A program made the translations under genes and the position numbers. Positions 1-64,000 of a DNA stretch of 64,000 nt are shown one piece after another; within the stretch, counting starts at the first letter, position 1; every line of letters begins with the position of its first letter. The notes beneath the pieces are model-generated. The model did not search any database, was not told the DNA's origin, and saw nothing but the letters and a program-made list of their open reading frames with translations. The stretch covers positions 13,269 to 77,268 of the forward strand of contig JAIXSR010000054.1 in assembly GCA_027484605.1 (NCBI GenBank), written 5' to 3'. Origin of the DNA: Hyphomicrobiales bacterium. Lineage in GTDB: Bacteria; Pseudomonadota; Alphaproteobacteria; Rhizobiales; Beijerinckiaceae.

Positions 1-200
1 CGGCTGTCCTCCTCGGCTGCCCGGCGGATGCGCGCCAGCGTGTCATCCTCCGAGCCGTCATCCACGAAGACGATCTCGAAACTCGCGACGCAGCCTTCCA
101 GCACCGGCACCAGCGTGCCGACCAGCGCCTCGATATTCTCGCCTTCGTTGAAGACGGGCACGACGACCGACAATTCGGGATGGAGACGATGCGGCGACAT
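1..200 (-). CDS. Glycosyltransferase family 2 (ArnC/DPM1-like), N-terminal part only; the gene runs off the left edge
   Basis: Reverse translation from CAT at 198-200 gives MSPHRLHPELSVVVPVFNEGENIEALVGTLVPVLEGCVASFEIVFVDDGSEDDT. This is the canonical GT2 N-terminal motif set (VVxPxxNE, DDGSxD). Absent from the ORF track because the window edge truncates it. Confidence 0.7.
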   Translation of the reverse strand, partial: MSPHRLHPELSVVVPVFNEGENIEALVGTLVPVLEGCVASFEIVFVDDGSEDDTLARIRRAAEEDS

Positions 201-291
201 GCTTGGACTCGGTTTGGCGACAAGGCGGCTTTCCGCCGGCGCGCAGGCAGGGTAAGCCCCTGATGCAGGCCGGCAATCCCTTGTTACTCGC

Positions 292-1152
292 ATGGCCCGC
301 ATGAATGGAAGCTTGATGGTGCCGCTGGTTCTCTGCGCCGATGATTATGCGATGACGCCCGCTGTCAGCCGGGGCATCCTCGCATTGCTGGAAACCGGGC
401 GGATCACCGCCACCGGCGCCATGACCAACCGCCCCTCCTGGCCGGAAGCCGCGCCCGGGCTCCGTGCCTTTGCCGGCAAGGCCGATCTCGGCGTCCATCT
501 CTCGCTGACCTGCGGCGAAGCCCTGACCGCCGGCGAGGGCTGGACCGCCAGCCGCGCCCAGCCGAAGCTGCCGGCCTTGCTGGCCCGGGCCGTTGCGGGG
601 GCGCTGCCGCTCGATGCGATCATGCGCGAGATCGAGGCCCAGCTCGACGCCTTCGAACAGGCCATGGGCATGCGCCCCGATTTCATCGACGGCCACCAGC
701 ATGTCCATGCCCTGCCGGGCATCCGCCGCGCGCTGCTGGCCGTGCTGGTCCGCCGCTATCCCGGCCGCGAGCCCTGGATCCGCGATCCCGGCGACCGGCC
801 GGCCGCCATCCGCGACCGCGGCCGTTTCGCCCGAAAGGCCCGGCTGCTCGCCCTCCTCGCCGGGCCGTTCGGCCGCCGCATGGCCGAAACCGGCTTCCGG
901 CTCAACCAGGGCTTTGCCGGGTATTCCGGCTTCGACCCGGCCGGCGATTACGGCGGCGATTTCGCGAGCTATCTCGTCGCGCCCGGCCCGGCCCATCTCG
1001 TCATGTGCCATCCCGGCGAGGTGGATGACGCGCTGCGCACCCTCGACCCGGCAACGGAGAGCCGCCTGACCGAACTCGCCTTCTTCCGCTCGGATCGCTT
1101 CAGCGAGACCTGCGCCGCCGCCGGCATGCGCCTCGCGCGGATGGAAGGGTAG
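292..1152 (+). CDS. ChbG/HpnK (YdjC) family carbohydrate deacetylase
   Basis: 286-aa ORF. The N-terminus LVLCADDYAMTPAVSRGILALLETGRITATGAMTN and the later HLSLT and DGHQHVH motifs are typical of YdjC-like deacetylases. Divergent from the GT2 gene. Confidence 0.8.
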   Translation: MARMNGSLMVPLVLCADDYAMTPAVSRGILALLETGRITATGAMTNRPSWPEAAPGLRAFAGKADLGVHLSLTCGEALTAGEGWTASRAQPKLPALLARAVAGALPLDAIMREIEAQLDAFEQAMGMRPDFIDGHQHVHALPGIRRALLAVLVRRYPGREPWIRDPGDRPAAIRDRGRFARKARLLALLAGPFGRRMAETGFRLNQGFAGYSGFDPAGDYGGDFASYLVAPGPAHLVMCHPGEVDDALRTLDPATESRLTELAFFRSDRFSETCAAAGMRLARMEG

Positions 1153-1233
1153 GCGCCCTCACCCGCGCGCCCCATGACAAGCCGGGGCAAACGCGCCACG
1201 CTGGCCGGTGATTCCCCAAACCCGGGAGCGCCC

Positions 1234-1590
1234 ATGCCCGTCTCGTTCAACCCCGCCTATCTCTGGCCGATCCTGCTGCTGCTTGCGTCCAATGTCTTCA
1301 TGACCCTGGCCTGGTACGGCCATCTGAAATTCAAGACGACAGCCCTGCCGGTCGTGATCCTGGCCAGCTGGGGCATCGCCTTCATCGAGTATTGCCTCGC
1401 CGTTCCGGCCAACCGGATGGGCCATGCGGTCTATTCCGCTGCCGAGCTGAAGACGATCCAGGAAGTGATCACGCTGGTGGTCTTCGCCGGCTTTTCCGTG
1501 CTCTATCTCGGCGAGAAGCTGACTTTGAACCACGGGATCGGCTTCGCGCTGATCTGCGCCGGCGCCTGGTTCGTATTCCAGGCGAAATAG
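1234..1590 (+). CDS. Small DMT-superfamily membrane protein (DUF486-like)
   Basis: Start moved to MPVSFNPAYLWPILLLLASNVFMTLAWYGHLKF (ATG 1234, GGGAG 6 nt upstream). About 4 hydrophobic helices. The SNxFMTxAWYGHLK signature is recognised from DUF486 proteins. Confidence 0.75.
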   Translation: MPVSFNPAYLWPILLLLASNVFMTLAWYGHLKFKTTALPVVILASWGIAFIEYCLAVPANRMGHAVYSAAELKTIQEVITLVVFAGFSVLYLGEKLTLNHGIGFALICAGAWFVFQAK

Positions 1591-1697
1591 CGGAAGGCCT
1601 GTCTCTCTCCGACGAGGGGAGGATTGCGGCCCGGCCTTCCGGGCTGTTAAGGGAAGCCATCGCCGGAATCGTTCGGCACGCGGTGAGGAGACGCATC

Positions 1698-1919
1698 ATG
1701 AGCCAGATTTTCGACCGGCCCAAGGAAATCATCGAATATTGCCTGAAGCCGCTCAATCTTCCCAAGGAAGACGCGACCTACCAGGAGGTCTATCGCCGCC
1801 TCGAGCACGTCATCAAGACCTACCAGGTCCAGATGGTGAAGGCGAAGGCCCCGGTCGCGGTGGATTTCTCGCAGATGCGCACCATCACCATCAACGAGGA
1901 CGCGCACGGCCACGATTGA
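1698..1919 (+). CDS. Small hypothetical protein (73 aa)
   Basis: ATG 1698 is preceded by GGTGAGGAG. The sequence is balanced and non-repetitive (MSQIFDRPKEIIEYCLKPLNLPKEDATYQEVYRRLEHVIKTYQVQ...). The upstream part of track ORF 1392-1919 looks non-coding. Confidence 0.5.
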   Translation: MSQIFDRPKEIIEYCLKPLNLPKEDATYQEVYRRLEHVIKTYQVQMVKAKAPVAVDFSQMRTITINEDAHGHD

Positions 1920-1958
1920 GGCCTTGTCCTGTTGTACTGCTTTGCGTACAATGCCGGC

Positions 1959-2279
1959 ATGAAAACCGCGTCCTACAGCGAATTGCGCCAGAATCTCGCC
2001 GCCATGCTCGACAGCGTGGAACGGGATCATGCGCCGATCGTCATCACGCGGGATCGCGGCAAGCCGGCCGCGGTCCTGATGTCGCTCGAGGATTTCACCT
2101 CCTGGGAAGAGACGATCTATCTGCTGCGCAGCCCGCGCAATGCCGAAAGGCTGCTTGAGGCGGTCGGCCGGCTGGAAGCGGGCGAGGGGCTCGACCGGAC
2201 GGCCCAGTTCTCGGGGGATGGCAAGGCCGGCGCGGCGGCGAAGAAGCCCCGATCGGCATCACGCAAGGCCCCTGCATGA
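1959..2279 (+). CDS. yefM: Phd/YefM-family type II antitoxin
   Basis: MKTASYSELRQNLAAMLDSVERDHAPIVITRDRGKPAAVLMSLEDFTSWEETIYLLRSPRNAERLLEAV is a textbook YefM sequence. Its stop overlaps the toxin start (ATGA at 2276-2279). It carries an unusual Lys/Ala-rich C-terminal tail. Confidence 0.85.
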   Translation: MKTASYSELRQNLAAMLDSVERDHAPIVITRDRGKPAAVLMSLEDFTSWEETIYLLRSPRNAERLLEAVGRLEAGEGLDRTAQFSGDGKAGAAAKKPRSASRKAPA

Positions 2280-2545
2280 AGGTGGCCGTCACGAAAGTGA
2301 CGTTCGACCGCGATGCCTGGGACGATTGTCTTCACCTGCAAGCCCATGATCCGAAGGTTTCGGAACGGCTGAATGCGCTGATCCGCGAATGCCTGCGCAC
2401 GCCCTTTGCCGGCACCGGCAAGCCGGAACCCCTGCGGGGGCATCTCTCGGGATGGTGGTCGCGCCGCCTGACGCAGGAGCATCGGCTCGTGTACCGGGTG
2501 GAAGGGCCGGCGCTGATCATCGCGCAATGCCGCTACCATTACTGA
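2276..2545 (+). CDS. yoeB: Txe/YoeB-family type II toxin (ribosome-dependent mRNA interferase)
   Basis: 89 aa. The segments KVTFDRDAWDDCLHLQAHDPKVSERLNALIRECLRTPFAGTGKPEPLRGHLSGWWSRRLTQEHRLVYRV and CRYHY are the YoeB signature. Translationally coupled to yefM. Confidence 0.9.
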   Translation: MKVAVTKVTFDRDAWDDCLHLQAHDPKVSERLNALIRECLRTPFAGTGKPEPLRGHLSGWWSRRLTQEHRLVYRVEGPALIIAQCRYHY

Positions 2546-2550
2546 CAGCA

Positions 2551-2574
2551 AAAAGGGGCCCCGAGGCCCCTTTT
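2551..2574. terminator. Bidirectional intrinsic terminator between convergent yoeB and sodB
   Basis: AAAAGGGGCC-CCGA-GGCCCCTTTT: a perfect GC stem with an A-tract on one side and a T-tract on the other. Confidence 0.7.
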
Positions 2575-2599
2575 CCATGACGGGTTCGGCCGGAGACGA

Positions 2600-3199
2600 T
2601 CAGGCGGTCGCCTTGGCATACATCTCGGCCACGTATTCCCAGTTCACGAGATGCTCGACGAAGGCCTTGAGGTAATCCGGCCGGCGGTTGCGGTAATCGA
2701 TATAGTAGGAATGCTCCCAGACATCGCAGCCGAGGATCGGGCTGGCGCCCTGGACCAGCGGGCTCTCGCCATTGGCGGACTTCATGACAACGATCTTGCC
2801 GTCCTTCACGGCCAGCCAGTTCCAGCCCGAGCCGAACTGCGTGATGCCGGCCTGGATGAAGTCTTCCTTCATCTTCTCGACCGAGCCGAGATCCTCGATG
2901 ATCTTCTTTTCCAGCGCGCCGGGGATCTTGCCGCCGCCATTCGGCTTCATCCAGTTCCAGAAATGGATGTGGTTGTAATGCTGGCCGGCATTGTTGAAGA
3001 GGCCGGCATTCTTGCCGAACGAGCCCTTCACGATCTCCTCGAGGCTCTTGCCCTCGAATTCCGAGCCCTTCAGCAGGTTGTTGCCGTTATTGACATAGGC
3101 GAGGTGATGCTTGTCGTGATGGTATTCCAGCGTCTCCTTCGACATGTACGGCTGCAGCGCGTCATAGGCGTAGGGGAGGTCGGGAAGCGTGAAGGACAT
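2600..3199 (-). CDS. sodB: Fe/Mn superoxide dismutase
   Basis: From MSFTLPDLPYAYDALQPYMSKETLEYHHDKHHLAYV to DVWEHSYYIDYRNRRPDYL. Start placed at CAT 3197-3199. The 40-codon extension in the track ORF is not SOD-like. Confidence 0.95.
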   Translation of the reverse strand: MSFTLPDLPYAYDALQPYMSKETLEYHHDKHHLAYVNNGNNLLKGSEFEGKSLEEIVKGSFGKNAGLFNNAGQHYNHIHFWNWMKPNGGGKIPGALEKKIIEDLGSVEKMKEDFIQAGITQFGSGWNWLAVKDGKIVVMKSANGESPLVQGASPILGCDVWEHSYYIDYRNRRPDYLKAFVEHLVNWEYVAEMYAKATA

Positions 3200-3438
3200 G
3201 GGAAGGTTCCTCGGACATCTGAATTCGGTCAAGCCGGCCGCGATCGGCCGCGCTGCCTCCATGTAAGTCGGCAGCGGCGGAAGGGCAATCGGTCCCTGCA
3301 GGGGAATTCTCGCTGTCATGACAGTGGATTGAGGGGATCAACCCGGCCAAGCCATTGATATTTGCCCATTCTTCGCGGATTGTTTAGGTTGGGCCCCAGC
3401 AAACGATGGAATTCGGGCCCGTGTAAAAAGGCGAGTCG

Positions 3439-4419
3439 ATGATTTTCGCGATTTTTCTTATTGCTGTCCTTCTTGTTCTTGGCGGTATTCTGGGCCTTGT
3501 CAGCGCCCTCAACCTTATTCCCACCGATCTCGGCCTCGCCCATTTCCAGGCCGGTGCCACGGCGCTTGCCGCCGGCCTCGTCACCCTTGCCATCGGCTTC
3601 TCCACCCGCGCCGTCGTGTCGGCCTTGCGCCGTGTGGCGACGCCGCGCGCCCTCGCGGCCCCGATCGAACGCGACCTGCCGCCCATGATGGACCCGGCGC
3701 CCGACAGGCCCCCCCGGGACAGGCCTGATTTCGCCCTGGCTGCAGGGGCGGCGGCTGTCGGCGCAGCAGCAGGCGTGACTCTGGCTGCCGCGCCTGCCCT
3801 TGCCGCCGAACCGCCGCTGGTTGCACCCGAGCTGCAGTCTCTTCCGGATATCGCGGTGGCCGAGCCGCCGGCCGAACCGGATCCGGTGATCGAGCTGCCG
3901 CCTGTTGCCCTGCCGGAAGCGCTCGACCTGAGCGCCTTCGCCGAGATGCCGCCGCCGGCCGAGCCTGCTGTCGAGCCCGTTGCGGAGCCAGCCCCTGCGC
4001 CACGCGATCCCGTCGCTCTCGTCATGCCGGAGCTCATGCCGATCCCCTTGCCGCCCTCTTTCGCCCTGCAGCCCATGCCCGAGCCGCCAGCCCTCTCGAT
4101 CGAGGAGGAGATCCGCGCGCAACTGGGCCGGGCGCCGGCCATCGAAGCGCCGCCTGCACCCGAGCCGGCCCCTGAGCCCCCGGTCGAACCTGCGCCGGTA
4201 CCGGGCCTGATCGCCGATGCCGATCTCGCGGCTCTGGAGGAGTCGAAGCCGCCCTTGCCGCCGCTCGACACGCTCGAGGTGGTCGGCTCCTACGATTCCG
4301 GCGGCACGCGGTTCGCCATGTATTCCGATGGCTCCGTCGTGGCTGTCGGCCCCGAGGGTGAAACCCGCTATCCGACCCTGCAGGATCTGCGCCGGCATCT
4401 CGACCAGCTCTCGGGCTGA
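3439..4419 (+). CDS. Membrane-anchored Pro/Ala/Glu-rich protein with a small globular C-terminal domain (hypothetical)
   Basis: Two N-terminal hydrophobic helices, about 230 aa of PAPEP/PPVEP-type low complexity, then LEVVGSYDSGGTRFAMYSDGSVVAVGPEGETRYPTLQDLRRHL. Coding-like third-position bias. Confidence 0.6.
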   Translation: MIFAIFLIAVLLVLGGILGLVSALNLIPTDLGLAHFQAGATALAAGLVTLAIGFSTRAVVSALRRVATPRALAAPIERDLPPMMDPAPDRPPRDRPDFALAAGAAAVGAAAGVTLAAAPALAAEPPLVAPELQSLPDIAVAEPPAEPDPVIELPPVALPEALDLSAFAEMPPPAEPAVEPVAEPAPAPRDPVALVMPELMPIPLPPSFALQPMPEPPALSIEEEIRAQLGRAPAIEAPPAPEPAPEPPVEPAPVPGLIADADLAALEESKPPLPPLDTLEVVGSYDSGGTRFAMYSDGSVVAVGPEGETRYPTLQDLRRHLDQLSG

Positions 4420-4429
4420 GCGGCAGGCT

Positions 4430-4495
4430 GCCCCTCACCCGGCTTCGGGCTTCGCCCTCAGTCACCCTCTCCCCGCGGGGCGGGGCGAAGGGGGG
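4430..4495 (-). repeat. REP-like palindromic element, copy A (subfamily 1)
   Basis: The reverse complement reads ...CGCCCCGCCCCGCGGGGAGAGGGTGACTGAGGGCGAAGCCCGAAGCCGGGTGAGGGGC, nearly identical to copy D at 14793-14871. Fills the gap between two convergent stops. Confidence 0.8.
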
Positions 4496-6604
4496 TTACC
4501 CCGCCGCGAGCCCCGTCACTTCCAGCGCGAAGGCGAAAACCCGCGCGATATCGTCGAGCTGCTCGAACCGGCCGGACGAGCCGCCATGCCCGGCCCCCAT
4601 CTGCGTATGGAGCAGGACCGGGCCGCCGCCCGTCATGGTGGCGCGCAGCCGGGCGACGAATTTCGCCGGCTCCCAATAGGTGACGCGCGGATCGGTCAGG
4701 CCGCCGATCACCAGCATGGGCGGATAGGGCTTCGCGGCGATGTTGTCATAGGGCGAATAGGCCCGCATCGCCTCGAAGGCGGCCTCGTCGGTGATCGGGT
4801 TGCCCCATTCCACCCATTCGGGCGGTGTCAGCGGCAGGCTTGGATCGAGGATCGTGTTGAGACTGTCGACGAAGGGCACGTCGGCGATGATCCCGGCGAA
4901 TTTCTCGCCCGCGAGATTGGCCACGCCGCCCATCAGCATCCCGCCGGCCGAGACGCCCTGCGCGACGATCCTTTTCGGTGCGGCATAGCCTCCGGCAACG
5001 AGGAAATCCGCCACCGCGATGAAATCGGTGAAGCTGTTGATCTTCTTCTCGCGCTTGCCCTCGCGGTACCAGCGGAAGCCCTTTTCCGTCCCGCCGCGGA
5101 TATGGGCAATGGCATAGACAAACCCGCGATCGACAAGGCTCAGCCGCTCGGTCTCAAAATCGGCATCCATCGCATAGCCATAGGCGCCATAGCCGTAGAG
5201 CAGAGCCGGGGCCGTGCCGTCGACCGGCGTGTCCTTCCGCCTCAGGATCGTCACCGGCACCGTCTCGCCATCCGGTGCCGGCGCGAAGAGCCGCTCGGTC
5301 ACATAGGCGGAGGGGTCATGCCCGGAGGGCACATCCTGCACCTTGAGCACGGTCTCCACCCCGGTGGCGAGGTCGAGATCGAGCGTCACTTCCGGATCGA
5401 CCGGCGAGGAATAGGCCAGGCGCAGGATGTCGCTGTCATATTCGAGCCCGACCGTCGCGGCGATGTCGCCGATCGCGGCCTTCGGCGCCAGCACGCGCTC
5501 GGCGCCGGTCTCCCAGTGGCGGACATGGATGCGCGGCCCGTCCTCGCCGAGGCTCGACCAGATCAGCCAGCTCTTCAGGACATGCACCGAGAGCAGCATC
5601 CGGCCGGGTGTTTCCGGCACCAGCACCTCGGCGCGCGACAGATCGGTCTCGCCGACCGGCAGCGCGACGATCTTGAAATCCGCCGCCCCGCCATGGTTGG
5701 TCCGGATCACCAGCGAACCGGCATGATGGTCGATCTCGTATTCCACCCCGGGGACGCGCGGAAAGACCGGCACCGGCACCTCGGCGGCATCGTCGAGATC
5801 GAGCAGCAGCACCTCGCTGGTCTCGTGGTCATGGATCGAGATGAAGGCGTAGCGGTCATCCTGCGTGACATCGAGCCCGACGAACCAGCCCGAATCCGTC
5901 TCGCGGTAGATCTCGACATCGTCACGCTGCTTGTCACCGAGGCGATGCCGCATGACGCGGAAGGGCCGCTGCGAGGAATCCAGCTCGATGTAATAGAAGA
6001 ACCGGCAATCCCGGCCCCAGACCACCTCGCCATTGCTGCGCGAGAGCCGGTCATGGTCCTTGCCGGTGGCGAGATCGCGCACCCGGAGGATATAGCTTTC
6101 CGAGCCGGTCGTATCCGCCGCCCAGACCATGAGGCGATGATCGGGAGAGGGCTGCGTGGCGCCGATATCGAAATAATCGACATCGCGTGCCGCCTTCGGC
6201 CCGTCGAGCAGGATCTCCTCGCGTTTCTTGCCGATTTTCCGCCGGCAAAAGACCGGGTATTGCTGCCGCTTGCGGAAGCGCTCGTAATAGAGCCATTCGC
6301 CATCCTTCATCGGCGGCTCGGATTCATCCTCGCGCATGCGGCCGCGCATTTCCGCCATCAATTCCTTCTGCAGCGCCGCCAGCGGCCGGAAGGCCTCGCG
6401 CGCATGGGCGTTCTCGCGGCGCAGATAGGTGCCGATGGCCGGCGGCACGCGTTTCGGATCCTCGATCACCGCCTGCCAGTTGCGGGCCCGCAGCCAGGCA
6501 TAGTCATCCACCAGCGTGACACCATGGACCACGCGCTTCACCGGCTTGCGCGCGGCAACCGGGGGCTGGCGGGTCAGATGGGCGAAGGGCGGCAGGCGAG
6601 ACAT
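4496..6604 (-). CDS. ptrB: S9A prolyl-oligopeptidase family, oligopeptidase B (protease II)
   Basis: 702 aa. N-terminal beta-propeller region (HGVTLVDDYAWLR...). C-terminal catalytic region with GVSAGGMLMG (nucleophile Ser) and MGAGHGG (His). Confidence 0.9.
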   Translation of the reverse strand: MSRLPPFAHLTRQPPVAARKPVKRVVHGVTLVDDYAWLRARNWQAVIEDPKRVPPAIGTYLRRENAHAREAFRPLAALQKELMAEMRGRMREDESEPPMKDGEWLYYERFRKRQQYPVFCRRKIGKKREEILLDGPKAARDVDYFDIGATQPSPDHRLMVWAADTTGSESYILRVRDLATGKDHDRLSRSNGEVVWGRDCRFFYYIELDSSQRPFRVMRHRLGDKQRDDVEIYRETDSGWFVGLDVTQDDRYAFISIHDHETSEVLLLDLDDAAEVPVPVFPRVPGVEYEIDHHAGSLVIRTNHGGAADFKIVALPVGETDLSRAEVLVPETPGRMLLSVHVLKSWLIWSSLGEDGPRIHVRHWETGAERVLAPKAAIGDIAATVGLEYDSDILRLAYSSPVDPEVTLDLDLATGVETVLKVQDVPSGHDPSAYVTERLFAPAPDGETVPVTILRRKDTPVDGTAPALLYGYGAYGYAMDADFETERLSLVDRGFVYAIAHIRGGTEKGFRWYREGKREKKINSFTDFIAVADFLVAGGYAAPKRIVAQGVSAGGMLMGGVANLAGEKFAGIIADVPFVDSLNTILDPSLPLTPPEWVEWGNPITDEAAFEAMRAYSPYDNIAAKPYPPMLVIGGLTDPRVTYWEPAKFVARLRATMTGGGPVLLHTQMGAGHGGSSGRFEQLDDIARVFAFALEVTGLAAG

Positions 6605-6685
6605 CGGCGAATCCTCATCAATCGGCCGTATCTAGCCGGATTCACCGGCAGGGCGATACCACGCCTCGCACCCGGCCGCTCCGGC

Positions 6686-6762
6686 CAGCCTCCCGCTTCT
6701 CCCCCGCGGGGGAGAGGCCGACGATGCATCGCATCGGCGGGTGAGGGGGCCTTCGCCGGGGG
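6686..6762 (+). repeat. REP-like palindromic element, copy B (subfamily 2)
   Basis: CCTCCCGCTTCTCCCCCGCGGGGGAGAGGCCGACGATGCATCGCATCGGCGGGTGAGGGGGCC. Hairpin TCTCCCCC-GC-GGGGGAGA at 6698-6715. 10-bp palindrome CGATGCATCG at 6722-6731. Confidence 0.8.
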
Positions 6763-6767
6763 TTGGC

Positions 6768-7178
6768 CTATTCGCCCGGATCGGCGCGGAAGGTGAAGGC
6801 CGCGCCGTTGGTGCAATAGCGCCGCCCTTTCGGCTTGGGGCCGTCCGGGAAGACATGGCCGAGATGGCCGTCGCAGACCGCACAGCGGATCTCGATCCGC
6901 CGCATCCCGTAGGAACGGTCCTCGTGATAGCTGACCACGCCCTCCTCGACCGGTTCGAAGAAACTCGGCCAGCCGGTACCGGATTCATATTTCCCGTCGG
7001 TCCGGAAAAGGCCGGTATCGCACCCTGCGCAGTGGAACGTGCCCGTGCGCTTTTCTTCGAGGAAGGGGCCGGTGAAGGCGCATTCGGTGCCATGTTCGCG
7101 CAGGACGCGGTATTGTTCGGGCGTCAGGAGGGCGCGCCACTCCGCATCGGACTTGATGACCTTCTGAATTGCTTTCAT
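6768..7178 (-). CDS. msrB: Peptide-methionine (R)-S-oxide reductase
   Basis: [37 protein letters not shown]...CAGCDTGLF...GWPSF...[22 protein letters not shown], with both CxxC pairs and the catalytic region. Start at CAT 7176-7178. Confidence 0.95.
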
Positions 7179-7512
7179 CCCTCGGGCTCCTTGCTTGCGA
7201 AACCCGAAAATGGGCGATGCATCAGCAGACAGCAATAGATCAAACGACAATGTGAACTGGCCGCGAGCGTCGGCATCGTCTTGCGAATTCCATGATGCTG
7301 CGGAGGAAATTATGTGATATTTGTCACAAACCGCTTGCAACTATCCGAAAATATTGCTGATAGAAGAGGGTGCGGTTGGAAGCCTCGAATCGAGTGTTCA
7401 GAAGATATCTCGTTTACCAAAGCAGGTAACCCGTTTTTCAATCGTTGGCTTAAAGAAAAATGAGGAACTGGGGGGTATTCTCCGCCAGGCCACCACAGAA
7501 GGAAAAACGCTC

Positions 7513-7929
7513 ATGGCGAATACAGTCGAGCAGGGTGATCTGATCGAACTGGCAGCCGAAATCGTGTCTGCCTATGTCAGCAACAACTCTGTTCCCGCCT
7601 CTGATCTTCCGGCCTTGATCAACGAGGTCTATACTGCGCTGACACGCGTTGGCACCCCGATCGTCGAGGCGGCGGCCGAGCCGCTGAAGCCTGCGGTTTC
7701 CGTGAAGAAATCGGTGCACAACGACTACATCATCTGCCTGGAAGACGGGAAGAAGTTCAAGTCGTTGAAGCGCCATCTCCGCACGCAGTACAACATGTCG
7801 CCGGAGCAGTATCGCGAGAAGTGGGGCCTGCCGGCCGACTATCCGATGGTCGCGCCGAACTATGCCGCCGCCCGTTCGCGCCTCGCGAAGGAAATGGGCC
7901 TCGGCCAGCAGCGCCGCCGCGCGCGCTGA
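7513..7929 (+). CDS. mucR: Ros/MucR family zinc-finger transcriptional regulator
   Basis: [36 protein letters not shown]...[47 protein letters not shown] is near-consensus Ros/MucR. Preceded by a 330-bp AT-rich region. Confidence 0.95.
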
Positions 7930-7968
7930 GGTTCCGGGCGCCCCGCGCGCCCGTCCCGGCAGAGAACA

Positions 7969-7992
7969 GGCGCCCCCGCGGGCGCCTTTTTT
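7969..7992 (+). terminator. Intrinsic terminator of mucR
   Basis: GGCGCCC-CCGC-GGGCGCC followed by TTTTTT. Confidence 0.75.
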
Positions 7993-8291
7993 CTGTCCGC
8001 GACAGCGCTGATCCGATCGCTGTTCCGCGTCCTGACATCTTGCCCGAGTGTTGTCCCGCGGGCGGGGTCAGGCGGCCCTGGTTTTCCGGCCGCTGCCCTT
8101 GCCAGGCTTCAGGCGCTGTCCACAAGCTCGACGAAAGCGGGGAATATTTTTTTTCGCTCCGCCACCGGCAGCCGCTTCACCATTGAGCTTCGCCCCCGCC
8201 GCGCCCTAGCCTTCGCGCGGGGAGATCGTTGCGGAGCATGATGATGGAGCCTTCATCCAGTAATTTGATAGTATTTGGAAATATTGATTTC

Positions 8292-8687
8292 ATGGCACGG
8301 CCCCGGCGCCATCGGCGCGAGCCCGGCACGGGCGACCCCGCCTTGCTTTGTGCCCGGGCGCTCCAGCGCCAGATGCAGCAGCAGATCTGCCGCGCCTGCG
8401 CCGCCGCCTGGGCGGGCGTTCCGGCCGAAGCCCTTCTCCGCCCCGCGCGGGAGGCCGCTGCCATCGTGCAGGCACGGCACACGGCCATCTATCTCGCGCA
8501 TATCGTCTTCGGCTTTTCGCTCACGCGGGCCGGTGCGATGGTCGGCCGCGACCGCACCTCCGCGCGCCATGCCTGCCTGCGCATCGAGGAACGCCGCGAG
8601 GATGTCCGCATCGACCGGGCGCTGGATGCCCTCGGCGCGGCCGTGGAGACCTGGCTGCGCGCCTTCGGCCCGGGAGAGGTGTCATGA
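8292..8687 (+). CDS. DnaA-domain-IV-like HTH protein; candidate GafY-type GTA activator subunit
   Basis: QARHTAIYLAHIVFGFSLTRAGAMVGRDRTSARHACLRIEERREDVRID matches the DnaA C-terminal DNA-binding domain pattern (R..AmYL....S...iG...gRdhtt..HAc..iE). No AAA+ part is present. Start set at ATG 8292, because codons 8229-8291 lie in an AT-rich patch with non-coding third positions; start uncertain. Confidence 0.65.
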   Translation: MARPRRHRREPGTGDPALLCARALQRQMQQQICRACAAAWAGVPAEALLRPAREAAAIVQARHTAIYLAHIVFGFSLTRAGAMVGRDRTSARHACLRIEERREDVRIDRALDALGAAVETWLRAFGPGEVS

Positions 8688-9532
8688 GCCCGCTCCGCGA
8701 ACCGCATGCCCGCCGGAAGACGGGCAAGGAACCGGCCCGGGAGCGAGCCGGCGGGATGCCCGCCGCCGCCGCGGATCCGCGCGAGCTCTCGCGCCTGCTC
8801 GCCCGGCTTGCCGAGCCCGGCATGCATGTGGAAGCGCAGCGCGGGTGGCTGGTCTTCCGGGATGCCCGCCGCCGCGTCTCGCTGGCCAGCCGGTTCCCGG
8901 CCAGCCTGCTGCAGCCGCTGCTGGCGGCCGGCGCGATCCGTGCCCTGCCGGGCGGGTGCCATGCCATCACCCCGGAGGGCAGGTCGAGGCTGGCGCGCGA
9001 GGCTGCCGGCGAGGTGGCGGCCCAGCATCGCGAGCTGGAATTCCGGCCGGACCCTGCCCGGCCGGGCGGGATGGTCGCCGTCAACCTGCGGGAGGACCCC
9101 CTGCAGATGCTGCGGCGGCATGGCCGGATGGCGCATCTCGTCGGCCCGGCCGAGATCGAGGCCGGCCTCCGCCTGCGGAAGGATATCCGCCTCGCCGGCA
9201 CGATTCCCGCCATCACGATGGACTGGACCCGGCCCGCCGTGGATGGTTCGGGCGGCGATGGCCTCGCCATGAGTGATCTGGTCGTCGCGGCGCGGCAGCG
9301 CGTCGACCGGGCCCTCCGGGCGGTGGGGCCGGATTTCTCCGGCATCCTCGTCGATATCTGCGGCTTCGGCAAAGGGCTGGAGCGGCTGGAACGCGAGCAG
9401 GCCCTGCCGGTCCGTTCGGGCAAGATCGCGCTGGCCTTCGCCCTGAGGATGCTGGCCCGCCATTACGGGCTCGGCAACCTGGCGACCGGTGCTCCGGCGG
9501 GGCGGATCCAGTCGGTCACGTTCGGCGGATAA
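8684..9532 (+). CDS. Candidate GafZ-type GTA activator/anti-terminator subunit (DUF6456-like)
   Basis: ATGA overlap with the preceding ORF, with GGGAGAGG upstream. 282 aa ending in ...ILVDICGFGKGLERLEREQALPVRSGKIALAFALRMLARHYGL, an HTH-like segment I recall from the GafA C-terminal half and GafZ. Family assignment is from memory, not searched. Confidence 0.55.
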   Translation: MSPLREPHARRKTGKEPARERAGGMPAAAADPRELSRLLARLAEPGMHVEAQRGWLVFRDARRRVSLASRFPASLLQPLLAAGAIRALPGGCHAITPEGRSRLAREAAGEVAAQHRELEFRPDPARPGGMVAVNLREDPLQMLRRHGRMAHLVGPAEIEAGLRLRKDIRLAGTIPAITMDWTRPAVDGSGGDGLAMSDLVVAARQRVDRALRAVGPDFSGILVDICGFGKGLERLEREQALPVRSGKIALAFALRMLARHYGLGNLATGAPAGRIQSVTFGG

Positions 9533-9544
9533 CGGCCTGCCCGG

Positions 9545-9964
9545 TCAGGTGGCGCGGCCGGCTTCGGCCTTGATCCGCGCCACCATCGACGCGAGGCCAT
9601 TCGCACGCTGCGAGGTCAGGTGGTCGCGCAACCCGATCTCGGCGAAGAAGGCCTGCGCATCCGTCGCCGCGATCTCGGCCGGCGGCCGGTTCGAGAACAT
9701 CGCGATCACGAGCGCGACCAGCCCCTTGACGATCAGCGCATCGCTGTCGCCGCGTATGGCGAGCCGCCCCGTGGCCGGGTCCCGGTCCATCATCAGCCAG
9801 ACCTGGCTGGCACAGCCGGGCACCTTGTAGGCGTCGGTATAGGCCCCCGCCGGCAGGGCTGGCAGCGTCTTGCCGAGATCGATGAGATAGCGGTAGCGAT
9901 CATCCCATTCGTCGAGGAAAGCGAGATCGTCGCGGATGGTCTGGAGCGCGGCGGGGATATCCAT
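9545..9964 (-). CDS. sufE: SufE-family cysteine desulfuration (sulfur acceptor) protein
   Basis: MDIPAALQTIRDDLAFLDEWDDRYRYLIDLGKTLPALP...KVPGCASQVWL...GDSDALIVKGLVAL. Conserved Cys in the PGCxSxVW motif. Confidence 0.9.
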   Translation of the reverse strand: MDIPAALQTIRDDLAFLDEWDDRYRYLIDLGKTLPALPAGAYTDAYKVPGCASQVWLMMDRDPATGRLAIRGDSDALIVKGLVALVIAMFSNRPPAEIAATDAQAFFAEIGLRDHLTSQRANGLASMVARIKAEAGRAT

Positions 9965-9995
9965 GCCGGTCACCTGTCGCGCGCCGGCGGGAAGG

Positions 9996-10313
9996 TCAAG
10001 CCCCTTTTCGTGCCGCCACGGGCCCGGGCCGTCGCGGGGGCAGGGGAAGGCCCTCGACGATCCGGCGCTCGGGCTCGGCCATCGGCGGGGCGGGGGGGGC
10101 CGCCGCGGCCGGGCCGGTGGCCGGGGCCAGGGCCGCGCCCGCCCGCCTTGCCGCCTCGGCGCAGAGTGCCGGCTTCTCCTGGCACAGGCCGATCGCCCGG
10201 GCGGGCAATTGCTCCGCCGCCATCCGGATCTCTGATTCGGTCTGCCGCCGGTCTTCCGCCGGAACGGTGACGTAGTAGAGCGCGGCAATCGCCAAGGTGG
10301 CACGCCAGAACAT
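9996..10313 (-). CDS. Small exported/membrane hypothetical protein (DUF5330-like)
   Basis: MFWRATLAIAALYYVTVPAEDRRQTESEIRMAAEQLPARAIGLCQEKPALCAEAARR... Strong G/C at third positions. The start at CAT 10311-10313 leaves an N-terminal hydrophobic helix. The family name is tentative. Confidence 0.5.
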   Translation of the reverse strand: MFWRATLAIAALYYVTVPAEDRRQTESEIRMAAEQLPARAIGLCQEKPALCAEAARRAGAALAPATGPAAAAPPAPPMAEPERRIVEGLPLPPRRPGPVAARKGA

Positions 10314-10527
10314 GGTGCTTCTCCCATCCCGCAGGCAGGATAGGGCCAAGCCGTCGCGATCCCGTTGGCAATTTTCGTCGAATTTTACCGATCTGGCCTT
10401 TCTTTCGGGCCCGGAAGTGCTTCGCCGGGCGCTGCCCGATCCCGGAGAGAGGTTGTTCACCATAGTCGCGGAAAGGCGGGGCCAGGGCCGTGACAGCCGG
10501 CGAAACAGGGCCGTGCCGGGCGTCATC

Positions 10528-10542
10528 TTAGCACCCGTTTAA
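10528..10542 (+). promoter_or_regulatory. CtrA-box-like site with one mismatch (TTAG-N7-TTAA)
   Basis: TTAGCACCCGTTTAA lies 14 nt upstream of ATG 10556. It shares the extended motif CTTA(A)GCACC..TTAAGA with the perfect box at 13487-13501. Confidence 0.35.
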
Positions 10543-10555
10543 GATCGCCCGACGC

Positions 10556-12247
10556 ATGGTCGGCATCGGGGAAAAGGACCAAACAGAACGGGACGCGACG
10601 GGCCGAATGACGATCGACTGGACCCAGACCTTGATGGGCAATTCCGCCCTCGCCATCCACGGCGGGTCGGGGCTTGCCGCGTCGCTGGCCGGGCGGCGCC
10701 TGCTGGGCGTCCTGGCCGGGTCGCTCGCCATGGGCCTTTCGCTGGCCACGTTGCCCTTCCGTGGCCTCACCGATGTCCTGCCCGAATGGATCGGCCTCAG
10801 CGGCGTGCTGGCCGCCTCGGTCTGCGGCTTCGTCCTGCTCTCGCGCGAACGGCCCGTCACCCAGATGGCCGGCCTGTTCAGCGGCCTTCTCGTCCTGCCC
10901 TTCGCCGCCTTTGCCGGCGTGGAATTCACGATCATCGCCCTGCTTTCGCTGCTGGCCGCTGCTCTCGGGCTGGCCGACTGGCTCGCCCTGCAGCAGCGTC
11001 CGGTCCCGGCGCGCCTCGTGGCCGGCACGGCCGTTCTGGCCACCATCGCCTGTTTCCTTCAGGGCCCGCTGGATCTGGCTTCCGTCGCCCCGGCCATGGC
11101 CATGGCGATGCCGCTGGCGCTTGCCGCCTTCCGGCAGCCGCCCGTCGCCGCGCCCGTCGCCATGCCCGATCCCGGCCGCCGGCTCGGCCGGCTGGAGGCC
11201 TTGAACGGATTGCTTGTGCGCGACGCCGCCCGCCAGGTCCTGGTGGTCGACCAGGTCGGCGGTCTTGAAGCCGCAGGCGAGGCGCCGTTCCGCCGCCACC
11301 TGCTCGAGGCGCAATTCCCCGAAGGCTCGATCATCGCCGCCACGCTGATCGCCGACCGCGTCCCGCTTCTGCAGGCCCTGTCGCGGGCCATCCATGAGGG
11401 CCAGCCGACGGAGGGCCTCGCGCTGCGCCTGCGCCGTGATCCCGCCGGCGCCGGCTTCCCGATGCCGCCGCGCTTCGATCGCTATGCCTGCGCCGTGGCG
11501 CCGCTCCCGAACGAGCCCGGCCTTGCCGCCTTCCTCTTCGAGCCGGCGGACAGCGCCGCCGCCGAGGCGCCCCCGGCCCGCAAGGTCGATTCCGCCCTGC
11601 TCGCGCGCGCCCTGCATGACAGCGTTGCCCCGTTCAATGCCGGCCTGGGCTTTCTCGAGATGATCGCCGATCCGCGGCTCGCCCCGCGCGATCCCGCCTC
11701 CTGGCGCGATTTCGCCGCCGAGGCGCACAAGGCGATCGGCGAGGCCCATCGCAACACCCATCTCATGGGCCGCTGGCTCCGCGCCATCCAGGACGGGCCG
11801 GACGAGCAGGCCGACATCCTGCCGCACCGGCTTCTTTCCGATGCCATCCGCGCGCTCAACCTCCGGGATGCGCAGGACAAGGGCCTGCTCGCCGTCACGG
11901 CTCCGGCCGGCCTGCCGGCCGCACGGCTGCCGCTTCCGGCAGCGCGCTTTGCGGTGGAGATCATGCTGCGCCGGGCCATGGCCCGCGAAGGCGCACGCCT
12001 CGAATGGCTGCGCGAGGGGCCCGATCTTCTGGTGGTCTGCCATGGCGCGCCCTCGGGTGAAGCGCTGCCGGTCGATCCCTTCGAAGCAGCCCTCTGCCAG
12101 GCCCTGGCCGATGAAAGCCGGATCGGCTTCTCGGGATCGGGCAGGCAGGATCTGACCTTGCGCTTTGCCGGCGCCTATGCGGGGCGGCTGCCGGTGGCAA
12201 TCGACAACGGGACCATCGGGGAAGAGCCGGTCCGCATCGCGGGTTGA
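10556..12247 (+). CDS. Polytopic membrane protein with a HisKA-like H-box and a degenerate ATPase domain (histidine-kinase-like)
   Basis: About 6 N-terminal hydrophobic helices. H-box-like LARALHDSVAPFNAGLGFLEMI. In the C-terminal 150 aa I cannot find recognisable N, G1 or G2 boxes. The start could instead be ATG 10607 or 10634. Confidence 0.55.
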   Translation: MVGIGEKDQTERDATGRMTIDWTQTLMGNSALAIHGGSGLAASLAGRRLLGVLAGSLAMGLSLATLPFRGLTDVLPEWIGLSGVLAASVCGFVLLSRERPVTQMAGLFSGLLVLPFAAFAGVEFTIIALLSLLAAALGLADWLALQQRPVPARLVAGTAVLATIACFLQGPLDLASVAPAMAMAMPLALAAFRQPPVAAPVAMPDPGRRLGRLEALNGLLVRDAARQVLVVDQVGGLEAAGEAPFRRHLLEAQFPEGSIIAATLIADRVPLLQALSRAIHEGQPTEGLALRLRRDPAGAGFPMPPRFDRYACAVAPLPNEPGLAAFLFEPADSAAAEAPPARKVDSALLARALHDSVAPFNAGLGFLEMIADPRLAPRDPASWRDFAAEAHKAIGEAHRNTHLMGRWLRAIQDGPDEQADILPHRLLSDAIRALNLRDAQDKGLLAVTAPAGLPAARLPLPAARFAVEIMLRRAMAREGARLEWLREGPDLLVVCHGAPSGEALPVDPFEAALCQALADESRIGFSGSGRQDLTLRFAGAYAGRLPVAIDNGTIGEEPVRIAG

Positions 12248-13098
12248 TGCGGGACCGACAGGGGGTAGTGACCATGAAGCAACGGAACCGGGCCCAGGAT
12301 CACCGGATGCCGGAGGACGAGGATCGGCCGCGCCGTGCGCGGCGCCGGCTCGTCACGGGCGGACGCGTGGTGGCCGCCCTGGCCTGCCTGTTCGGCGGGA
12401 CGATCATCGTCAATGCGGTGATGATGCAGAACGAGAAGCACCCGACGCCTTTGTTCCGCAACGCGATCCGCGAGGCGGAATCCTTCCCCACGCCGCCGGC
12501 CCGCCCGGACAATGCCCCCCGCCAGGCGGCCCTCGGCCAGACCGCGGCCCCGCCGGTCCGTCCCGCGCCGGTTCCGGCCGCGCCTGCTGCCCCGGCTGCG
12601 GCGAAACCGGCCGAGACGCCCGCCGCTGCCGCCCCGTCCGATCCGCTTCTGGCGGATATCCAGCGCGAACTGGTCCGGCGCGGTTTCTACAAGGGCGAGG
12701 TCCATGGCCGCCCCGGCCCGGCCACCAACCAGGCGATCCGCGACTACCAGTTCTCCCAGCGCGTCCCGGTCGATGGCAAGCCGAGCGAGGCCCTGCTGAA
12801 GGACCTGCAGACCGCCTCCCGCGCGGCCATGCGCGACGAACTGGCCGACCTGCTCAAGCGCAACGGCGCCGAACGCCCGGCCACGGAAGACAAGCCCAGC
12901 CGGACGGTGCTCGATGTCCAGCGCGCGCTGAACAAGGCGGGCTATGGCCCGCTGACCGAGGATGGCCAGATGGGCCCCTCGACCCGCAACGCGCTGGCGA
13001 AATTCGAGGCCGATCGCAAGCTGCCCCCGCGCGGCGAGGTGAAGGGGCCGGTGCTGAAGCTGCTGGCCTCGACCACCGGCATTCCCATCAGCCCGTAA
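12247..13098 (+). CDS. Membrane-anchored protein with two peptidoglycan-binding (PG_binding_1) repeats
   Basis: TM segment VVAALACLFGGTIIVNAV and a Pro/Ala linker. Two repeats: IQRELVRRGFYKGEVHGRPGPATNQAIRDYQF... and VQRALNKAGYGPLTEDGQMGPSTRNALAKFE... Confidence 0.8.
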   Translation: MRDRQGVVTMKQRNRAQDHRMPEDEDRPRRARRRLVTGGRVVAALACLFGGTIIVNAVMMQNEKHPTPLFRNAIREAESFPTPPARPDNAPRQAALGQTAAPPVRPAPVPAAPAAPAAAKPAETPAAAAPSDPLLADIQRELVRRGFYKGEVHGRPGPATNQAIRDYQFSQRVPVDGKPSEALLKDLQTASRAAMRDELADLLKRNGAERPATEDKPSRTVLDVQRALNKAGYGPLTEDGQMGPSTRNALAKFEADRKLPPRGEVKGPVLKLLASTTGIPISP

Positions 13099-13099
13099 G

Positions 13100-13453
13100 A
13101 TGCGGCTGACCAGCGACTTCTTCGTCTCCGCCTATCTCCGCCGCGCTGCCATCGAGGGCGCTTTCGGGGCCCTGCGCCGCCGCGGCGGCACCGAGGCCGG
13201 CACGATCTTCGTCGTGGTCGACCATCTCGACGGCACGGCCGCGCTCTATGGCCCCGCCCCGATGTCGAGCTATGCCGGCAAGCCCGAAGACCGCGTCTTC
13301 ACCCGGCTCCATGCCGCGCCCGTCCTCGAACGGCCCGCTATCGAGGCCAGGCTCGAGAAGGAAATCCGCTTCGATCCGGATTGCTGGATCGTCGAGATCG
13401 AGGACCGCCAGGGCCGCCATTTCCTCGACCCGGTGATCGAGCCGGGCAGCTGA
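13100..13453 (+). CDS. DUF1491-family protein
   Basis: MRLTSDFFVSAYLRRAAIEGAFGALRRRGGTEAGTIFVVVDHLDG... matches my recollection of the conserved alphaproteobacterial DUF1491 proteins. Confidence 0.75.
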   Translation: MRLTSDFFVSAYLRRAAIEGAFGALRRRGGTEAGTIFVVVDHLDGTAALYGPAPMSSYAGKPEDRVFTRLHAAPVLERPAIEARLEKEIRFDPDCWIVEIEDRQGRHFLDPVIEPGS

Positions 13454-13486
13454 CGCACCGGCGGCCGGCCCGTTTCGGCACGCCCC

Positions 13487-13501
13487 TTAAGCACCTCTTA
13501 A
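13487..13501 (+). promoter_or_regulatory. Perfect CtrA box TTAA-N7-TTAA
   Basis: TTAAGCACCTCTTAA lies 78 nt upstream of ATG 13579. A GANTC (GATTC, 13534-13538) sits between the box and the ORF. TTAA tetramers are rare in this GC-rich window. Confidence 0.5.
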
Positions 13502-13578
13502 GACATTGCCCGCAATTTCCTTGTGAGAGGGGTGATTCGACGCCGCCAGCCGGCATGCGGTTTCCCCTCCGAAGGAGA

Positions 13579-13782
13579 ATGGCCATGGGCGAACTGATCC
13601 GCTTCCGGCCTCGTCAAGGGGCCAAACCGGGCACGCTGCCGGCGGGTGATCCGCAGGGCATCGGCATGTCCGGCGCACGCATCCTGCTTTTTACCGGCGT
13701 TCGCTATGAACGCCACGACGACCCCCCCGCTCGCGCCCCGAAAAGCCAGAGCCCCCGCTCCGGCCGGCGCAAGCGCGCGTAA
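13579..13782 (+). CDS. Small basic hypothetical protein (67 aa)
   Basis: GAAGGAGA SD directly upstream of ATG 13579. MAMGELIRFRPRQGAKPGTLP...ARILLFTGVRYERHDDPP...SGRRKRA. Confidence 0.5.
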   Translation: MAMGELIRFRPRQGAKPGTLPAGDPQGIGMSGARILLFTGVRYERHDDPPARAPKSQSPRSGRRKRA

Positions 13783-13919
13783 CCTTGCGTAACCCGTTCC
13801 GGCCCTGAGCCCGCTTGCCGGCGCGACAGGGAAAGCCCAACCGCATGCGCGCGGTGGGCCCGCCATCGCGCGTGTTTCCGCACGCCCGGTCCGGCGTGGC
13901 CTGCCGGCGAGGAGGCCCG

Positions 13920-14786
13920 ATGCTGCCTGTTTCTGCCCTGATCCCCCGTCCCGTCCGCGCAACCGGCCTTGCCGCGATCCTCGCGCTGCCGCTTCTGGCC
14001 TGCATGCCGACGACCGGGGATTTCGGCCGGCCGCAGCAGGGCTTCACCAATGATGTGCTGCTGCCCTTCTCCGGCACGGTGGGGGCGCGGATGCGCGGCG
14101 AGCCCGCCTCCTATTACGCCTATACCGAGGACGAGAAGGAACTGCGCAACCGCGCCTGGAATTTCCTGATGCCGGAAACCGATGCCCCGCGCGGCACCTG
14201 GCAGGAGCGCAACCTCGCTTTCCATCGCGTCATTCCGCCGCGCGAGCATGATGTCACGCTCTACCACCGGACGATCATGGGCGGGCCGCAATTCGGCGCC
14301 CGGAACGATTCCCCGATCCTCCGCCGGGTCAGCAATCCCGGCCATGCCTTCTCCTCGCTGGTCTCGCGCTACAACCGCGTGAAGGACACGATTGCCGCCG
14401 ACCACGCGCTGGTGCCGCATTTCCGGCTGGTGGCCACGCAGGTCATCCAGGCCGACCATGTGAGGGCGCGCAGCCTCTCCCATGTCGGCCATCTCACCGA
14501 GGAGCAGCGCAACGAGGCGCTGGAGCGGATCTGCGAGAATGCGCTGATCATCGCCCGGGTGAACTGGTCCTTCTATGACCGCGCCGCGCAATATCGCTAT
14601 TCCCTCGAGCATCTGCTCGTCGAGGGCCCGGAACGCGAGGCCATCCCCTCGGAACGCACGCTGATGGCTTTCGAGGCGGATATCGGCCGCTTCACCAAGG
14701 GCACGATGCAGATCCCCGGCCATTGCCTGCGCGAGGTCGAGATGCCGCCGGTCATGACTCCGCGCCCGCTCGTCCGCAAGGGCTGA
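13920..14786 (+). CDS. Hypothetical lipoprotein
   Basis: GGAGG SD then MLPVSALIPRPVRATGLAAILALPLLAC: a signal peptide with a lipobox (LLAC). The rest is non-repetitive and coding-like. I recognise no family. Confidence 0.6.
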   Translation: MLPVSALIPRPVRATGLAAILALPLLACMPTTGDFGRPQQGFTNDVLLPFSGTVGARMRGEPASYYAYTEDEKELRNRAWNFLMPETDAPRGTWQERNLAFHRVIPPREHDVTLYHRTIMGGPQFGARNDSPILRRVSNPGHAFSSLVSRYNRVKDTIAADHALVPHFRLVATQVIQADHVRARSLSHVGHLTEEQRNEALERICENALIIARVNWSFYDRAAQYRYSLEHLLVEGPEREAIPSERTLMAFEADIGRFTKGTMQIPGHCLREVEMPPVMTPRPLVRKG

Positions 14787-14792
14787 GGGCAA

Positions 14793-14871
14793 CCCCTCAC
14801 GCGGCCTGCCCCTCGCCCCGCTTGCGGGGAGAGGGTGGTCGAGGGCAGAGCCCGCGACCGGGTGAGGGGGC
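14793..14871 (+). repeat. REP-like palindromic element, copy D (subfamily 1, with both inverted ends)
   Basis: CCCCTCAC...CCTCGCCCCGCTTGCGGGGAGAGGGTGGTCGAGGGCAGAGCCCGCGACCGGGTGAGGGGGC. The ends CCCCTCAC and GTGAGGGG are inverted repeats. Lies between convergent stops. Confidence 0.8.
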
Positions 14872-14899
14872 CCGGTTCGCGATCACCCACGCCGCACCC

Positions 14900-15457
14900 C
14901 TAATCCGGCAGGATCTCGCTCTCGCAGCGGGCGGCGCGCAGCACCTCCTGGGCCCGGGACCGGCTGCTCGGCCGGTCGACGAAGACCTTCAGGATCGCCA
15001 CGCCCGTCAGACGCCGGGCGGTGATGCGGATTTCCTCGATCGCCTGCTCCTCGTCATCGAGCCGGGTGATCCGGTCAAGCTGGGCCTGCGTCGCCACGAC
15101 AAGATCGAGGCTTCCGCCGGTGGCGGCCCGGTCGGAGACCGACGCATAGATGCCGCGATGCCGCTCGGCGAGGCTGATCGAGAGGAAGGTTTCCGAGAGC
15201 GGCACGCGCAGGCGCACCGGCCCGCCGCTCAGGTCATAATGGCAGACGGCCATCGCCACGGCCGGGTCGACCAGCGGCAGGCCCTTCATGTCCTCCGCAT
15301 CGATCAGCGCGATGCTGTTCGTGGCCGCACCCCGTTCGAGCCGGGAGAAGATGTCATCCCTGGTGCCGAAGGGCAGGATGAACAGGCTGGTGATATGCGC
15401 CAGAGCCGCCATCAGCACGAAAACGAGGGCAAGCAGGGTAGCCGGCATCACAGGCAC
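14900..15457 (-). CDS. Membrane-anchored hypothetical protein (DUF1254-like; partner of the next gene)
   Basis: 185 aa with N-terminal TM LLALVFVLMAALAHITSLFIL. Overlaps the upstream gene by 10 nt. Family name tentative. Confidence 0.5.
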   Translation of the reverse strand: MPVMPATLLALVFVLMAALAHITSLFILPFGTRDDIFSRLERGAATNSIALIDAEDMKGLPLVDPAVAMAVCHYDLSGGPVRLRVPLSETFLSISLAERHRGIYASVSDRAATGGSLDLVVATQAQLDRITRLDDEEQAIEEIRITARRLTGVAILKVFVDRPSSRSRAQEVLRAARCESEILPD

Positions 15458-16026
15458 CGGATCCGGCTGAGCCGCGGAATGGTGCGCGGGTCAAGCTGCG
15501 TCGCCGTCGCGGCGAGCGGCGTCTCGTACAGCCGGACGATGACCTGGATCTCCTGCGCCTCGCGCCCGGTCGGCAGCCAGTTGCCCGGCAGGGGCTCGGG
15601 CCCGATCTCGATCGTGAACGGCCCTTCCGCCGGCCGGACAATCTCGGCCGAGGTGAACCCGTGCCGCTCCGCGAGGTTGGGAATCAGCCGGCCGGCATCG
15701 TCGGCAAGCGTCACCGTCCAGTAGCGGGCGGCCGGGAACGGCGCCCAGAGCCGGTATTCGCAGCGCGAGGACAGGGTGTTGCCGTCGCTGTCGGCCCGGG
15801 CCCGCAGGGCGAAGCCCTCGCCGGCGGCGAGCGGCAGCTCGCCCTCGTAGAACATCCGCGCCCGGGTATAGGGGTCGATCTCCGGCGCGCCCTGCCGGGG
15901 CAGGAAGATCCAGCCCCCGGTCAGCCGGTGGGGAAAGGCATTCTGGCCGGCCACGGCGAGGAAGGTCAGGGCTCCGCCGCTGGCCAGCCCCGCCAGGGCC
16001 ACGATCAGGAGAAGCAGCAGGCGCAT
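15448..16026 (-). CDS. DUF1214-like exported protein
   Basis: 192 aa. Signal/TM MRLLLLLIVALAGLASGG, then ...DPYTRARMFYEGELPLAAGEGFALRA...RYWTVTLAD...GNWLPTG..., as I recall for DUF1214. Confidence 0.55.
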   Translation of the reverse strand: MRLLLLLIVALAGLASGGALTFLAVAGQNAFPHRLTGGWIFLPRQGAPEIDPYTRARMFYEGELPLAAGEGFALRARADSDGNTLSSRCEYRLWAPFPAARYWTVTLADDAGRLIPNLAERHGFTSAEIVRPAEGPFTIEIGPEPLPGNWLPTGREAQEIQVIVRLYETPLAATATQLDPRTIPRLSRIRCL

Positions 16027-16042
16027 GATCCGGGGCAGGCCC

Positions 16043-18232
16043 TCATGAACGCGGGGCAGCGCCGGCGCCGAGGCCGGAAACCGGCCCGGCCGGCTTGTCC
16101 TCGCCGGCGGCCTCGATCTCGCGCAGCACGGCCTTGCCGCGCGGCGAGAGACGATAGAGCCGCCCGGCCTGCGGCGTGTTCGCTTCCAGCGCGCCGGCCA
16201 GTTCGGCCAGCTTGGGATCGCGCACCGGCCTGTCCTCGTCGCCGAGGCCGGGAATGTTCTGCGCGTCGATATCGAGATGCGCGAAGGCCATGGCCTGCTG
16301 GAACAGCATGGCCGGCAGCGAGCCGCCGGTCATGTTGTTGGTGGCGGTGTAATCGTCGTTCCCGAACCAGACCGCCGTGGTGAAATTGCCCGAATAGCCG
16401 ACGAACCAGGCATTGCGGTATTCATCGGTCGTGCCGGTCTTGCCGGCGGTGGGAATGCCCGGCAGCGCGGCCCGCCTTCCCGTGCCGGCCGTGACGACCT
16501 GGCGCAGCATGCGGTTCATGTCGAGCGCGACATAGGAAGGCAGCACCTGCGGCCGCTTCGCCAGGTCCTGCTCGGCGCGGTAGATCACCTCGCCGGCGGG
16601 GGTCAGGATCTCGCGCGCGACATAGGGTTTCGCCAGCCTGCCGCCATTGGCGAAGGCGTTGAAGCCGGTGGCCATGTCCACCACCGTCACCTCGCTGACG
16701 CCCAGCGGCATGCCGGGAATGTCGCGCACCTCGCTGGCGAAGCCCACCTTGCGCAGCACATCATGGACGCGCTCGCGGCCGGCCTTGTGGTTGCCCTTGC
16801 CGAGCTTCTCGTTCAGCTGGATCGGGATCGTGTTGATCGACTTGGCGAGCGCCACGATGGCCGGCATCGAGCCGGCATAGGAGCGGCCGTAATTCTGCGG
16901 GCACCAGGGCCGGCCGATATTCACGCAGGTCGGCCGGTCGACGACGATGCTCTCCGGCTTGATCACGCCGTCATTCAGGGCCGCCGCATAGACGAAGGGC
17001 TTGAAGGACGAGCCCGGCTGCCGCATCGCCTGGACGGCCCGGTTGAACTGGCTCTGCCCGTAATCCCGGCCGCCGACCATGGCGCGCAGCCCGCCGGAAT
17101 GATCGAGCATGACGAGGGCGGATTGCTTCACCCGGTAATTGGGCCCGTGCTGGCGCAGGATCGATTCCGATGCCCGCTCGACATGCCTCTGCAGGCCGGG
17201 ATCGATCGTCGCGCGGACGATCAGCGTCCGGTGATTGCCGAGCCTGCCGGCGGCGGCGAGCTGCTTGATCTCCTCGAACCCGTAATCCAGCGCGTAATCG
17301 GCGATGTTCTGGTTCGCCCGCTCCACCGGCGTCGCCGGGTTGCGCAGGGCGGTGGAAACCTGGCCCTGCGTCAGGAACCCGGCCTCGACCATGTTGGACA
17401 GCACATCGGCCGCCCGGGCGCGCGCTGCCGGCAGGTTGACATTCGGCGAGAATTTCGACGGCGCCTTGAACAGGCCGGCGATCATCGCCGCCTCGGCGAG
17501 GGTCAGGTCACGGACATCCTTGCCGAAATAATGCTCGGCGGCGGATTGCACGCCGAACACGCCATTCCCCAGATAGGCCCGGTCGAGATAGAGTTTCAGG
17601 ATCTCGCGCTTCGAGAGCCGCGCTTCCAGCCAGAGCGCGAGGAAGGCTTCCTTGATCTTCCGCTCGAGCGAGCGCTCGTTGTTCAGGAACAGGTTCTTGG
17701 CCAGCTGCTGGGTGATGGTCGAGCCGCCCTGCACCACGCCATTGGCGCGCGCATTGGCGACAACCGCCCGGAAAAGCCCTTGCGGATCAATGCCCCAATG
17801 CTCGTAAAACCGGCGATCCTCGGTGGCGAGCGCCGCCTTGACGAGATGCTCGGGCAGGTCCTCGATCGCGATCGCCTGGCTGTGCAGGATGCCGCGCTTG
17901 CCGATCACCGCGCCGGTCTGGTCGACGAAGGTCACCGCCAGGTCCTGCTGCTTCAGCCAGTCATCTTCCTTCACCGCCCGGAAAGCCGGTTTTGCCAGCG
18001 CCGTCATGAAGATGCCGCCGATCAGGCAATAGGTCAGGGCCTCGCAGGCCAGCGTCACCGCGACGCGCCCGCCCGGCGAGGGTTCGAGCCGGTCCGAGGC
18101 ATGGCGGATGCGCCAGAGGCCCTCCTTTGCCCGCTCGACGAGCCGGTGGAGGGCATGTTCCAGCCAGGCATCGGCATCGCGCAGGCGGCGCGCCAGCTTC
18201 TCCCGGAGGGACAGGGTACGGAACTCGGTCAT
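16043..18232 (-). CDS. Class A penicillin-binding protein (transglycosylase + transpeptidase), PBP1A family
   Basis: GT51 motifs [25 protein letters not shown] and RKIKE. Transpeptidase motifs SSFKP, SxN and KTGT ([18 protein letters not shown]). Confidence 0.9.
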
Positions 18233-18370
18233 GGGGCCGGCATGCAGGCGGAAGGAGAGGGGGACAGTTGCGTCTCAATATTTCAATATACTTATAACAC
18301 AGGGCGGAAGGCGCGTCCAAAACCGCCGCCGCCTCTTGACGCCCCGCCGCCGGCTTGCACACAAGAACGG

Positions 18371-18847
18371 ATGGATGCGCCGCCGCCGTTCTGGAAGACA
18401 AAGAGCCTCGCCGAGATGACCGAGGCGGAATGGGAAAGCCTCTGCGACGGCTGCGGCCGCTGCTGCCTCATCAAGATGGAGGATGAGGATTCCGGACAGT
18501 TTTATTTCACCGATGTGGCCTGCCGGCTTTTCGACACCGCGTCCTGCCGCTGCCGCGACTATCCCAACCGCGACCGCGAAGTGCCCGATTGCGTGCGGTT
18601 GACGCCTGAAAATGCCGGCAGCTTCGGCTGGATGCCGCCCAGCTGCGCCTATCGCCTTCTGGCGGAAGGCAAATCCCTGCCGGATTGGCACCCCCTTGTC
18701 AGCGGCCGCCCCGAGAGCGTGCGCGAGGCCGGTGCCAGCGTCGCCGGGCGGGTCCATGCCCTCGAGGATGATCTCTCGCTGCCCGAACTGGTCGAGCGAA
18801 TCCGCGTCTGGCCCGGCCGTTGGCCCCGCAAGAAAAGAAGCGGATAA
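18371..18847 (+). CDS. ycgN: YcgN-family cysteine-cluster protein (UPF0260)
   Basis: [67 protein letters not shown]. Only the last 159 codons of track ORF 16277-18847 are real. The rest is the antisense shadow of the PBP gene. Confidence 0.9.
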
Positions 18848-18901
18848 ACGACTGGATTCTCTTCATTATATGAATTAAATCCGCGATTACGAAAAATATC
18901 C

Positions 18902-18930
18902 TTGACGCCGCGACGGTCTTGAGGCATAAA
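18902..18930 (+). promoter_or_regulatory. Candidate sigma70-type promoter of the GTA cluster
   Basis: TTGACG (18902-18907), a 17-nt spacer, then CATAAA (18925-18930). Sits just downstream of a 50-bp AT-rich block (18850-18900) that contains a GANTC (18855-18859). Pattern match only. Confidence 0.35.
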
Positions 18931-18954
18931 CCACCCACGTTCCCGAATTGCGCT

Positions 18955-19211
18955 CCAGCCCTCCCGCCTCTCCCCGCCGGGGAGACGCCGACGATGCGCA
19001 GCATCGGCGGGTGAGGGGGCGGAACATGGAGTGGCGCTCGAAGCCCCTCCAGCCCTCCCGCCTCTCCCCGATGTGGGGAGGCCGACGGCGCATAGCGCTG
19101 GCGGGTGAGGGGTCCGACCATGCATGGCTTCGTCGCGGCCTCTCCAGCCAGCCTCTCACTTCTCCCCGCCGGGGAGTGGCCGACGGCGCATAGCGCCGGC
19201 GGGTGAGGGGC
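18955..19211 (+). repeat. Three tandem REP-like elements (C1 18955-19020, C2 19049-19112, C3 19145-19211), subfamily 2
   Basis: Each copy follows CCAGCC(CT)CCCGCCTCTCCCCG-loop-GGGGAG-GCCGACG..GCGCA..GC..CGGCGGGTGAGGGG. All share one orientation with a period of 94-96 bp. Each holds two stem-loops, for example TCTCCCC-GCC-GGGGAGA at 18969-18985. Confidence 0.85.
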
Positions 19212-19286
19212 TGCCTCGGTGAAGGCGCATCCCGCGCCCCTCCACCCCATGCCCAATCCCCCAATCCCCCCATCCCCGGAGGCCCC

Positions 19287-19643
19287 ATGCTCCCGAAACC
19301 TGCCCGGCCCCGCCGGCGGGCACGCCGCCCGTTGATCCACCGGCTCTGGTCGGCCGCGGAACGCCAGGTCGCGGAAATCGAGGCCCGGCTCGCCAGCCTC
19401 TCCGGCGACCCGGCCTTGCTCGAACGCGATGCCAAGACCCTTGCCGTCATCGCGCGGACCCTGCGCGATCTCGTTGCCCTCGATACCGAAACGGCCCCGG
19501 ACCCTCCGGCGCCGGAAAGGGACGCCCATGCCGGAAATCCTGTCCGCTCGCTCGAGGCCTTCCGTGACGAGCTTGCGCAGCGCCTTGATGCATTGCGTCG
19601 AGAACGGGCAGGCCCGGACCCTGCTGGAGGGGATGGGGCCTGA
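19287..19643 (+). CDS. GTA g1-position protein (candidate small terminase)
   Basis: CCGGAGG SD then MLPKPARPRRRARRPLIHRLWSAAERQVAEIEARLASL...: a basic N-terminus plus a coiled coil. Assigned by position only. The last 116 nt overlap terL. Confidence 0.5.
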   Translation: MLPKPARPRRRARRPLIHRLWSAAERQVAEIEARLASLSGDPALLERDAKTLAVIARTLRDLVALDTETAPDPPAPERDAHAGNPVRSLEAFRDELAQRLDALRRERAGPDPAGGDGA

Positions 19644-20904
19644 AGCGCTGGCGCGTTTCCTCGCCGACTGGCCGCTCTTCGCCCGGCCCGACCAGCTGCC
19701 GCCCGAGGGCGCGCAGGGCGGCGGGCCCTGGTCGACATGGCTGGTCCTGGGCGGGCGCGGCGCCGGCAAGACGCGCACCGGCGCCGAATGGGTGCGCGGG
19801 CTGGCCCTCGGCCTGCCGCCTTTCGCCGGGCGCCCGGCGGGGCGGATCGCCATCGTGGCGGAAACCCTGCAGGACCTGCGCGAGGTGATGGTGGAGGGCG
19901 TATCCGGCCTGCTCGCCATCCACCCGCCCGGGCAGCGCCCGCTCTGGCTCGCCTCGCGCCGCCGGCTCGAATGGCCGAACGGCGCGGTGGCGCAGGGCTT
20001 CTCCGCCGAGGATCCGGAATCGCTGCGCGGTCCGCAATTCGAGGCGGCCTGGTGCGATGAACTCGCCAAATGGAACCAGGCCGAGGCCACATTCGACATG
20101 CTGCAATTCGGCCTGCGCCTCGGTGAATGGCCCCGGCAGGTCATCACGACCACGCCGCGCCCGACCCGGCTGCTGAAGCGCCTCGCGGCCGATCCGCGCA
20201 CCGCGGTCAGCCGCGCCGCGACGCGGGCCAATGCCGCGCATCTCGCGCCGCATTTCCTCGCCACCATTGTCGGCCGCTATGCCGGCACCGCTCTGGGCCG
20301 GCAGGAACTGGACGGCGAATTCGTCGAGGAGCGGCCCGATGCGCTGTTCCGCCGCGAGGCCATCGAAGCCGGGCGGGTCGGGGCGGCGGAGGATTGCCGC
20401 CGCATCGTCGTGGCGGTCGATCCGCCGGCCGGCGGGGTTCGGGGCGGGCGCTGCGGCATCGTCGCGGCGGGCCTTGCGGCTTCCGGCCTTGCCTATGTGC
20501 TGGAAGATGCCTCGCTCGAACGCGCCACGCCCGAAGCCTGGGCGGGCCGGGCCATCGCCACCTATCGCCGGCTGCAGGCCGATGCCCTGCTCGTCGAGGT
20601 GAACCAGGGCGGCGAGATGGTGCGGTCCGTGCTGGCGACGGTCGACCCGGCAGTGCCGGTCACCATGCTCCGCGCCCGGCGCGGCAAGCATGCCCGGGCC
20701 GAACCCGTCGCCGCGCTCTATGCGCAGTGCCGTGTCCGCCATGCCGGCGCCTTCCCGGCGCTCGAGGAGGAGATGACGATGTTCGGCCCCGATGGCCTAC
20801 CCGGCGGCCGCTCGCCCGACCGGCTCGATGCGCTGGTCTGGGCCATCACCCATCTCTGCCTGCAGGGCGAGGCCGCCGCGCCGCGCATCCGCCGGCTGGA
20901 GTGA
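19528..20904 (+). CDS. terL: GTA/phage terminase large subunit (DNA-packaging protein), RcGTA g2 equivalent
   Basis: ...LADWPLFARPDQLPPEG...WSTWLVLGGRGAGKTRTGAEWV (Walker A)...VAVDPP... By hand count, third-position G/C in 19528-19643 is about 85% in this frame and about 56% in the g1 frame, which supports ATG 19528. Alternatives are ATG 19588 and 19633. Confidence 0.9.
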   Translation: MPEILSARSRPSVTSLRSALMHCVENGQARTLLEGMGPEALARFLADWPLFARPDQLPPEGAQGGGPWSTWLVLGGRGAGKTRTGAEWVRGLALGLPPFAGRPAGRIAIVAETLQDLREVMVEGVSGLLAIHPPGQRPLWLASRRRLEWPNGAVAQGFSAEDPESLRGPQFEAAWCDELAKWNQAEATFDMLQFGLRLGEWPRQVITTTPRPTRLLKRLAADPRTAVSRAATRANAAHLAPHFLATIVGRYAGTALGRQELDGEFVEERPDALFRREAIEAGRVGAAEDCRRIVVAVDPPAGGVRGGRCGIVAAGLAASGLAYVLEDASLERATPEAWAGRAIATYRRLQADALLVEVNQGGEMVRSVLATVDPAVPVTMLRARRGKHARAEPVAALYAQCRVRHAGAFPALEEEMTMFGPDGLPGGRSPDRLDALVWAITHLCLQGEAAAPRIRRLE

Positions 20905-20960
20905 GGGGCCCGATTGCCCGCTGACCGTTCCTGATCGCCCCCGAACCCCGAGATCCCCCG

Positions 20961-22133
20961 ATGATTCCCTGGCTCACCCGGCTTTTCGGCCGGACGGCGC
21001 CGCCGCGCCGCAAATCCACCATTCCGCTCGTTGCCCTGCATGGCCCGGGCGGCGGATTCCTGCCCGCGCGGCAGGGGGCCGGCCTCGTGGCGGCGGGCTA
21101 TCACCGCAACGCCATCGTCTATCGCTGCGTGCGGCTGGTGGCCGAGGCCGCGGCGAGTATCAGCTGGACCCTGCTCATCGATGGCCGCGAGGCGCCGGAC
21201 CATCCGCTGGCCCGGCTGCTGGAACGGCCCAATCCCGGCGCCAGCGGCACCGACCTGTTCGAGGCGCTCTACGGCCATCTCCTGCTCTCCGGCAATGGCT
21301 ATGTCGCCCGCGTCACCGGCCATGCCGGGCCGCTGGCGCTCCATGCGCTCCGGCCGGACCGGCTCAGCCTCGTGCCCGGGCCGGATGGCTGGCCGCTGGC
21401 CTATGATTATGCCGCCGGCGGCGCGGCGCTGCGCTTTTCCGCCGGTCCGGATGGCCCGGGCGACCTGCTCCATATCCGCCTGTTCGACCCGCTCAACGAC
21501 CAGCTCGGCTTCGCCCCGCTGGCGGCGGCGGAAACCGCGCTCGCCATGCATGACGCCGCCAATCGCTGGAACAAGGCGCTGCTCGACAATTCGGCCCGCC
21601 CTTCGGGCGCGCTGGTCTATGCTGCCACCGACAGCATGACGGAGACACAGTTCGACCGCCTGCGCGACGAGCTGGAAACGGCTTTCCAGGGCGCGGGCAA
21701 TGCCGGAAGGCCGATCCTGCTCGAGGGCGGGCTGGACTGGAAGCCGCTCTCGCTCAGCCCGCGCGACATGGATTTCCACGCGGCGCAGGCCGGCGCGGCG
21801 CGGGAGATCGCGCTCGCCTTCGGCGTGCCGCCGATGCTGCTCGGCCTGCCGGGCGACAATACCTACGCGAATTACGCCGAGGCCAACCGGGCGCTGCTGC
21901 GGCTGACGGTGCTGCCCATGGTGCAGCGGATGCAGGCGGCCTTCGCCCATTGGTTGCAGCCGCCGGAAGGCGGGATCCTGCGCTTCCGCCCCGATCTCGA
22001 TGCGATCGAGGCTTTGGCCGAGGAACGCGAGGCCCTCTGGCGCCGCGTCTCGGCCGCGCCCTTCCTCAGCGATGACGAGAAACGCGAGGCGCTCGGCTAT
22101 GGCCGGCAGGCGCGTCCGTCCCCTTCCGCATGA
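20961..22133 (+). CDS. HK97-family phage portal protein (RcGTA g3 equivalent)
   Basis: 390 aa. ...YHRNAIVYRCVRLVAEAAASISW...HPLARLLERPNP...LLLSGNGY...FGVPPMLLGLPGDNTYANYAEANRAL is the typical portal signature. Confidence 0.95.
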   Translation: MIPWLTRLFGRTAPPRRKSTIPLVALHGPGGGFLPARQGAGLVAAGYHRNAIVYRCVRLVAEAAASISWTLLIDGREAPDHPLARLLERPNPGASGTDLFEALYGHLLLSGNGYVARVTGHAGPLALHALRPDRLSLVPGPDGWPLAYDYAAGGAALRFSAGPDGPGDLLHIRLFDPLNDQLGFAPLAAAETALAMHDAANRWNKALLDNSARPSGALVYAATDSMTETQFDRLRDELETAFQGAGNAGRPILLEGGLDWKPLSLSPRDMDFHAAQAGAAREIALAFGVPPMLLGLPGDNTYANYAEANRALLRLTVLPMVQRMQAAFAHWLQPPEGGILRFRPDLDAIEALAEEREALWRRVSAAPFLSDDEKREALGYGRQARPSPSA

Positions 22134-22333
22134 GCGGCATCCTCGCCGTCTTTCTCGAGCGGGGCGATCTCGCCCATCTCGCCCTGTTCCTCTGGGCTGC
22201 CGGCGCCTCGGTGCTGCTGGCCCGCAGCCTGGCGGACCTAGCCGCCGCCCATCGCCGCTTCGACGAGTTCCTGCGCGAACTCGCCCGGTTCAACACCCGC
22301 CACGGAGACGAGAATGCCCCGCCGGACCCCTGA
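22130..22333 (+). CDS. Small hydrophobic protein at the RcGTA g3.5 position
   Basis: ATGA overlap with the portal stop. 67 aa with one hydrophobic helix (LALFLWAAGASVLLA). High third-position G/C. Confidence 0.6.
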   Translation: MSGILAVFLERGDLAHLALFLWAAGASVLLARSLADLAAAHRRFDEFLRELARFNTRHGDENAPPDP

Positions 22334-22496
22334 TCCCGCCGCGTCCCCCGCCACCCTGTTCCGCCGCTTCCTGGCGCTGCTGGCCCGGCTGCAGCCGTCG
22401 CCCGGCAAGGCCCCCGCCGCGCCCGAGATCAAGGGCCGCATCACCCGGCTCGACCCGGCCGCCCGCCGCGACAGCCGGGGAAAGCCGCGCGCATGA
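22314..22496 (+). CDS. Second small ORF between portal and protease (hypothetical, 60 aa)
   Basis: Overlaps the previous ORF by 20 nt. Its TGA overlaps the protease ATG (ATGA at 22493-22496). About 90% G/C at third positions by hand count. No recognisable family. Confidence 0.35.
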   Translation: MPRRTPDPAASPATLFRRFLALLARLQPSPGKAPAAPEIKGRITRLDPAARRDSRGKPRA

Positions 22497-23077
22497 AGGC
22501 CGGCCCCTTTTCCGCTTCCCCGAATTCCGGCCGGCGCCGCCCTCCGCCGGCCGGACGGGATATCCGCCCCCGGCCCCTCTCCCCCGACGGGGCGGATATC
22601 CCGGCTTCTCCCCCGCCCGATGCCGGGCTCTTCGAAGGCTATGCCAGCCTGTTCGGCGTGATGGATCTCGGCCGCGACGTGGTCATGCCCGGCGCGTTCC
22701 GCCATTCGCTGACGCGGCGCGGCGCGGGGGGCATCCGCCTGCTCTGGCAGCATGATCCGGCCCGGCCGATCGGCCGCTGGACGCGCCTCGACGAGGATGG
22801 CCGCGGCCTCCGCGTGGCGGGCCGGCTCGATCTCGGGCAATCGCTCGCCCGCGAGGTGCATGGGCTCATGCGGCGCGGCCTCGTGGATGGCCTCTCCATC
22901 GGCTACCGCACCGAGCGCGAGCGCCGCGACCCCGAAACCGGCCTGCGCCGGCTGGACGAGGTGGATCTCTGGGAGATCTCGCTCGTCACCTTCCCGATGC
23001 TGCCGCAGGCCCGCGTCACCGCCATCAAGGCGATGCCCGGCCCGCTGCCCGCCTTCCCCGCGATCCGTCCGCTGTGA
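22493..23077 (+). CDS. HK97-family prohead maturation protease (RcGTA g4 equivalent) with an atypical N-terminal extension
   Basis: FEGYASLFGVMDLGRDVVMPGAF...LLWQHD...PIG...GLSIGY...LWEISLVTFPMLPQARV. ATG 22493 is the only in-frame start upstream of the conserved core. This leaves about 46 low-complexity residues ahead of it. Confidence 0.9.
   Translation: MKAGPFSASPNSGRRRPPPAGRDIRPRPLSPDGADIPASPPPDAGLFEGYASLFGVMDLGRDVVMPGAFRHSLTRRGAGGIRLLWQHDPARPIGRWTRLDEDGRGLRVAGRLDLGQSLAREVHGLMRRGLVDGLSIGYRTERERRDPETGLRRLDEVDLWEISLVTFPMLPQARVTAIKAMPGPLPAFPAIRPL
22556..22603. repeat. 15-bp perfect inverted repeat with an 18-nt loop, inside the protease 5' coding region
   Basis: CGGGATATCCGCCCC (22556-22570), loop CGGCCCCTCTCCCCCGAC, GGGGCGGATATCCCG (22589-22603). 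The loop resembles the left arm of the REP hairpin. Confidence 0.85.
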
Positions 23078-23109
23078 CGGCCCGCCCCCTCCCGCCAAAG
23101 GACCCCGCC

Positions 23110-24309
23110 ATGGAACCGACCGAAACCCCGATCCGCGCCCCCGAGACCAAGATCATGGAAACCTACGAGGCTTTCCGCCAGGCCAATGACGAGAGCCTCG
23201 CCGAGGGCCAGCGCAAGGCCGCGCCCGACATCCTGCTCGAGGAGAAGGTCGAGCGGATCGGGCGCGAGCTGGACCGGCTGAGCATGAATGCCCAGCGCCC
23301 GCCTCTGGCCGGCGCCGGCTCCGCGCTTTCGCCGGAGCGGCTGGAGCACAAGCTCGCCTTCGACGCCTATCTCCGCAAGGGCCAGACCGAGCCCTTGCGC
23401 CTGATCGAGGCCAAGGCGCTGAACGGCGCCATCGGGCCGGATGCCGGCTATCTCGTGCCGCCGGATATCGAGGCGGCCGTGCTTTCGCGCATGGCCGGCC
23501 TCTCGCCGATCCGCGGCATCGCCTCCGTCCGCTCGCTGGCCGGCACCAGCCTGAAGAAGGCGGTCTCGCCCGAAGGCGCGCATCAGGGCTGGGCCAGCCT
23601 CGGCGCGCCCTCCAGCGCCATCACGCCCGGCCTCTATGCCGAGCTGGGCTTCCAGACCATGGAGCTTTTCGCCCAGCCCGCGGCGACGCAGGCCCTGCTC
23701 GACGATGCGGCGGTGGATGTGGAATCCTGGATCGGCGAGGAGATCGAGCTGACCTTCGCCGAGGCCGAGAGCGAGGCCTTCGTCAAGGGCGACGGCATCA
23801 GCCGGCCGCGCGGCTTCCTTGCCTATCCGCAGGTGCCCGAGGCCCAGTGGAGCTGGGGCCAGATCGGGAGCATCGCCACCGGCGCCGCCGGCGCCTTTCC
23901 GGCCTCCATGCCGTCCGACATCCTGATCGAGCTGGCCCATGCCGTGGGCTCGGTCTACCGGCAGAATGCCTGTTTTGTCATGAACCGCCGGACGCAGAGC
24001 GCGATCCGCCGCTTCAAGGACACGACGGGCAATTATCTCTGGGCGCCGCCGACCCTGCTGGGTGGCAAGGCGACGATCCTCAACTTCCCCGTGATCGAGG
24101 CGGAGGCCATGCCGGATATCGCGCCCGACAGCCCCGCCATCGCCTTCGGGGATTTCCGGCGCGGCTATCTCGTGCTCGACCGCGTCGGCATCCGCGCCCT
24201 GCGGGATCCCTATTCGGCCAAGCCCTATGTGCTGTTCTACACCACCAAGCGCGTGGGCGGCGGCATGCAGGATTTCCGGGCGATCAAGCTGCTGCGGTTT
24301 GCGGCGTGA
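23110..24309 (+). CDS. HK97-family major capsid protein (RcGTA g5 equivalent)
   Basis: 399 aa. An N-terminal delta/scaffold-like helical region (ETYEAFRQANDESLAE...), then ...GPDAGYLVPPDIEAAVL...FVKGDGISRPRGFL...NYLWAPP...PYVLFYTTKRVGGGMQDFRAIKLLRFA. Confidence 0.95.
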   Translation: MEPTETPIRAPETKIMETYEAFRQANDESLAEGQRKAAPDILLEEKVERIGRELDRLSMNAQRPPLAGAGSALSPERLEHKLAFDAYLRKGQTEPLRLIEAKALNGAIGPDAGYLVPPDIEAAVLSRMAGLSPIRGIASVRSLAGTSLKKAVSPEGAHQGWASLGAPSSAITPGLYAELGFQTMELFAQPAATQALLDDAAVDVESWIGEEIELTFAEAESEAFVKGDGISRPRGFLAYPQVPEAQWSWGQIGSIATGAAGAFPASMPSDILIELAHAVGSVYRQNACFVMNRRTQSAIRRFKDTTGNYLWAPPTLLGGKATILNFPVIEAEAMPDIAPDSPAIAFGDFRRGYLVLDRVGIRALRDPYSAKPYVLFYTTKRVGGGMQDFRAIKLLRFAA

Positions 24310-24357
24310 GGGCAGGGGCCGCGCGATGCCGGCCCCTACCCGCTGCCGCTGGTCCTT

Positions 24358-24414
24358 GCCCCTCACCCGCTCGCTGACGCTCGCGACCTCTCCCCCGAGG
24401 GGAGAGGTGGGCGG
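24358..24414 (-). repeat. REP-like palindromic element, copy E
   Basis: The reverse complement reads CCTCTCCCCTCGGGGGAGAGGTCGCGAGCGTCAGCGAGCGGGTGAGGGGC. It fills the gap between the convergent capsid and protease stops. A separate 8-bp hairpin AGGGGCCG/CGGCCCCT lies at 24314-24337. Confidence 0.8.
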
Positions 24415-25239
24415 TCAGTCCGCCAGCGAAAGCGGGCGCCCGCTCGCCAGGTTGCGGCCGCCCCAGCCGCGCACGATCTGGTCGATCCAGGCGCGGTGCG
24501 GTGCGACGCGCACAGCCTGGGCCGTGGTGCCGCAGGTCTGGGCATTGCCGAATTTCTCGCGGCCATAGACCACGCCGACCACGGTGCTGCCATCGAGCAC
24601 CGGCCCGCCGGAATCGCCCGTGCATACGGCGAAATCGCTGAGATCGGCATCGGTGCTGTAGCCGAGCCGGAGGAAGCGCGGATAGAGCCGCGGCAGCACG
24701 GTGACCTTCGCGCTGCGCAGGACACCGGCGCTGGCCTCGTCCCGGTCGGCGGCGAGGCCGAACCCGGCAATCGTGCGGCGCACGCCGACCTGATGCGCCG
24801 AATCATCCGATTCGAGCACCATCGGCCGGAACCGCGCCGGCAGGGGGCTGTCGAGCCGGATCAGCGCGAGATCGATCGAGACGCGCGCCTTGGGCGAGAA
24901 GCCGGGATTGACCGCGCGGGCCATGACCCGCTGCAGCACATGCGAGCCCTCTTCCTTGTAGGCCACCGCGACCTGCCGGTTGCCGGCCACGCAATGCGCG
25001 GCGGTGAGGATGATCTCGGATGTGATGATCGTGCCGGTGCAGGCGCCGTGCTTGTTGCCTTGCTTCGAAAGAACCATGACGAGATGCGAGGCCAGCCCGC
25101 CATCCGGGCTGGCGGCCTGACCGCCAAGCGCCAGGGCAGCGCCCGGTGCAAGGAAGGCCAGCCCCGGAACGAGGGCAGCGCAGAAGGCGACAGACGCGGC
25201 GGCGGAGGAGCGGAACGGCTTTTTCACGCCGCGGAACAT
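24415..25239 (-). CDS. Secreted trypsin-like (S1/chymotrypsin-fold) serine protease, inserted on the opposite strand inside the GTA cluster
   Basis: Signal peptide MFRGVKKPFRSSAAASVAFCAALVPGLAFLAPGAALA. Catalytic triad contexts LTAAHCV (His), IDLALIRL (Asp) and CTGDSGGPV (Ser). The start could be 25284. Confidence 0.85.
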   Translation of the reverse strand: MFRGVKKPFRSSAAASVAFCAALVPGLAFLAPGAALALGGQAASPDGGLASHLVMVLSKQGNKHGACTGTIITSEIILTAAHCVAGNRQVAVAYKEEGSHVLQRVMARAVNPGFSPKARVSIDLALIRLDSPLPARFRPMVLESDDSAHQVGVRRTIAGFGLAADRDEASAGVLRSAKVTVLPRLYPRFLRLGYSTDADLSDFAVCTGDSGGPVLDGSTVVGVVYGREKFGNAQTCGTTAQAVRVAPHRAWIDQIVRGWGGRNLASGRPLSLAD

Positions 25240-25337
25240 TGCATCGCCCGCGCCCCGGCGCAAGCGCGAAGGATCGCGGCCCATGGCGGCCGTGCCGGGC
25301 CGGGCGGCAGGCGCAACTCGAGAATGAAGGAAACCGC

Positions 25338-25913
25338 ATGATTCCCATCCTGATCGAGGGCCCGGCCCTCGAACCCGTCCCGCTGGCCGAAGCCCGGCTC
25401 TGGCTGCGGGTGGAGGACCCCGCCGAGGACGAGCTGATTGCCGGCCTCGCCGTGGCGGCGCGGCTGATGGTCGAGGCCGAGATCGGCCAGGTGCTGGTGG
25501 GCCAGACCTGGCGCCTGATCGGCCATGCCTGGCCCGCCGATGGCCGCATCCCCGTGCGGGCCGGCCCGGTTCTCGCCGTGCAGGGCGGGCGCGTCTTCCA
25601 CCGCGAGGGGCGCCTGACCGAGTTGCCCCCGGCCGCTTTCCGGCTGCTGCCCTTCACCGATCCGCCGGTTGTCGAGGCCCTGCTGATGCCCTTGCCCGGC
25701 CGCCCCTCCGCCGGGATCGAGATCGATCTCCGCCTCGGCTTCGGCGAGAGCCCGGCCGATGTGCCCGGCCAGATCCGGCTCGCCATCCGCCGGCTGGTCG
25801 CGCTCTGGTACGAGAATCGCGGCGAGGGCGGCGAGGGCCAGCCCGGGATCCCGCCGCAGATCCGCGCCCTGCTCCGGCCCTTCCGCCGCGCCCGGCTGGG
25901 AGGCCGGCCATGA
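25338..25913 (+). CDS. Head-tail connector/adaptor (gp6-like; RcGTA g6 equivalent)
   Basis: GAAGGA SD then MIPILIEGPALEPVPLAEARLWLRVEDPAEDELIAGLAVAARLMVEAEIGQVL... is the typical phage gp6 DNA-packaging/head-tail connector N-terminus. Confidence 0.85.
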   Translation: MIPILIEGPALEPVPLAEARLWLRVEDPAEDELIAGLAVAARLMVEAEIGQVLVGQTWRLIGHAWPADGRIPVRAGPVLAVQGGRVFHREGRLTELPPAAFRLLPFTDPPVVEALLMPLPGRPSAGIEIDLRLGFGESPADVPGQIRLAIRRLVALWYENRGEGGEGQPGIPPQIRALLRPFRRARLGGRP

Positions 25914-26251
25914 CCGCGCGGGAGCGCCCGCCGCGCATCGGCGAACGCCGCCACCGCCTGCTCCTCGAAATGCCGGTCGCCGCCTTGGATCCGCTGGGCG
26001 GGCGGCAATGGCTCTGGCAGGCCATCGGCCCGGTCTGGGCCCGGATCGAGCCGGTCGAGCCGAAGCCGCCCCGCCCCGGCCTTGCCGCGCCGCCCGCGCC
26101 GGAATTCCGCATCACGCTCGGCTGGCAGGCCGGCATCACCGCCGGCATGCGGTTCACCCGCGATGCGCAGCATTTCCCCATCCGCGCCGTGCTCGACCCG
26201 GCCGGAAACCGCCGCAGCCTCGTCTGCCTGTGCCGGGAGGAACCCGCATGA
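25910..26251 (+). CDS. Head-tail adaptor/stopper (SPP1 gp16-like; RcGTA g7 equivalent)
   Basis: ATGA coupling with the previous gene. 113 aa. ...RHRLLLEMPV...WARIEP... fits the head-closure family pattern and position. Confidence 0.8.
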   Translation: MTARERPPRIGERRHRLLLEMPVAALDPLGGRQWLWQAIGPVWARIEPVEPKPPRPGLAAPPAPEFRITLGWQAGITAGMRFTRDAQHFPIRAVLDPAGNRRSLVCLCREEPA

Positions 26252-26649
26252 CCGCGCACCCCGTCGCCGTGCTCAAGGCTGCCCTGCGCGCCCATTGGCT
26301 GGCCCGGCCCGACCTTGCCGCCGCTTTCGGCGAGCGCATCGTCGAGACCCTGCCGCCCGGCCCCGGCCTGCCCTTCCTGCTGATGGGCGAGGCGTCCTGC
26401 CGCGACGAGCCCGGCGGCCATGGGGTCGAGCTCGGCCTGCTGCTGGTCAATGCGGAGGAGGGCACGGCCGGCCTCCTCGCCCTGCTGGCCGGGCTGGAAG
26501 CCGCCCTCGCCGACATGCCGGCCGCCGGCCCGGCCCGCCGCATCGTCTCGGCCCGGCTGGTCGAGGCCCGCATCGCGCATGACCCGCGCGAGCGCCGCAG
26601 CGAGGCCCGCCTGCGCCTGCGCGCCTTTCTCGAAACCCCGGAGGAATGA
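26248..26649 (+). CDS. Tail terminator-like protein (DUF3168; RcGTA g8 equivalent)
   Basis: ATGA coupling. MTAHPVAVLKAALRAHWLARPDLAAAFGERIVETLPPGPGLPFLLMGE... matches the DUF3168 pattern I recall. Confidence 0.8.
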   Translation: MTAHPVAVLKAALRAHWLARPDLAAAFGERIVETLPPGPGLPFLLMGEASCRDEPGGHGVELGLLLVNAEEGTAGLLALLAGLEAALADMPAAGPARRIVSARLVEARIAHDPRERRSEARLRLRAFLETPEE

Positions 26650-26652
26650 CCC

Positions 26653-27063
26653 ATGGCCGCCCAAAGCGGAAAGGACCTGCTGCTCAAGCTCGATGACGGC
26701 GAGGGCCAGTTCATCACCCTGGCCGGCCTGCGCAGCCGTCGCCTCGTCTTCGATGCGCAGACCGTCGACATCACCCATGCCGAATCCGCCGGGCGCTGGC
26801 GCGAATTGCTCGATGGCGGCGGCATCCGCCGGGCCAGCCTGCAGGGGCAGGGCCTGTTCCGCGATGCCGCCTCGGATGCCCGCGCGCGGCAGCTTTTCTT
26901 CGAGGGGCTGGTCCGGCCCTGGCAGGTGGTGATCCCCGGTTTCGGCATCGTCAGCGGCCCGTTCCAGATCCGCGCGCTCGAATATCGCGGCGACCATGCC
27001 GGCGAGGTGCAGTTCGAGATCCAGCTCGACAGCGCCGGCGCGCTGGCCTTCACCCCGGCCTGA
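26653..27063 (+). CDS. Major tail (tube) protein, TP901-1 family (RcGTA g9 equivalent)
   Basis: MAAQSGKDLLLKLDDGEGQFITLAGLRSRRLVFDAQTVDITHAES...RELLDGGGIRRASLQGQGLF...F...GPFQIRALEYRGDHAGEVQFEIQLDSAG. Confidence 0.9.
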   Translation: MAAQSGKDLLLKLDDGEGQFITLAGLRSRRLVFDAQTVDITHAESAGRWRELLDGGGIRRASLQGQGLFRDAASDARARQLFFEGLVRPWQVVIPGFGIVSGPFQIRALEYRGDHAGEVQFEIQLDSAGALAFTPA

Positions 27064-27084
27064 CGCCATCAGGAATCTGACCCC

Positions 27085-27504
27085 ATGACGAACCTGCATC
27101 GTTCGGAAATCGCCCTCGAGATCGGGGGCGAGCGCCTCGTCCTGCGCCTCTCGCTGCAGGCGCTGGCGGAAATCGAGGCCCGCCTCGCGCCCGGCGGGCT
27201 GGCCGCGCTCGGCCATCGCCTCGCCGATGGCGGCCTTGCCATGGCCGATATCATCGCGCTGGCCGGGGCACTCGTCCGCGGTGGCGGCCGGCCGCTCGCC
27301 GATTCCGCCCTGGCCACGCGGCTGGAGGCGGCCGACCTGCCGGCCCTGGTCTCCGCCATCGCCGCCGTCTTCGCCAGCGCGCTGCCGGAAGGGGCGGCCG
27401 CGCCAAACCCTTGCCGGCCGCAACCGGCAGCGTGGATTGGGGCGAGCTGCTCGCCTTCGGTCTCGGCCGGTTGCGGCTTGCCCCTGACGCCTTCTGGTCG
27501 ATGA
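27085..27504 (+). CDS. GTA tail assembly chaperone (RcGTA g10 equivalent)
   Basis: MTNLHRSEIALEIGGERLVLRLSLQALAEIEARLAPGGLAALGHRLADG is the signature of the 'gene transfer agent family protein'. Its 3' third overlaps the next ORF in the -1 frame. Confidence 0.75.
   Translation: MTNLHRSEIALEIGGERLVLRLSLQALAEIEARLAPGGLAALGHRLADGGLAMADIIALAGALVRGGGRPLADSALATRLEAADLPALVSAIAAVFASALPEGAAAPNPCRPQPAAWIGASCSPSVSAGCGLPLTPSGR
27405..27411 (+). promoter_or_regulatory. Candidate programmed -1 ribosomal frameshift site A_AAC_CCT
   Basis: The heptamer fits X_XXY_YYZ in the zero frame of the g10-like ORF (codons CCA AAC CCT). The -1 frame is open from here to 27638. A short hairpin TGCCGG-CCGCAA-CCGGCA follows at 27412-27429. 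Confidence 0.4.
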
Positions 27505-27638
27505 GCCTGCCCGAATTCCGCGCCGCCGCCGGCTGCTTCGGCCCGCCCGCCCTCCCGCCGGATCGCGCCGCCCTCGAGGCGCTGATGCGGCAATTCCCCG
27601 ATTCCCACCCGGAGTTCCCCCATGTCCGAGACGAATGA
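27411..27638 (+). CDS. Second tail-chaperone ORF (rcc01693-like; RcGTA g10.1 equivalent); probably made as a frameshift fusion or from a TTG start
   Basis: ...VDWGELLAFGLGRLRLAPDAFWSMSLPEFRAAAGCFG... is the conserved motif of the small GTA/phage tail chaperone family. The only start in the track is TTG 27411, which directly abuts the slippery heptamer. Confidence 0.7.
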   Translation: MPAATGSVDWGELLAFGLGRLRLAPDAFWSMSLPEFRAAAGCFGPPALPPDRAALEALMRQFPDSHPEFPHVRDE

Positions 27639-28074
27639 CCCCGCCGCGCCGCTGGCCCGCTCGATGGCCGAACTGGATGGCCTCACCCGCCGCTTCGGCC
27701 AGACGCTGAGCCGCAGCCTCGCCGAGGGAATCGTCGAGGGCCGCAATCTCGGCGAGGTGATGCGCGGCCTCGGCGACCAGCTTCTCCGTCTCTCGCTCCG
27801 GCAGGGGCAGGGCGCATTGGCCGGTGGCCTCGATGCCGCGATCCAGGCCGGCCTTTCGGGCCTGACCGGCCTTGTCCGCCCGGAAGGCGGGGGTGGCGGG
27901 CTGTTCGGCGGCAGCGGCACCGGCTGGATGGCGCCGCAGGCCGCGCCCGCCAGCCCGGCGCCGATCATCCAGATGCAGGTCCATGCGCAGGATGCCGGCT
28001 CGTTCCTGCGGGCCGAGCACCAGGTCAGCGCCGCGCTCGCCCGGGCCGTGGCGCGCGGCCAGCGCAGCCTGTGA
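27622..28074 (+). CDS. Short tail tape measure protein (RcGTA g11 equivalent)
   Basis: 150 aa, helical N-half (LARSMAELDGLTRRFGQTLSRSLAEGIVEG...), Gly-rich middle (PEGGGGGLFGGSGTGW). Position between the chaperones and the distal tail protein. Confidence 0.7.
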   Translation: MSETNDPAAPLARSMAELDGLTRRFGQTLSRSLAEGIVEGRNLGEVMRGLGDQLLRLSLRQGQGALAGGLDAAIQAGLSGLTGLVRPEGGGGGLFGGSGTGWMAPQAAPASPAPIIQMQVHAQDAGSFLRAEHQVSAALARAVARGQRSL

Positions 28075-28718
28075 GCGCCGCCATGGCCGGCTCCTTCCAC
28101 GAGATCCGCTTTCCGCTCGATATCGCGCTTGGCGCCCGGGGCGGCCCGGAACGCCGGACGGAGATCATCACCACCGCCTCCGGCGCGGAACTCCGCATCC
28201 AGCGCTGGGCCGATTCCCGCCGCCGCTACGAGGCCGGCTACGGCGTGCGCAGCCTGGCGCGCCTTGCCGAACTGGCCGCCTTCTTCGAGGAACGACGCGG
28301 CCGGCTGCATGGCTTCCGCTTCCGCGACCGGCTGGACTGGTCCTCCGCGCCCGGCAATGGCGCACCCACACCCTTCGACCAGCCGCTCGGCACCGGTGAC
28401 GGGCTGAGCCGGGATTTCCCGCTCGCCAAGACCTATGGCGGCGCCTTCGACCCCTATCGCCGCCCCATCGCCAAGCCGGTGGCCGGCTCGCTCCGGCTCG
28501 GCCGCGACGGGGCCACGCTTCCCGCCGGCCTCGCCAGCCTCGATGCGGCGACGGGGCAAGTCACCTTTGCCGAACCGCCGCCGCCCGGCGCGGTGCTGAC
28601 CGCCGGCTTCCTGTTCGACGTACCGGTCCGCTTCGATACCGACCGGCTCGATATCGATCTCTCTGCCTTCGAGGCCGGTGCCATCCCCTCGATCCCCCTC
28701 GTCGAAATCCGGATCTGA
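28071..28718 (+). CDS. Distal tail protein (DUF2460; RcGTA g12 equivalent)
   Basis: GTGA coupling (GTG 28071; alternative ATG 28083). ...FHEIRFPLDIALGARGGPERRTEIITTASGAELRIQRWADSRRRYEAGYGVRS is the DUF2460 signature. Confidence 0.85.
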   Translation: MSAAMAGSFHEIRFPLDIALGARGGPERRTEIITTASGAELRIQRWADSRRRYEAGYGVRSLARLAELAAFFEERRGRLHGFRFRDRLDWSSAPGNGAPTPFDQPLGTGDGLSRDFPLAKTYGGAFDPYRRPIAKPVAGSLRLGRDGATLPAGLASLDAATGQVTFAEPPPPGAVLTAGFLFDVPVRFDTDRLDIDLSAFEAGAIPSIPLVEIRI

Positions 28719-28721
28719 CCC

Positions 28722-29603
28722 ATGCGCATCCTGCCGCCTTCCCTTGCCGGGGCCCTCTCCGGCGAGGCCGCCACCCTGTGCCATGCCTGGCTGCTGACGC
28801 GCCGTGACGGCACCATCCTCGCTTTCACCGACCATGACCGCCCCTTCGAGGCGGGCGGGCATCTCTTCGAACCCGGCGCCAGCCTGGAGACCACGGCCTC
28901 CGAGCAGGGCGCCGGCCTCGCTTCCGGCGGCGGCGAGATCCGCGGCGTGCTCGACAGCGAAAGGCTGACCGAACGCGCCATCCGCGCCGGGCTCTATGAC
29001 GGCGCCGAATTGCGCCGCTACCGTGTGGACTGGCAGGCGCCGGCGCTGGATTTCCTCGAGGATGTGACGATCCTCGGCGAGATCCGCCGGGTCGATGGCC
29101 GCTTCCTCGCGGAGACGCGGCTGCCCTTCCTGGCCCTCGATGAGGAACGCGGCCGCCGCTATACCCGCACTTGCGATGCCGAGCTGGGCGATGCCCGCTG
29201 CGGGGTGGATCTTTCCGGCCCGCCCTTCCGCCTTGCCGCCACCATTGCCGAGGCCACGGCCATCGCTCTGCGCTGCCCGGCGCTGGAAGCCGCGCCGGAG
29301 GGCTTGTTCGCCCGTGGCCGCATCCGCATGCTCACAGGCCCCTTGGCCGGCGCGGAGGCGGCCGTGCGGGATCATCCCGGCGGCGGCTGGCTCCGCCTCT
29401 GGCAGGCGCTGCCGCTGGCGCCCGTCCCGGGCGAGACGCTGCTCGCCTCGGCCGGCTGCGACAAGAGCCTGACGACCTGCCATGCCCGTTTCGGCAATGC
29501 CGCCCGGTTCCGGGGCTTTCCGCATATCCCGCCGGCGGATGCGGTTCTGGCCTGGGCCCGGCCGGGGGAGGGGCGGCATCTTGGCCGCCCGCTCGTGCCA
29601 TGA
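28722..29603 (+). CDS. Baseplate hub protein (DUF2163; RcGTA g13 equivalent)
   Basis: ...EAATLCHAWLLTRRDGTILAFTDHDRPF...YDGAELRRYRVDWQ...CDAELGDARCGVDL...CDKSLTTCHARFGNAARFRGFPHIP. Confidence 0.85.
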   Translation: MRILPPSLAGALSGEAATLCHAWLLTRRDGTILAFTDHDRPFEAGGHLFEPGASLETTASEQGAGLASGGGEIRGVLDSERLTERAIRAGLYDGAELRRYRVDWQAPALDFLEDVTILGEIRRVDGRFLAETRLPFLALDEERGRRYTRTCDAELGDARCGVDLSGPPFRLAATIAEATAIALRCPALEAAPEGLFARGRIRMLTGPLAGAEAAVRDHPGGGWLRLWQALPLAPVPGETLLASAGCDKSLTTCHARFGNAARFRGFPHIPPADAVLAWARPGEGRHLGRPLVP

Positions 29604-30052
29604 GCGCGGCGTTCCGCCCGGCCGATCCGGACCGCGTCGTCGCCGAGGCCCGGCTCTGGCTCGGCACGCCCTATGCGCATCAGGCCTCGCTGCCGGGGAT
29701 CGGCTGCGATTGCCTCGGCCTGATCCGCGGCGTCTGGCGCTCCCTGAACGGGCCCGAACCGGGCCGCCTGCCGGCCTACACGCCCTTCTGGGCCGAGACC
29801 GGCAGCGGCGATCCGCTGCTCGCCATGGCGGAACGGCATCTCCTGCCCGCCGGGCCGGGGCCGCTTGCCCCCGGCGAGGTGCTGCTCTTCCGCTGGCGCG
29901 AGACGCTGCCCGCCAAGCATTGCGGCATCGCCACCGGGCCCGGCCGGTTCATCCATGCCCATGACGGCGCTGCCGTTGCCGAGGTCGCGCTGCTGCCGGC
30001 CTGGCGACGGCGCCTCGCGGGCCGCTTCCTCTTTCCGGACCGGAGGTCCTGA
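29600..30052 (+). CDS. NlpC/P60-family cell-wall peptidase (RcGTA g14 equivalent)
   Basis: ATGA coupling. ...EARLWLGTPYAHQASLPGIGCDCLGLIRGVW (catalytic Cys)...HCGIAT...FIHAHDG (His). Confidence 0.9.
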   Translation: MSAAFRPADPDRVVAEARLWLGTPYAHQASLPGIGCDCLGLIRGVWRSLNGPEPGRLPAYTPFWAETGSGDPLLAMAERHLLPAGPGPLAPGEVLLFRWRETLPAKHCGIATGPGRFIHAHDGAAVAEVALLPAWRRRLAGRFLFPDRRS

Positions 30053-33000
30053 TGGCCACGCTTGCCTTCCGCATGATCGGCTCCACCCTCGGCACCATGC
30101 TGGGCGGCCCGGTCGGGGGGATGATCGGCGGCGCGCTCGGCGCGCTGGCCGGTGCCCCGATCGACCGCGCCCTGCTCGGCGGTGGCCGCGTCACCGAAGG
30201 CCCGCGCCTCGATGCCCTGGCCGGGATCACCGCGCAGGAAGGCGCGCCCGTTCCGCGCATCTGGGGCCGCGTCCGGCTTGGCGGGCAGGTGATCTGGGCC
30301 ACCGAATTCGAGGAGGAGCGCCATGTCGAGCGCGCCGGCGGCGCGGGCGGCAAGGGCCTCGGCGGCGCCGGCCAGCCGCGCGCGACGCGCTACACCTATT
30401 TCGCCCATGTCGCCATCGGCCTCTGTGCCGGGCCGGTCAGCATGGTCCGGCGCATCTGGGCCGATGACCGGGAGCTCGATCTTGCGCAGCTGACCTGGCG
30501 GTTCTACCCGGGCGACGAGGACCAGCCGGTCGATCCGCTCATTGCCGCGAAACAGGGCGGCGCGGCGCTCCCCGCCTATCGCGGCCTTGCCTATATCGTC
30601 TTCGAGCGTTTCCCGCTCGAGGCCCATGGCAACCGCCTGCCGCAATTCCGCTTCGAGGTGATCCGCGCCGCCGGGCCGGTCGCCGCGCGGCTCCGCGCCG
30701 TCAACCTGATCCCCGGCTCGACCGAGTTCGGCTATGCCCCGGCCGAGCGCCGCGAGGATTTCGGCTATGGCGCGAGCCGTGCCCTCAACCGCGTCCAGAC
30801 CTTCCGGGCAAGCGACTGGGAAGCCTCGCTCGACACGCTCCAGGCCCTCGCGCCCCGGCTCGAACGCGTCACGCTTGTTTCCGCCTGGTACGGCGATGAC
30901 CTGCGCGCCGGCCATTGCCGCTTCCGCCCGCGCGTCGAGCGGGCCGACAAGATCATCGCGGGCACGCCCTGGGAGGTGGCGGGCCTGACGCGGGACAGCG
31001 CCGTGCGGGTGTCGCGCCTCCACGGGCGGCCGGCCTATGGCGGTTCGCCCTCGGATGACAGCCTCGTCGCCGCCCTGCGGGATCTCGCCGCGCGCGGGCT
31101 GAAATCCGTGCTCCATCCCTTCGTGCTGATGGATATCCCGCCCGGCAATGCCCTGCCGGATCCCGCCCGTCCGGGCGCATTCCAGCCCGCCTATCCCTGG
31201 CGCGGGCGGATCACGCTCGATCCGGCGCCGGGCCTGCGGGGCACGGCGGAAGGGCAGGCCGCTGCGGCCGCACAGGTCGCCGCCCTGATGGGCACGGCGC
31301 GGCCGGCGGATTTCTCCCTCGCGGGAGAGCGGGTGGTCTATGCCGGGCCCGAGGACTGGGGCTATCGCCGCATGGTGCTGCACCATGCGATGCTGGCGCA
31401 GGCTGCCGGCGGCGTGGATACCTTCCTGATCGGCTCGGAACTGGTCGGCCTGACCCATGCGCTCGGGCCGGACGGGCGCTTTCCCTTCGTCGAGGCGCTG
31501 GCCGTGCTGGCCGCCGATCTCCGCCAGCTCCTCGGCCCGGCGACGCGGCTGACCTATGCCGCCGACTGGACCGAATACGGCGCCCGGGTGCGCGAGGGCG
31601 GGGCGGATATCCGCTTCCCGCTTGATCCGCTCTGGGCGCATCCCGCCATCGATGCCGTGGCGATCGACGCCTATCCGCCCCTCTCCGACTGGCGCCCCGG
31701 GCGCGACCATGCCGATGCCGCCATCGCCACCGGCCCGGCCGATCCGGCCTATCTCCGCACCCGCCTGACCGATGGCGAGGCCCATGCCTGGTTCTATCCC
31801 GACGAGGCCGCGCGGGCTTCCGGCGCCCGCCGGCCCATCACCGATGGCGCTTATGGCAAGCCGTGGATCCATCGCCCGAAGGATCTCGCGGGCTGGTGGC
31901 TGAACCCGCATCACGAGAGGCAGGACGGCGTGGAAAGCCCGGTTGCCACGGGCTGGCAGCCGGGCCTGAAGCCGATCCTGCTCGCGGAGATCGGCTGCCC
32001 GGCGGTGCAGTTCGGCGCCAACCGGCCCAACCTCTTCCCCGACCCGAAATCGGCCGAGGCCGGCCTGCCGCCCTTCTCGCCCGGCGGGCGCGATGATCTC
32101 GTGCCGCTGCGGCTGATCGGGGCGTGGCTCGACGCCTATGGCGCGGGCGGCACGCCGGAAAACCCGCTCTCCCCGGTGACCGGGCAGCCCATGGTGCCGG
32201 CGGATTTCATCGCCCCCTGGGCCTGGGACGCGCGGCCCTTCCCCGCCTTTCCGCGCCAGACCGATCTCTGGAGCGACGGCGCCAACTGGGCGCGCGGCCA
32301 TTGGCTGAACGGCCGGCTGGAGGCGATGCCGCTCGATGCGCTGGTCGGCGCACTCTTCGCCGATTTCGGCCTGCCGGAGCCGCTCTGCGAAGCGGTGGAT
32401 GGCATGGTCGACGGCTATGTGATCGACCGGCCGATGAGCCTCCGCGCCGCGCTCGAACCGCTGGCGCGCCTCTTCGGGCTGAGCTTCCACGCCCGGGCCG
32501 GCCGGATTGTCGTGCGCGGCAGGCCCAGCGGGCCGGTCCTCACCCTCGCGGCGGCCGATCTGGTGCTCGCGCCGGAGGACGGGGCCTGCCTCGAGCGGAT
32601 CCGCCAGCCGGATTCCGCGCTGCCGCGCCGGCTTGTCCTCGGCTTCATCGAATCCGAGGGGGATTTCGAACCGGCCGCCGTCGTGGCCGAACGGCCGCTC
32701 GGGCAGAGCTGGCGCGAGGCAGCGGAAGGCACAACGCTGCATCTGCCGCGCGCCCAGGCGCAGGGCCTTGCCGAACAGCGCCTGCATGATCTCTGGTGCG
32801 GCCGCGAGACCCTGCATTTCCGGCTCTCGCCCCGCCATCTCGCGCTCGAGCCGGGCGATGGCTTCCGGCTGCTGCTGGAGGAGGGCCCGCTCGACCTGAT
32901 CGCGATCCGCCTCGTCGACGGGCCCTGGCGGGAGGTCGAGGCAAGGCTCTACGAGCCGGCCTTGCTCGATGCCCCGCCCGCCGAGGGCATGCCGCTGCCG

Positions 33001-33954
33001 CCGCCGCCGCGCCCGCCCGCTGTGCCGGGCCGGCCACTGGCCCGGCTGGTCGAATTGCCGCTGGATCGCGGCGAGGGCCTGCTCGCCCTCGCGGTCCGCG
33101 CCGAGCCCTGGGGCGGCCCGTACAGGCTCGTCGACCTTGCCCATGGCGAGGCGCGCAGCCTGATCGAGATCGGGCGCGGCGCGCGGCTGGGCCGCACCCT
33201 GTCCGCCTTGCCACAGGGCCCGCTCTGGCGCTGGGACCATCACGCGCGGCTCGACCTCCTCTGCGAGGGCGGCACGCTGGCGAGCCTGCCGGATGACACG
33301 GTCCTGGCCGGCGGCAATGCCCTCGCCGTGACCGGCCCCGACGGGCTGATGGAGATCCTGCTCTTCCGCAGGGTGGAGCGGCTCGATGCCCGGCGCTACC
33401 GGCTCTCCGGCCTGCTGCGCGGCCTCGGCCTGTCCGAGCCGGCTGCCGGCCGTGTGCTCGCGCCGGGGGCCGAGATCCTCGTGCTCGACGAGGCGGTGAT
33501 GCCGCTCGGCCCGGAAGCCGCTTCCCTCGGCCAGCCGGGGCGTTGGCGGCTCATCGGCGCCGGTGCCGATCTCGCCGGCCCGCACGGGCTCGACCTTGCC
33601 GCCACGCCGTCCGGCCTCGCCCTGCGCCCGCTGCCGCCGGTTCATCCCCGCGCGCGGCGGGAAGCGGCGGGCATCCGCATCCGCTTCTGCCGCCGGACGC
33701 GCCGGGGCGGCGACAGCTGGGACCTGTTCGAGGTGCCGCTCGGCGAGGATCGCGCGGAATTCCGGCTCGCGGTGCTGGCGGGCGAGGAAGAGCGCCGGGT
33801 CGTCACCCTCGGCGAGACGGAATGGCTCTACCCCACGGCCTGGGAGATCGCGGATTTCGGCGCTCCCCGGCGCGAACTCGATCTCTCGATCCGGCAGGTC
33901 AGCGCGGCAACCGGGCCGGGCCTGCCCTGTCGCCGCACCATCCCCATCCGCTGA
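30052..33954 (+). CDS. GTA host-specificity/central fibre protein ('megatron', RcGTA g15 equivalent)
   Basis: 1300 aa. Gly-rich hydrophobic N-terminus (GTMLGGPVGGMIGGALGALAGAPID), then RVRLGGQVIWATEF... and a glycoside-hydrolase-like TIM-barrel middle part. Size and position match. Confidence 0.9.
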   Translation: MATLAFRMIGSTLGTMLGGPVGGMIGGALGALAGAPIDRALLGGGRVTEGPRLDALAGITAQEGAPVPRIWGRVRLGGQVIWATEFEEERHVERAGGAGGKGLGGAGQPRATRYTYFAHVAIGLCAGPVSMVRRIWADDRELDLAQLTWRFYPGDEDQPVDPLIAAKQGGAALPAYRGLAYIVFERFPLEAHGNRLPQFRFEVIRAAGPVAARLRAVNLIPGSTEFGYAPAERREDFGYGASRALNRVQTFRASDWEASLDTLQALAPRLERVTLVSAWYGDDLRAGHCRFRPRVERADKIIAGTPWEVAGLTRDSAVRVSRLHGRPAYGGSPSDDSLVAALRDLAARGLKSVLHPFVLMDIPPGNALPDPARPGAFQPAYPWRGRITLDPAPGLRGTAEGQAAAAAQVAALMGTARPADFSLAGERVVYAGPEDWGYRRMVLHHAMLAQAAGGVDTFLIGSELVGLTHALGPDGRFPFVEALAVLAADLRQLLGPATRLTYAADWTEYGARVREGGADIRFPLDPLWAHPAIDAVAIDAYPPLSDWRPGRDHADAAIATGPADPAYLRTRLTDGEAHAWFYPDEAARASGARRPITDGAYGKPWIHRPKDLAGWWLNPHHERQDGVESPVATGWQPGLKPILLAEIGCPAVQFGANRPNLFPDPKSAEAGLPPFSPGGRDDLVPLRLIGAWLDAYGAGGTPENPLSPVTGQPMVPADFIAPWAWDARPFPAFPRQTDLWSDGANWARGHWLNGRLEAMPLDALVGALFADFGLPEPLCEAVDGMVDGYVIDRPMSLRAALEPLARLFGLSFHARAGRIVVRGRPSGPVLTLAAADLVLAPEDGACLERIRQPDSALPRRLVLGFIESEGDFEPAAVVAERPLGQSWREAAEGTTLHLPRAQAQGLAEQRLHDLWCGRETLHFRLSPRHLALEPGDGFRLLLEEGPLDLIAIRLVDGPWREVEARLYEPALLDAPPAEGMPLPPPPRPPAVPGRPLARLVELPLDRGEGLLALAVRAEPWGGPYRLVDLAHGEARSLIEIGRGARLGRTLSALPQGPLWRWDHHARLDLLCEGGTLASLPDDTVLAGGNALAVTGPDGLMEILLFRRVERLDARRYRLSGLLRGLGLSEPAAGRVLAPGAEILVLDEAVMPLGPEAASLGQPGRWRLIGAGADLAGPHGLDLAATPSGLALRPLPPVHPRARREAAGIRIRFCRRTRRGGDSWDLFEVPLGEDRAEFRLAVLAGEEERRVVTLGETEWLYPTAWEIADFGAPRRELDLSIRQVSAATGPGLPCRRTIPIR

Positions 33955-33966
33955 GGAGGCGCCATC

Positions 33967-34740
33967 ATGGCCCGACAAGCCTTCGACCGTGCCCTGGCCT
34001 TCGTGCTCCGCCAAGAAGGCGGCTTTTCCGACCATCCCAAAGATCCCGGCGGCGCGACGCATCGGGGCATCACGCTGGCCACGCTCGCCGCCTGGCGCGG
34101 CCATCCCGCCAGCATGGCGGATCTCCGCGCGCTCACCCGCGAGGAGACGGCCGCGATCTACCGCAAGCGCTACTGGGAGAGGATGGCCGGCGATGACCTG
34201 CCCGCCGGGCTCGACCTCGTCGTCTTCGATGCGGCCGTCAATTCCGGTCCGGCCCGCGCCGCGCGCTGGCTGCAGGCCCTGCTCGCCGTGCCGGCCGACG
34301 GGGTCGTCGGCCCGGTCACGCTCGCCGCCGCACGGGCGGCCGGCGCGGCCGACCTGATCGAGGCTTTCACCCGCCGGCGACAGGCCTTCGTCGAGGCGCT
34401 GCCGGCCTTCCGCACTTTCGGCCGGGGCTGGAGCCGCCGCATCGCTGCGGCGCGGGCGGCCGGCCTCGACCTCGCCGACCCGCCGTCTTCCACCCCCCGG
34501 GCAACCCGCAAGGAGAACGCCATGACCCCGATCGAAACCACCAAACCCGCCTATGCCAGCCGGACGCTCTGGGCCAATGCCATCGGCCTTCTGGCGCTTG
34601 TCCTGTCCTGGTGGGGCATCGTCATTCCCGGCCTCGATACCGAGGTCCTGACGCAGAGCCTCCTGCAGGGCGTGGCCGGCCTCGGCTTCGTCGCCTCCAC
34701 CCTGTTCCGGCTGGTCGCGACGCGGCGGTTGATGCCCTGA
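33967..34740 (+). CDS. GH108 muramidase + PG_binding_3 domain with a C-terminal two-helix membrane module
   Basis: GAGGAGG SD. FVLRQEGGFSDHPKDPGGATHRGIT (GH108 catalytic-Glu motif); VDGVVGPVTLAA (PG_binding_3). C-terminal hydrophobic helices TLWANAIGLLALVLSWWGIVI and LLQGVAGLGFVASTLFRLV. Confidence 0.85.
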   Translation: MARQAFDRALAFVLRQEGGFSDHPKDPGGATHRGITLATLAAWRGHPASMADLRALTREETAAIYRKRYWERMAGDDLPAGLDLVVFDAAVNSGPARAARWLQALLAVPADGVVGPVTLAAARAAGAADLIEAFTRRRQAFVEALPAFRTFGRGWSRRIAAARAAGLDLADPPSSTPRATRKENAMTPIETTKPAYASRTLWANAIGLLALVLSWWGIVIPGLDTEVLTQSLLQGVAGLGFVASTLFRLVATRRLMP

Positions 34741-34833
34741 TCTCGGCCCTGTCGCAATTCTGTCGACCTGATATATGACAAGCACGAACCGCGTCGGCCC
34801 CCGGGGCCGGCGCCCTGCTGCCCGGAGTGCCCC

Positions 34834-35514
34834 ATGCGCCTGCTCGTCGTCGAGGACGATCGCGATCTCAACCGCCAGCTCGCTACGGCGCTGGAAGATG
34901 CCGGCTATGCCGTCGACAAGGCCTTTGACGGCGAGGAAGGGCACTTTCTCGGCGATACCGAACCCTATGACGGGGTGATCCTCGATATGGGCCTGCCGCG
35001 CATGGATGGCATCCGCGTGCTGGAGAAATGGCGCCGCGACGGCCGCACCATGCCGGTGCTGATTCTCACCGCGCGGGATCGCTGGAGCGAGAAGGTGCAG
35101 GGCTTCGATGCCGGCGCCGATGATTACGTGACCAAGCCCTTCCATATGGAGGAAGTGCTGGCCCGCCTGCGCGCCCTGCTGCGCCGCGCCGCCGGCCATG
35201 CCACCAGCGAGATCAGCTGTGGGCCGGTCCTGCTCGACACCCGGTCAAGCCGCGTCGTGGTCGATGGCTCCGCCGTTCGGCTGACCTCGCATGAATACCG
35301 GCTTCTCGCCTATCTCATGCATCACCAGGGCCGTGTCGTCTCGCGCACCGAGCTGGTCGAGCATCTCTACGACCAGGATTTCGACCGCGATTCCAACACG
35401 ATCGAAGTCTTTGTCGGCCGCCTGCGCAAGAAGCTCGGCGTCGAGATCATCCAGACCGTGCGCGGCCTCGGCTATATCGCCGCGCCGCCCGAGGCGCCGG
35501 CCAAGCGGGGATGA
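34834..35514 (+). CDS. feuP: OmpR-family response regulator (FeuP-like by synteny with cycHJKL)
   Basis: MRLLVVEDDRDLNRQL...DGVILDMGLPRMDG...LILTARD...KPF, plus a winged-helix C-terminus (LTSHEYRLLAYLM...VFVGRLRKKL). The symbol rests on remembered feuPQ-cycHJKL linkage in Rhizobium. Confidence 0.75.
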   Translation: MRLLVVEDDRDLNRQLATALEDAGYAVDKAFDGEEGHFLGDTEPYDGVILDMGLPRMDGIRVLEKWRRDGRTMPVLILTARDRWSEKVQGFDAGADDYVTKPFHMEEVLARLRALLRRAAGHATSEISCGPVLLDTRSSRVVVDGSAVRLTSHEYRLLAYLMHHQGRVVSRTELVEHLYDQDFDRDSNTIEVFVGRLRKKLGVEIIQTVRGLGYIAAPPEAPAKRG

Positions 35515-35524
35515 TCGAGCGCGG

Positions 35525-36931
35525 ATGATCTGGCGAAGCCTTTCGTTCAACGCGCTCCAGCCGGCCTCGCTGGCCGGGCGCCTTGTCGCCTCGGCCATCG
35601 TGCTCTCCGTGCTCGTCCTCGTGACGGCCGGCGGCACGCTTTCTGCCTTCAACCGCCGGACAGTCGAGGCCGCCTTTGACGAGCGCCTCAAGCTTTATCT
35701 GAAGGTGCTGGTGGCCGATGTCGCCTCGCTCACCGATGGCGGCAATGTCGAGCCCGGCAATCTCGGCGAGCCGCAATTCCAGATCCCGCTTTCCGGCTGG
35801 TACTGGCAGATCGTCCGCGTCGACCGCGAGAGCGGCGCCAGCAACACCCTGCGCAGTTCGCGCTCGCTTTTCTCGAATCGCCTGCCGGCCCTGGTCGAGC
35901 CGGGCATGCCCTCGGCGCGTGGCGATTTCCGCGACGGCTACCGAACCGGGCCGGAGAACCAGCGCCTCCGGCTGGTCGAGCAGGAAATTGATCTCGGCGA
36001 GCAGAACCGCTTCATCATCTCCGTCGGCGGCAATGCCAGGGAAATCGCCGAGGAGACCCGCCGCTTCGACATCACCCTCGCGGTGGTGCTCGGCATCCTC
36101 GCACTGGCGCTCGGCGTCTCGACGCTGGTGCAGGTGCGCTACGGCCTAGTGCCTTTGCGCCGCCTGTCGGAAGCGCTCGGGCAGGTCCGGGCCGGCGCGC
36201 GCGACCATGTCGAGGGCGCCTTTCCGGTCGAGGTGGCCCCGCTCGCCCAGGAGTTGAACCAGGTGCTCGATGTCAACCGCGAGATCGTGGCCCGGGCGCG
36301 CGCGCAGGTCGGCAATCTCGCCCATGCGCTCAAGACGCCGCTCAGCGTGCTGATCAACGAGGCTGGCAGCGATCCCGGCCCGCTGGCCGAAAAGGTGCGC
36401 GAGCAGAGCGCGATCATGCGCGATCAGGTGCAATATTATCTCGACCGCGCCCGCGCCGCCGCCCGCGCCGCGACGATCGGCAACATCACCGAGATCGAGC
36501 CCGTCATCGCCGCCTTCATCCGCACGTTCGAGAAGATCTACCGCGAGCGGAACCTGACCTTCGGCGCCGAGATCGCCACCTCGCTCCGCTTCCGGGGCGA
36601 GAAGCAGGATCTCGAGGAAATGATTGGCAACCTCGTCGACAATGCCGGCAAATGGGCGAGCACGCAGGTGCTGATCTCCGTCATCCGCGACGAGCCGGTG
36701 GCCGCCATGCCGATGATCAGCATCATCGTCGATGATGATGGCCCCGGCCTGCCGGAGGATGCCCGGAAGGAAGCCACCAAGCGCGGCCGCCGGCTGGACG
36801 AGACGAAGCCCGGTTCCGGCCTCGGCCTGTCCATCGTGGTTGATCTCGCCGTGCTCTATGGCGGCGCCTTCCTGCTGGAGGATTCACCGCTCGGTGGCCT
36901 GCGCGCCCGCCTGGTGCTGCCCGCCCTGTGA
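35525..36931 (+). CDS. feuQ: Sensor histidine kinase (FeuQ-like)
   Basis: Two TM segments flank a periplasmic loop, followed by HAMP. H-box NLAHALKTPLSVL; N box LVDNAGKW; G boxes DDDGPGL and GSGLGLSIV. Confidence 0.75.
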   Translation: MIWRSLSFNALQPASLAGRLVASAIVLSVLVLVTAGGTLSAFNRRTVEAAFDERLKLYLKVLVADVASLTDGGNVEPGNLGEPQFQIPLSGWYWQIVRVDRESGASNTLRSSRSLFSNRLPALVEPGMPSARGDFRDGYRTGPENQRLRLVEQEIDLGEQNRFIISVGGNAREIAEETRRFDITLAVVLGILALALGVSTLVQVRYGLVPLRRLSEALGQVRAGARDHVEGAFPVEVAPLAQELNQVLDVNREIVARARAQVGNLAHALKTPLSVLINEAGSDPGPLAEKVREQSAIMRDQVQYYLDRARAAARAATIGNITEIEPVIAAFIRTFEKIYRERNLTFGAEIATSLRFRGEKQDLEEMIGNLVDNAGKWASTQVLISVIRDEPVAAMPMISIIVDDDGPGLPEDARKEATKRGRRLDETKPGSGLGLSIVVDLAVLYGGAFLLEDSPLGGLRARLVLPAL

Positions 36932-37013
36932 CGCGACCGCCGGTCGCGGCGGTCTGCCATACCTTCGTCGGGATTCCGTTGGATCGGAAAGGTGTTCCTG
37001 CTATGCGAGCGCA

Positions 37014-38138
37014 ATGATGTTCTGGCTGCCCGTTCTGGTCCTGATCCTGGTCGCGATCCTGCTCGCGCTCTGGCCGCTTCTGCGTGGCCGCGGGCCGGTC
37101 GATCCGATGGACCAGGCCGTGGCCTTCTACCAGGCCCGCAAGGCCGAACTCGAACGCCAGCATGGCGCCGGCCAGATCGGCGCGGCCGATTTCGAGGCGG
37201 CGATGGCCGAACAGGGCCGCCACCTCCTCGCGCTCGGCCGTGGCCGAGGCGCGGTCACTGGCGATGGCGCGGCCCGCCGCCGCAAGATCGCCGCCCTGGC
37301 CATGCTGGTGGTCGTGCCGGCGTTGGCGCTCGGCATCTATTTCCGGATCGGCCAGCCCGGTGCGCCGGACCTGCCTCTCGCCAGCCGCGATGTGACGCCC
37401 CAGAACATGGATGTCGCCTCCGCTTTGCAGCGGATCGAGCAGCATCTGGCCCGCAACCCCGATGACGGGCGCGGCTACGAGGTGATCGCGCCGGTCTATC
37501 TCCGGGCCGGCCGCTTCGCCGATGCCGCCTTCGCCTACCGCAAGGTCGTGGCCCTGCTCGGGCCCAGCGCCACCCGCCTGGCCGATCTCGGCGAGGCGCT
37601 GGTGGCCGAGAAGGACGGCATCATCACCGCCGAGGCACGGGAGGCTTTCGAGAAGGCCGTGACCCTCGAGCCCGCCTATGCCAAGGCCCGGTTCTATCTG
37701 GCGGTTCTCCTCGAGCAGGACGGCAACCGCGCCGGCGCCATCGAGCGGCTGACCGCGCTCGCCGGGGAACTCGGCACCGGCCCGGGGCGGCTGCGCGTCG
37801 AGGCCGAGATCGCCCGCATGCGCACCGAGCCCGGCGGACTTGCGGGCGGACTTGCGGGCGGGCCTGCCAGCGAGGCCGGCCAGAGCATCGCCGCCCTGCC
37901 GGAAGCGGAACGCCAGGCAGCCATCCGTTCGATGGTCGACCAGCTCGATACCCGCCTCGCCGGCGGGGGCGGCACACTCGGCGAATGGCAGCGGCTGATC
38001 CGCGCGCGGCTCGTGCTGCAGGAGCCGGACAAGGCGCGCGAGGCACTCGGTCGCGCCCGGGAAGCCCTTGCCGGCGAGCCCGATTCGCTCAAGATTCTGG
38101 AAGCCTTGGCCGGGGATATTCCCGCCAGGGCACCGTAA
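37014..38138 (+). CDS. ccmI: Cytochrome c-type biogenesis protein CcmI (CycH)
   Basis: MMFWLPVLVLILVAILLALWPLLR...AFYQARKAELERQHGAGQIGAADFEAA..., a second TM, then TPR-like repeats. Directly upstream of ccmEFH. Confidence 0.85.
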   Translation: MMFWLPVLVLILVAILLALWPLLRGRGPVDPMDQAVAFYQARKAELERQHGAGQIGAADFEAAMAEQGRHLLALGRGRGAVTGDGAARRRKIAALAMLVVVPALALGIYFRIGQPGAPDLPLASRDVTPQNMDVASALQRIEQHLARNPDDGRGYEVIAPVYLRAGRFADAAFAYRKVVALLGPSATRLADLGEALVAEKDGIITAEAREAFEKAVTLEPAYAKARFYLAVLLEQDGNRAGAIERLTALAGELGTGPGRLRVEAEIARMRTEPGGLAGGLAGGPASEAGQSIAALPEAERQAAIRSMVDQLDTRLAGGGGTLGEWQRLIRARLVLQEPDKAREALGRAREALAGEPDSLKILEALAGDIPARAP

Positions 38139-38153
38139 CGGCAGGGCAGGAGC

Positions 38154-38603
38154 ATGACGCGCAAGCAGAAGCGGCTGGCAATGATCGGGGCGATCGGCCT
38201 TGTCCTGGCCGTGGCCACGGGGCTGATCCTCACCGCGCTCCGGGACCAGATCATGTTCTTCCGCTCGCCCACCGAAGTGGTGCAGGGCAAGGTCAAGCCG
38301 GGCGAGGCCTTCCGCCTCGGCGGGTTGGTCGAGGCCGGCAGCGTCGTCAAGGAACCGAACCAGATTGTCCGCTTCGTGGTGACCGACGGCGCCAACATTG
38401 TCCGCGTGACCCATCAGGGCATCCTGCCGGATCTCTTCCGCGAGGGGCAGGGCGTGGTCACCGAGGGCAAGCTCGAACCGGGCGGCGTGTTCAATGCCAG
38501 CACCGTCCTGGCCCGCCATGACGAGAACTACATGCCGCGCGAGGTTGCGGACAGCCTGAAGCAGCAGGGCGTCTGGAAAGACGGCAAAGGAGCCAAACCA
38601 TGA
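38154..38603 (+). CDS. ccmE: Cytochrome c maturation haem chaperone CcmE (CycJ)
   Basis: [26 protein letters not shown]...FFRSPTEV...FRLGGLV...[11 protein letters not shown] (haem-binding His in HDENY). Confidence 0.95.
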
Positions 38604-38633
38604 CCGGAGCCACGCCATGATCGGAGCGAAGCC

Positions 38634-40607
38634 GTGATTGTCGAACTCGGGCATTTCGCCCTGATCCTCGGTTTCGCGGTGGCCCTGTTCCAGGCCACGG
38701 TGCCGCTCTGGGGTGCGATCCGCGGCGATGCCGTGCTCGCCCGGCTGGGGAGCCAGGCCGCCCTCGTCCATTTCGCGCTGGTCGCCCTGTCCTTCGCCGC
38801 GCTCACCCATGCCTATCTCGTCTCCGATTTCTCGGTGCTCAACGTCTTCCAGAATTCGCATTCGCTGAAGCCGCTGATCTACAAATGGAGCGGCGTCTGG
38901 GGTAACCACGAGGGCTCGATGCTGCTCTGGGTGCTGATCCTCGCCTTGTTCGGCGCGGGCGTGGCCGTGTTCTCGAAGCGCCTGCCGGATGACATGCTCG
39001 GCGCGACCCTCGGCGTTCAGGGCCTGATCGCCAGCGCCTTCTGCGCCTTCCTGATCTTCGCCTCGAACCCGTTCCTGCGCATGCCGAACCCGCCGATCGA
39101 GGGGCGGGACCTCAACCCCGTCCTGCAGGATCCCGGCCTCGCGATCCATCCGCCGCTGCTCTATCTCGGCTATGTCGGCTTCTCGATCGTCTTCTCCTTC
39201 GCGGCGGCGGCGCTGATCCTCGGGCGCGTCGATGCGGCCTTCGCGCGGATGATCCGCCCCTGGACACTCGCCGCCTGGATCACGCTGACCCTCGGCATCG
39301 CCATGGGCTCCTACTGGGCCTATTACGAACTCGGCTGGGGCGGCTACTGGTTCTGGGATCCGGTGGAGAATGCCTCGCTGATGCCCTGGCTCACCGGCAC
39401 CGCGCTGCTGCATTCCGCCATCGTGCTCGAAAAGCGCGAGGCGTTGAAGACCTGGACGATCCTGCTCGCCGTCGTCACCTTCTCGCTCTCGCTGCTCGGC
39501 ACCTTCCTCGTCCGCTCCGGCGTGCTGACCTCCGTCCATGCCTTCGCTGTCGATCCGGAGCGCGGCCTCTTCATCCTCCTCATCCTGATCGCCTTCATCG
39601 GCGGCAGCTTCGCGCTTTTCGCGGCCCGCGCCTCGGCCCTGCAGGGCGGCGGTCTCTTCGCCCCGATCAGCCGCGAGGGCGCGCTGGTCTTCAACAACCT
39701 CTTCCTCTCGGTGGCCTCGCTCGCCGTCTTTGTCGGCACGCTCTACCCGCTGCTACTCGAAGCGCTGACCGGCGCGAAAATCTCCGTCGGCCCGCCCTTC
39801 TTCAATCTCACCGCCGTGCCCCTGATGGTGCCGCTTTTCCTCGCCATTCCCTTCGGCCAGAAGCTCGCCTGGAAGCGCGGCGACCTGCTCGGCGCCGGCC
39901 AGCGGCTCTGGATCTGCATGGTTTTGGGCGTGGCCGGCGCGGCGATCTCGGCCTATGCCACCGGCGGCGGGCCCATCCTCGCGCTGGCCGGCATCGGCCT
40001 CGGCATCTTCCTCGTGCTCGGCGCGCTGGATGACCTGCTCGACCGCGCCCTGCGGGGCGGAATCGGCCTGATCGGTGCCCGCCTGCGGGCCATTCCGCAA
40101 TCGATCACCGCCATGGCCCTGGCCCATGCCGGCGCCGGGCTCATGGTCATCGGCATCAGCGCCACGGCCTTCGAGACCGAGAAAATCGCCGCAATGAAGC
40201 CTGGCGAGACCCTGGCGCTCGATGGCTACACGCTCCGCCTCGAGGGGATCGGCCCCGTGACCGGCCCGAACTACAATGCCATCGCCGCCGAATTCTCCCT
40301 GCGCGATCCCGCCGGGGCCGAACTGGCGCGGCTTCGTCCGGCCAAGCGCGTCTATATCGGCCGGCAGATGCCGACTTCCGAGGTCGGCCGCTACCGCCAC
40401 GGCCTGAGCGAGATCTATGTCGCCATCGGCGAGACATCCGATGGCCAGCATGTCGACCTGCGCGCCTATCACAAGCCCTATGTGCTGCTGATCTGGCTTG
40501 GCCCGCTGCTCATGTCGATCGGGGGCATCCTGTCGCTGCTCGATCGCCGCCTGCGGATCGGCGTGCCGGCACGGCGCGCCCGGCTGCGGCCCGAACCGGC
40601 GGAGTGA
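38634..40607 (+). CDS. ccmF: Cytochrome c haem lyase subunit CcmF (CycK)
   Basis: GTG start. MIVELGHFALILGF..., the WGGYWFWDPVENASLMPWL tryptophan-rich motif, 657 aa polytopic. Confidence 0.95.
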   Translation: MIVELGHFALILGFAVALFQATVPLWGAIRGDAVLARLGSQAALVHFALVALSFAALTHAYLVSDFSVLNVFQNSHSLKPLIYKWSGVWGNHEGSMLLWVLILALFGAGVAVFSKRLPDDMLGATLGVQGLIASAFCAFLIFASNPFLRMPNPPIEGRDLNPVLQDPGLAIHPPLLYLGYVGFSIVFSFAAAALILGRVDAAFARMIRPWTLAAWITLTLGIAMGSYWAYYELGWGGYWFWDPVENASLMPWLTGTALLHSAIVLEKREALKTWTILLAVVTFSLSLLGTFLVRSGVLTSVHAFAVDPERGLFILLILIAFIGGSFALFAARASALQGGGLFAPISREGALVFNNLFLSVASLAVFVGTLYPLLLEALTGAKISVGPPFFNLTAVPLMVPLFLAIPFGQKLAWKRGDLLGAGQRLWICMVLGVAGAAISAYATGGGPILALAGIGLGIFLVLGALDDLLDRALRGGIGLIGARLRAIPQSITAMALAHAGAGLMVIGISATAFETEKIAAMKPGETLALDGYTLRLEGIGPVTGPNYNAIAAEFSLRDPAGAELARLRPAKRVYIGRQMPTSEVGRYRHGLSEIYVAIGETSDGQHVDLRAYHKPYVLLIWLGPLLMSIGGILSLLDRRLRIGVPARRARLRPEPAE

Positions 40608-40610
40608 CCC

Positions 40611-41099
40611 ATGCGACGCCCCCTCGGCCTCCTTCTCGCCCTTGCACTCTCCGCCACCCCGGCCCTCGCCGTGCGCCCCGGCGAGCAATTGCCCGATGCC
40701 GCGCAGGAAAACCGCGCCCGCAAGCTCTCGGCCGAATTGCGCTGCCTCGTCTGCCAGAACCAGTCGATCGATGATTCCGATGCCCCGCTGGCGGTGGATC
40801 TCCGCCGTATCGTGCGCGAACGCATCCGCGCCGGCGACAGCGACACCGCGATCCGCGATTTCCTGGTGGCGCGCTATGGCGCCTTCGTCCTGCTGAAGCC
40901 GCCGGTTTCCGGGCAGACGATCCTGCTCTGGAGCCTGCCCGGCCTGGCCCTGGTGGTCGGGGGCCTTGCGGCCTGGCGCCTGTTCCGCCGACGCCCCGAG
41001 GAGGGCACCGCCAGCCCGGAGGACAGCCTCAGCCCCGAGGAACGGGCGGAGTTGCAGGCCCTGCTGGAACGGCCGGGCCGTGGCGGTCCGGCCAGCTGA
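40611..41099 (+). CDS. ccmH: Cytochrome c haem lyase subunit CcmH (CycL)
   Basis: Signal peptide, then ELRCLVCQNQSIDDSDAPLAVDLRRIVRERI (the LRCxxC motif) and a C-terminal TM. Confidence 0.9.
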   Translation: MRRPLGLLLALALSATPALAVRPGEQLPDAAQENRARKLSAELRCLVCQNQSIDDSDAPLAVDLRRIVRERIRAGDSDTAIRDFLVARYGAFVLLKPPVSGQTILLWSLPGLALVVGGLAAWRLFRRRPEEGTASPEDSLSPEERAELQALLERPGRGGPAS

Positions 41100-41310
41100 A
41101 CATTACCGTCATTTAATGAACCCGACAGCTTGGGTTAAATCAGCAGGCGCTAAACCATAAGCGTGTCTCGCGGTGCGCTGTTTCGGTCAACCCCCGTCGC
41201 CCCCCGCTCCGGAATTCCACCGCGAGACCGCCCCTTCCCGGCTTGACGCGGCGGGCCCGAGAGGGCGATGTGTCTGTCCTGTCCATGCCGCTTCCGATCG
41301 AGTTCTCCCG

Positions 41311-41991
41311 ATGAAAATCCTGGTGGTCGAGGATGATGCCGAAGCGGGCCGCTATCTCACCCGCGCCCTCGGGGAATCCGGCCATGTGGCCGATCTCGCC
41401 ATGGATGGCGAGGCGGGGCTCGAAATGGCCATGGCCGGCAGCTACGATGTCCTGATCGTCGACCGGATGCTGCCGAAGCGCGACGGGCTCTCGCTCGTCA
41501 TGGCGTTGCGCGCCGAGAAACGCACCACGCCCGTTCTCATCCTCTCGGCCCTCGGCCAGGTCGATGACCGCGTGCTCGGCCTCAGGGCCGGCGGCGACGA
41601 TTACCTGACCAAGCCCTATGCCTTCACCGAATGCCTCGCCCGGGTGGAAGCCCTCGCGCGCCGCCAGAATCCGCAGAGCGCACAGCTTACCTATCGCGTC
41701 GGCGATCTTGAGCTGGACCGGCTCGCCCATCGCGTCACGCGGGGCGGCGAGGAGATCCTGCTCCAGCCGCGTGAATTCCGGCTGCTTGAATATCTGATGC
41801 GCCATGCCGGGCAGGTCGTCACCCGGACCATGTTGCTCGAGAATGTCTGGGACTACCATTTCGACCCCCAGACCAATGTGATCGACGTCCATATCTCCCG
41901 CCTCCGGGGCAAGATCGATCGCGGGCAGGGTGGCACGCTGCTGCATACTGTCCGGGGCGCGGGCTACATGATCCGCGACAATGCCCGGTAG
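41311..41991 (+). CDS. OmpR-family response regulator
   Basis: MKILVVEDDAEAGRYL...DVLIVDRMLPKRDG...LILSALG...KPY, plus a winged-helix domain (LQPREFRLLEYLMRH...VIDVHISRLRGKI). Confidence 0.9.
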   Translation: MKILVVEDDAEAGRYLTRALGESGHVADLAMDGEAGLEMAMAGSYDVLIVDRMLPKRDGLSLVMALRAEKRTTPVLILSALGQVDDRVLGLRAGGDDYLTKPYAFTECLARVEALARRQNPQSAQLTYRVGDLELDRLAHRVTRGGEEILLQPREFRLLEYLMRHAGQVVTRTMLLENVWDYHFDPQTNVIDVHISRLRGKIDRGQGGTLLHTVRGAGYMIRDNAR

Positions 41992-43432
41992 GTTCGGCGC
42001 ATTCCGGAAGGCACTCGGGCAGGTCGTCCGCACCAGCGCCTTCAAGCTTTCCGCAGCCTATCTGCTGATCTTCATCGTCTTCGCCGTCTTCGTGCTGGGT
42101 TATCTCTCCTGGACGAGCCGCCGGCTGCTCGACGACCAGATCACCGCCACGATCGAGACCGAGATCAACGCGCTGGCCGAGCAATATCGCCAGGGCGGGG
42201 AAAGGCGGCTGATCACCGCCATCGAGCGGCGCAGCCGGCAGAGCGGCAGCTTCATCTATCTGCTGGTCGACCGGCGCGGCGATTCCGTCACCGGCAATGC
42301 CCTGCTGCGCGTACCGGCGCTCGACCAGCGGCCCGGCTGGATCGAGGTGAATTTCGGCGCCCCGGACGAGCCGGCCGAGGTCAACCGCCTCGCCAAGCTG
42401 CGCGTCTTCCTGTTGCCGAGCGGCTTCCGCCTGTTTGTCGGGCGCGATCTCGAGGATCGGGCGCGGCTGCAGGAAGTCATCCGCCGCGCGCGGGGCTGGA
42501 CTTTGGTCCTCGTGCTGCTGCTCGGCGGCTTCGGCGCCTGGTTCGTCACACGCCGGGTCCTCGCGCGCGTCGACGCCATTGCCGCCTCCAGCGCGCGGAT
42601 CATGGATGGCAACCTGACCGAACGCCTGCCGGTCACCAATGTCGATGATGAATTCGACCGCCTCGCCATGCATCTCAACCAGATGCTCGACCGGATCGGC
42701 GAATTGATGGCCGGCCTGCGCGAACTCTCGGACAATGTCGCGCATGATCTGCGCACCCCGCTCACGCGGTTGCGGAACGGCGCCGAAGAGGCCCTGCGCA
42801 AGGCCGGCACGCTCGAGCAGAGCCGCGAGGCGCTGCTGCGGGCCATCGAGGAATCGGACCAGCTCATCCGGATCTTCGACGCCCTGCTGATGATCGCCCG
42901 GGCGGAAACCGGCAATCTCGCCACGAGCCTGCAGGATCTCCGGCTGGATGATGCCCTCTCGGGCCTGGCCGAACTTTATGAGCCTCTGGCTGAGGAGGCC
43001 GGTATGCCGTTGCGGGTCGAGATCGAAAGCGGGCTGACCTTGCGCGCCAACCGGGAATTGCTCGGCCGCGCGGTGGCGAACCTGCTCGACAATGCGCTGA
43101 AATACGGCCAGCCCGCCGAGGGAGGGTCCGGCCCGCCGCCGGAAATTCGGCTGGTGGCCCGCCGGACCGGCGAGGCGGTCGAGATCATGGTGGCTGATCG
43201 CGGCGCCGGCATTCCCGAGGCGGATCGCGAGCGGGTGACCGAGCGCTTCGTCCGGCTGGACCGCAGCCGCGCCAAGCCCGGCTTCGGCCTCGGCCTCTCG
43301 CTCGTCAACGCGATTGCCCGCCTGCATGGCGGCGTGCTGCGGCTGGAGGATAACGCGCCGGGCCTGAAGGCTGTGATCTCGCTGCCGGCCGGGCTTGCAC
43401 CGGCCGCACCGGATGCCCACAATCCGGCCTGA
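41981..43432 (+). CDS. HAMP-domain sensor histidine kinase
   Basis: Overlaps the regulator gene by 11 nt. Two TM segments. H-box SDNVAHDLRTPLTRL; N box LLDNALKY; G boxes ADRGAGI and GFGLGLSLV. Confidence 0.85.
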   Translation: MPGRFGAFRKALGQVVRTSAFKLSAAYLLIFIVFAVFVLGYLSWTSRRLLDDQITATIETEINALAEQYRQGGERRLITAIERRSRQSGSFIYLLVDRRGDSVTGNALLRVPALDQRPGWIEVNFGAPDEPAEVNRLAKLRVFLLPSGFRLFVGRDLEDRARLQEVIRRARGWTLVLVLLLGGFGAWFVTRRVLARVDAIAASSARIMDGNLTERLPVTNVDDEFDRLAMHLNQMLDRIGELMAGLRELSDNVAHDLRTPLTRLRNGAEEALRKAGTLEQSREALLRAIEESDQLIRIFDALLMIARAETGNLATSLQDLRLDDALSGLAELYEPLAEEAGMPLRVEIESGLTLRANRELLGRAVANLLDNALKYGQPAEGGSGPPPEIRLVARRTGEAVEIMVADRGAGIPEADRERVTERFVRLDRSRAKPGFGLGLSLVNAIARLHGGVLRLEDNAPGLKAVISLPAGLAPAAPDAHNPA

Positions 43433-46371
43433 TGAAAAAAGCGGCATCTCCCTCGGCCTCCCTCGCAGCCTCGCTGGTGCAAAGCCCGAAATCCGGCAAG
43501 GCCGGCCGCCAGAAACTGGCGGATCTCATCGCCGAGGAAGGCGGGGCCGCCATCGCTGCCTGCATCGAGGCGCAGCCGCAGGCGGGCCTGCTGCTCGCGG
43601 GCCTGGCCGAAGGCTCGCCCTATCTCTGGCGCCTCGTCCGCCGCTGGCCGGAATGGCTGCCGCCCCTCCTCGATGCGCCTTTTGCGGATAGCCTTGCCGG
43701 CATCCTCGCCGAGACCCGCGCGGCGGGCGAGGAGAGCGAGGCCGCTGCCGCCATGCGCCGGCTGCGCCATGCCAAGGCGCGCGCCGCCCTGCTGATCGCG
43801 ATGGCCGATCTCGGTGGCGTCATCGACACGGTCGGTGTCATCGAGGCCCTGTCCGATTTTGCCGATGCCAGCGTCCAGGCGGCTTTGCGCTTCGGCCTGC
43901 GCGAGGCCATGGCGGCGCAGCGCTTCACCCCCGTTGATCCGGAAGATCCGGAACGCGGATTCGGCCTCTTCGTGCTGGCCCTCGGCAAGCATGGCGCGCG
44001 CGAGCTGAACTATTCCTCGGATATCGACCTCACGATCTTCTACGAGCCAGGGGCGCCGGGCATCGCCTCCGCCACCGATCCGCAGGCTTTGGCCATCCAG
44101 CTGGTCAAGGGCATCGTCCGGCTGCTCAACGAACGGACGGGCGATGGCTATGTCCAGCGGGTCGATCTCCGCCTTCGGCCGGATCCTGGCCTGACGCCGA
44201 TCGCCATGCCCGTCCATGCCGCGCTCGGCTATTACGAGAGCGTCGGCCAGAACTGGGAGCGCGCGGCCAATATCAAGGCGCGGCCGATCGCCGGCGACAT
44301 CGAGGCCGGCCGCGCCTTCCTGAAGGAACTCGAGCCCTTCATCTGGCGGAAATATTTCGACTATGCCGCCATCGCCGACATCCATGCGATGAAACGGCAG
44401 ATCTACGCTGTCCGCGGCCATGACCAGATCACCGTGCCCGGGCATGATCTCAAGGTCGGGCGCGGCGGCATCCGCGAGATCGAGTTCTTCGTCCAGACGC
44501 AGCAGCTGGTCTATGGCGGCCGCCGCCCCTCGCTCCGCGGGGCCCGCACCCTCGACATGCTGGACGAACTCGCCCGCGAGGGTTGGGTAACGCCGGAGGC
44601 GGCGGCCGAACTGGCCACGGCCTATCGCTTCCTGCGCGATCTCGAACACCGCGTGCAGATGGTCAATGACGAGCAGACCCAGAAACTGCCGCGCGACGAC
44701 GAGGATCTCGCCAGCCTGGCCCGCCTTGCCGGCTTCACCCGGGGCGAACTCGACAAGGCGCTGACCCGGCAGATGCGCATCGTCGAGCGCCATTACGCCC
44801 GGCTTTTCGAGGCGGTGCCCGGCCTTGCCTCCGAAGCTGGCAGCCTCGTCTTCACGGGGGTCGAGGATGACCCGGAAACGCTGAACACCCTGCGCCGCCT
44901 CGGATTCCAGCGGCCGGACATGGTGGCGGAGACGGTCCGCGGCTGGCATTTCGGCCGCCGGCCGGCCATCACCACGCCGCGGGCCCGCGAGATCGTGACC
45001 GAACTGGTTCCCGGCCTGCTCGAGGCCTTCGGGAATTCATCCGATCCCGACGGCGCGCTGCTCGCCTTCGACAATGCGCTCCAGCGCATGCCGGCGGTGG
45101 TCGAGCTGTTCTCGATCCTCAAGAACAATGCCGATCTCCGCCGCCTTTTCGCCGAGATCCTCGGCTCTGCGCCGCGCCTGTCCGGCATCGTCGCGCAATC
45201 CCCGCATGTGCTCGATGTCCTCGTCGATCCCGAATTCCTCCACGGGCTGACCATCGAGGCGACGCGGGCCCGCATCGTGCCGCGGCTTGAGCGCGAGACC
45301 GATATGGAGCTCTTCCTCGAACGGGCGCGCGAACTCGCACGCGCCGAGCGTTTCCTGCTCGGCACCCGGGTCTTCTCGCGCGTGCTGCCGCTGGCCGAGG
45401 CGGGCCATGCCCATACCGCCATTGCCGGGATTTTCGTCGAACTGGTGCTGAAGCGCGTCCGGGCGGAATTCGCGAAGATCCATGGCCATATTCCCGGCGC
45501 CGAAATGATCCTCGTCGCTTATGGCAAGGCCGGATCGCGCGAGATGACCGCCAATTCCGACCTCGATCTCGTGGTCATCTACGAGGCCCCGCCGGATGCG
45601 ATCTCGGACGGGGGCCGCTCCTTGATGCCGGCGGAGTATTTCGCCCGGCTGACGCAACGCCTCGTCTCGGCCCTGTCCGTCCAGATGCGGACCGGCACGC
45701 TGTACGAGATCGACCTGCGCCTCCGCCCCTCCGGGCGGAAGGGCACGGTGGCGACCTCGCTTGCCGGCTTCCGCGACTACCAGAAGACCGAGGCCGAGAG
45801 CTGGGAGCATATGGCGCTCTCCCGCGCGCGCCCGCTGGCCGGGGATTCCGGGCTGGGCCGCCGCTGGCGCGAGGAGGCGCAGGCCATCCTTGCCACCCCG
45901 CGCGAGGCGAAGACCGTGCTGGCCGGGGTCGCCGCAATGCGCGGCCTGATGGCGAAGGAAAAGCCCGGCCGGAACCGCTTCGACGTGAAGGACTGGCCCG
46001 GCGGGCTGGTCGATTGCGAATTCATCGCGCAGGCCATGGTGCTGATCCATGCCGCCAGCCATCCCGCCTTGCTCGAGGGCGGCACGCTCGGCGCCTTGGA
46101 AGCTGCCGGCGAGGCGGGCCTGCTGCCGGCCGCCGATGCCGAGACGCTGGTGGCGTCATGGCGGCTGCAATCGGCCCTGACCCAGGCCACCCGCCTCTGC
46201 ATTGCCGGCCCCTTCGACGAGGCGGAGGCGAGCGTCGTGTTCAAGCGGCGGCTCGCGGCCCTGCTCGACCGGCCGGATTTCGCCTATCTCGTGGCCGAAC
46301 TGGTCGACCTGCAGAAGCAGACCCGACAGATCTTCGAACGCCTCATCGGCAAGGTGAAGCCCGGCGGCTGA
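43432..46371 (+). CDS. glnE: Bifunctional glutamine synthetase adenylyltransferase/adenylyl-removing enzyme
   Basis: 979 aa with two nucleotidyltransferase halves (...GKHGARELNYSSDIDLTIFYE... and ...YGKAGSREMTANSDLDLVVIYE...). Confidence 0.95.
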   Translation: MKKAASPSASLAASLVQSPKSGKAGRQKLADLIAEEGGAAIAACIEAQPQAGLLLAGLAEGSPYLWRLVRRWPEWLPPLLDAPFADSLAGILAETRAAGEESEAAAAMRRLRHAKARAALLIAMADLGGVIDTVGVIEALSDFADASVQAALRFGLREAMAAQRFTPVDPEDPERGFGLFVLALGKHGARELNYSSDIDLTIFYEPGAPGIASATDPQALAIQLVKGIVRLLNERTGDGYVQRVDLRLRPDPGLTPIAMPVHAALGYYESVGQNWERAANIKARPIAGDIEAGRAFLKELEPFIWRKYFDYAAIADIHAMKRQIYAVRGHDQITVPGHDLKVGRGGIREIEFFVQTQQLVYGGRRPSLRGARTLDMLDELAREGWVTPEAAAELATAYRFLRDLEHRVQMVNDEQTQKLPRDDEDLASLARLAGFTRGELDKALTRQMRIVERHYARLFEAVPGLASEAGSLVFTGVEDDPETLNTLRRLGFQRPDMVAETVRGWHFGRRPAITTPRAREIVTELVPGLLEAFGNSSDPDGALLAFDNALQRMPAVVELFSILKNNADLRRLFAEILGSAPRLSGIVAQSPHVLDVLVDPEFLHGLTIEATRARIVPRLERETDMELFLERARELARAERFLLGTRVFSRVLPLAEAGHAHTAIAGIFVELVLKRVRAEFAKIHGHIPGAEMILVAYGKAGSREMTANSDLDLVVIYEAPPDAISDGGRSLMPAEYFARLTQRLVSALSVQMRTGTLYEIDLRLRPSGRKGTVATSLAGFRDYQKTEAESWEHMALSRARPLAGDSGLGRRWREEAQAILATPREAKTVLAGVAAMRGLMAKEKPGRNRFDVKDWPGGLVDCEFIAQAMVLIHAASHPALLEGGTLGALEAAGEAGLLPAADAETLVASWRLQSALTQATRLCIAGPFDEAEASVVFKRRLAALLDRPDFAYLVAELVDLQKQTRQIFERLIGKVKPGG

Positions 46372-46399
46372 GGGCCAGGGACCGGGACCCCGACGGCAT

Positions 46400-48712
46400 T
46401 CAGGCCCCGGCGGCGCTCATCGGCAGCGAGAGTTGCACCGGTTCCAGCGAGATCGGCAGATGGATCAGCACGAGCGAGCCGAATTGCGGCGCCGACCGGA
46501 GGCGCATCGTGCCGCCATGCAGTTCCACCAGCGAACGGGCAATCGCCACGCCGAGGCCGGAGCCCTTGCAGCCATCATGCAGCATTCCGTCGATATGGCC
46601 GAACGGATCGCCCATCGTGCCGAGATCGCCGGCCGAGAGCGCGCCGCCGGAATCGGCGACGAACAGGTTGATATAGTCGCCCGCCATCCGCGCCCGGACC
46701 GAGACGCGCCCGCCGACCGGCGAGAGCCGGATGCCGTTGCGCAGCAGATGGGCAAGGGCCTGCGAGATGGCCGTGGCGTCGACCTGGATCAGCCGCTGGC
46801 CGGCCTTGTCGGCGAGTTCGGGCTCGATCTCGATCGTGATGTTCTTCGCCTCGGCCGCATCGCGGACATTCTCGGCGGCCCGGACCAGCAGGGCCCCGAG
46901 CGGGGTGGCCGTCCGGTCCAGCGCCACGCGGCCGGCCTCGATCCGGGCCATGTCGAGAATATCGGAGATCAGCGAGAGCAGGGTGATGCCGCTCAGCCGG
47001 ATATCGCGGGCATATTCGAGATAGCGGTCGGAACCGCAGGGACCGAACACCTCGCCCTCGATCATCTCGGCAAAGCCGATAATGTGGTTCAGCGGCGTGC
47101 GGATCTCGTGGTTCATGTTGGCCAGGAACTCGGCCTTGATCCGATTCGCGCTGATCGCCTCGGCCTTCTGCTCGAGATAGCGGTCCGCCAGTTCGGCGAG
47201 CTGTGCGGCCTGCTTGCGGAAAGCCTCGCGGGAATTGCACAGGTCGGTCACGGTGATCCGCAGCTGGCGCTCGTTCTCCATCAGACGCTCCTCCTGGAGC
47301 TTGCGCGCGGTGATGTCGGTGCCGACGGAGACATAGCCGCCATCCCGGGTATGGCGTTCGCTGATCAGCAGCCAGCGGCCATCCTGGAACTGGGCCTCGT
47401 AGGCGCGGGTGCCGGTCTCGGGCTCGGTGCCGCGATCGATCTCGATCAGGACGCGGGGTTCCGATGCCGCCGCCATCAGGCTCTTGTAGGCGGCGCCGCG
47501 CTGGATCAGCTCCGGCGAGAGATCATGGAAGGACTGGTATTTGGAATTGCACATGACCAGCCGGTTGTTCTCGTCCCAGAGCACGAAGGCCTCGGAGATG
47601 GATTCGATCGCATCCCGCAGCCGCGCATCGGCCCGATGGCTTTCTTCCTCGGCCTGGCGCTCCTGCGTCACATCCATCACGATGCCGAGCAGCCGTGCAG
47701 TCTGGCCCGCCGGCGCGGGATCGATCACCGCCCGCATCCGCAGGGCAACCCAGCCCTGGCTCTCGTGGCGCATGCGGAAGAGATAATCGAATTCGCCATG
47801 GCCAGCCCGGGCGCTGTCCTCGATCCGCAGGAAGAGATCATGGTCCTCCGGATGGAGCCGCGCCTCGATCCCGGCCCGGTCGAGCAGGTCGCGGTTCGAC
47901 AGGCCGAGCATCCGGTACATGGAATTGGAAAGGGTCGGCGTGTCGTCGCCAATCTTCCAGTCCCACAGGCCGCAATGGCCGTGTTCCAGCGCATTCTCGA
48001 ATTGCAGCCGGAGCTGCCGCGCCCGGGCCTGTGCCGTATCGGTATGTTCACGCTGGGCATAGAAGACGAGCGTGAAGGCGATCGTCACCGCGCCGAAGCT
48101 GAACAGGATGCCGCCCAGCACGCCGGCATGGTGGCGCCAGGTGCGCAATTCGTCATCGACCGGCTGCAGGGCCAGCACATAGCCGCCGAACCCCACCGGC
48201 TGGCGCAGGTAGACGCTGGCGAGATCGCCGCTCTGGAGCGGCACGCGGAACGCGCCGCCATGCCGGAGCCGCCCGGCGAAGAGGCCGGCTTCCTGGAACA
48301 GCGCATCGACCGGAAGCGCCATCTCGCCCGGCGCGGCATGGCCGCCGCGGATGATGCCGAGCATGTCGAGCAGCAGGAAACGCCGCCCGGTCTCGTGGAT
48401 CTCCGTCGGCAGGATCGGCAGGGCGAAGGTCGTCTCGCCGGTGTCGCGGCTTTGCCGGGCCATTTCCGCCGTCAGGAAATGGGCAGCCACCGCGAGGGCA
48501 TCCTCGCTCGATCGCAGCTGGGCATTGCGGCTGGATGTGAATTGCAGCGTGATGCTGATTGCGGCGACGGACAGGAAGACAAGGACCAGGATCGGAACGG
48601 CGCGGTCGAGCAGGGTTGGCCCTGGCAGCGCAGTCGAGGTTCCGGCCCTGCCATGGGCCTGCCCCTGTTTTTCGCGCAAACGAATAGCGCTGGCCGCGAA
48701 TGATCGCACCAT
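46400..48712 (-). CDS. PAS-domain sensor histidine kinase (no receiver domain)
   Basis: 770 aa with two TM segments and tandem PAS-like regions. H-box FLANMNHEIRTPLNHIIGF; N box LLRNGIRLS; G boxes ADSGGAL and GSGLGVAIA. Confidence 0.85.
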   Translation of the reverse strand: MVRSFAASAIRLREKQGQAHGRAGTSTALPGPTLLDRAVPILVLVFLSVAAISITLQFTSSRNAQLRSSEDALAVAAHFLTAEMARQSRDTGETTFALPILPTEIHETGRRFLLLDMLGIIRGGHAAPGEMALPVDALFQEAGLFAGRLRHGGAFRVPLQSGDLASVYLRQPVGFGGYVLALQPVDDELRTWRHHAGVLGGILFSFGAVTIAFTLVFYAQREHTDTAQARARQLRLQFENALEHGHCGLWDWKIGDDTPTLSNSMYRMLGLSNRDLLDRAGIEARLHPEDHDLFLRIEDSARAGHGEFDYLFRMRHESQGWVALRMRAVIDPAPAGQTARLLGIVMDVTQERQAEEESHRADARLRDAIESISEAFVLWDENNRLVMCNSKYQSFHDLSPELIQRGAAYKSLMAAASEPRVLIEIDRGTEPETGTRAYEAQFQDGRWLLISERHTRDGGYVSVGTDITARKLQEERLMENERQLRITVTDLCNSREAFRKQAAQLAELADRYLEQKAEAISANRIKAEFLANMNHEIRTPLNHIIGFAEMIEGEVFGPCGSDRYLEYARDIRLSGITLLSLISDILDMARIEAGRVALDRTATPLGALLVRAAENVRDAAEAKNITIEIEPELADKAGQRLIQVDATAISQALAHLLRNGIRLSPVGGRVSVRARMAGDYINLFVADSGGALSAGDLGTMGDPFGHIDGMLHDGCKGSGLGVAIARSLVELHGGTMRLRSAPQFGSLVLIHLPISLEPVQLSLPMSAAGA

Positions 48713-49013
48713 GCTTGCCCCCTCGAAACGTCCCCCAGATGAGCCGGGGAATGTGCCGCATCGCCCCGAATCACCCTTAGTAGAATCGCGGAGAATCGCG
48801 CTGGCAAGCGCCTTTCTAAGAATTTGTTTACCATTTGGGCCGGACAGACCCTGTTTTCCGGAGCAGGGCGACCATAAAGCGCGAATGTTTGCTTTATATT
48901 CGATTTTTGTTCACTTATGTTCTTGTTTATTTGCTTACATCAGACTTGACTGAAGTAAGGATGCCGCCCGCGGAAAGCTGAAATCACCGCGTGTCCGGGC
49001 CTGTTGATGCACC

Positions 49014-51629
49014 TCAGGAGAGCGTCCGCTCGAGGATGTCGCCGAGATCCCGCGAGAGTTTGGCCTTGCCGGCAAGGTTCCGCAGCACGGCCCCCGCCTT
49101 GTCCCGGCGCCCGCCCTCGAGATTGCGCCAGGTGCGGAAGGCCGTGGCCATCCGCGCCGCGATCTGCGGATTGCGTGCATCCAGCGCGTCGATGATCTCG
49201 GCCACCAGCTGATAGCCGCTGCCATCGGCGGCATGGAAGCCCCGCAGGTTGCCATTGGCGAAGGTCGCGATCAGCGCCCGCGCCCGGTTCGGGTTGGCCA
49301 GCGTGAATTTCGGATGGCCGGTCAGTGCCCGGACACGTGCCACCGAGCCCGGCCCCGGCACCCGTGCCTGCAGGCCGAACCACATGTCGAGGATCAGCGC
49401 ATCCTCGCCATAGGTCTTCTCGAAGGCGGCGAGGGCGGTCTCGCGTTCCTGCCCCTCGCAGGGGAGCAGCGCCGTGAGCGCCGCCACGCGGTCCGTCATG
49501 TTGTCGGCCCGCTCGTACTGGTGCAGGGCCATCCGGGCCCCGCCCTCGGGCTCGGCCGCCACGATATAGCGCAGCAGCTGTGCCCGCAGCGCCCGGCGGC
49601 CGGCGCTCGTCCCGTCCGGGCTGAACGGAACCGGCAGCGACAGCGTCTCGTAGGCCCGGGAAGCGGGCTCGCGCACGAGCCGCCCCATGGCGCGGCGGAG
49701 ATGGTCGATCGCCAGCCCGATCGCATCCGGGTCGATGTCGGTGGCGATCTCGCGCGCGAGATCGCCTTCCGTCGGCAGGCCGATGGCAAGCGCCGCAAAG
49801 GCCGGATCCTGCTGGCTGCCGGCAATCAGGCTCGCCACGGCTTCGGCCAGCCGCCCGCTATCGAGCGGGGCCTTGCCCTCGCCGATGGCGCGGACCGAGC
49901 GCCTGAGCAGATCGGTTGCGGCATCCTGCAGGGCCTGCCAGCGATTGAACGGATCGACATCGTGCCGGGCGAGGGTGAGCAGATCGCCGTCCTTGCGCTC
50001 GATCACCACCTTCACCGGCGCCGAGAAGCCGCGGAACAGCGAAGGGATCGGCCTCCGGGCAAGGCCGGTGAAGCTGCGGCTTCCGGTTGCGCCGTCGAGC
50101 ACGAACACATCGTCCGGGGCCAGTTCGGTGCCGTCCTCGCCGATCAGGCCCAGCCGGATCGGGATCACCTGCGGATGCTTGTCCGGCTGTCCCGGTGTCG
50201 GCTGGGTTTCCTGGCGGAAATGCAGCGTGTAGCGGCCGGTCGCGCGGTCATGCTCGCTGGTCACGGTGACGACCGGCGTGCCCGCCTGGTCATACCAGCG
50301 CATGAAGGGCGCGAAATCCCGGCCCGATACATCGGCAAAGCACTGGATGAACTGCTCCACCACCGCGGCCTCGCCGTCATGGCGCTCGAAATAGAGATCC
50401 ATCCCGGCGCGGAAGGTCTCCGGCCCGATCAGGAGCCGGATCATCTGGATCAGCTCCGAGCCCTTGTTATAGACCGTCGCCGTATAGAAGTTGTTGATTT
50501 CCTTGTAGGTCTGCGGCCGGACCGGATGGGCCAGCGGGCCGGCATCCTCGACGAACTGCGCCGCGCGCAGGGTCTGGACATTGGCGATCCGCTCCACCGC
50601 GCGCGAGCGCTGGTCCGAGGAGAATTCCTGGTCCCGGAAGACCGTGAGCCCTTCCTTCAGGCAGAGCTGGAACCAGTCGCGGCAGGTGATCCGGTTGCCG
50701 GTCCAGTTATGGAAATACTCATGGGCAACGATCGCCTCGATATTGTGGTAATCCTGGTCCGTGGCCGTTTCCGGCGAGGCCAGGATGTAGCGGTCGTTGA
50801 AGATGTTGAGGCCCTTGTTCTCCATCGCGCCCATGTTGAAATCGGACACGGCGACGATGTTGAACAGGTCGAGATCATATTCCCGGCCGAAAGCCTGCTC
50901 GTCCCATTGCATCGAGCGGATCAGCGCATCCATCGCATAGGCCGCGCGTTCGGCCTTGCCCTTCTCGACATAGACATTGAGCGTGACCTTGCGGCCCGAC
51001 GGGGTGACATGGCTGGCGGTGAAGGCATCGAGATCGCCCGCGACCAGCGCGAAGAGATAGCAGGGCTTCTTGTGGGGATCGTCCCAGACGGCGTAATGCC
51101 GACTGCTGCCGGCCACATCTCCGGCCTCGACCGGGTTGCCGTTCGAGAGCAGCAGCGGCGCCTCGGCCTTCTCGGCCTCCATCCGCACGCGCCAGGTCGA
51201 CATCACATCCGGCCGGTCGAGGAAATAGGAAATGCGGCGGAAGCCATCCGCCTCGCATTGGGTGCAATAGACGCCGTTCGAGCGGTAGAGCCCCATCAGC
51301 TTGGTATTGGCCGCGGGGTTGATCTCGGTCTCGATCGTCAGGATGAAGCATTCGCCCAGCCCCTCGACCGTCAGGCTTTCCGGCGTGGCGGTATAGGCCT
51401 GCGCCGCGACCGGCGCGCCATCTACCGCGAGGCCGGTGAGGGTCAGCTCGTCTCCGTCGAGGACAAGGCTGGCGTCCGGGCGTCCCGCCGGGTTGCGCCG
51501 CATGGCCAGGCGCGAGACCACCCGGGTCTGGCCGGGCTGGAGCCGGATATCCAGATCGACATGGTCGATCAGGAAATCCGGCACGCGATAATCGGTCAGG
51601 CGGATGATGGGTGGCGTTTCCGTACGCAT
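49014..51629 (-). CDS. pepN: Aminopeptidase N (M1 family)
   Basis: 871 aa. GAMENKGLNIF and the zinc motif VAHEYFHNWTGNRITCRDWFQLCLKEGLTVF (HExxH-18-E). Confidence 0.95.
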   Translation of the reverse strand: MRTETPPIIRLTDYRVPDFLIDHVDLDIRLQPGQTRVVSRLAMRRNPAGRPDASLVLDGDELTLTGLAVDGAPVAAQAYTATPESLTVEGLGECFILTIETEINPAANTKLMGLYRSNGVYCTQCEADGFRRISYFLDRPDVMSTWRVRMEAEKAEAPLLLSNGNPVEAGDVAGSSRHYAVWDDPHKKPCYLFALVAGDLDAFTASHVTPSGRKVTLNVYVEKGKAERAAYAMDALIRSMQWDEQAFGREYDLDLFNIVAVSDFNMGAMENKGLNIFNDRYILASPETATDQDYHNIEAIVAHEYFHNWTGNRITCRDWFQLCLKEGLTVFRDQEFSSDQRSRAVERIANVQTLRAAQFVEDAGPLAHPVRPQTYKEINNFYTATVYNKGSELIQMIRLLIGPETFRAGMDLYFERHDGEAAVVEQFIQCFADVSGRDFAPFMRWYDQAGTPVVTVTSEHDRATGRYTLHFRQETQPTPGQPDKHPQVIPIRLGLIGEDGTELAPDDVFVLDGATGSRSFTGLARRPIPSLFRGFSAPVKVVIERKDGDLLTLARHDVDPFNRWQALQDAATDLLRRSVRAIGEGKAPLDSGRLAEAVASLIAGSQQDPAFAALAIGLPTEGDLAREIATDIDPDAIGLAIDHLRRAMGRLVREPASRAYETLSLPVPFSPDGTSAGRRALRAQLLRYIVAAEPEGGARMALHQYERADNMTDRVAALTALLPCEGQERETALAAFEKTYGEDALILDMWFGLQARVPGPGSVARVRALTGHPKFTLANPNRARALIATFANGNLRGFHAADGSGYQLVAEIIDALDARNPQIAARMATAFRTWRNLEGGRRDKAGAVLRNLAGKAKLSRDLGDILERTLS

Positions 51630-51708
51630 GGGACCCCCGGCACTTCTGCATAAAAAATCAACCCGCAGGCTCGGAAAACCGGCAGGCTGACGCGAAGGCA
51701 GGCTAGGC

Positions 51709-52905
51709 TCAGTTCAGGCCATGTCTACTGCAATGGTGTCGCAGGGCCAGCATGATCACCAGCGCGAGCGCGGAGGTGCCCAGCATCAGGTCGACCAGTA
51801 TCACCGCCCCGAGCCGGTCGAGCAGGAAGCCTCCGAGGATGGGCGCCACCGCGCCGGCGGCATTCTGCGAGACGGTGATCCGGTTCAGCCGCTCGCCATA
51901 GCCGCGCGAGCCGAAGATTGCCAGCGTCAGCCCGCCGCGGGCGATCGTCATCAGCCCGTTTGAAATGCCGTAGAAGGCGGCAAAGAGCAGCCCGGTCGGC
52001 ATGCTCGCATCGGCCTGGACGAGGATGAAGAAGGAGACCGGCAGGAAGGCGGCGGAGGCGAAGGCCGTCCACATGATGCTGTAGCGCTGGGCGAGCAGCG
52101 CTTCTGCCATCCGCCCGGCGACCTGGAACACGCCGACCATGCTGCCGACCAGCACGGCGGCCTTGGTGGCAAAGCCCAGCCCTTCGAGCAGCGGAAAGAC
52201 GAGCAGCGACCATGAATTGAAGATGAGGCCGTTCATGGCGAGCATTGCGGCGAAGAGCGCGAAGGCAACCGGAAAGGCCGTTGCGGGGATCCCGGCCTCG
52301 ACCGGATCGGCCGCCGGCAGCAGGGCATGGCCGGCCCCCTCGCGGTTCAGCAGCGTGAGATGGATCGGCAGGCAGATGGCGATGTTCAGCGCGGCGAAGA
52401 GCAGGATGATTGTCCGCCAGTCGAGAAAGCTCATCAGCCAGGCGGTCAGGGGCCAGAACGAGGTCGAGGCCAGCCCGCCCATGAAGGTGAGATAGGAGAT
52501 GGCGCGCCGGGCCTGCGGGCCGGACATCTGCGTCAAGGCGGTGAAGGCGGCGGAATAGAGGGTCATCGGCGAGCCGACCCCGATGATCGCCCAGCCGAGA
52601 TAATAGCTGAACAACCCCTTCGAGAAGGCCAGCACCACAAGGCCCGCCGCCATGATCACCGTGCCGGTGGCCATGACGATCCGCGAACCGGCCCGGTCCT
52701 GCCAGCGGCCGATCCGCGGGCCGATCAGGGCTGCCGCCGCGAGGGTCAGCGAGGTGCCGCCGAGCACCCAGGCCGTCGACAGGCCGAGCGAGGCGCCGAT
52801 CTCGCCGCTGAGGAGTGAAAGCAGGTAATAGGTCGTGCCCCAGCCGATGATCTGGCTGATCCCGAGGCCAAGAATGGCCCGCCGCACGGCAGGCGGCATC
52901 GGCAT
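51709..52905 (-). CDS. MFS transporter
   Basis: About 12 hydrophobic helices; ...GPRIGRWQDRAGSR... is the loop 2-3 motif. Start trimmed to MPMPPAVRRAILGLG (CAT 52903-52905). Confidence 0.8.
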   Translation of the reverse strand: MPMPPAVRRAILGLGISQIIGWGTTYYLLSLLSGEIGASLGLSTAWVLGGTSLTLAAAALIGPRIGRWQDRAGSRIVMATGTVIMAAGLVVLAFSKGLFSYYLGWAIIGVGSPMTLYSAAFTALTQMSGPQARRAISYLTFMGGLASTSFWPLTAWLMSFLDWRTIILLFAALNIAICLPIHLTLLNREGAGHALLPAADPVEAGIPATAFPVAFALFAAMLAMNGLIFNSWSLLVFPLLEGLGFATKAAVLVGSMVGVFQVAGRMAEALLAQRYSIMWTAFASAAFLPVSFFILVQADASMPTGLLFAAFYGISNGLMTIARGGLTLAIFGSRGYGERLNRITVSQNAAGAVAPILGGFLLDRLGAVILVDLMLGTSALALVIMLALRHHCSRHGLN

Positions 52906-53035
52906 CGTCGGAGGGGAGGGCACGGGCAAAGGCCTGAAGGAAGGGCGATTCCGGATGAGTCGCGTTGAACGAAGAATGCCGCCGGAACCCGGCGGCATTC
53001 AAGAGGCATTCCAGCGGTTTCCGCTGTTTCAGCGA

Positions 53036-54022
53036 TTACGGCTTGACCTTCGCCTTGAGCAGCGGGATCCAGCGGTCATTCTCCGACTTCACCAGCGCGG
53101 CGAGCGCTTCCGGCGACGCGCCCTTCGCATCCGGCACGACACCGCCGAGATCCTCGAGCTTCTTCTTCGTGGCCGGATCGGTCACGGCCTTGACCAGCGC
53201 ATCGCTGAGCTTGGCCACCACATCGGCCGGCGTGCCCTTCGGCGCGAAGAGCGCATTCCAGGCCGAAACCTCGAAAGCCGGGAGGCCGGCTTCCTTGGTG
53301 GTCGGGACATCCGGCAGCGACGGCGAGCGCTCCGGCGTGGCAATGGCCAGCGCCTTGATCGCATCGCCCTTCACCTGGCTGCTCACCGAGACGATCTGGT
53401 CGCACATGTAATCGACCTTGCCCGAGACGAGGTCGGTCAGGGCCGGACCGGTACCGCGATAGGGAATCTGGTTCGGATCGACCTTCATCATCTCGTGCAG
53501 CAGCACGCAGGTGATGTGCGAGACCGAGCCCGAGCCGGCATTCGCGTTGTTGATCGTCTTCTCGTTCTTCTGCGCCCAGGCAATGAATTCCTGCAGGGTC
53601 TTCACCGGCAGGTCCTTGCGGGCCACGATCACGATCGGCGTGCCGGCAGCGAGACCGACCGGCGCGAAATCGGTCTGCGGGTTATAGGCGATATTCGGAT
53701 AGAGACCCGGCGCCGCGCCATGCGTGCCCATATGCCCCATCGCGACCGTGTAGCCATCCGGCGCGGATTTGGCGGCGCGGGTGATGCCCGTCGTGCCGCC
53801 GGCGCCGGCAACATTCTCGATGATGACCGGCTGGCCGAGCGTCTTGGACATGTGCTCGCCGACAATGCGCGCGATCACATCGGTCGGGCCGCCGGCGGCG
53901 AACGGAACGATCATGGTGATCGGCTTGTTCGGATACTGTGCCTGGGCCGAGCCGGCGCCGAGCGCCAGGATTGCGCCGAAAGCCGCAGCTGCGGTCAGGC
54001 CTTGCCGTTTCGTGATGTTCAT
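53036..54022 (-). CDS. tctC: Tripartite tricarboxylate transporter substrate-binding protein (Bug/TctC family)
   Basis: Signal peptide + ...YPNKPITMIVPFAAGGPTDVIARIVGEHM...GQPVIIENVAGAGG... is the Bug-family signature. Confidence 0.9.
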   Translation of the reverse strand: MNITKRQGLTAAAAFGAILALGAGSAQAQYPNKPITMIVPFAAGGPTDVIARIVGEHMSKTLGQPVIIENVAGAGGTTGITRAAKSAPDGYTVAMGHMGTHGAAPGLYPNIAYNPQTDFAPVGLAAGTPIVIVARKDLPVKTLQEFIAWAQKNEKTINNANAGSGSVSHITCVLLHEMMKVDPNQIPYRGTGPALTDLVSGKVDYMCDQIVSVSSQVKGDAIKALAIATPERSPSLPDVPTTKEAGLPAFEVSAWNALFAPKGTPADVVAKLSDALVKAVTDPATKKKLEDLGGVVPDAKGASPEALAALVKSENDRWIPLLKAKVKP

Positions 54023-54144
54023 CTGGTTTCTCTCCCTTGGTTCCAGTCGTCAGTCCCGACATCCGGCCACCCAAACTGGTGCAGGGGGCCGGTTTGTCCA
54101 GCACCGGGTGCGGCGACCTCTCCCGGCCGCCGCCCCGGCTCTTG

Positions 54145-55653
54145 TTATTCGACGAAGACTTCGTCGCGCTTGCGGCGGATCGAGGGCAGCAGCGCCACGA
54201 TCAGCAGGATGATCGACACGATCATCAGCGTCGCCGAGATCGGGTGCTTCCCGAAATCGAAGAAGGTCATCGGATCCCCGCGCGACAGCAGCATGGCCTG
54301 GCGGAGCTTCTCTTCCATGATCTTGCCCAGCACGAAGGCAACGAGCATCGGCGCCGGCTCGAAGCCGAGCTTCAGCAGCAGGTAGCCGACCAGCCCGAAG
54401 AAGGCGGTGAGCACCACATCGAAGGGCTGGTTGTTGATCGAATACACCCCGATCGCGCAGAAGATCAGGATGGCCGGGAACAGCATCCGGTACGGCACGC
54501 GCAGCAGGCGCACCCAGAGGCCGACCATCGGCAGGTTGATGATGACGAGCATGAAATTGCCGATCCACATCGAGGCGATCATGCCCCAGAAGAGATCGGG
54601 CTGCTTGGTCATGATCTGCGGGCCGGGCACGATGCCGTGGATCGTCATCGCGCCGACCATGATCGCCATCACCGCATTCGGCGGGATGCCGAGCGTCAGC
54701 AGCGGGATGAACGAGGTCTGGGCCGCGGCATTGTTGGCACTTTCCGGACCGGCCACGCCGCAGATCGCGCCCTTGCCGAATTCGTGGGGCTTCTTGGAGA
54801 TCTTCTTCTCGAGCGTATAGGCGCCGAAGGCTGCGAGAACGGCGCCGCCGCCCGGCAGGATCCCGAGCACCGAGCCGAGCAGGGTTCCGCGGGCAATGGC
54901 CGGCGCCGCTTCCTTCATGTCGGCCTTCGTCGGCATCAGATTGGTGATCTTCTGCTCGACAACGTCGCGGCTCTGTTCCTGCTCGAGATTGCGGAGGATT
55001 TCCGCGAAGCCGAAAATCCCCATGGCGAGCGTGACGAATTCGATCCCGTCCGCCAGCGGCAGGAAGCCGAAGGTCATGCGCTGCTCACCGGTCTCGAGAT
55101 CGGTGCCGATTGTGGAGAGCAGCAGGCCCAGGAAGATCATCGTGATCGCCTTGAGCACCGAGCCCGAGGCCAGCACCACCGCGCAGACGAGGCCAAGCAC
55201 CATCAGCGCGCAGTAATCCGCCGGCCCGAAAGCCTGCGCCACCTGGGTCAGCGGCTTGCCGAGCGCGGCAACGAGGATGGTGCCGAACGTGCCCGCGATG
55301 AACGACCCGATCGCCGCGATGGCGAGCGCCGCCCCGGCCCGGCCCTTCTTGGCCATCTGGTGGCCATCGAGCGCCGTGACGACGGAGGAGGATTCCCCGG
55401 GAAGGTTGACGAGGATCGCCGTGGTCGAGCCGCCATATTGCGCGCCGTAATAGATGCCGGCGAGCATGATCAGTGCCCCGGTCGGATCGAGCTTGTAGGT
55501 GATCGGCAGCAGCATCGCGATCGTCGCGATCGGGCCGATCCCCGGCAGGACGCCGATCAGCGTGCCGACAAGGGCGCCGATCAGGCAGAGCATCAGGTTG
55601 GTCGGCGTGGCGGCGATGGAAAAGCCATAGGCCAGGTTGGTGAGGAGATCCAT
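54145..55653 (-). CDS. tctA: Tripartite tricarboxylate transporter large permease TctA
   Basis: [41 protein letters not shown]...[15 protein letters not shown]. Start trimmed to CAT 55651-55653. Confidence 0.9.
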
Positions 55654-55660
55654 GGACGCG

Positions 55661-56140
55661 TTACCTTCCGAAAGTGGGCCAGAGCGGGATCGGCTGGCCC
55701 AGCACGATCGGGAACAGGACGGCACAGAAGGCCGTGATGCTGATGGCGAAGATCAGGGCTTCCTTCCAGCGGTAATTCTCGCGGGCGGCCGCGGTGGAGA
55801 TCAGGACCATCGGGACGCCGGTGACCGCAAGGCCGAGATAGCGGATCGCGAAGGCGAAGAAGAGGACGGAGCCGAGGATCGCCACGGGCCCGCGGATGGA
55901 CAGGGGTTCCAGGTTGGGGCCGGCATTCAGCCAGCCGATGATGGTGACGGCCAGGCCGAGCCCGATCAGGCAATAGGCGAAAATCCGCGGCGCGGTGCCC
56001 GAGGCAAAGCCGACGCGCCCCGTCGCCGGCAGATCCTTGACCAGGTAAAGCGCGAGGATCCCGATCAGGACCATCGCGATCCCTCCGAGAATATCCTGCG
56101 GCGAGCGGGCCGCCTGACGGCGACGAGCATCCAAACTCAT
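55661..56140 (-). CDS. tctB: Tripartite tricarboxylate transporter small subunit TctB
   Basis: About 159 aa with 4 hydrophobic helices, immediately upstream of tctA. Order here is tctB-tctA-tctC. Confidence 0.7.
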   Translation of the reverse strand: MSLDARRRQAARSPQDILGGIAMVLIGILALYLVKDLPATGRVGFASGTAPRIFAYCLIGLGLAVTIIGWLNAGPNLEPLSIRGPVAILGSVLFFAFAIRYLGLAVTGVPMVLISTAAARENYRWKEALIFAISITAFCAVLFPIVLGQPIPLWPTFGR

Positions 56141-56578
56141 TGACTTCCCCCCGAATTCTTCCGGCTCTTGAGCGAGTTTTGCAACAAGCAGGGCCGGATG
56201 CAAATGCGCTGCTAATGACTTTCGCCGCGCATGTAAAGAACTAATATATGGGCAAGATAATTTTGTATTCAGTGCAGAATAGGTTCTATATACTTATATC
56301 AGTCGCCAAAAATCATCGTATTGTTTTCGTATTCAAAATTATACAAGACCCCTGAACTCGGAATGAACTCACAGAGAAGCCGCGCAGCAATGCGATGGCG
56401 TTAGGATATCATCATTTGACACAAAATTGCCATTTTTCATTCCTCGACGCGCTATTCCTTTATTTTGCGCTGCAACAAAAGTCCTTTGCTGGGAACGCAA
56501 TGAATAGCCCCGATGCCGATTTGCATCGGCAGGCCGGTTCCGCTAGGCCGGGTCCAGGTGTTTGAGGAAAGCAGGACG

Positions 56579-57409
56579 ATGTTTGGCATTCCCGTCTCGG
56601 ACTTGTTGCCGCTGGTCGCCGCCTTGCTGGCGGCGGGCCTGCTGACCGGCCTTCTGGCCGGCATGTTCGGCGTCGGCGGCGGCGCAGTCATCGTGCCGGT
56701 GCTCTACCAGATCTTCGGTCTGCTGAATGTGCCGGAAAATGTCCGCATGCATCTCTGCGTCGGCACCTCGCTCGCCATCATCATCCCCACCTCGATCCAG
56801 TCCTTCCGGACCCATTACGGCAAGGGCAAGGTGCTGATGGACGTTCTCCGCCTCTGGGCGGTCCCGGTCGTGCTCTCGGTCATCGCCGGCGGCGTGATCG
56901 CGGCCTATGCGCCGGCGCTCGTGCTGAAACTCGTCTTCGTCGCCGTGGCGGGATCCAACGCGATCAAGCTGCTCTCGGGCCGGGATGACTGGCGCATCGC
57001 CCCCGATCTGCCCGGTCCGCTCGGCATGCGGGCCTATGGTGTGCTGATCGGTCTCGCCTCGTCGCTGATGGGCATCGGCGGCGGCGCGATTTCCAACATG
57101 ATCCTCTCGCTCCATGGCAAGGCGATCCACAATGCCGTCGCCACCTCGTCGGGCCTCGGCGTGCTGATCTCCATTCCCGGCGCCCTGGCCTATATCTGGG
57201 CCGGCTGGCCGCACCTGGCCCAGCTCCCGCCGCTTTCGCTCGGCTTCGTCTCGGTTCTCGGCTTCGCGCTGATCGCCCCGACTTCCACCCTCGTGGCGCC
57301 CTATGGCGCGCGGCTCGCCCATTCCATGCCGAAAAGGCGCCTCGAGATCGCGTTTGGCGTCTTCCTGCTGCTGGTCAGCCTGCGCTTCCTTTATGGCGTG
57401 ATCACCTGA
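56579..57409 (+). CDS. TauE/SafE-family anion (sulfite) exporter
   Basis: ...LLAAGLLTGLLAGMFGVGGGAVIVPVL... is repeated in the second half (GLASSLMGIGGGAISNMIL). About 8 TM segments. Confidence 0.85.
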   Translation: MFGIPVSDLLPLVAALLAAGLLTGLLAGMFGVGGGAVIVPVLYQIFGLLNVPENVRMHLCVGTSLAIIIPTSIQSFRTHYGKGKVLMDVLRLWAVPVVLSVIAGGVIAAYAPALVLKLVFVAVAGSNAIKLLSGRDDWRIAPDLPGPLGMRAYGVLIGLASSLMGIGGGAISNMILSLHGKAIHNAVATSSGLGVLISIPGALAYIWAGWPHLAQLPPLSLGFVSVLGFALIAPTSTLVAPYGARLAHSMPKRRLEIAFGVFLLLVSLRFLYGVIT

Positions 57410-57484
57410 GCCAATCTTCGCCGAAAGGGGGTTGAGCTTCGCGTCCCGGGGCGTATCCTGCGGGCAGCGAGGGAGTCTTTTCGG

Positions 57485-58801
57485 ATGCCGGACAACCCGG
57501 GCCGGCCGGTGCCGCCGGAACAGATCGCCCGAATTTTCCAGCGGATCGATGCCCTCCGCGACGATCTCGTCGCGCTGACGCAAAGACTGATCCGCTTCCC
57601 CACGATCAACCCGCCCGGCGATGCCTACGAGGCCTGCGCGCGGGATATCGGCGCCTGGCTCTCGACCCGGGGCGCGTCGGTCTCCTTCATCCGCGGCAAG
57701 GGCGAGCCGGACGACACCGATCTCCATCCGCGCATCAATGTGGTCGGCCGGTTCGATGCGGCGGAACCCGGGCCCTGCATCCATTTCAACGGCCATATCG
57801 ATGTGGTCGAGGCCGGCCTCGGCTGGACCGTCCCGCCCTTCGAGGGCGTCGTGCGCGATGGTCGGGTCTATGGCCGCGGCGCCTGCGACATGAAGGGTGG
57901 CCTTGCCGCAGCGATGATCGCCATCGAGGCGATCCTGTCGGAAGGCGCCCTGACCTGCGGCGCGATCGAGCTGTCCGGCACGGTGGACGAGGAATCCGGC
58001 GGCTTCGGCGGCGTGGGCATCCTGGCGCGGCGCGGCCTGTTCGACCGCAGCCGTGTCGATCATGTCATCATCCCCGAGCCGCTCAACCCGGATCGCGTCT
58101 GCCTTGGCCATCGGGGCGTCTGGTGGGCCGAGATCGAGATGCGCGGCCAGATCGGCCATGGCGCCATGCCCTTCCTCGGCGTCTCCGCCATTCGCGGCAT
58201 GGGGCACTTCCTCCGCCTGCTGGAGGAGGAACTGCTGCCCGCCCTCGGCACGCGCGTCACGCGGATGCCCTGCGTTCCGAAAGGCGCGCGGCAGGCGACG
58301 CTCAACCTCAATTCCATCCATGGCGGCCAGCCGGAGCCCTTCCATGGTCTGCCGGCACCCGTGGTTGCCGATCGCTGCCGCCTCGTGATCGACCGCCGTT
58401 ACCTGATCGAGGAGGATCTCGATGCCGTCCGGGCCGAGATCGTCGCCCTGCTCGACCGGGCGCGGGCCCGCGAGGCGGGGCTGGATTATTCGGTCCGCGA
58501 GATCATGACCTTCGCGCCGACCATGACCGAGCCGGATGCGCCGCTTGTGCGCGAACTCGACCATTGGATCGAGGCCCTGTTCGGCCGGCCGGCGGAGCAT
58601 GTGGCATCGCCCGGCACCTATGACCAGAAGCACATCACCCGCTTCGGCTCGGTGCGCGATTGCGTGGCCTATGGCCCCGGCATCCTCGATCTGGCCCACC
58701 AGCCTGACGAGTGGGTGGGCATCGACGACATGATCATCTCGGCCAAGGTCATGGCGGCAACGACCCTGTGTTTGTTGCATCAGAACAAGAATTCAGCATA
58801 G
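57485..58801 (+). CDS. M20-family metallo-deacylase (ArgE/DapE/ACY1-like)
   Basis: ...LIRFPTINPPGD...HFNGHIDVV...GRGACDMKGG...VDEESGG... are the M20 metal-ligand motifs. Confidence 0.85.
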   Translation: MPDNPGRPVPPEQIARIFQRIDALRDDLVALTQRLIRFPTINPPGDAYEACARDIGAWLSTRGASVSFIRGKGEPDDTDLHPRINVVGRFDAAEPGPCIHFNGHIDVVEAGLGWTVPPFEGVVRDGRVYGRGACDMKGGLAAAMIAIEAILSEGALTCGAIELSGTVDEESGGFGGVGILARRGLFDRSRVDHVIIPEPLNPDRVCLGHRGVWWAEIEMRGQIGHGAMPFLGVSAIRGMGHFLRLLEEELLPALGTRVTRMPCVPKGARQATLNLNSIHGGQPEPFHGLPAPVVADRCRLVIDRRYLIEEDLDAVRAEIVALLDRARAREAGLDYSVREIMTFAPTMTEPDAPLVRELDHWIEALFGRPAEHVASPGTYDQKHITRFGSVRDCVAYGPGILDLAHQPDEWVGIDDMIISAKVMAATTLCLLHQNKNSA

Positions 58802-58843
58802 ATATTTGCATGAATGCCCGGAAAGGGCAGGGGAGAGACAGCA

Positions 58844-60331
58844 ATGCAGCCTGCCAAGCAACTGGCGAAATTCATGTTTCTGGCCCTTGGCCTCGCCGCG
58901 TCGATTCTTCCGGCCGCGGCCCAGAACCGCGAGGCCCTCACGCTTTGCCAGACGCTGGAACCGCCGATCCTCGACCCCTCGGGCGGTGCGGCCGCGGCCA
59001 TCCGCGAGGTGACCTATGGCAACATCTTCGAGGGCCTCGTCGCCTATGATCGCGACGGCAGGATTGTGCCGGCCCTGGCGCGGGAATGGTCCGCCAGCGC
59101 CGACGGGCTGGTCTGGCAGTTCCGGCTGCGGCCGGCGCAGTTCCACGATGGCAGCGCCGTCACCGCGGCCGATGTGAAATTCTCCTTCGAGCGCGCCGTG
59201 GCGCCGGATTCGAAGAATGCCCAGAAATGGATCTTCGAGCCGATCGCCGCCATCGCGACGCCCGCGCCCGATCTTGTCGAGATCACGCTGAAGAGCTTCA
59301 CGGCCGATTTCCTCGAAGGCCTCGCCATGGGCGATGCGACCATCTTCTCCCCGGCCTCGATGGGCAAGGCCGCCACCGAACCGGTCGGGACGGGCCCCTA
59401 TCGGTTCGTCCGCTGGCAGCGGGGCGACAGGCTGCTGCTGGAACGCAATGACAGCTGGTGGGGGCCGAAGCCGGCGCTGAAATCGGTGACCTTCCGCTTC
59501 ATTTCCGATCCGCAGGCGCAGGTCTCGGCCCTGCTGGCCGGGGATTGCGATGCCCATACCAATCTCGGCGCGCATGAGGCCGTCGCCCAGCTCCGCGCCG
59601 ATCCGCGCCTCGCGGTCACGATCGGCCGCACCGAAGGCGAGACCATCGTCGCGATCAACAATGCCAAGCCGCCCTTCTCCGATCTCCGCGTCCGGCAGGC
59701 CATGGCGATGGCGGTGGATCGCCGCCTCGTCAACGAGGGCGCGGTTTCCGGCCTCGGCACGCCGATCGGCAGCCATTTCTCGCCCAACCACCCCGCCTAT
59801 CTCGATCTGACGGCCGAGCGCCCGGTCGATCTCGCCAGGGCCCGCGCCCTTCTGGCCGCTGCCGGCTATCCCAACGGCTTTGCCGCCACGCTCCGCCTGC
59901 CACCGCCGGCTTATGCCCGCCGGGGCGGCGAGATCGTCGCGGCCATGCTCGGGCAGATCGGCATCCGGGCCACGATCGAGCCGCTGGAATGGCCGCAATG
60001 GCTCGAGCGCGTGTTCCGCAACAAGGATTTCGACATGACGATCGTCGCGCATGTCGAACCGCTGGATGTGAACATCTATGCCCGCGACAGCTACTATTTC
60101 GGCTACCAGTCGCCCGCGGTGAAGGAGGCCTATGCCCGCACCAAGACCGCGCGCGGCGAGGTCGAGCGCCGCGAGGCTTTCCAGAAAATCCAGCGCCAGA
60201 TCGTCGAGGACCAGGTCAACCTGTTCCTCTTCATGCTGCCGAAGATCACCGTGGCCCGCAAAGGCCTGGCCGGCCTATGGCCCAACTGGCCCGTCCCGGC
60301 CAATCCGCTCGCCGAATTGCGCTGGGAATGA
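58844..60331 (+). CDS. ABC transporter substrate-binding protein, peptide/nickel (family 5)
   Basis: Signal peptide MQPAKQLAKFMFLALGLAASILPAAA, then ...GLVAYDRDGRIVPALAREWSASADGLVWQFRLRPAQFHDGSAVTAADVKFSFER. Confidence 0.9.
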   Translation: MQPAKQLAKFMFLALGLAASILPAAAQNREALTLCQTLEPPILDPSGGAAAAIREVTYGNIFEGLVAYDRDGRIVPALAREWSASADGLVWQFRLRPAQFHDGSAVTAADVKFSFERAVAPDSKNAQKWIFEPIAAIATPAPDLVEITLKSFTADFLEGLAMGDATIFSPASMGKAATEPVGTGPYRFVRWQRGDRLLLERNDSWWGPKPALKSVTFRFISDPQAQVSALLAGDCDAHTNLGAHEAVAQLRADPRLAVTIGRTEGETIVAINNAKPPFSDLRVRQAMAMAVDRRLVNEGAVSGLGTPIGSHFSPNHPAYLDLTAERPVDLARARALLAAAGYPNGFAATLRLPPPAYARRGGEIVAAMLGQIGIRATIEPLEWPQWLERVFRNKDFDMTIVAHVEPLDVNIYARDSYYFGYQSPAVKEAYARTKTARGEVERREAFQKIQRQIVEDQVNLFLFMLPKITVARKGLAGLWPNWPVPANPLAELRWE

Positions 60332-60353
60332 CGCCTCGGCAGGGTCCGGCGCC

Positions 60354-61300
60354 ATGGCCTTGTTCCTGATCAAGCGGCTTGTCGGGCTGGTCCTGACGCT
60401 GTTCCTCGCCGCCCTGGTGATCTTCCTGGTGCTGGAGATCCTGCCGGGCGATCCCGCCGCGATGATGATGGGCGTCAGCGCCACGCCGGAAACCGTGGCC
60501 GCGCTCCAGGCGGAGCTGGGGCTCGACCGGCCCGCCGCGACGCGGTTCCTCGACTGGCTGGCCGGCATCTTCACCGGCCATCTCGGCCTCTCCTACACCT
60601 ACCGGGTGCCGGTGGCGGGCCTGATCGCCGAGCGCCTCGTTGTCACGGTGCCGCTCTCGTTGATGGCGCTCGCGCTCGCCGTCACCGCCGGCGTCACATT
60701 CGGCACGCTGGCGGCGGCGAATGCCCATCGGCGCGCCGACATGATCGTGATGGTGCTCACCCAGCTTGGCCTCGCCATCCCGAATTTCTGGTTCGGCATC
60801 CTGCTGATCCTCGTTTTCGCCATCGGCTGGGGCTGGTTCCCGGCCGGCGGCTTTCCGGGCTGGGCGGCCGATCCGCTGCTCGCCTTCCGCGCGCTGCTCC
60901 TGCCGGCCATCGCCCTTGCCCTGCCGCAGGCCGCGAGCCTCGCACGGATCACCCGGTCCACCATGCTGGAAACCCTGTCGGAGGATTACATCCGCACCGC
61001 CCGCGCCAAGGGGCTCTCGCGCGGGCAGACGATCCGCCGGCATGCCCTGCGCAATGCGCTCATTCCGGTGCTGACCATTCTCGGCCTGCAATTCTCCTTC
61101 CTCCTCGCGGGAACGATCGTGCTGGAAAACGTCTTCGCGCTGCCCGGCCTCGGCCGGCTGCTCATCCAGGCGATCGGCGGGCATGACCTGATCCTGATCA
61201 AGAGCCTCGTCCTGTTCTATGTCGCCACGGCGATCCTCGTGAATGCCATGGTCGATCTTGCCTATGGCCTTGCGGATCCGCGCCTGCGGGTGGGCCGCGC

Positions 61301-61304
<4 letters not shown>
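60354..61304 (+). CDS. ABC transporter permease (DppB/OppB-like)
   Basis: MALFLIKRLVGLVLTLFLAALVIFLVLEILPGDP..., with the EAA loop ...EDYIRTARAKGLSRGQTIRRHALRNALIPVLT. Confidence 0.9.
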
Positions 61305-62125
<821 letters not shown>

Positions 62126-62126
62126 G

Positions 62127-63071
62127 ATGCTGGCCCTGCGCGATCTTTCCGTCACCTTCCGGGGCTATCCCGTCCTGCGGAACCTGTCCTTCGATCTCGC
62201 ATCCGGGGAAACGCTCGGCCTTGTCGGGGAATCCGGATCGGGCAAGTCCATGACCGCGCTCGCCCTGATGGGCCTGCTGCCCCCGGGCTTCGAGGCAAAA
62301 GGCAGCATCCGCCTGCGCGGGACCGAGTTGCTCGGCCTGCCGGACAAGGCGCTGTGCCGCCTTCGGGGCCGCGCGATGGCGATGATCTTCCAGGAGCCGA
62401 TGACGGCGCTGAACCCGGTCCTTACGGTTGGCGCCCAGATCGCCGAGGGCCTCGTGCTGCATGGCCTGATGGATCCCCGCGCCGCGATGGCCGAAGCCAT
62501 CCGCCTCATGGAACGGGTCGGCCTGCCCGATCCGGCGCGCCGGGCGCGCTCCTACCCGCATGAACTCTCCGGCGGGCAGCGCCAGCGCGCCATGATCGCC
62601 ATGGCCATTTCCTGCCGACCGGCTGTTCTGATCGCGGACGAACCGACCTCCGCCCTCGATGTCTCGCTGCAGGTCGAGATCCTCGCCCTCCTGCGCGAGA
62701 TCCGCGCCGAAACCGGCATGGCGATGATCTTCATCAGCCATGATCTCTCGGTGATCAGCGCCATGGCCGACCGGGCCCTGGTGCTCTATGGCGGCCTTGC
62801 CATGGAATCCGGCCCCGTCCGCCCGGTGATCGACCGGCCCGCCCATCCCTATACGCAGGGCCTGATCGCCGCGATCCCGCGCGGCACGGCGCATACCCAT
62901 CGCCTCAGCCCGATCCGCGGCCAGGTGCCGGATCTCGCGAGCCTTCCGCCGGGCTGTCCCTTTGCCGGGCGCTGCACCCTCGGAGATGCCCGCTGCGCCG
63001 GGACGCCGCCCCCCCTCCGTTCGGGGCTGACGCAGATCCATTGCCATCACGCGGAGCCTGTTCCGGCATGA
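62127..63071 (+). CDS. ABC transporter ATP-binding protein (DppD-like)
   Basis: Walker A GESGSGKS, signature LSGGQRQR, Walker B LIADEPTSALD, and an oligopeptide-type C-terminal Cys motif (GCPFAGRC). Confidence 0.9.
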   Translation: MLALRDLSVTFRGYPVLRNLSFDLASGETLGLVGESGSGKSMTALALMGLLPPGFEAKGSIRLRGTELLGLPDKALCRLRGRAMAMIFQEPMTALNPVLTVGAQIAEGLVLHGLMDPRAAMAEAIRLMERVGLPDPARRARSYPHELSGGQRQRAMIAMAISCRPAVLIADEPTSALDVSLQVEILALLREIRAETGMAMIFISHDLSVISAMADRALVLYGGLAMESGPVRPVIDRPAHPYTQGLIAAIPRGTAHTHRLSPIRGQVPDLASLPPGCPFAGRCTLGDARCAGTPPPLRSGLTQIHCHHAEPVPA

Positions 63072-63907
63072 TCCCGCTGCTCGAAGCCCGCCATCTGCAT
63101 CATGCCTATCCGCTGCCGAGGCAGGGCCTGTTCGAGCGCCGCCGCCGGATCGAGGCCGTGCGCGACGTCTCCTTCCGTCTGGAGGAGGGGCGTACCCTCG
63201 GCATTGTCGGCGAATCCGGCTCCGGCAAATCGACGCTCGCGCGCCTTCTCGTGGCGCTCGAAAAGCCGCGCGGCGGCGAGGTGCTTTTCCGTGGCGAACG
63301 GATCTCCGGCCTGCCGGAGAAGCGCATCCGCCCCGTCCGGCCGCTGATGCAGATGATCTTCCAGGATCCGTTCGGCTCGCTTGATCCGCGCATGCGCATC
63401 GGCGAGAGCATCGCCGAGCCGCTCGGCGTGGCCGAGCCCTGGCTCGAGGCCGGCGAGCGGGCCGGGCGGGTCGCTGCGATGCTCGAGAAGGTGGGGCTGC
63501 AGCCGGCCATGATGTCGCGCTATCCGCACCAGTTTTCCGGTGGACAGCGCCAGCGCATCGCCATTGCCCGGGCATTGATCACCCGGCCGGCCTTGCTGGT
63601 GGCGGACGAGCCGGTTTCCGCACTCGATGTCTCGGTCCAGGCCCAGATCCTGAACCTGCTCTTCGATCTGAAGCTGGAATTCGGCCTCTCGCTGGTGGTG
63701 ATCAGCCACGACCTCGCGGTTGTCCGCTATCTCTGCGACGAGGTGATCGTGATGGAGGGGGGGCGGGTGGTCGAGCAGGCCGAGACCGGCCGGCTCTTCG
63801 CTGCCCCGCAGGCGGCATATACCCGCGCGCTGATGGCCGCTATGCCGCTTCCGCCCGACGCCAGACCGGGAACGGATCCGGCAGGTGGCGATATTTCTCC
63901 GGGTTGA
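63068..63907 (+). CDS. ABC transporter ATP-binding protein (DppF-like)
   Basis: ATGA coupling. Walker A GESGSGKST, signature FSGGQRQR, Walker B LVADEPVSALD. Confidence 0.9.
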   Translation: MIPLLEARHLHHAYPLPRQGLFERRRRIEAVRDVSFRLEEGRTLGIVGESGSGKSTLARLLVALEKPRGGEVLFRGERISGLPEKRIRPVRPLMQMIFQDPFGSLDPRMRIGESIAEPLGVAEPWLEAGERAGRVAAMLEKVGLQPAMMSRYPHQFSGGQRQRIAIARALITRPALLVADEPVSALDVSVQAQILNLLFDLKLEFGLSLVVISHDLAVVRYLCDEVIVMEGGRVVEQAETGRLFAAPQAAYTRALMAAMPLPPDARPGTDPAGGDISPG

Positions 63908-64000
63908 ATTTCAGCGGCATGCTCTCGCCGAGGAGGCAGAGATCGAGCGCGGTCCGCATCGCCGCCTCGTCGAGATCCTGGCCGATGAAAACCAGTTCCT
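63840..64000 (-). CDS. C-terminal fragment of a CobW/G3E-type GTPase-like protein (partial; the gene starts beyond the right edge)
   Basis: The reverse strand reads ELVFIGQDLDEAAMRTALDLCLLGESMPLKFNPEKYRHLPDPFPVWRRAEAA-stop (stop = CTA at 63840-63842). (R/E)LVFIGxxLD resembles the CobW C-terminal domain. Not in the ORF track because it is truncated. Confidence 0.4.
   Translation of the reverse strand, partial: ELVFIGQDLDEAAMRTALDLCLLGESMPLKFNPEKYRHLPDPFPVWRRAEAA

Follow-up and report, generated by a model that had tools for sequence, protein, structure and literature searches.

GafA of Rhodobacter capsulatus (rcc01865) activates RcGTA (PMC9638019). It is a single polypeptide in which a DnaA-like domain, a central region and a DUF6456 C-terminus follow one another; its gene is regulated by CtrA and quorum sensing, and the protein contacts the omega subunit of RNA polymerase. 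Caulobacter crescentus has a two-gene plan: GafY (CCNA_01111, formerly HdaB), a DnaA-domain-IV-only protein, and GafZ (CCNA_01112), a homologue of the GafA C-terminus, are together both required and sufficient for the GTA of that species (PMC9632790). GafY binds at the GTA promoter and at its own, depends on IHF and acts with sigma-70, contacting its domains 3-4, and GafZ is an anti-terminator that travels with RNA polymerase and overrides terminators (PMC11150451). The split gafYZ form is commoner than the fused gafA; of 759 GafZ homologs counted, 494 have a GafY next to them (Gozzi et al. 2022, PMC9632790). For Hyphomicrobiales, a gafA split into a DnaA-like gene and a DUF6456 gene, preceded by mucR and followed by sufE, was described without experiments (Sherlock & Fogg 2022, Cell Rep, PMC9638019); the small DnaA-like gene stands immediately before the 22-32 kDa DUF6456 'gafA' (Fig. 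S2 therein). HdaB, the earlier name of GafY, was coined for the Caulobacter protein, and the HdaB of Brucella abortus was tested heterologously (Frandi & Collier 2019, PMC7049699).

In this work, we analyzed a 64,000-nt stretch of the genome of a Hyphomicrobiales bacterium related to Rhabdaerophilum (the window; all coordinates are positions in it). Two ORFs are predicted to constitute a split GafA-type module, with ORF1 as the GafY-like and ORF2 as the GafZ-like component, and the pair is probably a gafYZ-type (split gafA) operon acting on the GTA in the manner inferred from Caulobacter and Rhodobacter. All four features of the published Hyphomicrobiales arrangement are present, and the locus shows no difference in kind from it, adding a further species. 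An earlier note on this DNA had considered the pair uncharacterised in Rhizobiales-type genomes. Its identification was right and its claim of novelty was not: the find is correct and ordinary, and contributes little as a discovery, since a 2022 description for the order already covered the pair, its split organisation and the genes next to it. What the locus does provide is the position of the likely GTA on-switch in an unstudied high-GC Hyphomicrobiales lineage, with exact coordinates for the choice of start codon, a candidate GTA promoter and leader element, and a conserved control region preceding the switch (Table 1). Since apparently no split gafA of this order has been studied by experiment, the pair offers a way to tell apart, outside the two models, the Caulobacter mechanism (sigma-70 contact and anti-termination) and the Rhodobacter mechanism (omega contact).

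Table 1. Features of the split gafA-type locus and the GTA cluster (positions in the 64,000-nt window)
Feature	Position	Strand	Remarks
mucR/ros zinc-finger regulator gene	7513..7929	+	Pfam ROS_MUCR, E 1.1e-53; conserved upstream neighbour
Intrinsic terminator of mucR	7968..7992	+	Terminator scan: 8-bp GC stem, then T-run; conserved in 5 genomes
Near-invariant non-coding blocks CTGTCCACAAG, ACGAAAGCGGGGAAT, CATTGAGCT, CCCTAGCCTTCGCGCGGGGAGAT	8112..8243	+	5-genome alignment
AT-rich island	8235..8303	.	Minimum GC 25% over 40 nt (genome 70%); 5' end of gafY-like gene
gafY/hdaB-like gene	8244..8687	+	DnaA-domain-IV-type helix-turn-helix only; alternative start ATG 8292
gafZ-like gene, 282 aa	8684..9532	+	Winged-helix-like N-terminal domain and DUF6456; start overlaps gafY-like stop
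sufE	9545..9964	-	Pfam SufE, E 2e-42; convergent downstream neighbour
Putative GTA-cluster promoter (TTGACG, 17-nt spacer, CATAAA) and early-transcribed motif CACGTTCCCGAATTGCG	18902..18953	+	Presumed target of the pair
GC-rich tandem repeat, 94 bp, 2.7 copies	18953..19210	+	Inverted repeats in each unit; TRF score 289; GTA leader
RcGTA-type structural gene cluster	19287..34740	+	Small first ORF, large terminase, through to GH108 muramidase; presumed regulon

The two ORFs follow each other directly on the plus strand, and the stop codon of ORF1 (8229-8687, 152 aa if read from TTG) and the start codon of ORF2 share the tetranucleotide ATGA at 8684-8687, which places them in one operon. This overlap was read in the sequence as the earlier note had described it, and both peptide strings cited there are present in the ORF translations. 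The TTG at 8229, taken there as the start of ORF1, is unlikely: in none of the four closest relatives is it an in-frame start, and the alignment has an indel between 8229 and 8244. ATG 8244 and ATG 8292 fit better. The former is conserved, has GGAG at 8233-8236 and gives 147 aa, the gene-caller length of the 96%-identical protein P0134, and there are homologs of 147-148 aa; the latter gives 131 aa. A profile search of genome contigs yielded Hyphomicrobiales only, and its closest genome match reached 80% with ORF2 and about 72% with ORF1. Of the 72 Hyphomicrobiales species loci, 63 contain a homologous pair, 35 of them with a four-nucleotide overlap (ATGA or GTGA), which points to conservation of the pair far beyond chance.

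Residues 62-119 of ORF1 match Pfam Bac_DnaA_C (PF08299; 34.3 bits against a cutoff of 31.5). The Pfam search returned no other domain and no AAA+ module, in agreement with the isolated DnaA domain IV recognized earlier, and NCBIfam PRK06030 matches stayed under their cutoffs. ORF1 matches the structure of E. coli DnaA domain IV (PDB 1j1v, E 3.5e-4), and its residues 56-126 align both to it and to the M. tuberculosis structure (3pvp); equivalents of the base and backbone contact residues R399, D433, T435 and H439 are retained (numbering via aligned residues). Unlike DnaA, ORF1 has no domains I-III, hence no AAA+ ATPase and oligomerisation module, and therefore cannot be a replication initiator. 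ORF2 comprises a winged-helix-like N-terminal domain (about residues 31-108) and a helical C-terminal domain, in which residues 132-262 match Pfam DUF6456 (PF20057; E 1.5e-32, 112.9 bits against a cutoff of 26.3) over profile positions 2-135 of 136; the mean pLDDT of its AF2 model is 80.8.

Taken in order, ORF1 and ORF2 align with fused GafA-type proteins of Rhodobacterales (about 354-443 aa among the matches listed), the first with the N-terminal DNA-binding domain and the second with the central and C-terminal parts. In the Rhodovulum protein P0080, residues 28-80 align with residues 79-131 of ORF1 (E 1e-5) and residues 181-376 with ORF2 (BLASTP, E 1e-24). In addition, residues 28-264 of ORF2 match the DUF6456 partner that accompanies a DnaA_C gene in a Caulobacteraceae-labelled MAG (BLASTP, E 1e-22). 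The comparison was made with Pfam models and with orthologues from Rhodobacterales other than R. capsulatus and from this MAG; the domain order shared with R. capsulatus GafA is therefore seen via the fused Rhodobacterales homologs, from which the present genome differs in having a break after the N-terminal DNA-binding domain. The two-gene plan is that of C. crescentus, and both genomes carry an RcGTA-like cluster, with the mucR and sufE neighbours as a difference. The split GafA-type identity advanced earlier is upheld by the domain content, the in-order alignment, the match to the MAG partner and the presence of the RcGTA-type cluster.

Across the 72 Hyphomicrobiales loci, mucR lies upstream on the same strand in 60, and sufE is convergent and at most 1.5 kb away in 60. 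The complete order of mucR, gafY-like, gafZ-like and convergent sufE genes is found in about 60 of the 72, the synteny reported in PMC9638019. The sufE gene is a synteny marker and not a part of the mechanism.

The GTA structural genes noticed earlier are real, as hallmark Pfam families were identified between 19429 and 34740: terminase, portal, S78 protease, capsid, DUF2460, baseplate hub, GTA_TIM/Rcc01698_C and GH108. The RcGTA-type cluster looks complete and intact. Its putative promoter lies within an AT-rich island (18829-18909), and the promoter site is shared, together with the early-transcribed motif, by three genomes with protein identities as low as 51%; the equivalent site in the relative L078 scores 10/12 as a sigma-70-like promoter. 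Consensus scans of 18700-19500 returned no canonical terminator or promoter. Downstream of the putative promoter, the palindrome of the leader repeat is enriched (12 matches against 1.9 expected). The repeat units fold at -42 to -47 kcal/mol with z-scores of only -0.0 to -2.9, and the whole leader as RNA is not distinctive (z -1.44). At the equivalent place, the relative L076 carries 1.8 copies of a 122-bp repeat, and in L078 the repeat is replaced by a hairpin with a U-tract, a canonical terminator (-25.1 kcal/mol, z -4.0). Rfam searches of this leader and of the gafY upstream region gave sub-threshold noise only. The GC-rich repeat is a candidate termination or pause element for an anti-terminator to override, and by analogy the leader repeats and the L078 terminator fit anti-termination of the GafZ type. 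The Caulobacter GTA likewise has GC-rich direct repeats with inverted repeats near the start of its cluster, although they are of 150 bp in three copies and stand after the first gene, whereas those in the window precede the first GTA ORF.

By homology, the pair would be the dedicated GTA switch of the organism, with activation steps modelled on the work in C. crescentus and R. capsulatus. The GafY-like protein would bind DNA upstream of both its own operon and the GTA promoter near 18.9 kb, and would help sigma-70 RNA polymerase to initiate. The GafZ-like protein would bind GafY, load on RNA polymerase at the GTA promoter and confer resistance to termination, so that the polymerase could pass the structured GC-rich repeats and later hairpins and transcribe the approximately 15.5 kb of GTA genes as one unit. 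The overlapping stop and start codons may keep the two subunits in fixed proportion, and a repressor on the AT-rich conserved region upstream of gafY probably keeps expression off most of the time. Several points count against this account. The GTA promoter has a near-consensus -35 element, whereas the -35 element of Caulobacter is degenerate, making that promoter activator-dependent (PMC11150451); the gafY and GTA upstream regions have no statistically supported motif in common; the leader repeats do not qualify as canonical terminators and mostly fold with unremarkable z-scores; the literature searched reported no experiments on the GTA activator of this organism or of any Hyphomicrobiales. 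Moreover, the two model systems differ in omega contact versus sigma-70 contact with anti-termination, so the transfer of either mechanism to a third order is uncertain.

Upstream of the gafY-like gene, the terminator behind mucR implies that the pair should have its own promoter. The near-invariant blocks are shared by five genomes, the proteins of which differ by about 20-28%, and were not found beyond the closest clade; they represent either promoter/operator DNA or a 5' UTR. The AT-rich island that follows is one of only 10 such islands in the 64 kb, and 55 loci have an AT-rich island between mucR and the gafY core, with a median minimum GC of 0.33 compared with 0.62 for the locus. In the 15 codons at 8247-8291, third-position GC is about 0.27 by hand count, compared with 0.82-0.90 in the called genes of the window, and the island is either an atypical N-terminal coding stretch or promoter or regulator-binding DNA. 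It is conceivable, though unlikely, that in Hyphomicrobiales MucR/Ros from the adjacent gene silences gafYZ through the AT-rich 5' end of gafY, and possibly the GTA promoter too, with the GC-rich tandem repeats of the GTA leader as the terGTA of this clade, overridden by the GafZ-like protein; MucR would then play the role of the LexA-like RogA in Caulobacter, the type of which combines a helix-turn-helix with an inactive S24 domain. Within the window, few places are as rich in AT as the 5' end of gafY and the GTA promoter. The literature searched mentions the synteny and gave no further link between MucR and GTA control, and the adjacency of mucR and the AT-rich islands could equally reflect inherited gene order and ordinary AT-rich promoters. 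As a separate observation, the response regulator gene adjoining the GTA cluster at 34834-35514 was considered as ctrA and rejected, as its product scores 177.6 bits with the CtrA model against a cutoff of 350 and PmrA/PhoP-like matches are higher.

ORF2 may also have a different function. In PDB searches, the sequence of ORF2 gave nothing meaningful, and its full model had no Foldseek match at E <= 1e-3. With the model of the C-terminal domain alone, 9 of the 13 top matches were ECF sigma factors or sigma region 4, at probabilities up to 0.91 and non-significant E-values of 0.7-2.5; the top PDB matches were region 4 of ECF sigma factors 3hug (probability 0.8-0.9) and 5fgm (probability 0.90, TMt 0.77, rmsd 1.6 A). 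Superposition of the final ORF2 helices (about residues 196-260) on region 4 of the sigma-70 family gives a target-normalised TM-score of at most 0.77 at non-significant E, and ORF2 has neither sigma region 2 or 3 nor a Pfam sigma match; the models hint weakly at the sigma-region-4-like DNA-binding fold described for the GafA C-terminal part (Fogg 2019; Sherlock & Fogg 2022). Together with the region of ORF2 that aligns with the GafA centre (the RLAEPG block), and with the binding of Rpo-omega by the central region of GafA (Sherlock & Fogg 2022, PMC9638019), these matches speak for ORF2 as an initiation factor, either sigma-like or recruited by omega, of the kind proposed for R. capsulatus GafA, and not a processive anti-terminator. 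The winged-helix domain would contact omega, the C-terminal sigma-4-like helix-turn-helix would bind the promoter, and ORF1 would serve as a second DNA-binding domain in trans. The same reading is favoured by the lack of Q21 or lambda Q among the top 50 Foldseek PDB matches of the ORF2 models; ORF2 shows no Q-like fold and no sequence relationship to the Q-type anti-terminators (lambda Q, Q21, BrrG), a similarity that Tran & Le also did not find for GafZ (PMC11150451). We nevertheless regard it as possible but somewhat unlikely. The E-values of the sigma-4 matches (0.7-2.3) are not significant, the split-gene relative Caulobacter has a GafZ that rides RNA polymerase past terminators (PMC11150451), and the GTA leader contains structured repeats or a terminator in three related genomes. 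Initiation and anti-termination by ORF2 are not mutually exclusive.

ORF1 has the same architecture as HdaB, the name under which its Caulobacter orthologue CCNA_01111 was first described. That protein was recovered with HdaA by co-immunoprecipitation, and replication in Caulobacter was over-initiated when homologs of three Alphaproteobacteria, B. abortus among them, were present (PMC7049699). Accordingly, ORF1 could be a replication regulator that titrates HdaA, blocks the regulatory inactivation of DnaA and promotes re-initiation on exit from the stationary phase, with the GTA link being secondary. This is very unlikely, given that the HdaB phenotypes were re-attributed to GTA induction (Gozzi et al., PMC9632790). 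The four-nucleotide overlap with the DUF6456 gene in 35 of 63 loci and the fusion of the two in Rhodobacterales argue for one joint function. Moreover, Caulobacter HdaB/GafY was reported to be without the DNA-binding Arg-399 (PMC7049699), the equivalent of which is kept in ORF1, which therefore looks like a DNA binder.

The distance of about 10 kb to the GTA genes given in the earlier note agrees with the 9.75 kb measured from the end of ORF2 to the first GTA ORF at 19287. Its view that, if the pair is the switch, the entire 8-35 kb region is one regulatory system is not supported, since the intervening genes have housekeeping functions and lie on either strand. The interval from 9.5 to 18.8 kb contains sufE and the genes for a 563-aa protein (no Pfam, NCBIfam or PDB sequence match), a peptidoglycan-binding protein, DUF1491 and DUF1254 proteins, PBP1A and YcgN. 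The gene order is kept in relatives down to 51% identity and reflects conserved chromosomal synteny, so the proximity of the pair to the GTA cluster has no functional weight. No supported motif was found as a GafY box common to the gafY and GTA upstream regions, where the longest shared words are of 7-8 nt; the word ATCCAGT (7 occurrences against 3.6 expected) was rejected as evidence, and DnaA-box-like sites are as frequent as expected (43 against 42). The same regions gave one IHF-like site, mismatched and not conserved by reading of the alignment, and no CtrA box; none of these sites was accepted as evidence.

The intervening housekeeping genes, the inherited synteny and the missing common motif, together with the approximately 18 further promoters bound by Caulobacter GafY (PMC11150451) and the scoring of Brucella gafA homologs as fitness or virulence factors (PMC9638019), could be taken to mean that the pair regulates non-GTA genes, for example stationary-phase or host-interaction genes, but this is highly improbable, because the family directly activates the GTA cluster in both experimentally tested organisms, GafY, GafZ and GTA genes co-occur across Alphaproteobacteria (PMC9632790), and the cluster in the window is intact-looking and has a conserved promoter.

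Finally, ORF2 shares the DUF6456 fold with proteins of genuine phages, Roseobacter phage RDJL Phi 1 among them; the model of its C-terminal domain is matched by phage DUF6456 structures at E 1e-4 and probability 1.00. The sole 'phage' record with a homolog of ORF2 itself, MW462191.1, was rejected as a phage copy: it looks like a chromosomal fragment filed as phage, because its neighbours are bacterial, with protease II, a transcriptional regulator at the mucR position, the gene pair and a sulfur acceptor protein.

The two genes of the pair (see table), a gafY/hdaB-like gene (ORF1) and a gafZ-like gene (ORF2), share an ATGA stop/start overlap at 8684-8687, which bears out the two overlapping ORFs proposed in the earlier note. 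ORF1 contains Bac_DnaA_C at residues 62-119 (34.3 bits against a Pfam gathering threshold of 31.5) and no further domain, as expected from its previous description as an isolated DnaA domain IV. It was aligned with domain IV of E. coli DnaA (1j1v; E 3.5e-4), and the equivalents of R399, D433, T435 and H439, in our own numbering of this alignment, are retained. ORF2 matches DUF6456 over nearly the entire Pfam profile (E 1.5e-32); no NCBIfam name was matched, and its PHROG match is a family of unknown function. The TTG codon was rejected as the start of ORF1: when the window is aligned with its four closest relatives, the codon is out of frame in their genomes, and an indel separates it from the next ATGs. 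The same alignment shows ATG 8244 to be conserved; GGAG stands ahead of it at 8233-8236, and translation from this ATG gives 147 aa, the gene-caller length of the homologous protein P0134 (96% identical). From ATG 8244 to ATG 8292 the frame runs through 16 codons of very high AT content (GC3 about 0.27 by our count versus 0.82-0.90 in the window's called genes), and the annotated homolog P0137 begins at the position equivalent to 8292; either ATG may be the start. Long ORFs of 333, 394, 324 and 300 aa overlap the pair in other frames (8275-9532, plus strand; 8489-9463, minus strand). These are read as by-products of the 70% GC content and were not taken as genes, the frames with homologs being those of ORF1 and ORF2.

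Features of the putative activator locus and the gene transfer agent (GTA) region
Feature	Position	Strand	Remarks
ORF1	8229-8687 (from TTG)	+	contains exactly the peptide quoted in the earlier note
ORF2, 282 aa	8684-9532	+	contains exactly the peptide quoted in the earlier note
563-aa ORF	10556-12247		coding-like GC3; beside sufE in relatives too (546-556 aa)
GTA promoter-like element + CAYGYTCCNGAAYTGCG	window 18902-18953; L076 20268-20320; L078 20085-20137		TTGACG/A, 17 nt, CATAAA/TATGCT
Response regulator (OmpR-family) + sensor kinase	34834-36931		directly downstream of GTA cluster

With ORF2 as query, two kinds of relatives were found: split-type proteins of 250-320 aa, and full-length proteins from Rhodobacterales of about 354-443 aa in which an additional helix-turn-helix stands at the N-terminus. 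Both ORFs align in order with P0080, a fused Rhodovulum protein: residues 79-131 of ORF1 with its residues 28-80 (E 1e-5), and residues 91-263 of ORF2 with its residues 181-376 (E 1e-24). Thus, together they reproduce a fused GafA-type protein, whose central RLAEPG block was also aligned with ORF2. Among split homologs, ORF1 resembles the GafY-like P0147 from a MAG labelled Caulobacteraceae (E 1.2e-8); the P0147 gene is followed, with an overlap of 4 nt, by a 242-aa DUF6456 gene, the product of which aligns with residues 28-264 of ORF2 (E 1e-22). These comparisons, made with fused Rhodobacterales homologs and this MAG, support the earlier assignment of the pair as a putative split GafA-type module.

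The pair is flanked by msrB and mucR/ros (E 1.1e-53) and, downstream, by a convergent sufE (E 2e-42). One scan of species-representative genomes yielded 72 loci, all named ones from Hyphomicrobiales and the rest from unclassified MAGs, with Rhabdaerophilum sp. SD176 at the top (80% ORF2 identity). The ORF2 homolog is immediately preceded by a gafY-like ORF in at least 63 of them, a same-strand mucR occurs upstream and a convergent sufE downstream in at least 60 each, and the ATGA/GTGA overlap is kept in at least 35 pairs; these synteny counts are lower bounds, some loci being incomplete. Hyphomicrobiales gafA homologs had been described as mostly 22-32 kDa, with a small DnaA-like gene ahead, mucR upstream and sufE downstream (Sherlock & Fogg 2022). 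The pair is therefore a further example of an already described arrangement, and the suggestion that it was uncharacterised in Rhizobiales-type genomes is not supported. No paper with experimental GTA activation by a Hyphomicrobiales pair was found in our literature search. In L073-L075, sequence of a MAG labelled Caulobacteraceae (GCA_035628275.1, 2705-5846), the genes follow the order of the window, except that a PAS_5 gene separates mucR from the DnaA_C gene and a 95-aa ORF stands ahead of sufE; either this MAG has been misclassified or the mucR/sufE synteny is not confined to Hyphomicrobiales. The single "phage" match in GenBank, MW462191.1 ("Bacteriophage sp.", 103 kb), carries protease II, a transcriptional regulator at the mucR position, gafY-like and gafZ-like genes and a sulfur acceptor protein. 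Because this neighbourhood is bacterial and the same as that of the window, the record probably represents part of a chromosome that was filed as phage, perhaps owing to GTA genes that it may carry.

The predicted target is real: an RcGTA-type cluster within 19429-34740 encodes terminase, portal, S78 protease, major capsid, DUF2460, baseplate hub, GTA_TIM/Rcc01698_C and GH108 proteins. The first small GTA ORF, at 19287, lies 9.75 kb past the end of ORF2, in agreement with the distance of about 10 kb noted previously. The genes at 9.5-18.8 kb (sufE, the 563-aa protein, a peptidoglycan-binding protein, DUF1491, an ORF of unknown function, DUF1254, PBP1A on the minus strand and YcgN) do not support the proposal that 8-35 kb forms one regulatory system. 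Since the order from murJ to terminase is identical in relatives, the 10-kb spacing represents conserved chromosomal synteny in the family, not an island or operon. The 563-aa ORF had no match in Pfam, NCBIfam or PDB sequences; its LHDSVAPFNAGLGFLEMI segment looks like a histidine-kinase H-box, and the gene at its position in MW462191.1 is annotated "EvgS". The response regulator 3' of the GTA cluster was rejected as CtrA, its top NCBIfam matches being PmrA/PhoP-like and below cutoffs.

Ahead of the GTA genes, an AT-rich island (18829-18909) contains a promoter-like TTGACG, a 17-nt spacer and CATAAA. This element and the CAYGYTCCNGAAYTGCG motif following it are conserved in two relatives with 78% and 51% ORF2 identity (loci L076 and L078), and the L078 version scores 10/12 as a sigma-70-like promoter. 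The spacer includes a conserved CCGYRACGG at the position of the Caulobacter GafZ-binding element. The stretch from this putative promoter to the first GTA ORF includes a GC-rich tandem repeat with a 94-bp unit present in 2.7 copies (18953-19210); the units contain palindromes, CTCTCCCCGCCGGGGAG recurring in each. The equivalent place holds 1.8 copies of a 122-bp repeat in L076 (20371-20591) and, instead of repeats, a perfect hairpin with a U-tract in L078 (about 20257-20290; -25.1 kcal/mol, z -4.0). Within 18953-19210 no canonical terminator was found, and most z-scores for folding do not stand out. A leader of conserved position that is structured or terminates transcription is what an anti-terminator would need. 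A related GC-rich element (CCCCTCACCCGC ... CTCTCCCCCGAGGGGAGAGGTGGGCGG) is located just past the major capsid gene (24340-24420), where it might form a hairpin or attenuator inside the GTA cluster.

In Caulobacter, the pair named GafY/GafZ is necessary and sufficient for GTA production, and 494 of 759 GafZ homologs have an adjoining GafY, the split form being commoner than the fused one (Gozzi et al. 2022, PMC9632790). GafY and IHF activate sigma-70 promoters, and GafZ enables RNA polymerase to bypass a terminator of three 150-bp GC-rich direct repeats (Tran & Le 2024, PMC11150451); these terGTA repeats and those of the window are alike in kind but not in position. Given the observed architecture, homology, synteny, target cluster and structured leader, the remaining mechanism can be proposed by analogy with two model organisms. 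Initiation would be aided by the ORF1 protein, bound both ahead of its own operon and upstream of the GTA promoter. The ORF2 protein would associate with the ORF1 protein and with RNA polymerase, and transcription would thereby proceed through the leader and across all 15.5 kb of the cluster. No significant common motif was found between the gafY and GTA upstream regions.

Rhodobacter-style initiation, omega-dependent and sigma-like, is a possible but rather doubtful alternative, and one compatible with this model. The AF2 model of ORF2 (60 sequences; mean pLDDT 80.8) comprises a confident winged-helix-like domain at about 31-108 and a helical C-terminal domain at about 139-260; in full, it gave no PDB match at E <= 1e-3 in Foldseek. 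When residues 128-270 were modelled on their own (pLDDT 76.8), nine of the top 13 PDB matches were ECF sigma/region-4 structures, all at E 0.7-2.5; 3hug was matched with prob 0.8-0.9 and 5fgm with prob 0.90 (TM 0.77, rmsd 1.6 A, 58 columns). At such E values, the predicted fold weakly echoes the published claim of a resemblance to sigma region 4 but does not demonstrate it. Neither Q21 nor lambda-Q appeared among the top 50 PDB matches listed for this model. Among viral models it matched phage DUF6456 proteins (E 1.2e-4 to 2.4e-3, prob 1.00), one of them encoded by Roseobacter phage RDJL Phi 1; this fits a phage origin of the regulator. GafY was earlier described as HdaB, an HdaA-binding protein, and a Brucella abortus homolog was tested heterologously in Caulobacter (Frandi & Collier 2019, PMC7049699); a primarily HdaB-type replication role for ORF1 is improbable. 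It is likewise improbable that the role of the pair is unrelated to GTA.

The pair needs its own promoter, since mucR is followed by a clear intrinsic terminator (7968-7987, then a T-run). Non-coding blocks in 8112-8243 are nearly invariant across five genomes with proteins 20-28% different; they matched no Rfam family and were not found in more distant loci. They are better conserved than the adjoining coding sequence. They may represent operator sites or a 5' UTR. The segment 8235-8303 belongs to the AT-rich islands, of which the window has only ten. Such an island in the mucR-gafY interval is general: across 55 loci the minimum GC there has a median of 0.33, versus 0.62 for the locus, a comparison biased by each locus being mostly coding sequence. 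A repressor would act on this conserved AT-rich control region, and the neighbouring MucR may be the clade's silencer of the gafYZ-type switch. Two further AT-rich islands of the ten lie ahead of mucR, at 7285-7473.

Follow-up and report, generated by a model that had tools for sequence, protein, structure and literature searches.

A cell that produces GTAs dies in doing so, and its operon therefore has to be kept tightly off. To our knowledge, Caulobacter has so far given the sole mechanistic picture of how read-through into a GTA operon is prevented and then released. The window analysed here, a continuous 64-kb stretch of DNA, contains an RcGTA-type cluster whose first gene is preceded by a candidate promoter and three GC-rich repeats. 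Why should such an array lie between a promoter and genes that have to stay silent? The genes that define the setting are the following:

18386..18847, + strand: ycgN-like cysteine-cluster gene (Pfam CxxCxxCC), conserved upstream neighbour of the GTA cluster
19287-19643, + strand: g1 (TerS-like), with SD GGAGG at 19278-19282 and ATG at 19287
8292..8687, + strand: gafY-like gene (131 aa) with a DnaA-type helix-turn-helix (Pfam Bac_DnaA_C, E 1.7e-8)
8684..9532, + strand: gafZ-like gene (282 aa) with DUF6456 (Pfam E 1.6e-32), its start overlapping the gafY stop (ATGA)

The pbp1a-ycgN-g1 synteny holds in L003-L009 and in many other loci. The SD and ATG of g1 lie where the earlier note on this DNA had placed them, and an independent Logan contig gives the identical g1 call; g1 has been equated with TerS (PMC9638019). 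The head genes follow on the + strand in RcGTA-type order: large terminase (19588-20904; Pfam Terminase_6N/6C), portal (20961-22133; Phage_portal), prohead protease (22493-23077; Peptidase_S78) and major capsid (23074-24309; Phage_capsid). Since g1 and the terminase gene overlap (19588-19643), no intergenic space is left after g1. The regulatory locus at 8292-9532, read as one gene in the earlier note, consists of two overlapping genes in different frames. From their domains, the gafY-like gene is predicted to encode the activator half of the GTA regulator and the gafZ-like gene the anti-terminator half. The pair sits between mucR and sufE, and the mucR / DnaA-like / DUF6456 / sufE synteny is known for Hyphomicrobiales (PMC9638019). 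GafZ is homologous to the C-terminal part of GafA, according to the Caulobacter report (PMC11150451).

Between ycgN and the array lie three elements:

18866..18901, + strand: AT-rich upstream promoter element, which includes TACGAAAAATATCC (family consensus TAGGAAwwTwwwTC) and is conserved in alignments
18902..18930, + strand: core promoter, its spacer bearing the family palindrome CAGCGT-N-ACGCTG in degenerate form
18936..18952, + strand: conserved box CACGTTCCCGAATTGCG (family CAYGCTCCnGAAnTG), where the transcript is predicted to start

The AT-rich block of 50 bp described earlier behind the ycgN stop is borne out by a GC content of 0.33-0.40 over ~55 nt, against ~0.7 in the surroundings. 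The candidate promoter TTGACG-17-CATAAA (18902-18930) also holds, with the -35 TTGACG at 18902-18907, a 17-nt spacer and the -10 CATAAA at 18925-18930. A generic sigma-70 scan flagged no promoter in 18300-19700, so that the promoter is established through comparison. Phylogenetic footprinting finds the layout of -35, spacer, -10 and +1 box conserved in relatives, where a family promoter of the form TAGGAA...TTGACA...TAGnnT...CAYGCTCCnGAAnTG precedes the RcGTA-type gene order. The box holds many invariant columns of the relatives' alignment A2, and its exact pattern matches in 16 other loci, upstream of a terminase gene in all 15 of those inspected. A profile of the GTA promoter has a single match in the window (18866-18952, E 1e-13) and matches 118 of 163 related loci; no second copy of the GTA promoter motif turned up in the 64 kb, the region upstream of gafY included. 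Judged by these alignments, the GTA promoter is real and conserved across Hyphomicrobiales. A sigma-54 or ECF reading of the box was rejected by eye, the spacing being unlike GG-N10-GC or GGAAC-N16-CGTT. The spacer palindrome of the window (CGCCGC-G-ACGGTC) is the most degenerate of the family; relatives carry CAGCGT-N-ACGCTG at the matching position. From the spacing to the -10 we infer a TSS near 18937. The first base of REP1 is the last one of the conserved box. As the array thus follows directly on the box at the predicted transcript start, it would be transcribed, within an untranslated leader of ~350 nt.

The array itself is made up of direct copies of a ~73-nt GC-rich element, all on the + strand, found by both a repeat search and a covariance model (R1; 81-87 bits, E about 1e-17):

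18952..19024, + strand: REP-like unit 1 (R1 81.3 bits; fold -42.7 kcal/mol), Y-shaped, abutting the conserved box
19046..19118, + strand: REP-like unit 2 (R1 82.3 bits; fold -38.5 kcal/mol, z -1.1)
19144..19216, + strand: REP-like unit 3 (R1 86.8 bits; fold -45.2 kcal/mol, z -3.2)

The repeat search delimits the copies at 18953-19028, 19047-19122 and 19145-19220, with 100, 80 and 68% identity to the first. Three copies of 64-67 bp, 94-96 bp apart, had been claimed earlier; three direct copies are indeed present, but their spacing is 94 and 98 nt. The triple copy number is read from the window assembly alone, the sole independent assembly of the exact sequence (L001) beginning inside REP3. Aligned against each other, the units match along their spacers too, which indicates tandem duplication: the array looks like one ~96-bp unit duplicated in tandem rather than a designed triple. 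The unit belongs to a dispersed family with 7 copies in the window (57-87 bits by the covariance model), all intergenic. Outside the array there are exactly four:

4425..4500, - strand: single REP copy sharing bases with the stop codon of a prolyl oligopeptidase gene on the minus strand (4496-6604)
6681..6754, + strand: single REP copy 14 nt past the msrB stop codon (msrB 6768-7340, minus strand)
14801..14875, + strand: single REP copy flanked by convergent stop codons (14786 and 14900)
24353..24422, - strand: single REP copy (R1 58.6 bits) within the GTA cluster, 44 nt past the capsid stop codon

As the earlier note had it, these four stand singly beside gene 3' ends, each at most 50 nt past a stop codon. 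REP-like elements occupy the position equivalent to the capsid site in L012, L016 and L034. No Rfam family reaches its gathering score anywhere in the window, and 18700-19400 has only weak chance matches (E of at least 0.1); a known riboswitch or sRNA as the identity of the array is ruled out by this lack of an Rfam match. A protein-coding reading, through an ORF at 18948-19193 (+) and several on the minus strand, was rejected because these are open frames through GC-rich repeats, lie wholly within the array and fall in a ycgN-g1 spacer without conservation there in relatives.

The two GC-rich stem-loops per copy seen earlier are recovered by folding, and an outer stem additionally closes both hairpins into a three-way junction, giving each unit of the array the shape of a Y. 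Unit folds reach -38 to -45 kcal/mol, and their z-scores against shuffles are merely -1.1 to -3.2, owing to the very GC-rich composition. Over 23 copies of the family, 94.7% of cells pair in the Y fold and 8 of its 20 pairs show compensatory changes. None of 500 shuffles reaches the observed level and slid controls pair at ~50%, so the comparison of copies supports the Y fold by covariation. The leader folded as a whole is no more stable than its shuffles (z -1.3).

How do these units compare with repeats of this kind elsewhere? Like the REPs and BIMEs of enterobacteria and pseudomonads, they are extragenic, multi-copy, imperfect palindromes, mostly just past stop codons and sometimes clustered. 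At ~70 nt they are twice as long, and they form a three-way junction, whereas the classical E. coli REP is a single imperfect palindrome of 20-40 nt that folds into a single hairpin. The array also lies in a 5' leader instead of a 3' UTR. Its direct orientation differs from the alternating one of BIMEs (PMC2817692). E. coli REPs are partly Rho-dependent attenuators with C-rich sequence downstream, and they stabilise mRNA 3' ends. Within the Rhizobiales, the RIMEs that Osteras et al. reportedly described in 1995 are said to be GC-rich composite palindromes of ~100 nt dispersed in intergenic regions, and the window units resemble them by that description.

Could the hairpins terminate transcription on their own? 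The earlier observation that they lack U-tracts stands: two scanners found no T-run behind any unit and no canonical intrinsic terminator in the leader, and a terminator scan returned none in 18300-19700 and nothing convincing across the whole GTA cluster. Downstream of the third unit, the leader has a further element:

19228..19277, + strand: C-rich, G-poor tract (of its 50 nt, 33 are C and 3 are G), candidate Rho-loading (rut) site

No other 50-mer in the 64 kb, on either strand, is so strongly skewed towards C over G (GC skew about -0.6). The tract is untranslated and stays unpaired in the leader MFE fold, and thus has the predicted characteristics of a rut region, which is untranslated, unstructured, C-rich and G-poor. 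A similar C-rich tract is present in L002.

These elements suggest a transcriptional barrier. The three repeats would represent a dispersed Y-shaped REP-like element, duplicated in tandem inside the long 5' leader of an RcGTA-type operon. Transcripts started at the conserved GTA promoter (-35 at 18902, -10 at 18925, TSS near 18937) would have to pass ~280 nt of untranslated and very stable REP structure, followed by the unstructured C-rich tract, before they reached the g1 ribosome-binding site. Unmodified RNAP would pause at the REP hairpins and be released and, as U-tracts are missing, we infer that termination at or after the REPs most likely proceeds through Rho loading on the C-rich tract. 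RNAP carrying the GafZ homolog, acquired at the promoter, would read through, with the palindrome-bearing spacer between -35 and -10 as the likely loading site. The barrier would block read-through from ycgN as well, and it would substitute for the canonical intrinsic terminator found in the leaders of many relatives. We assign a probability of roughly 0.45 to this reading of the array, namely a REP-derived, probably Rho-assisted leader barrier that is bypassed by GafZ-modified RNAP and parallels Caulobacter terGTA. Two features of the locus would weaken it: GafZ loading is less certain here, the spacer palindrome being so degenerate, and translation could block Rho, the SD and ATG of g1 following directly on the C-rich tract.

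The parallel with terGTA draws on the Caulobacter work. GafZ-mediated anti-termination, which the earlier note took as established in this organism, was shown there by Tran et al. 2024 (PMC11150451). The terGTA of Caulobacter crescentus consists of three GC-rich direct repeats in tandem that contain imperfect inverted repeats. It is a strong terminator, passed only by transcription that starts at PgtaT in the presence of GafZ; the 5' UTR there is 251 nt, and the GafZ-binding palindrome lies between -35 and -10 (PMC11150451). Compared by described architecture, not by sequence, both loci have three tandem GC-rich repeats in the same orientation that contain inverted repeats. Both place them within the GTA operon, downstream of a promoter with a long untranslated leader, a promoter that is GafY/GafZ-dependent in Caulobacter and predicted to be so here. 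Both have split gafY and gafZ genes; the palindrome between -35 and -10 that Caulobacter has, and that the relatives of the window carry in their own form, is in the window a degenerate candidate. The differences are that the terGTA units are 150 bp long and come after the first gene, gtaT, whereas the window repeats have a period of 94-98 bp and precede the first gene; that terGTA is an experimental terminator, while the window array is a candidate read from sequence; and that the window units derive from a dispersed genomic repeat family, the accessible text noting nothing alike for terGTA. The layout also recalls lambda Q at PR'/tR' and P. aeruginosa AlpA, where a factor element between -35 and -10 is followed a few hundred nt downstream by a barrier that silences a late or lysis operon. 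Tran et al. make this analogy too, GafZ being unrelated to Q and AlpA in sequence and structure (PMC11150451). However, tR' is a canonical intrinsic terminator, in contrast to the candidate barrier without a U-tract.

A genome scan returned one close MAG (L002, 96%), a metagenome scan that used the terminase had no match beyond 75% identity, and a search for YcgN homologs gave short Logan contigs (89-90%) that break at the REPs. L002 has no promoter, and carries an ortholog of unit 3, the only array unit with one there (its flanks align with L002 5535-5607), together with an inverted copy. In contigs of the L164 type, from the closer sister group, a T8 intrinsic terminator is followed by REPs, and the 210 nt of leader on the L168 contig contain no REP. 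Downstream of the conserved box, a GC hairpin with a T-run is found in L003-L006, L009, L063, L120 and the L164 type, and its stems differ between taxa yet remain paired. In more distant relatives an intrinsic terminator is present and REPs are absent, L007, L008 and L082 have neither REP nor canonical terminator, and Roseibium L050 independently has REP-like elements and a terminator in its GTA leader. Terminators and REPs therefore turn over among relatives. Canonical terminators occur in 26 of 97 related leaders, where shuffled leaders average 2.45 (6 at most), an enrichment of ~10-fold. A leader gate across relatives is thus frequent, not universal, and even the closest relatives fail to conserve the array. 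L002 and L169 have rearrangement breakpoints at the promoter-REP zone.

For the triple-hairpin gate proposed in the earlier note, the outcome is divided. In its favour, many relatives carry an intrinsic terminator where the REPs sit here, and a rut-like tract follows REP3. Against a barrier stand the lack of conservation of the array, the 71 of 97 leaders without a canonical terminator and the missing U-tracts; the modest folding scores of the whole leader and of REP2 would count against it too. It is also possible that the placement of REPs reflects just insertion tolerance, such elements being found at many intergenic sites regardless of GTA. This leads to a serious rival of the barrier, itself a tentative reading: the repeats may be passengers, selfish or neutral insertions in a tolerant untranslated region, perhaps at a former terminator hairpin, that were duplicated by slippage and affect the GTA cluster as any structured spacer would. 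Copies of the family are spread over the window at ordinary 3'-end positions and over other genomes at unrelated intergenic sites, and among the closest relatives copy number and orientation vary. The spacers show simple tandem duplication, and most related leaders function without a canonical terminator. In Caulobacter, the GTA leader tolerates loss of +90 to +214 (PMC11150451). An inert array, however, does not account for the ~10-fold enrichment of terminators in related leaders, nor for the joint occurrence of REPs and terminators in the leaders of two separate lineages (the L164 type and Roseibium L050). Nor does it account for an extreme rut-like tract placed right after the array and kept in L002, and in Caulobacter a terminator built from repeats in this architecture has been proven by experiment.

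Alternatively, the array could chiefly end and stabilise the ycgN transcript and shield the GTA cluster, its effect on transcripts from the GTA promoter being incidental. The position of all four single copies close behind stop codons agrees with this, as does the behaviour of E. coli REPs, which make the mRNA upstream of them more stable and dampen read-through. The stretch from the ycgN stop to the GTA promoter has no terminator in the window, and none was seen there in L003-L008, which leaves the leader element as the first hairpin barrier. But 105 nt and a complete conserved promoter separate the ycgN stop from the array, and we consider this function improbable as the main one. In addition, whatever stops ycgN read-through also stops unmodified transcripts from the GTA promoter, so that shielding overlaps with the barrier and does not exclude it.

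Least probable is a role in RNA processing or stability (RNase III or RNase E sites, a stable leader RNA) or at the DNA level (IHF or gyrase binding, recombination hot spots, roles reported for BIMEs). In its favour, the folds are very stable, the breakpoints in L002 and L169 fit REP-associated recombination or misassembly at repeats, and IHF is needed at the Caulobacter GTA promoter, but no sequence feature marks a specific nuclease or protein site, Rfam gives no match, and 5' protection normally wants a hairpin at the extreme 5' end, where here an unpaired conserved box starts the transcript.

The REP-derived barrier can be extended to a broader proposal, which we regard as rather doubtful. 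A mobile REP element found genome-wide, amplified in tandem, would have been co-opted in place of an ancestral intrinsic terminator as the promoter-proximal gate of the GTA operon, itself a domesticated virus, working with the adjacent rut site and opened only by GafZ-loaded RNAP. More generally, Hyphomicrobiales GTA operons would share a Q-like loading promoter with its palindrome between -35 and -10, a conserved initial transcribed box and a fast-evolving leader terminator.

This locus and about 120 related leaders point to a promoter architecture conserved across an order, including an element at the GafZ-binding position. They also suggest a recurring leader barrier with interchangeable parts, either canonical terminators of unrelated sequence or REP-type repeats. 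Should the REPs prove inert, the locus would be a clean natural case of terminator loss in a GTA leader, and would raise the question of what keeps the cluster silent. If they act as proposed, one specific operon may have recruited REP elements, whose function has been under debate for long, as parts of its regulation. Were the broader proposal true, GafZ-type anti-termination would be an ancestral rule and not a peculiarity of Caulobacter.

The first gene of the RcGTA-type gene-transfer-agent (GTA) cluster is separated from ycgN by a 439-nt spacer, which starts at its 5' end with an AT-rich block (GC 0.33-0.40). The features of this region are:

18386-18847, ycgN (Pfam CxxCxxCC), upstream neighbour of the GTA cluster
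18902-18907, -35 element TTGACG, after the AT-rich block and followed by a 17-nt spacer
18925-18930, -10 element CATAAA, 3' of that spacer
19278-19282, Shine-Dalgarno sequence (SD) GGAGG of g1, 3' of a C-rich tract, with the ATG at 19287
19287-19643, g1 (GTA cluster)
19588-20904, large terminase (GTA cluster)
20961-22133, portal (GTA cluster)
22493-23077, prohead protease (GTA cluster)
23074-24309, major capsid (GTA cluster)

The candidate promoter TTGACG-17-CATAAA, proposed in an earlier note and missed by a generic sigma-70 scan, is confirmed as real by its conservation. Alignment of the ycgN-g1 spacer of the window with those of seven relatives (70-79% terminase identity) gives a conserved block, TAGGAAwwTwwwTC - TTGACA - (C)AGCGT-N-ACGCTG - n - GGTAGnnT - n6-7 - CAYGCTCCnGAAnTG, which is also found in Ancylobacter, Methylocystis, Methylopila, Chelatococcus, Beijerinckia and metagenomic loci. 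The profile of this block matches upstream of the cluster in 118 of 163 terminase-bearing loci and once in the window (18866-18952, E 1e-13), where the promoter is the most diverged of the versions compared, yet keeps all components. Its 17-nt spacer (18908-18924) reads CGCCGC-G-ACGGTC, a degenerate copy of the family palindrome. In many Hyphomicrobiales GTA promoters (loci L005, L020, L034, L063, L090, L120 and others) a 6+6 palindrome, CAGCGT-N-ACGCTG, overlaps the end of the -35 and occupies the spacer. According to Tran et al. (2024, PMC11150451), the GafZ-binding palindrome of Caulobacter was mapped between -35 and -10, the same position but a different sequence.

A conserved box begins about 6 nt 3' of the -10 and would mark where the transcript begins, the predicted transcription start site (TSS) being near 18937. 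Its conservation as an initial transcribed sequence suggests that it may be a pause or loading signal for the anti-terminator, or else an RNA element. The box (CAYGCTCCnGAAnTG, predicted +1 to +16; 18936-18952 in the window; 118 loci) shows stronger conservation than the -10 hexamer. The first REP unit starts at its last base, so the array would be transcribed within a 5' leader of ~350 nt; the Caulobacter GTA leader is given as 251 nt in PMC11150451.

A repeat search places three direct GC-rich copies in the leader (18953-19028, 19047-19122 and 19145-19220), with 100, 80 and 68% identity to the first. The three tandem, same-orientation REP copies described earlier are thus borne out, while their spacing, put at 94-96 nt, is 94 and 98 nt. 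A covariance model built from seven window copies delimits the units at 18952-19024, 19046-19118 and 19144-19216 (81-87 bits). In each, both of the stem-loops previously claimed are predicted, enclosed by an outer stem (CCCTCnCGCC / GGCGGGTGAGGG; -38 to -45 kcal/mol); the fold is equally good on either strand, and its z-scores are modest owing to GC content. Among 23 copies from the window and other genomes, standard pairs fill 94.7% of pair cells, with compensatory changes at 8 of 20 pairs, including 4/4 pairs of the second hairpin. This pairing level was reached by none of 500 shuffles and slid controls were ~50% paired, in a test somewhat favoured by an alignment fitted to the covariance model.

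How did the array arise? Because the units can be aligned with one another including their ~28-nt spacers, it appears to be a tandem duplication of a single ~96-bp unit and not three separate insertions. The copy number of three is read from the window sequence alone, since L001, an independent short-read contig of the same sequence, begins inside unit 3. Terminator scans found no U-tracts in the leader after the REP units, as had been remarked, and Rfam returned nothing for the leader region.

Downstream of unit 3, a C-rich tract (19228-19277; 33 C and 3 G per 50 nt) is the top C-over-G skewed 50-mer of the 64 kb, both strands counted, and is unpaired in the predicted leader fold. Within it, 19254-19277 carries a short tandem motif (CCCAATCC, CCCAATCC, CCCCATCC). 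Just upstream, CCTCC at 19240-19244 is complementary to the SD of g1; the MFE fold does not predict that the SD is occluded.

As a dispersed REP-like repeat, the window element is nothing unusual; it exceeds the classical E. coli REP in length and branching. The covariance model finds exactly four further copies in the 64-kb window, all single and all within 50 nt downstream of a stop codon, in agreement with the earlier note, which has four single copies next to gene 3' ends; two have the orientation of the upstream gene and two the opposite:

4425-4500, minus strand, after the prolyl oligopeptidase gene
6681-6754, plus strand, after msrB
14801-14875, plus strand, at a convergent gene pair
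24353-24422, minus strand, after the GTA capsid gene

Related elements are present in other Hyphomicrobiales, frequently within GTA clusters: six copies in locus L115 (4254-6774), copies between terminase and portal in L016 (7345-7492), copies 3' of the capsid gene in L012, L016 and L034, as at 24353-24422 in the window, and copies in the GTA leader of L050. In several genera, REP-like elements thus recur between the genes of GTA clusters, especially directly 3' of the major capsid and terminase genes.

The leaders of related loci are organised as follows:

L003-L006, L009, L162 (terminase 70-79% identity; YcgN 84% for L162): box, short conserved ORF-like stretch, strong hairpin and T-run
L063, L120 and others (more distant): terminators of unrelated sequence at the same leader position
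L164-L167 (YcgN 89%): promoter, hairpin, T8 terminator, then REP elements
L168 (YcgN 90%): REP absent from the 210 nt of leader present on the contig
L002, a close MAG (terminase 96%): unit 3 ortholog and C-rich tract kept, without units 1-2 and promoter
L169 (YcgN 89%): breakpoint exactly at the -35 (1164-1260), ycgN and upstream promoter element kept
L050, Roseibium (distant): REP-like elements and terminator in the GTA leader, independently

In the first group the hairpin and T-run sit ~100 nt before the g1 SD, and the stems vary by taxon with pairing kept (GGGCCCCG/CGGGGCCC, GGGTCTGCA/TGCAGACCC, GGGCTCGCG/CGCGGGCCC and others). The L164-L167 promoter, TTGACA-17-CATAAA, is very like that of the window, and these contigs break at the REP elements. 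In L002 (5380-5700) the cluster lies downstream of an inverted REP and, before that, of a gene; by eye, the C-terminus of its product reads like that of a type-I-secretion membrane-fusion (HlyD-type) protein. L002 and L169 reflect either real rearrangement at the promoter-REP zone or misjoining of assemblies at repeats; L002 is the only close genome, and its junction could be such a misassembly. Canonical intrinsic terminators occur in 26 of 97 leaders <1 kb (shuffled leaders: mean 2.45, maximum 6). From this comparison we conclude that a leader barrier is frequent and turns over rapidly, that REPs have colonised the leader in the immediate clade of the window, and that the window itself has lost the canonical terminator and amplified the REP.

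The ORF-like stretch (L003 5427-5530; L004 5412-5515; L005 5466-5560; L006 5463-5565; L007 5529-; L009 5466-; L162 ~4714-4800), which the window lacks, shows peptide-level conservation as M.I......(I/F)P.C.G.II......GPFF, with synonymous variation of Cys, Pro and Ile codons. It precedes and traverses the leader terminator, where GGGCCCTTTTTT encodes GPFF, and is in frame with g1 and stop-free in 9/9 loci; a strong SD and ATG belonging to g1 itself lie further 3', and one gene caller joins the stretch to g1, which in L162 gives a product of 211 aa. The stretch might represent a leader peptide, an RNA hairpin (CCCGnTTnTGCAnCGGG) or a long isoform of g1 that only anti-terminated transcripts yield.

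The region 8292-9532, given in the earlier note as one interval, holds two genes in different frames, within a regulatory island (7321-10327):

7321-7929, mucR
8292-8687, gafY-like DnaA-HTH gene
8684-9532, gafZ-like DUF6456 gene, overlapping the former by ATGA
9545-10327, minus strand, sufE

The identical arrangement was reported for Hyphomicrobiales gafA loci (Sherlock and Fogg, 2022, PMC9638019), and split gafY/gafZ is the form studied in Caulobacter (PMC11150451). The GTA promoter motif is absent upstream of the gafY-like gene. An AT-rich stretch (8255-8291) immediately precedes that gene, and an intrinsic-terminator-like hairpin and T-run lies 3' of mucR (~7969-7995).

As described in PMC11150451, Caulobacter terGTA consists of three tandem GC-rich direct repeats with imperfect inverted repeats, a strong terminator passed by RNAP only if GafZ is loaded at PgtaT. 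In E. coli, REPs attenuate transcription, in part through Rho, and stabilise 3' ends, and C-rich sequence downstream of them is typical. In the most likely working model (probability roughly 0.45), unmodified RNAP, coming from ~18937 or reading through from ycgN, would pause within the array, Rho would load on the 19228-19277 tract and release it, and RNAP modified by GafZ would pass into g1; we infer the TSS, the termination, the part played by Rho and the bypass through GafZ. The main rival, less probable, sees in the array a tolerated passenger; its variable copy number, its origin by simple duplication and the many related leaders that have no terminator at all fit this view. Insulation of ycgN overlaps with the barrier model, and nothing specific supports RNA-processing or DNA-level roles.

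The array resembles terGTA in architecture and context; it differs in that it lies before the first gene (terGTA after), has units of another length and is built from a dispersed repeat. Unlike a BIME, it lacks alternating orientation and its unit is not a single short palindrome, and unlike an intrinsic terminator it has no U-tract. We describe it as a REP-derived candidate leader barrier of a GafYZ-controlled GTA operon. GTA specialists may find more interest in the comparative results: a promoter conserved across the order whose ZBE position holds a palindrome, a conserved +1 box and leader-terminator enrichment, for which a non-exhaustive literature search found no prior description. The REP-like elements inside GTA clusters, should they hinder RNAP, would form internal barriers that likewise require anti-termination.
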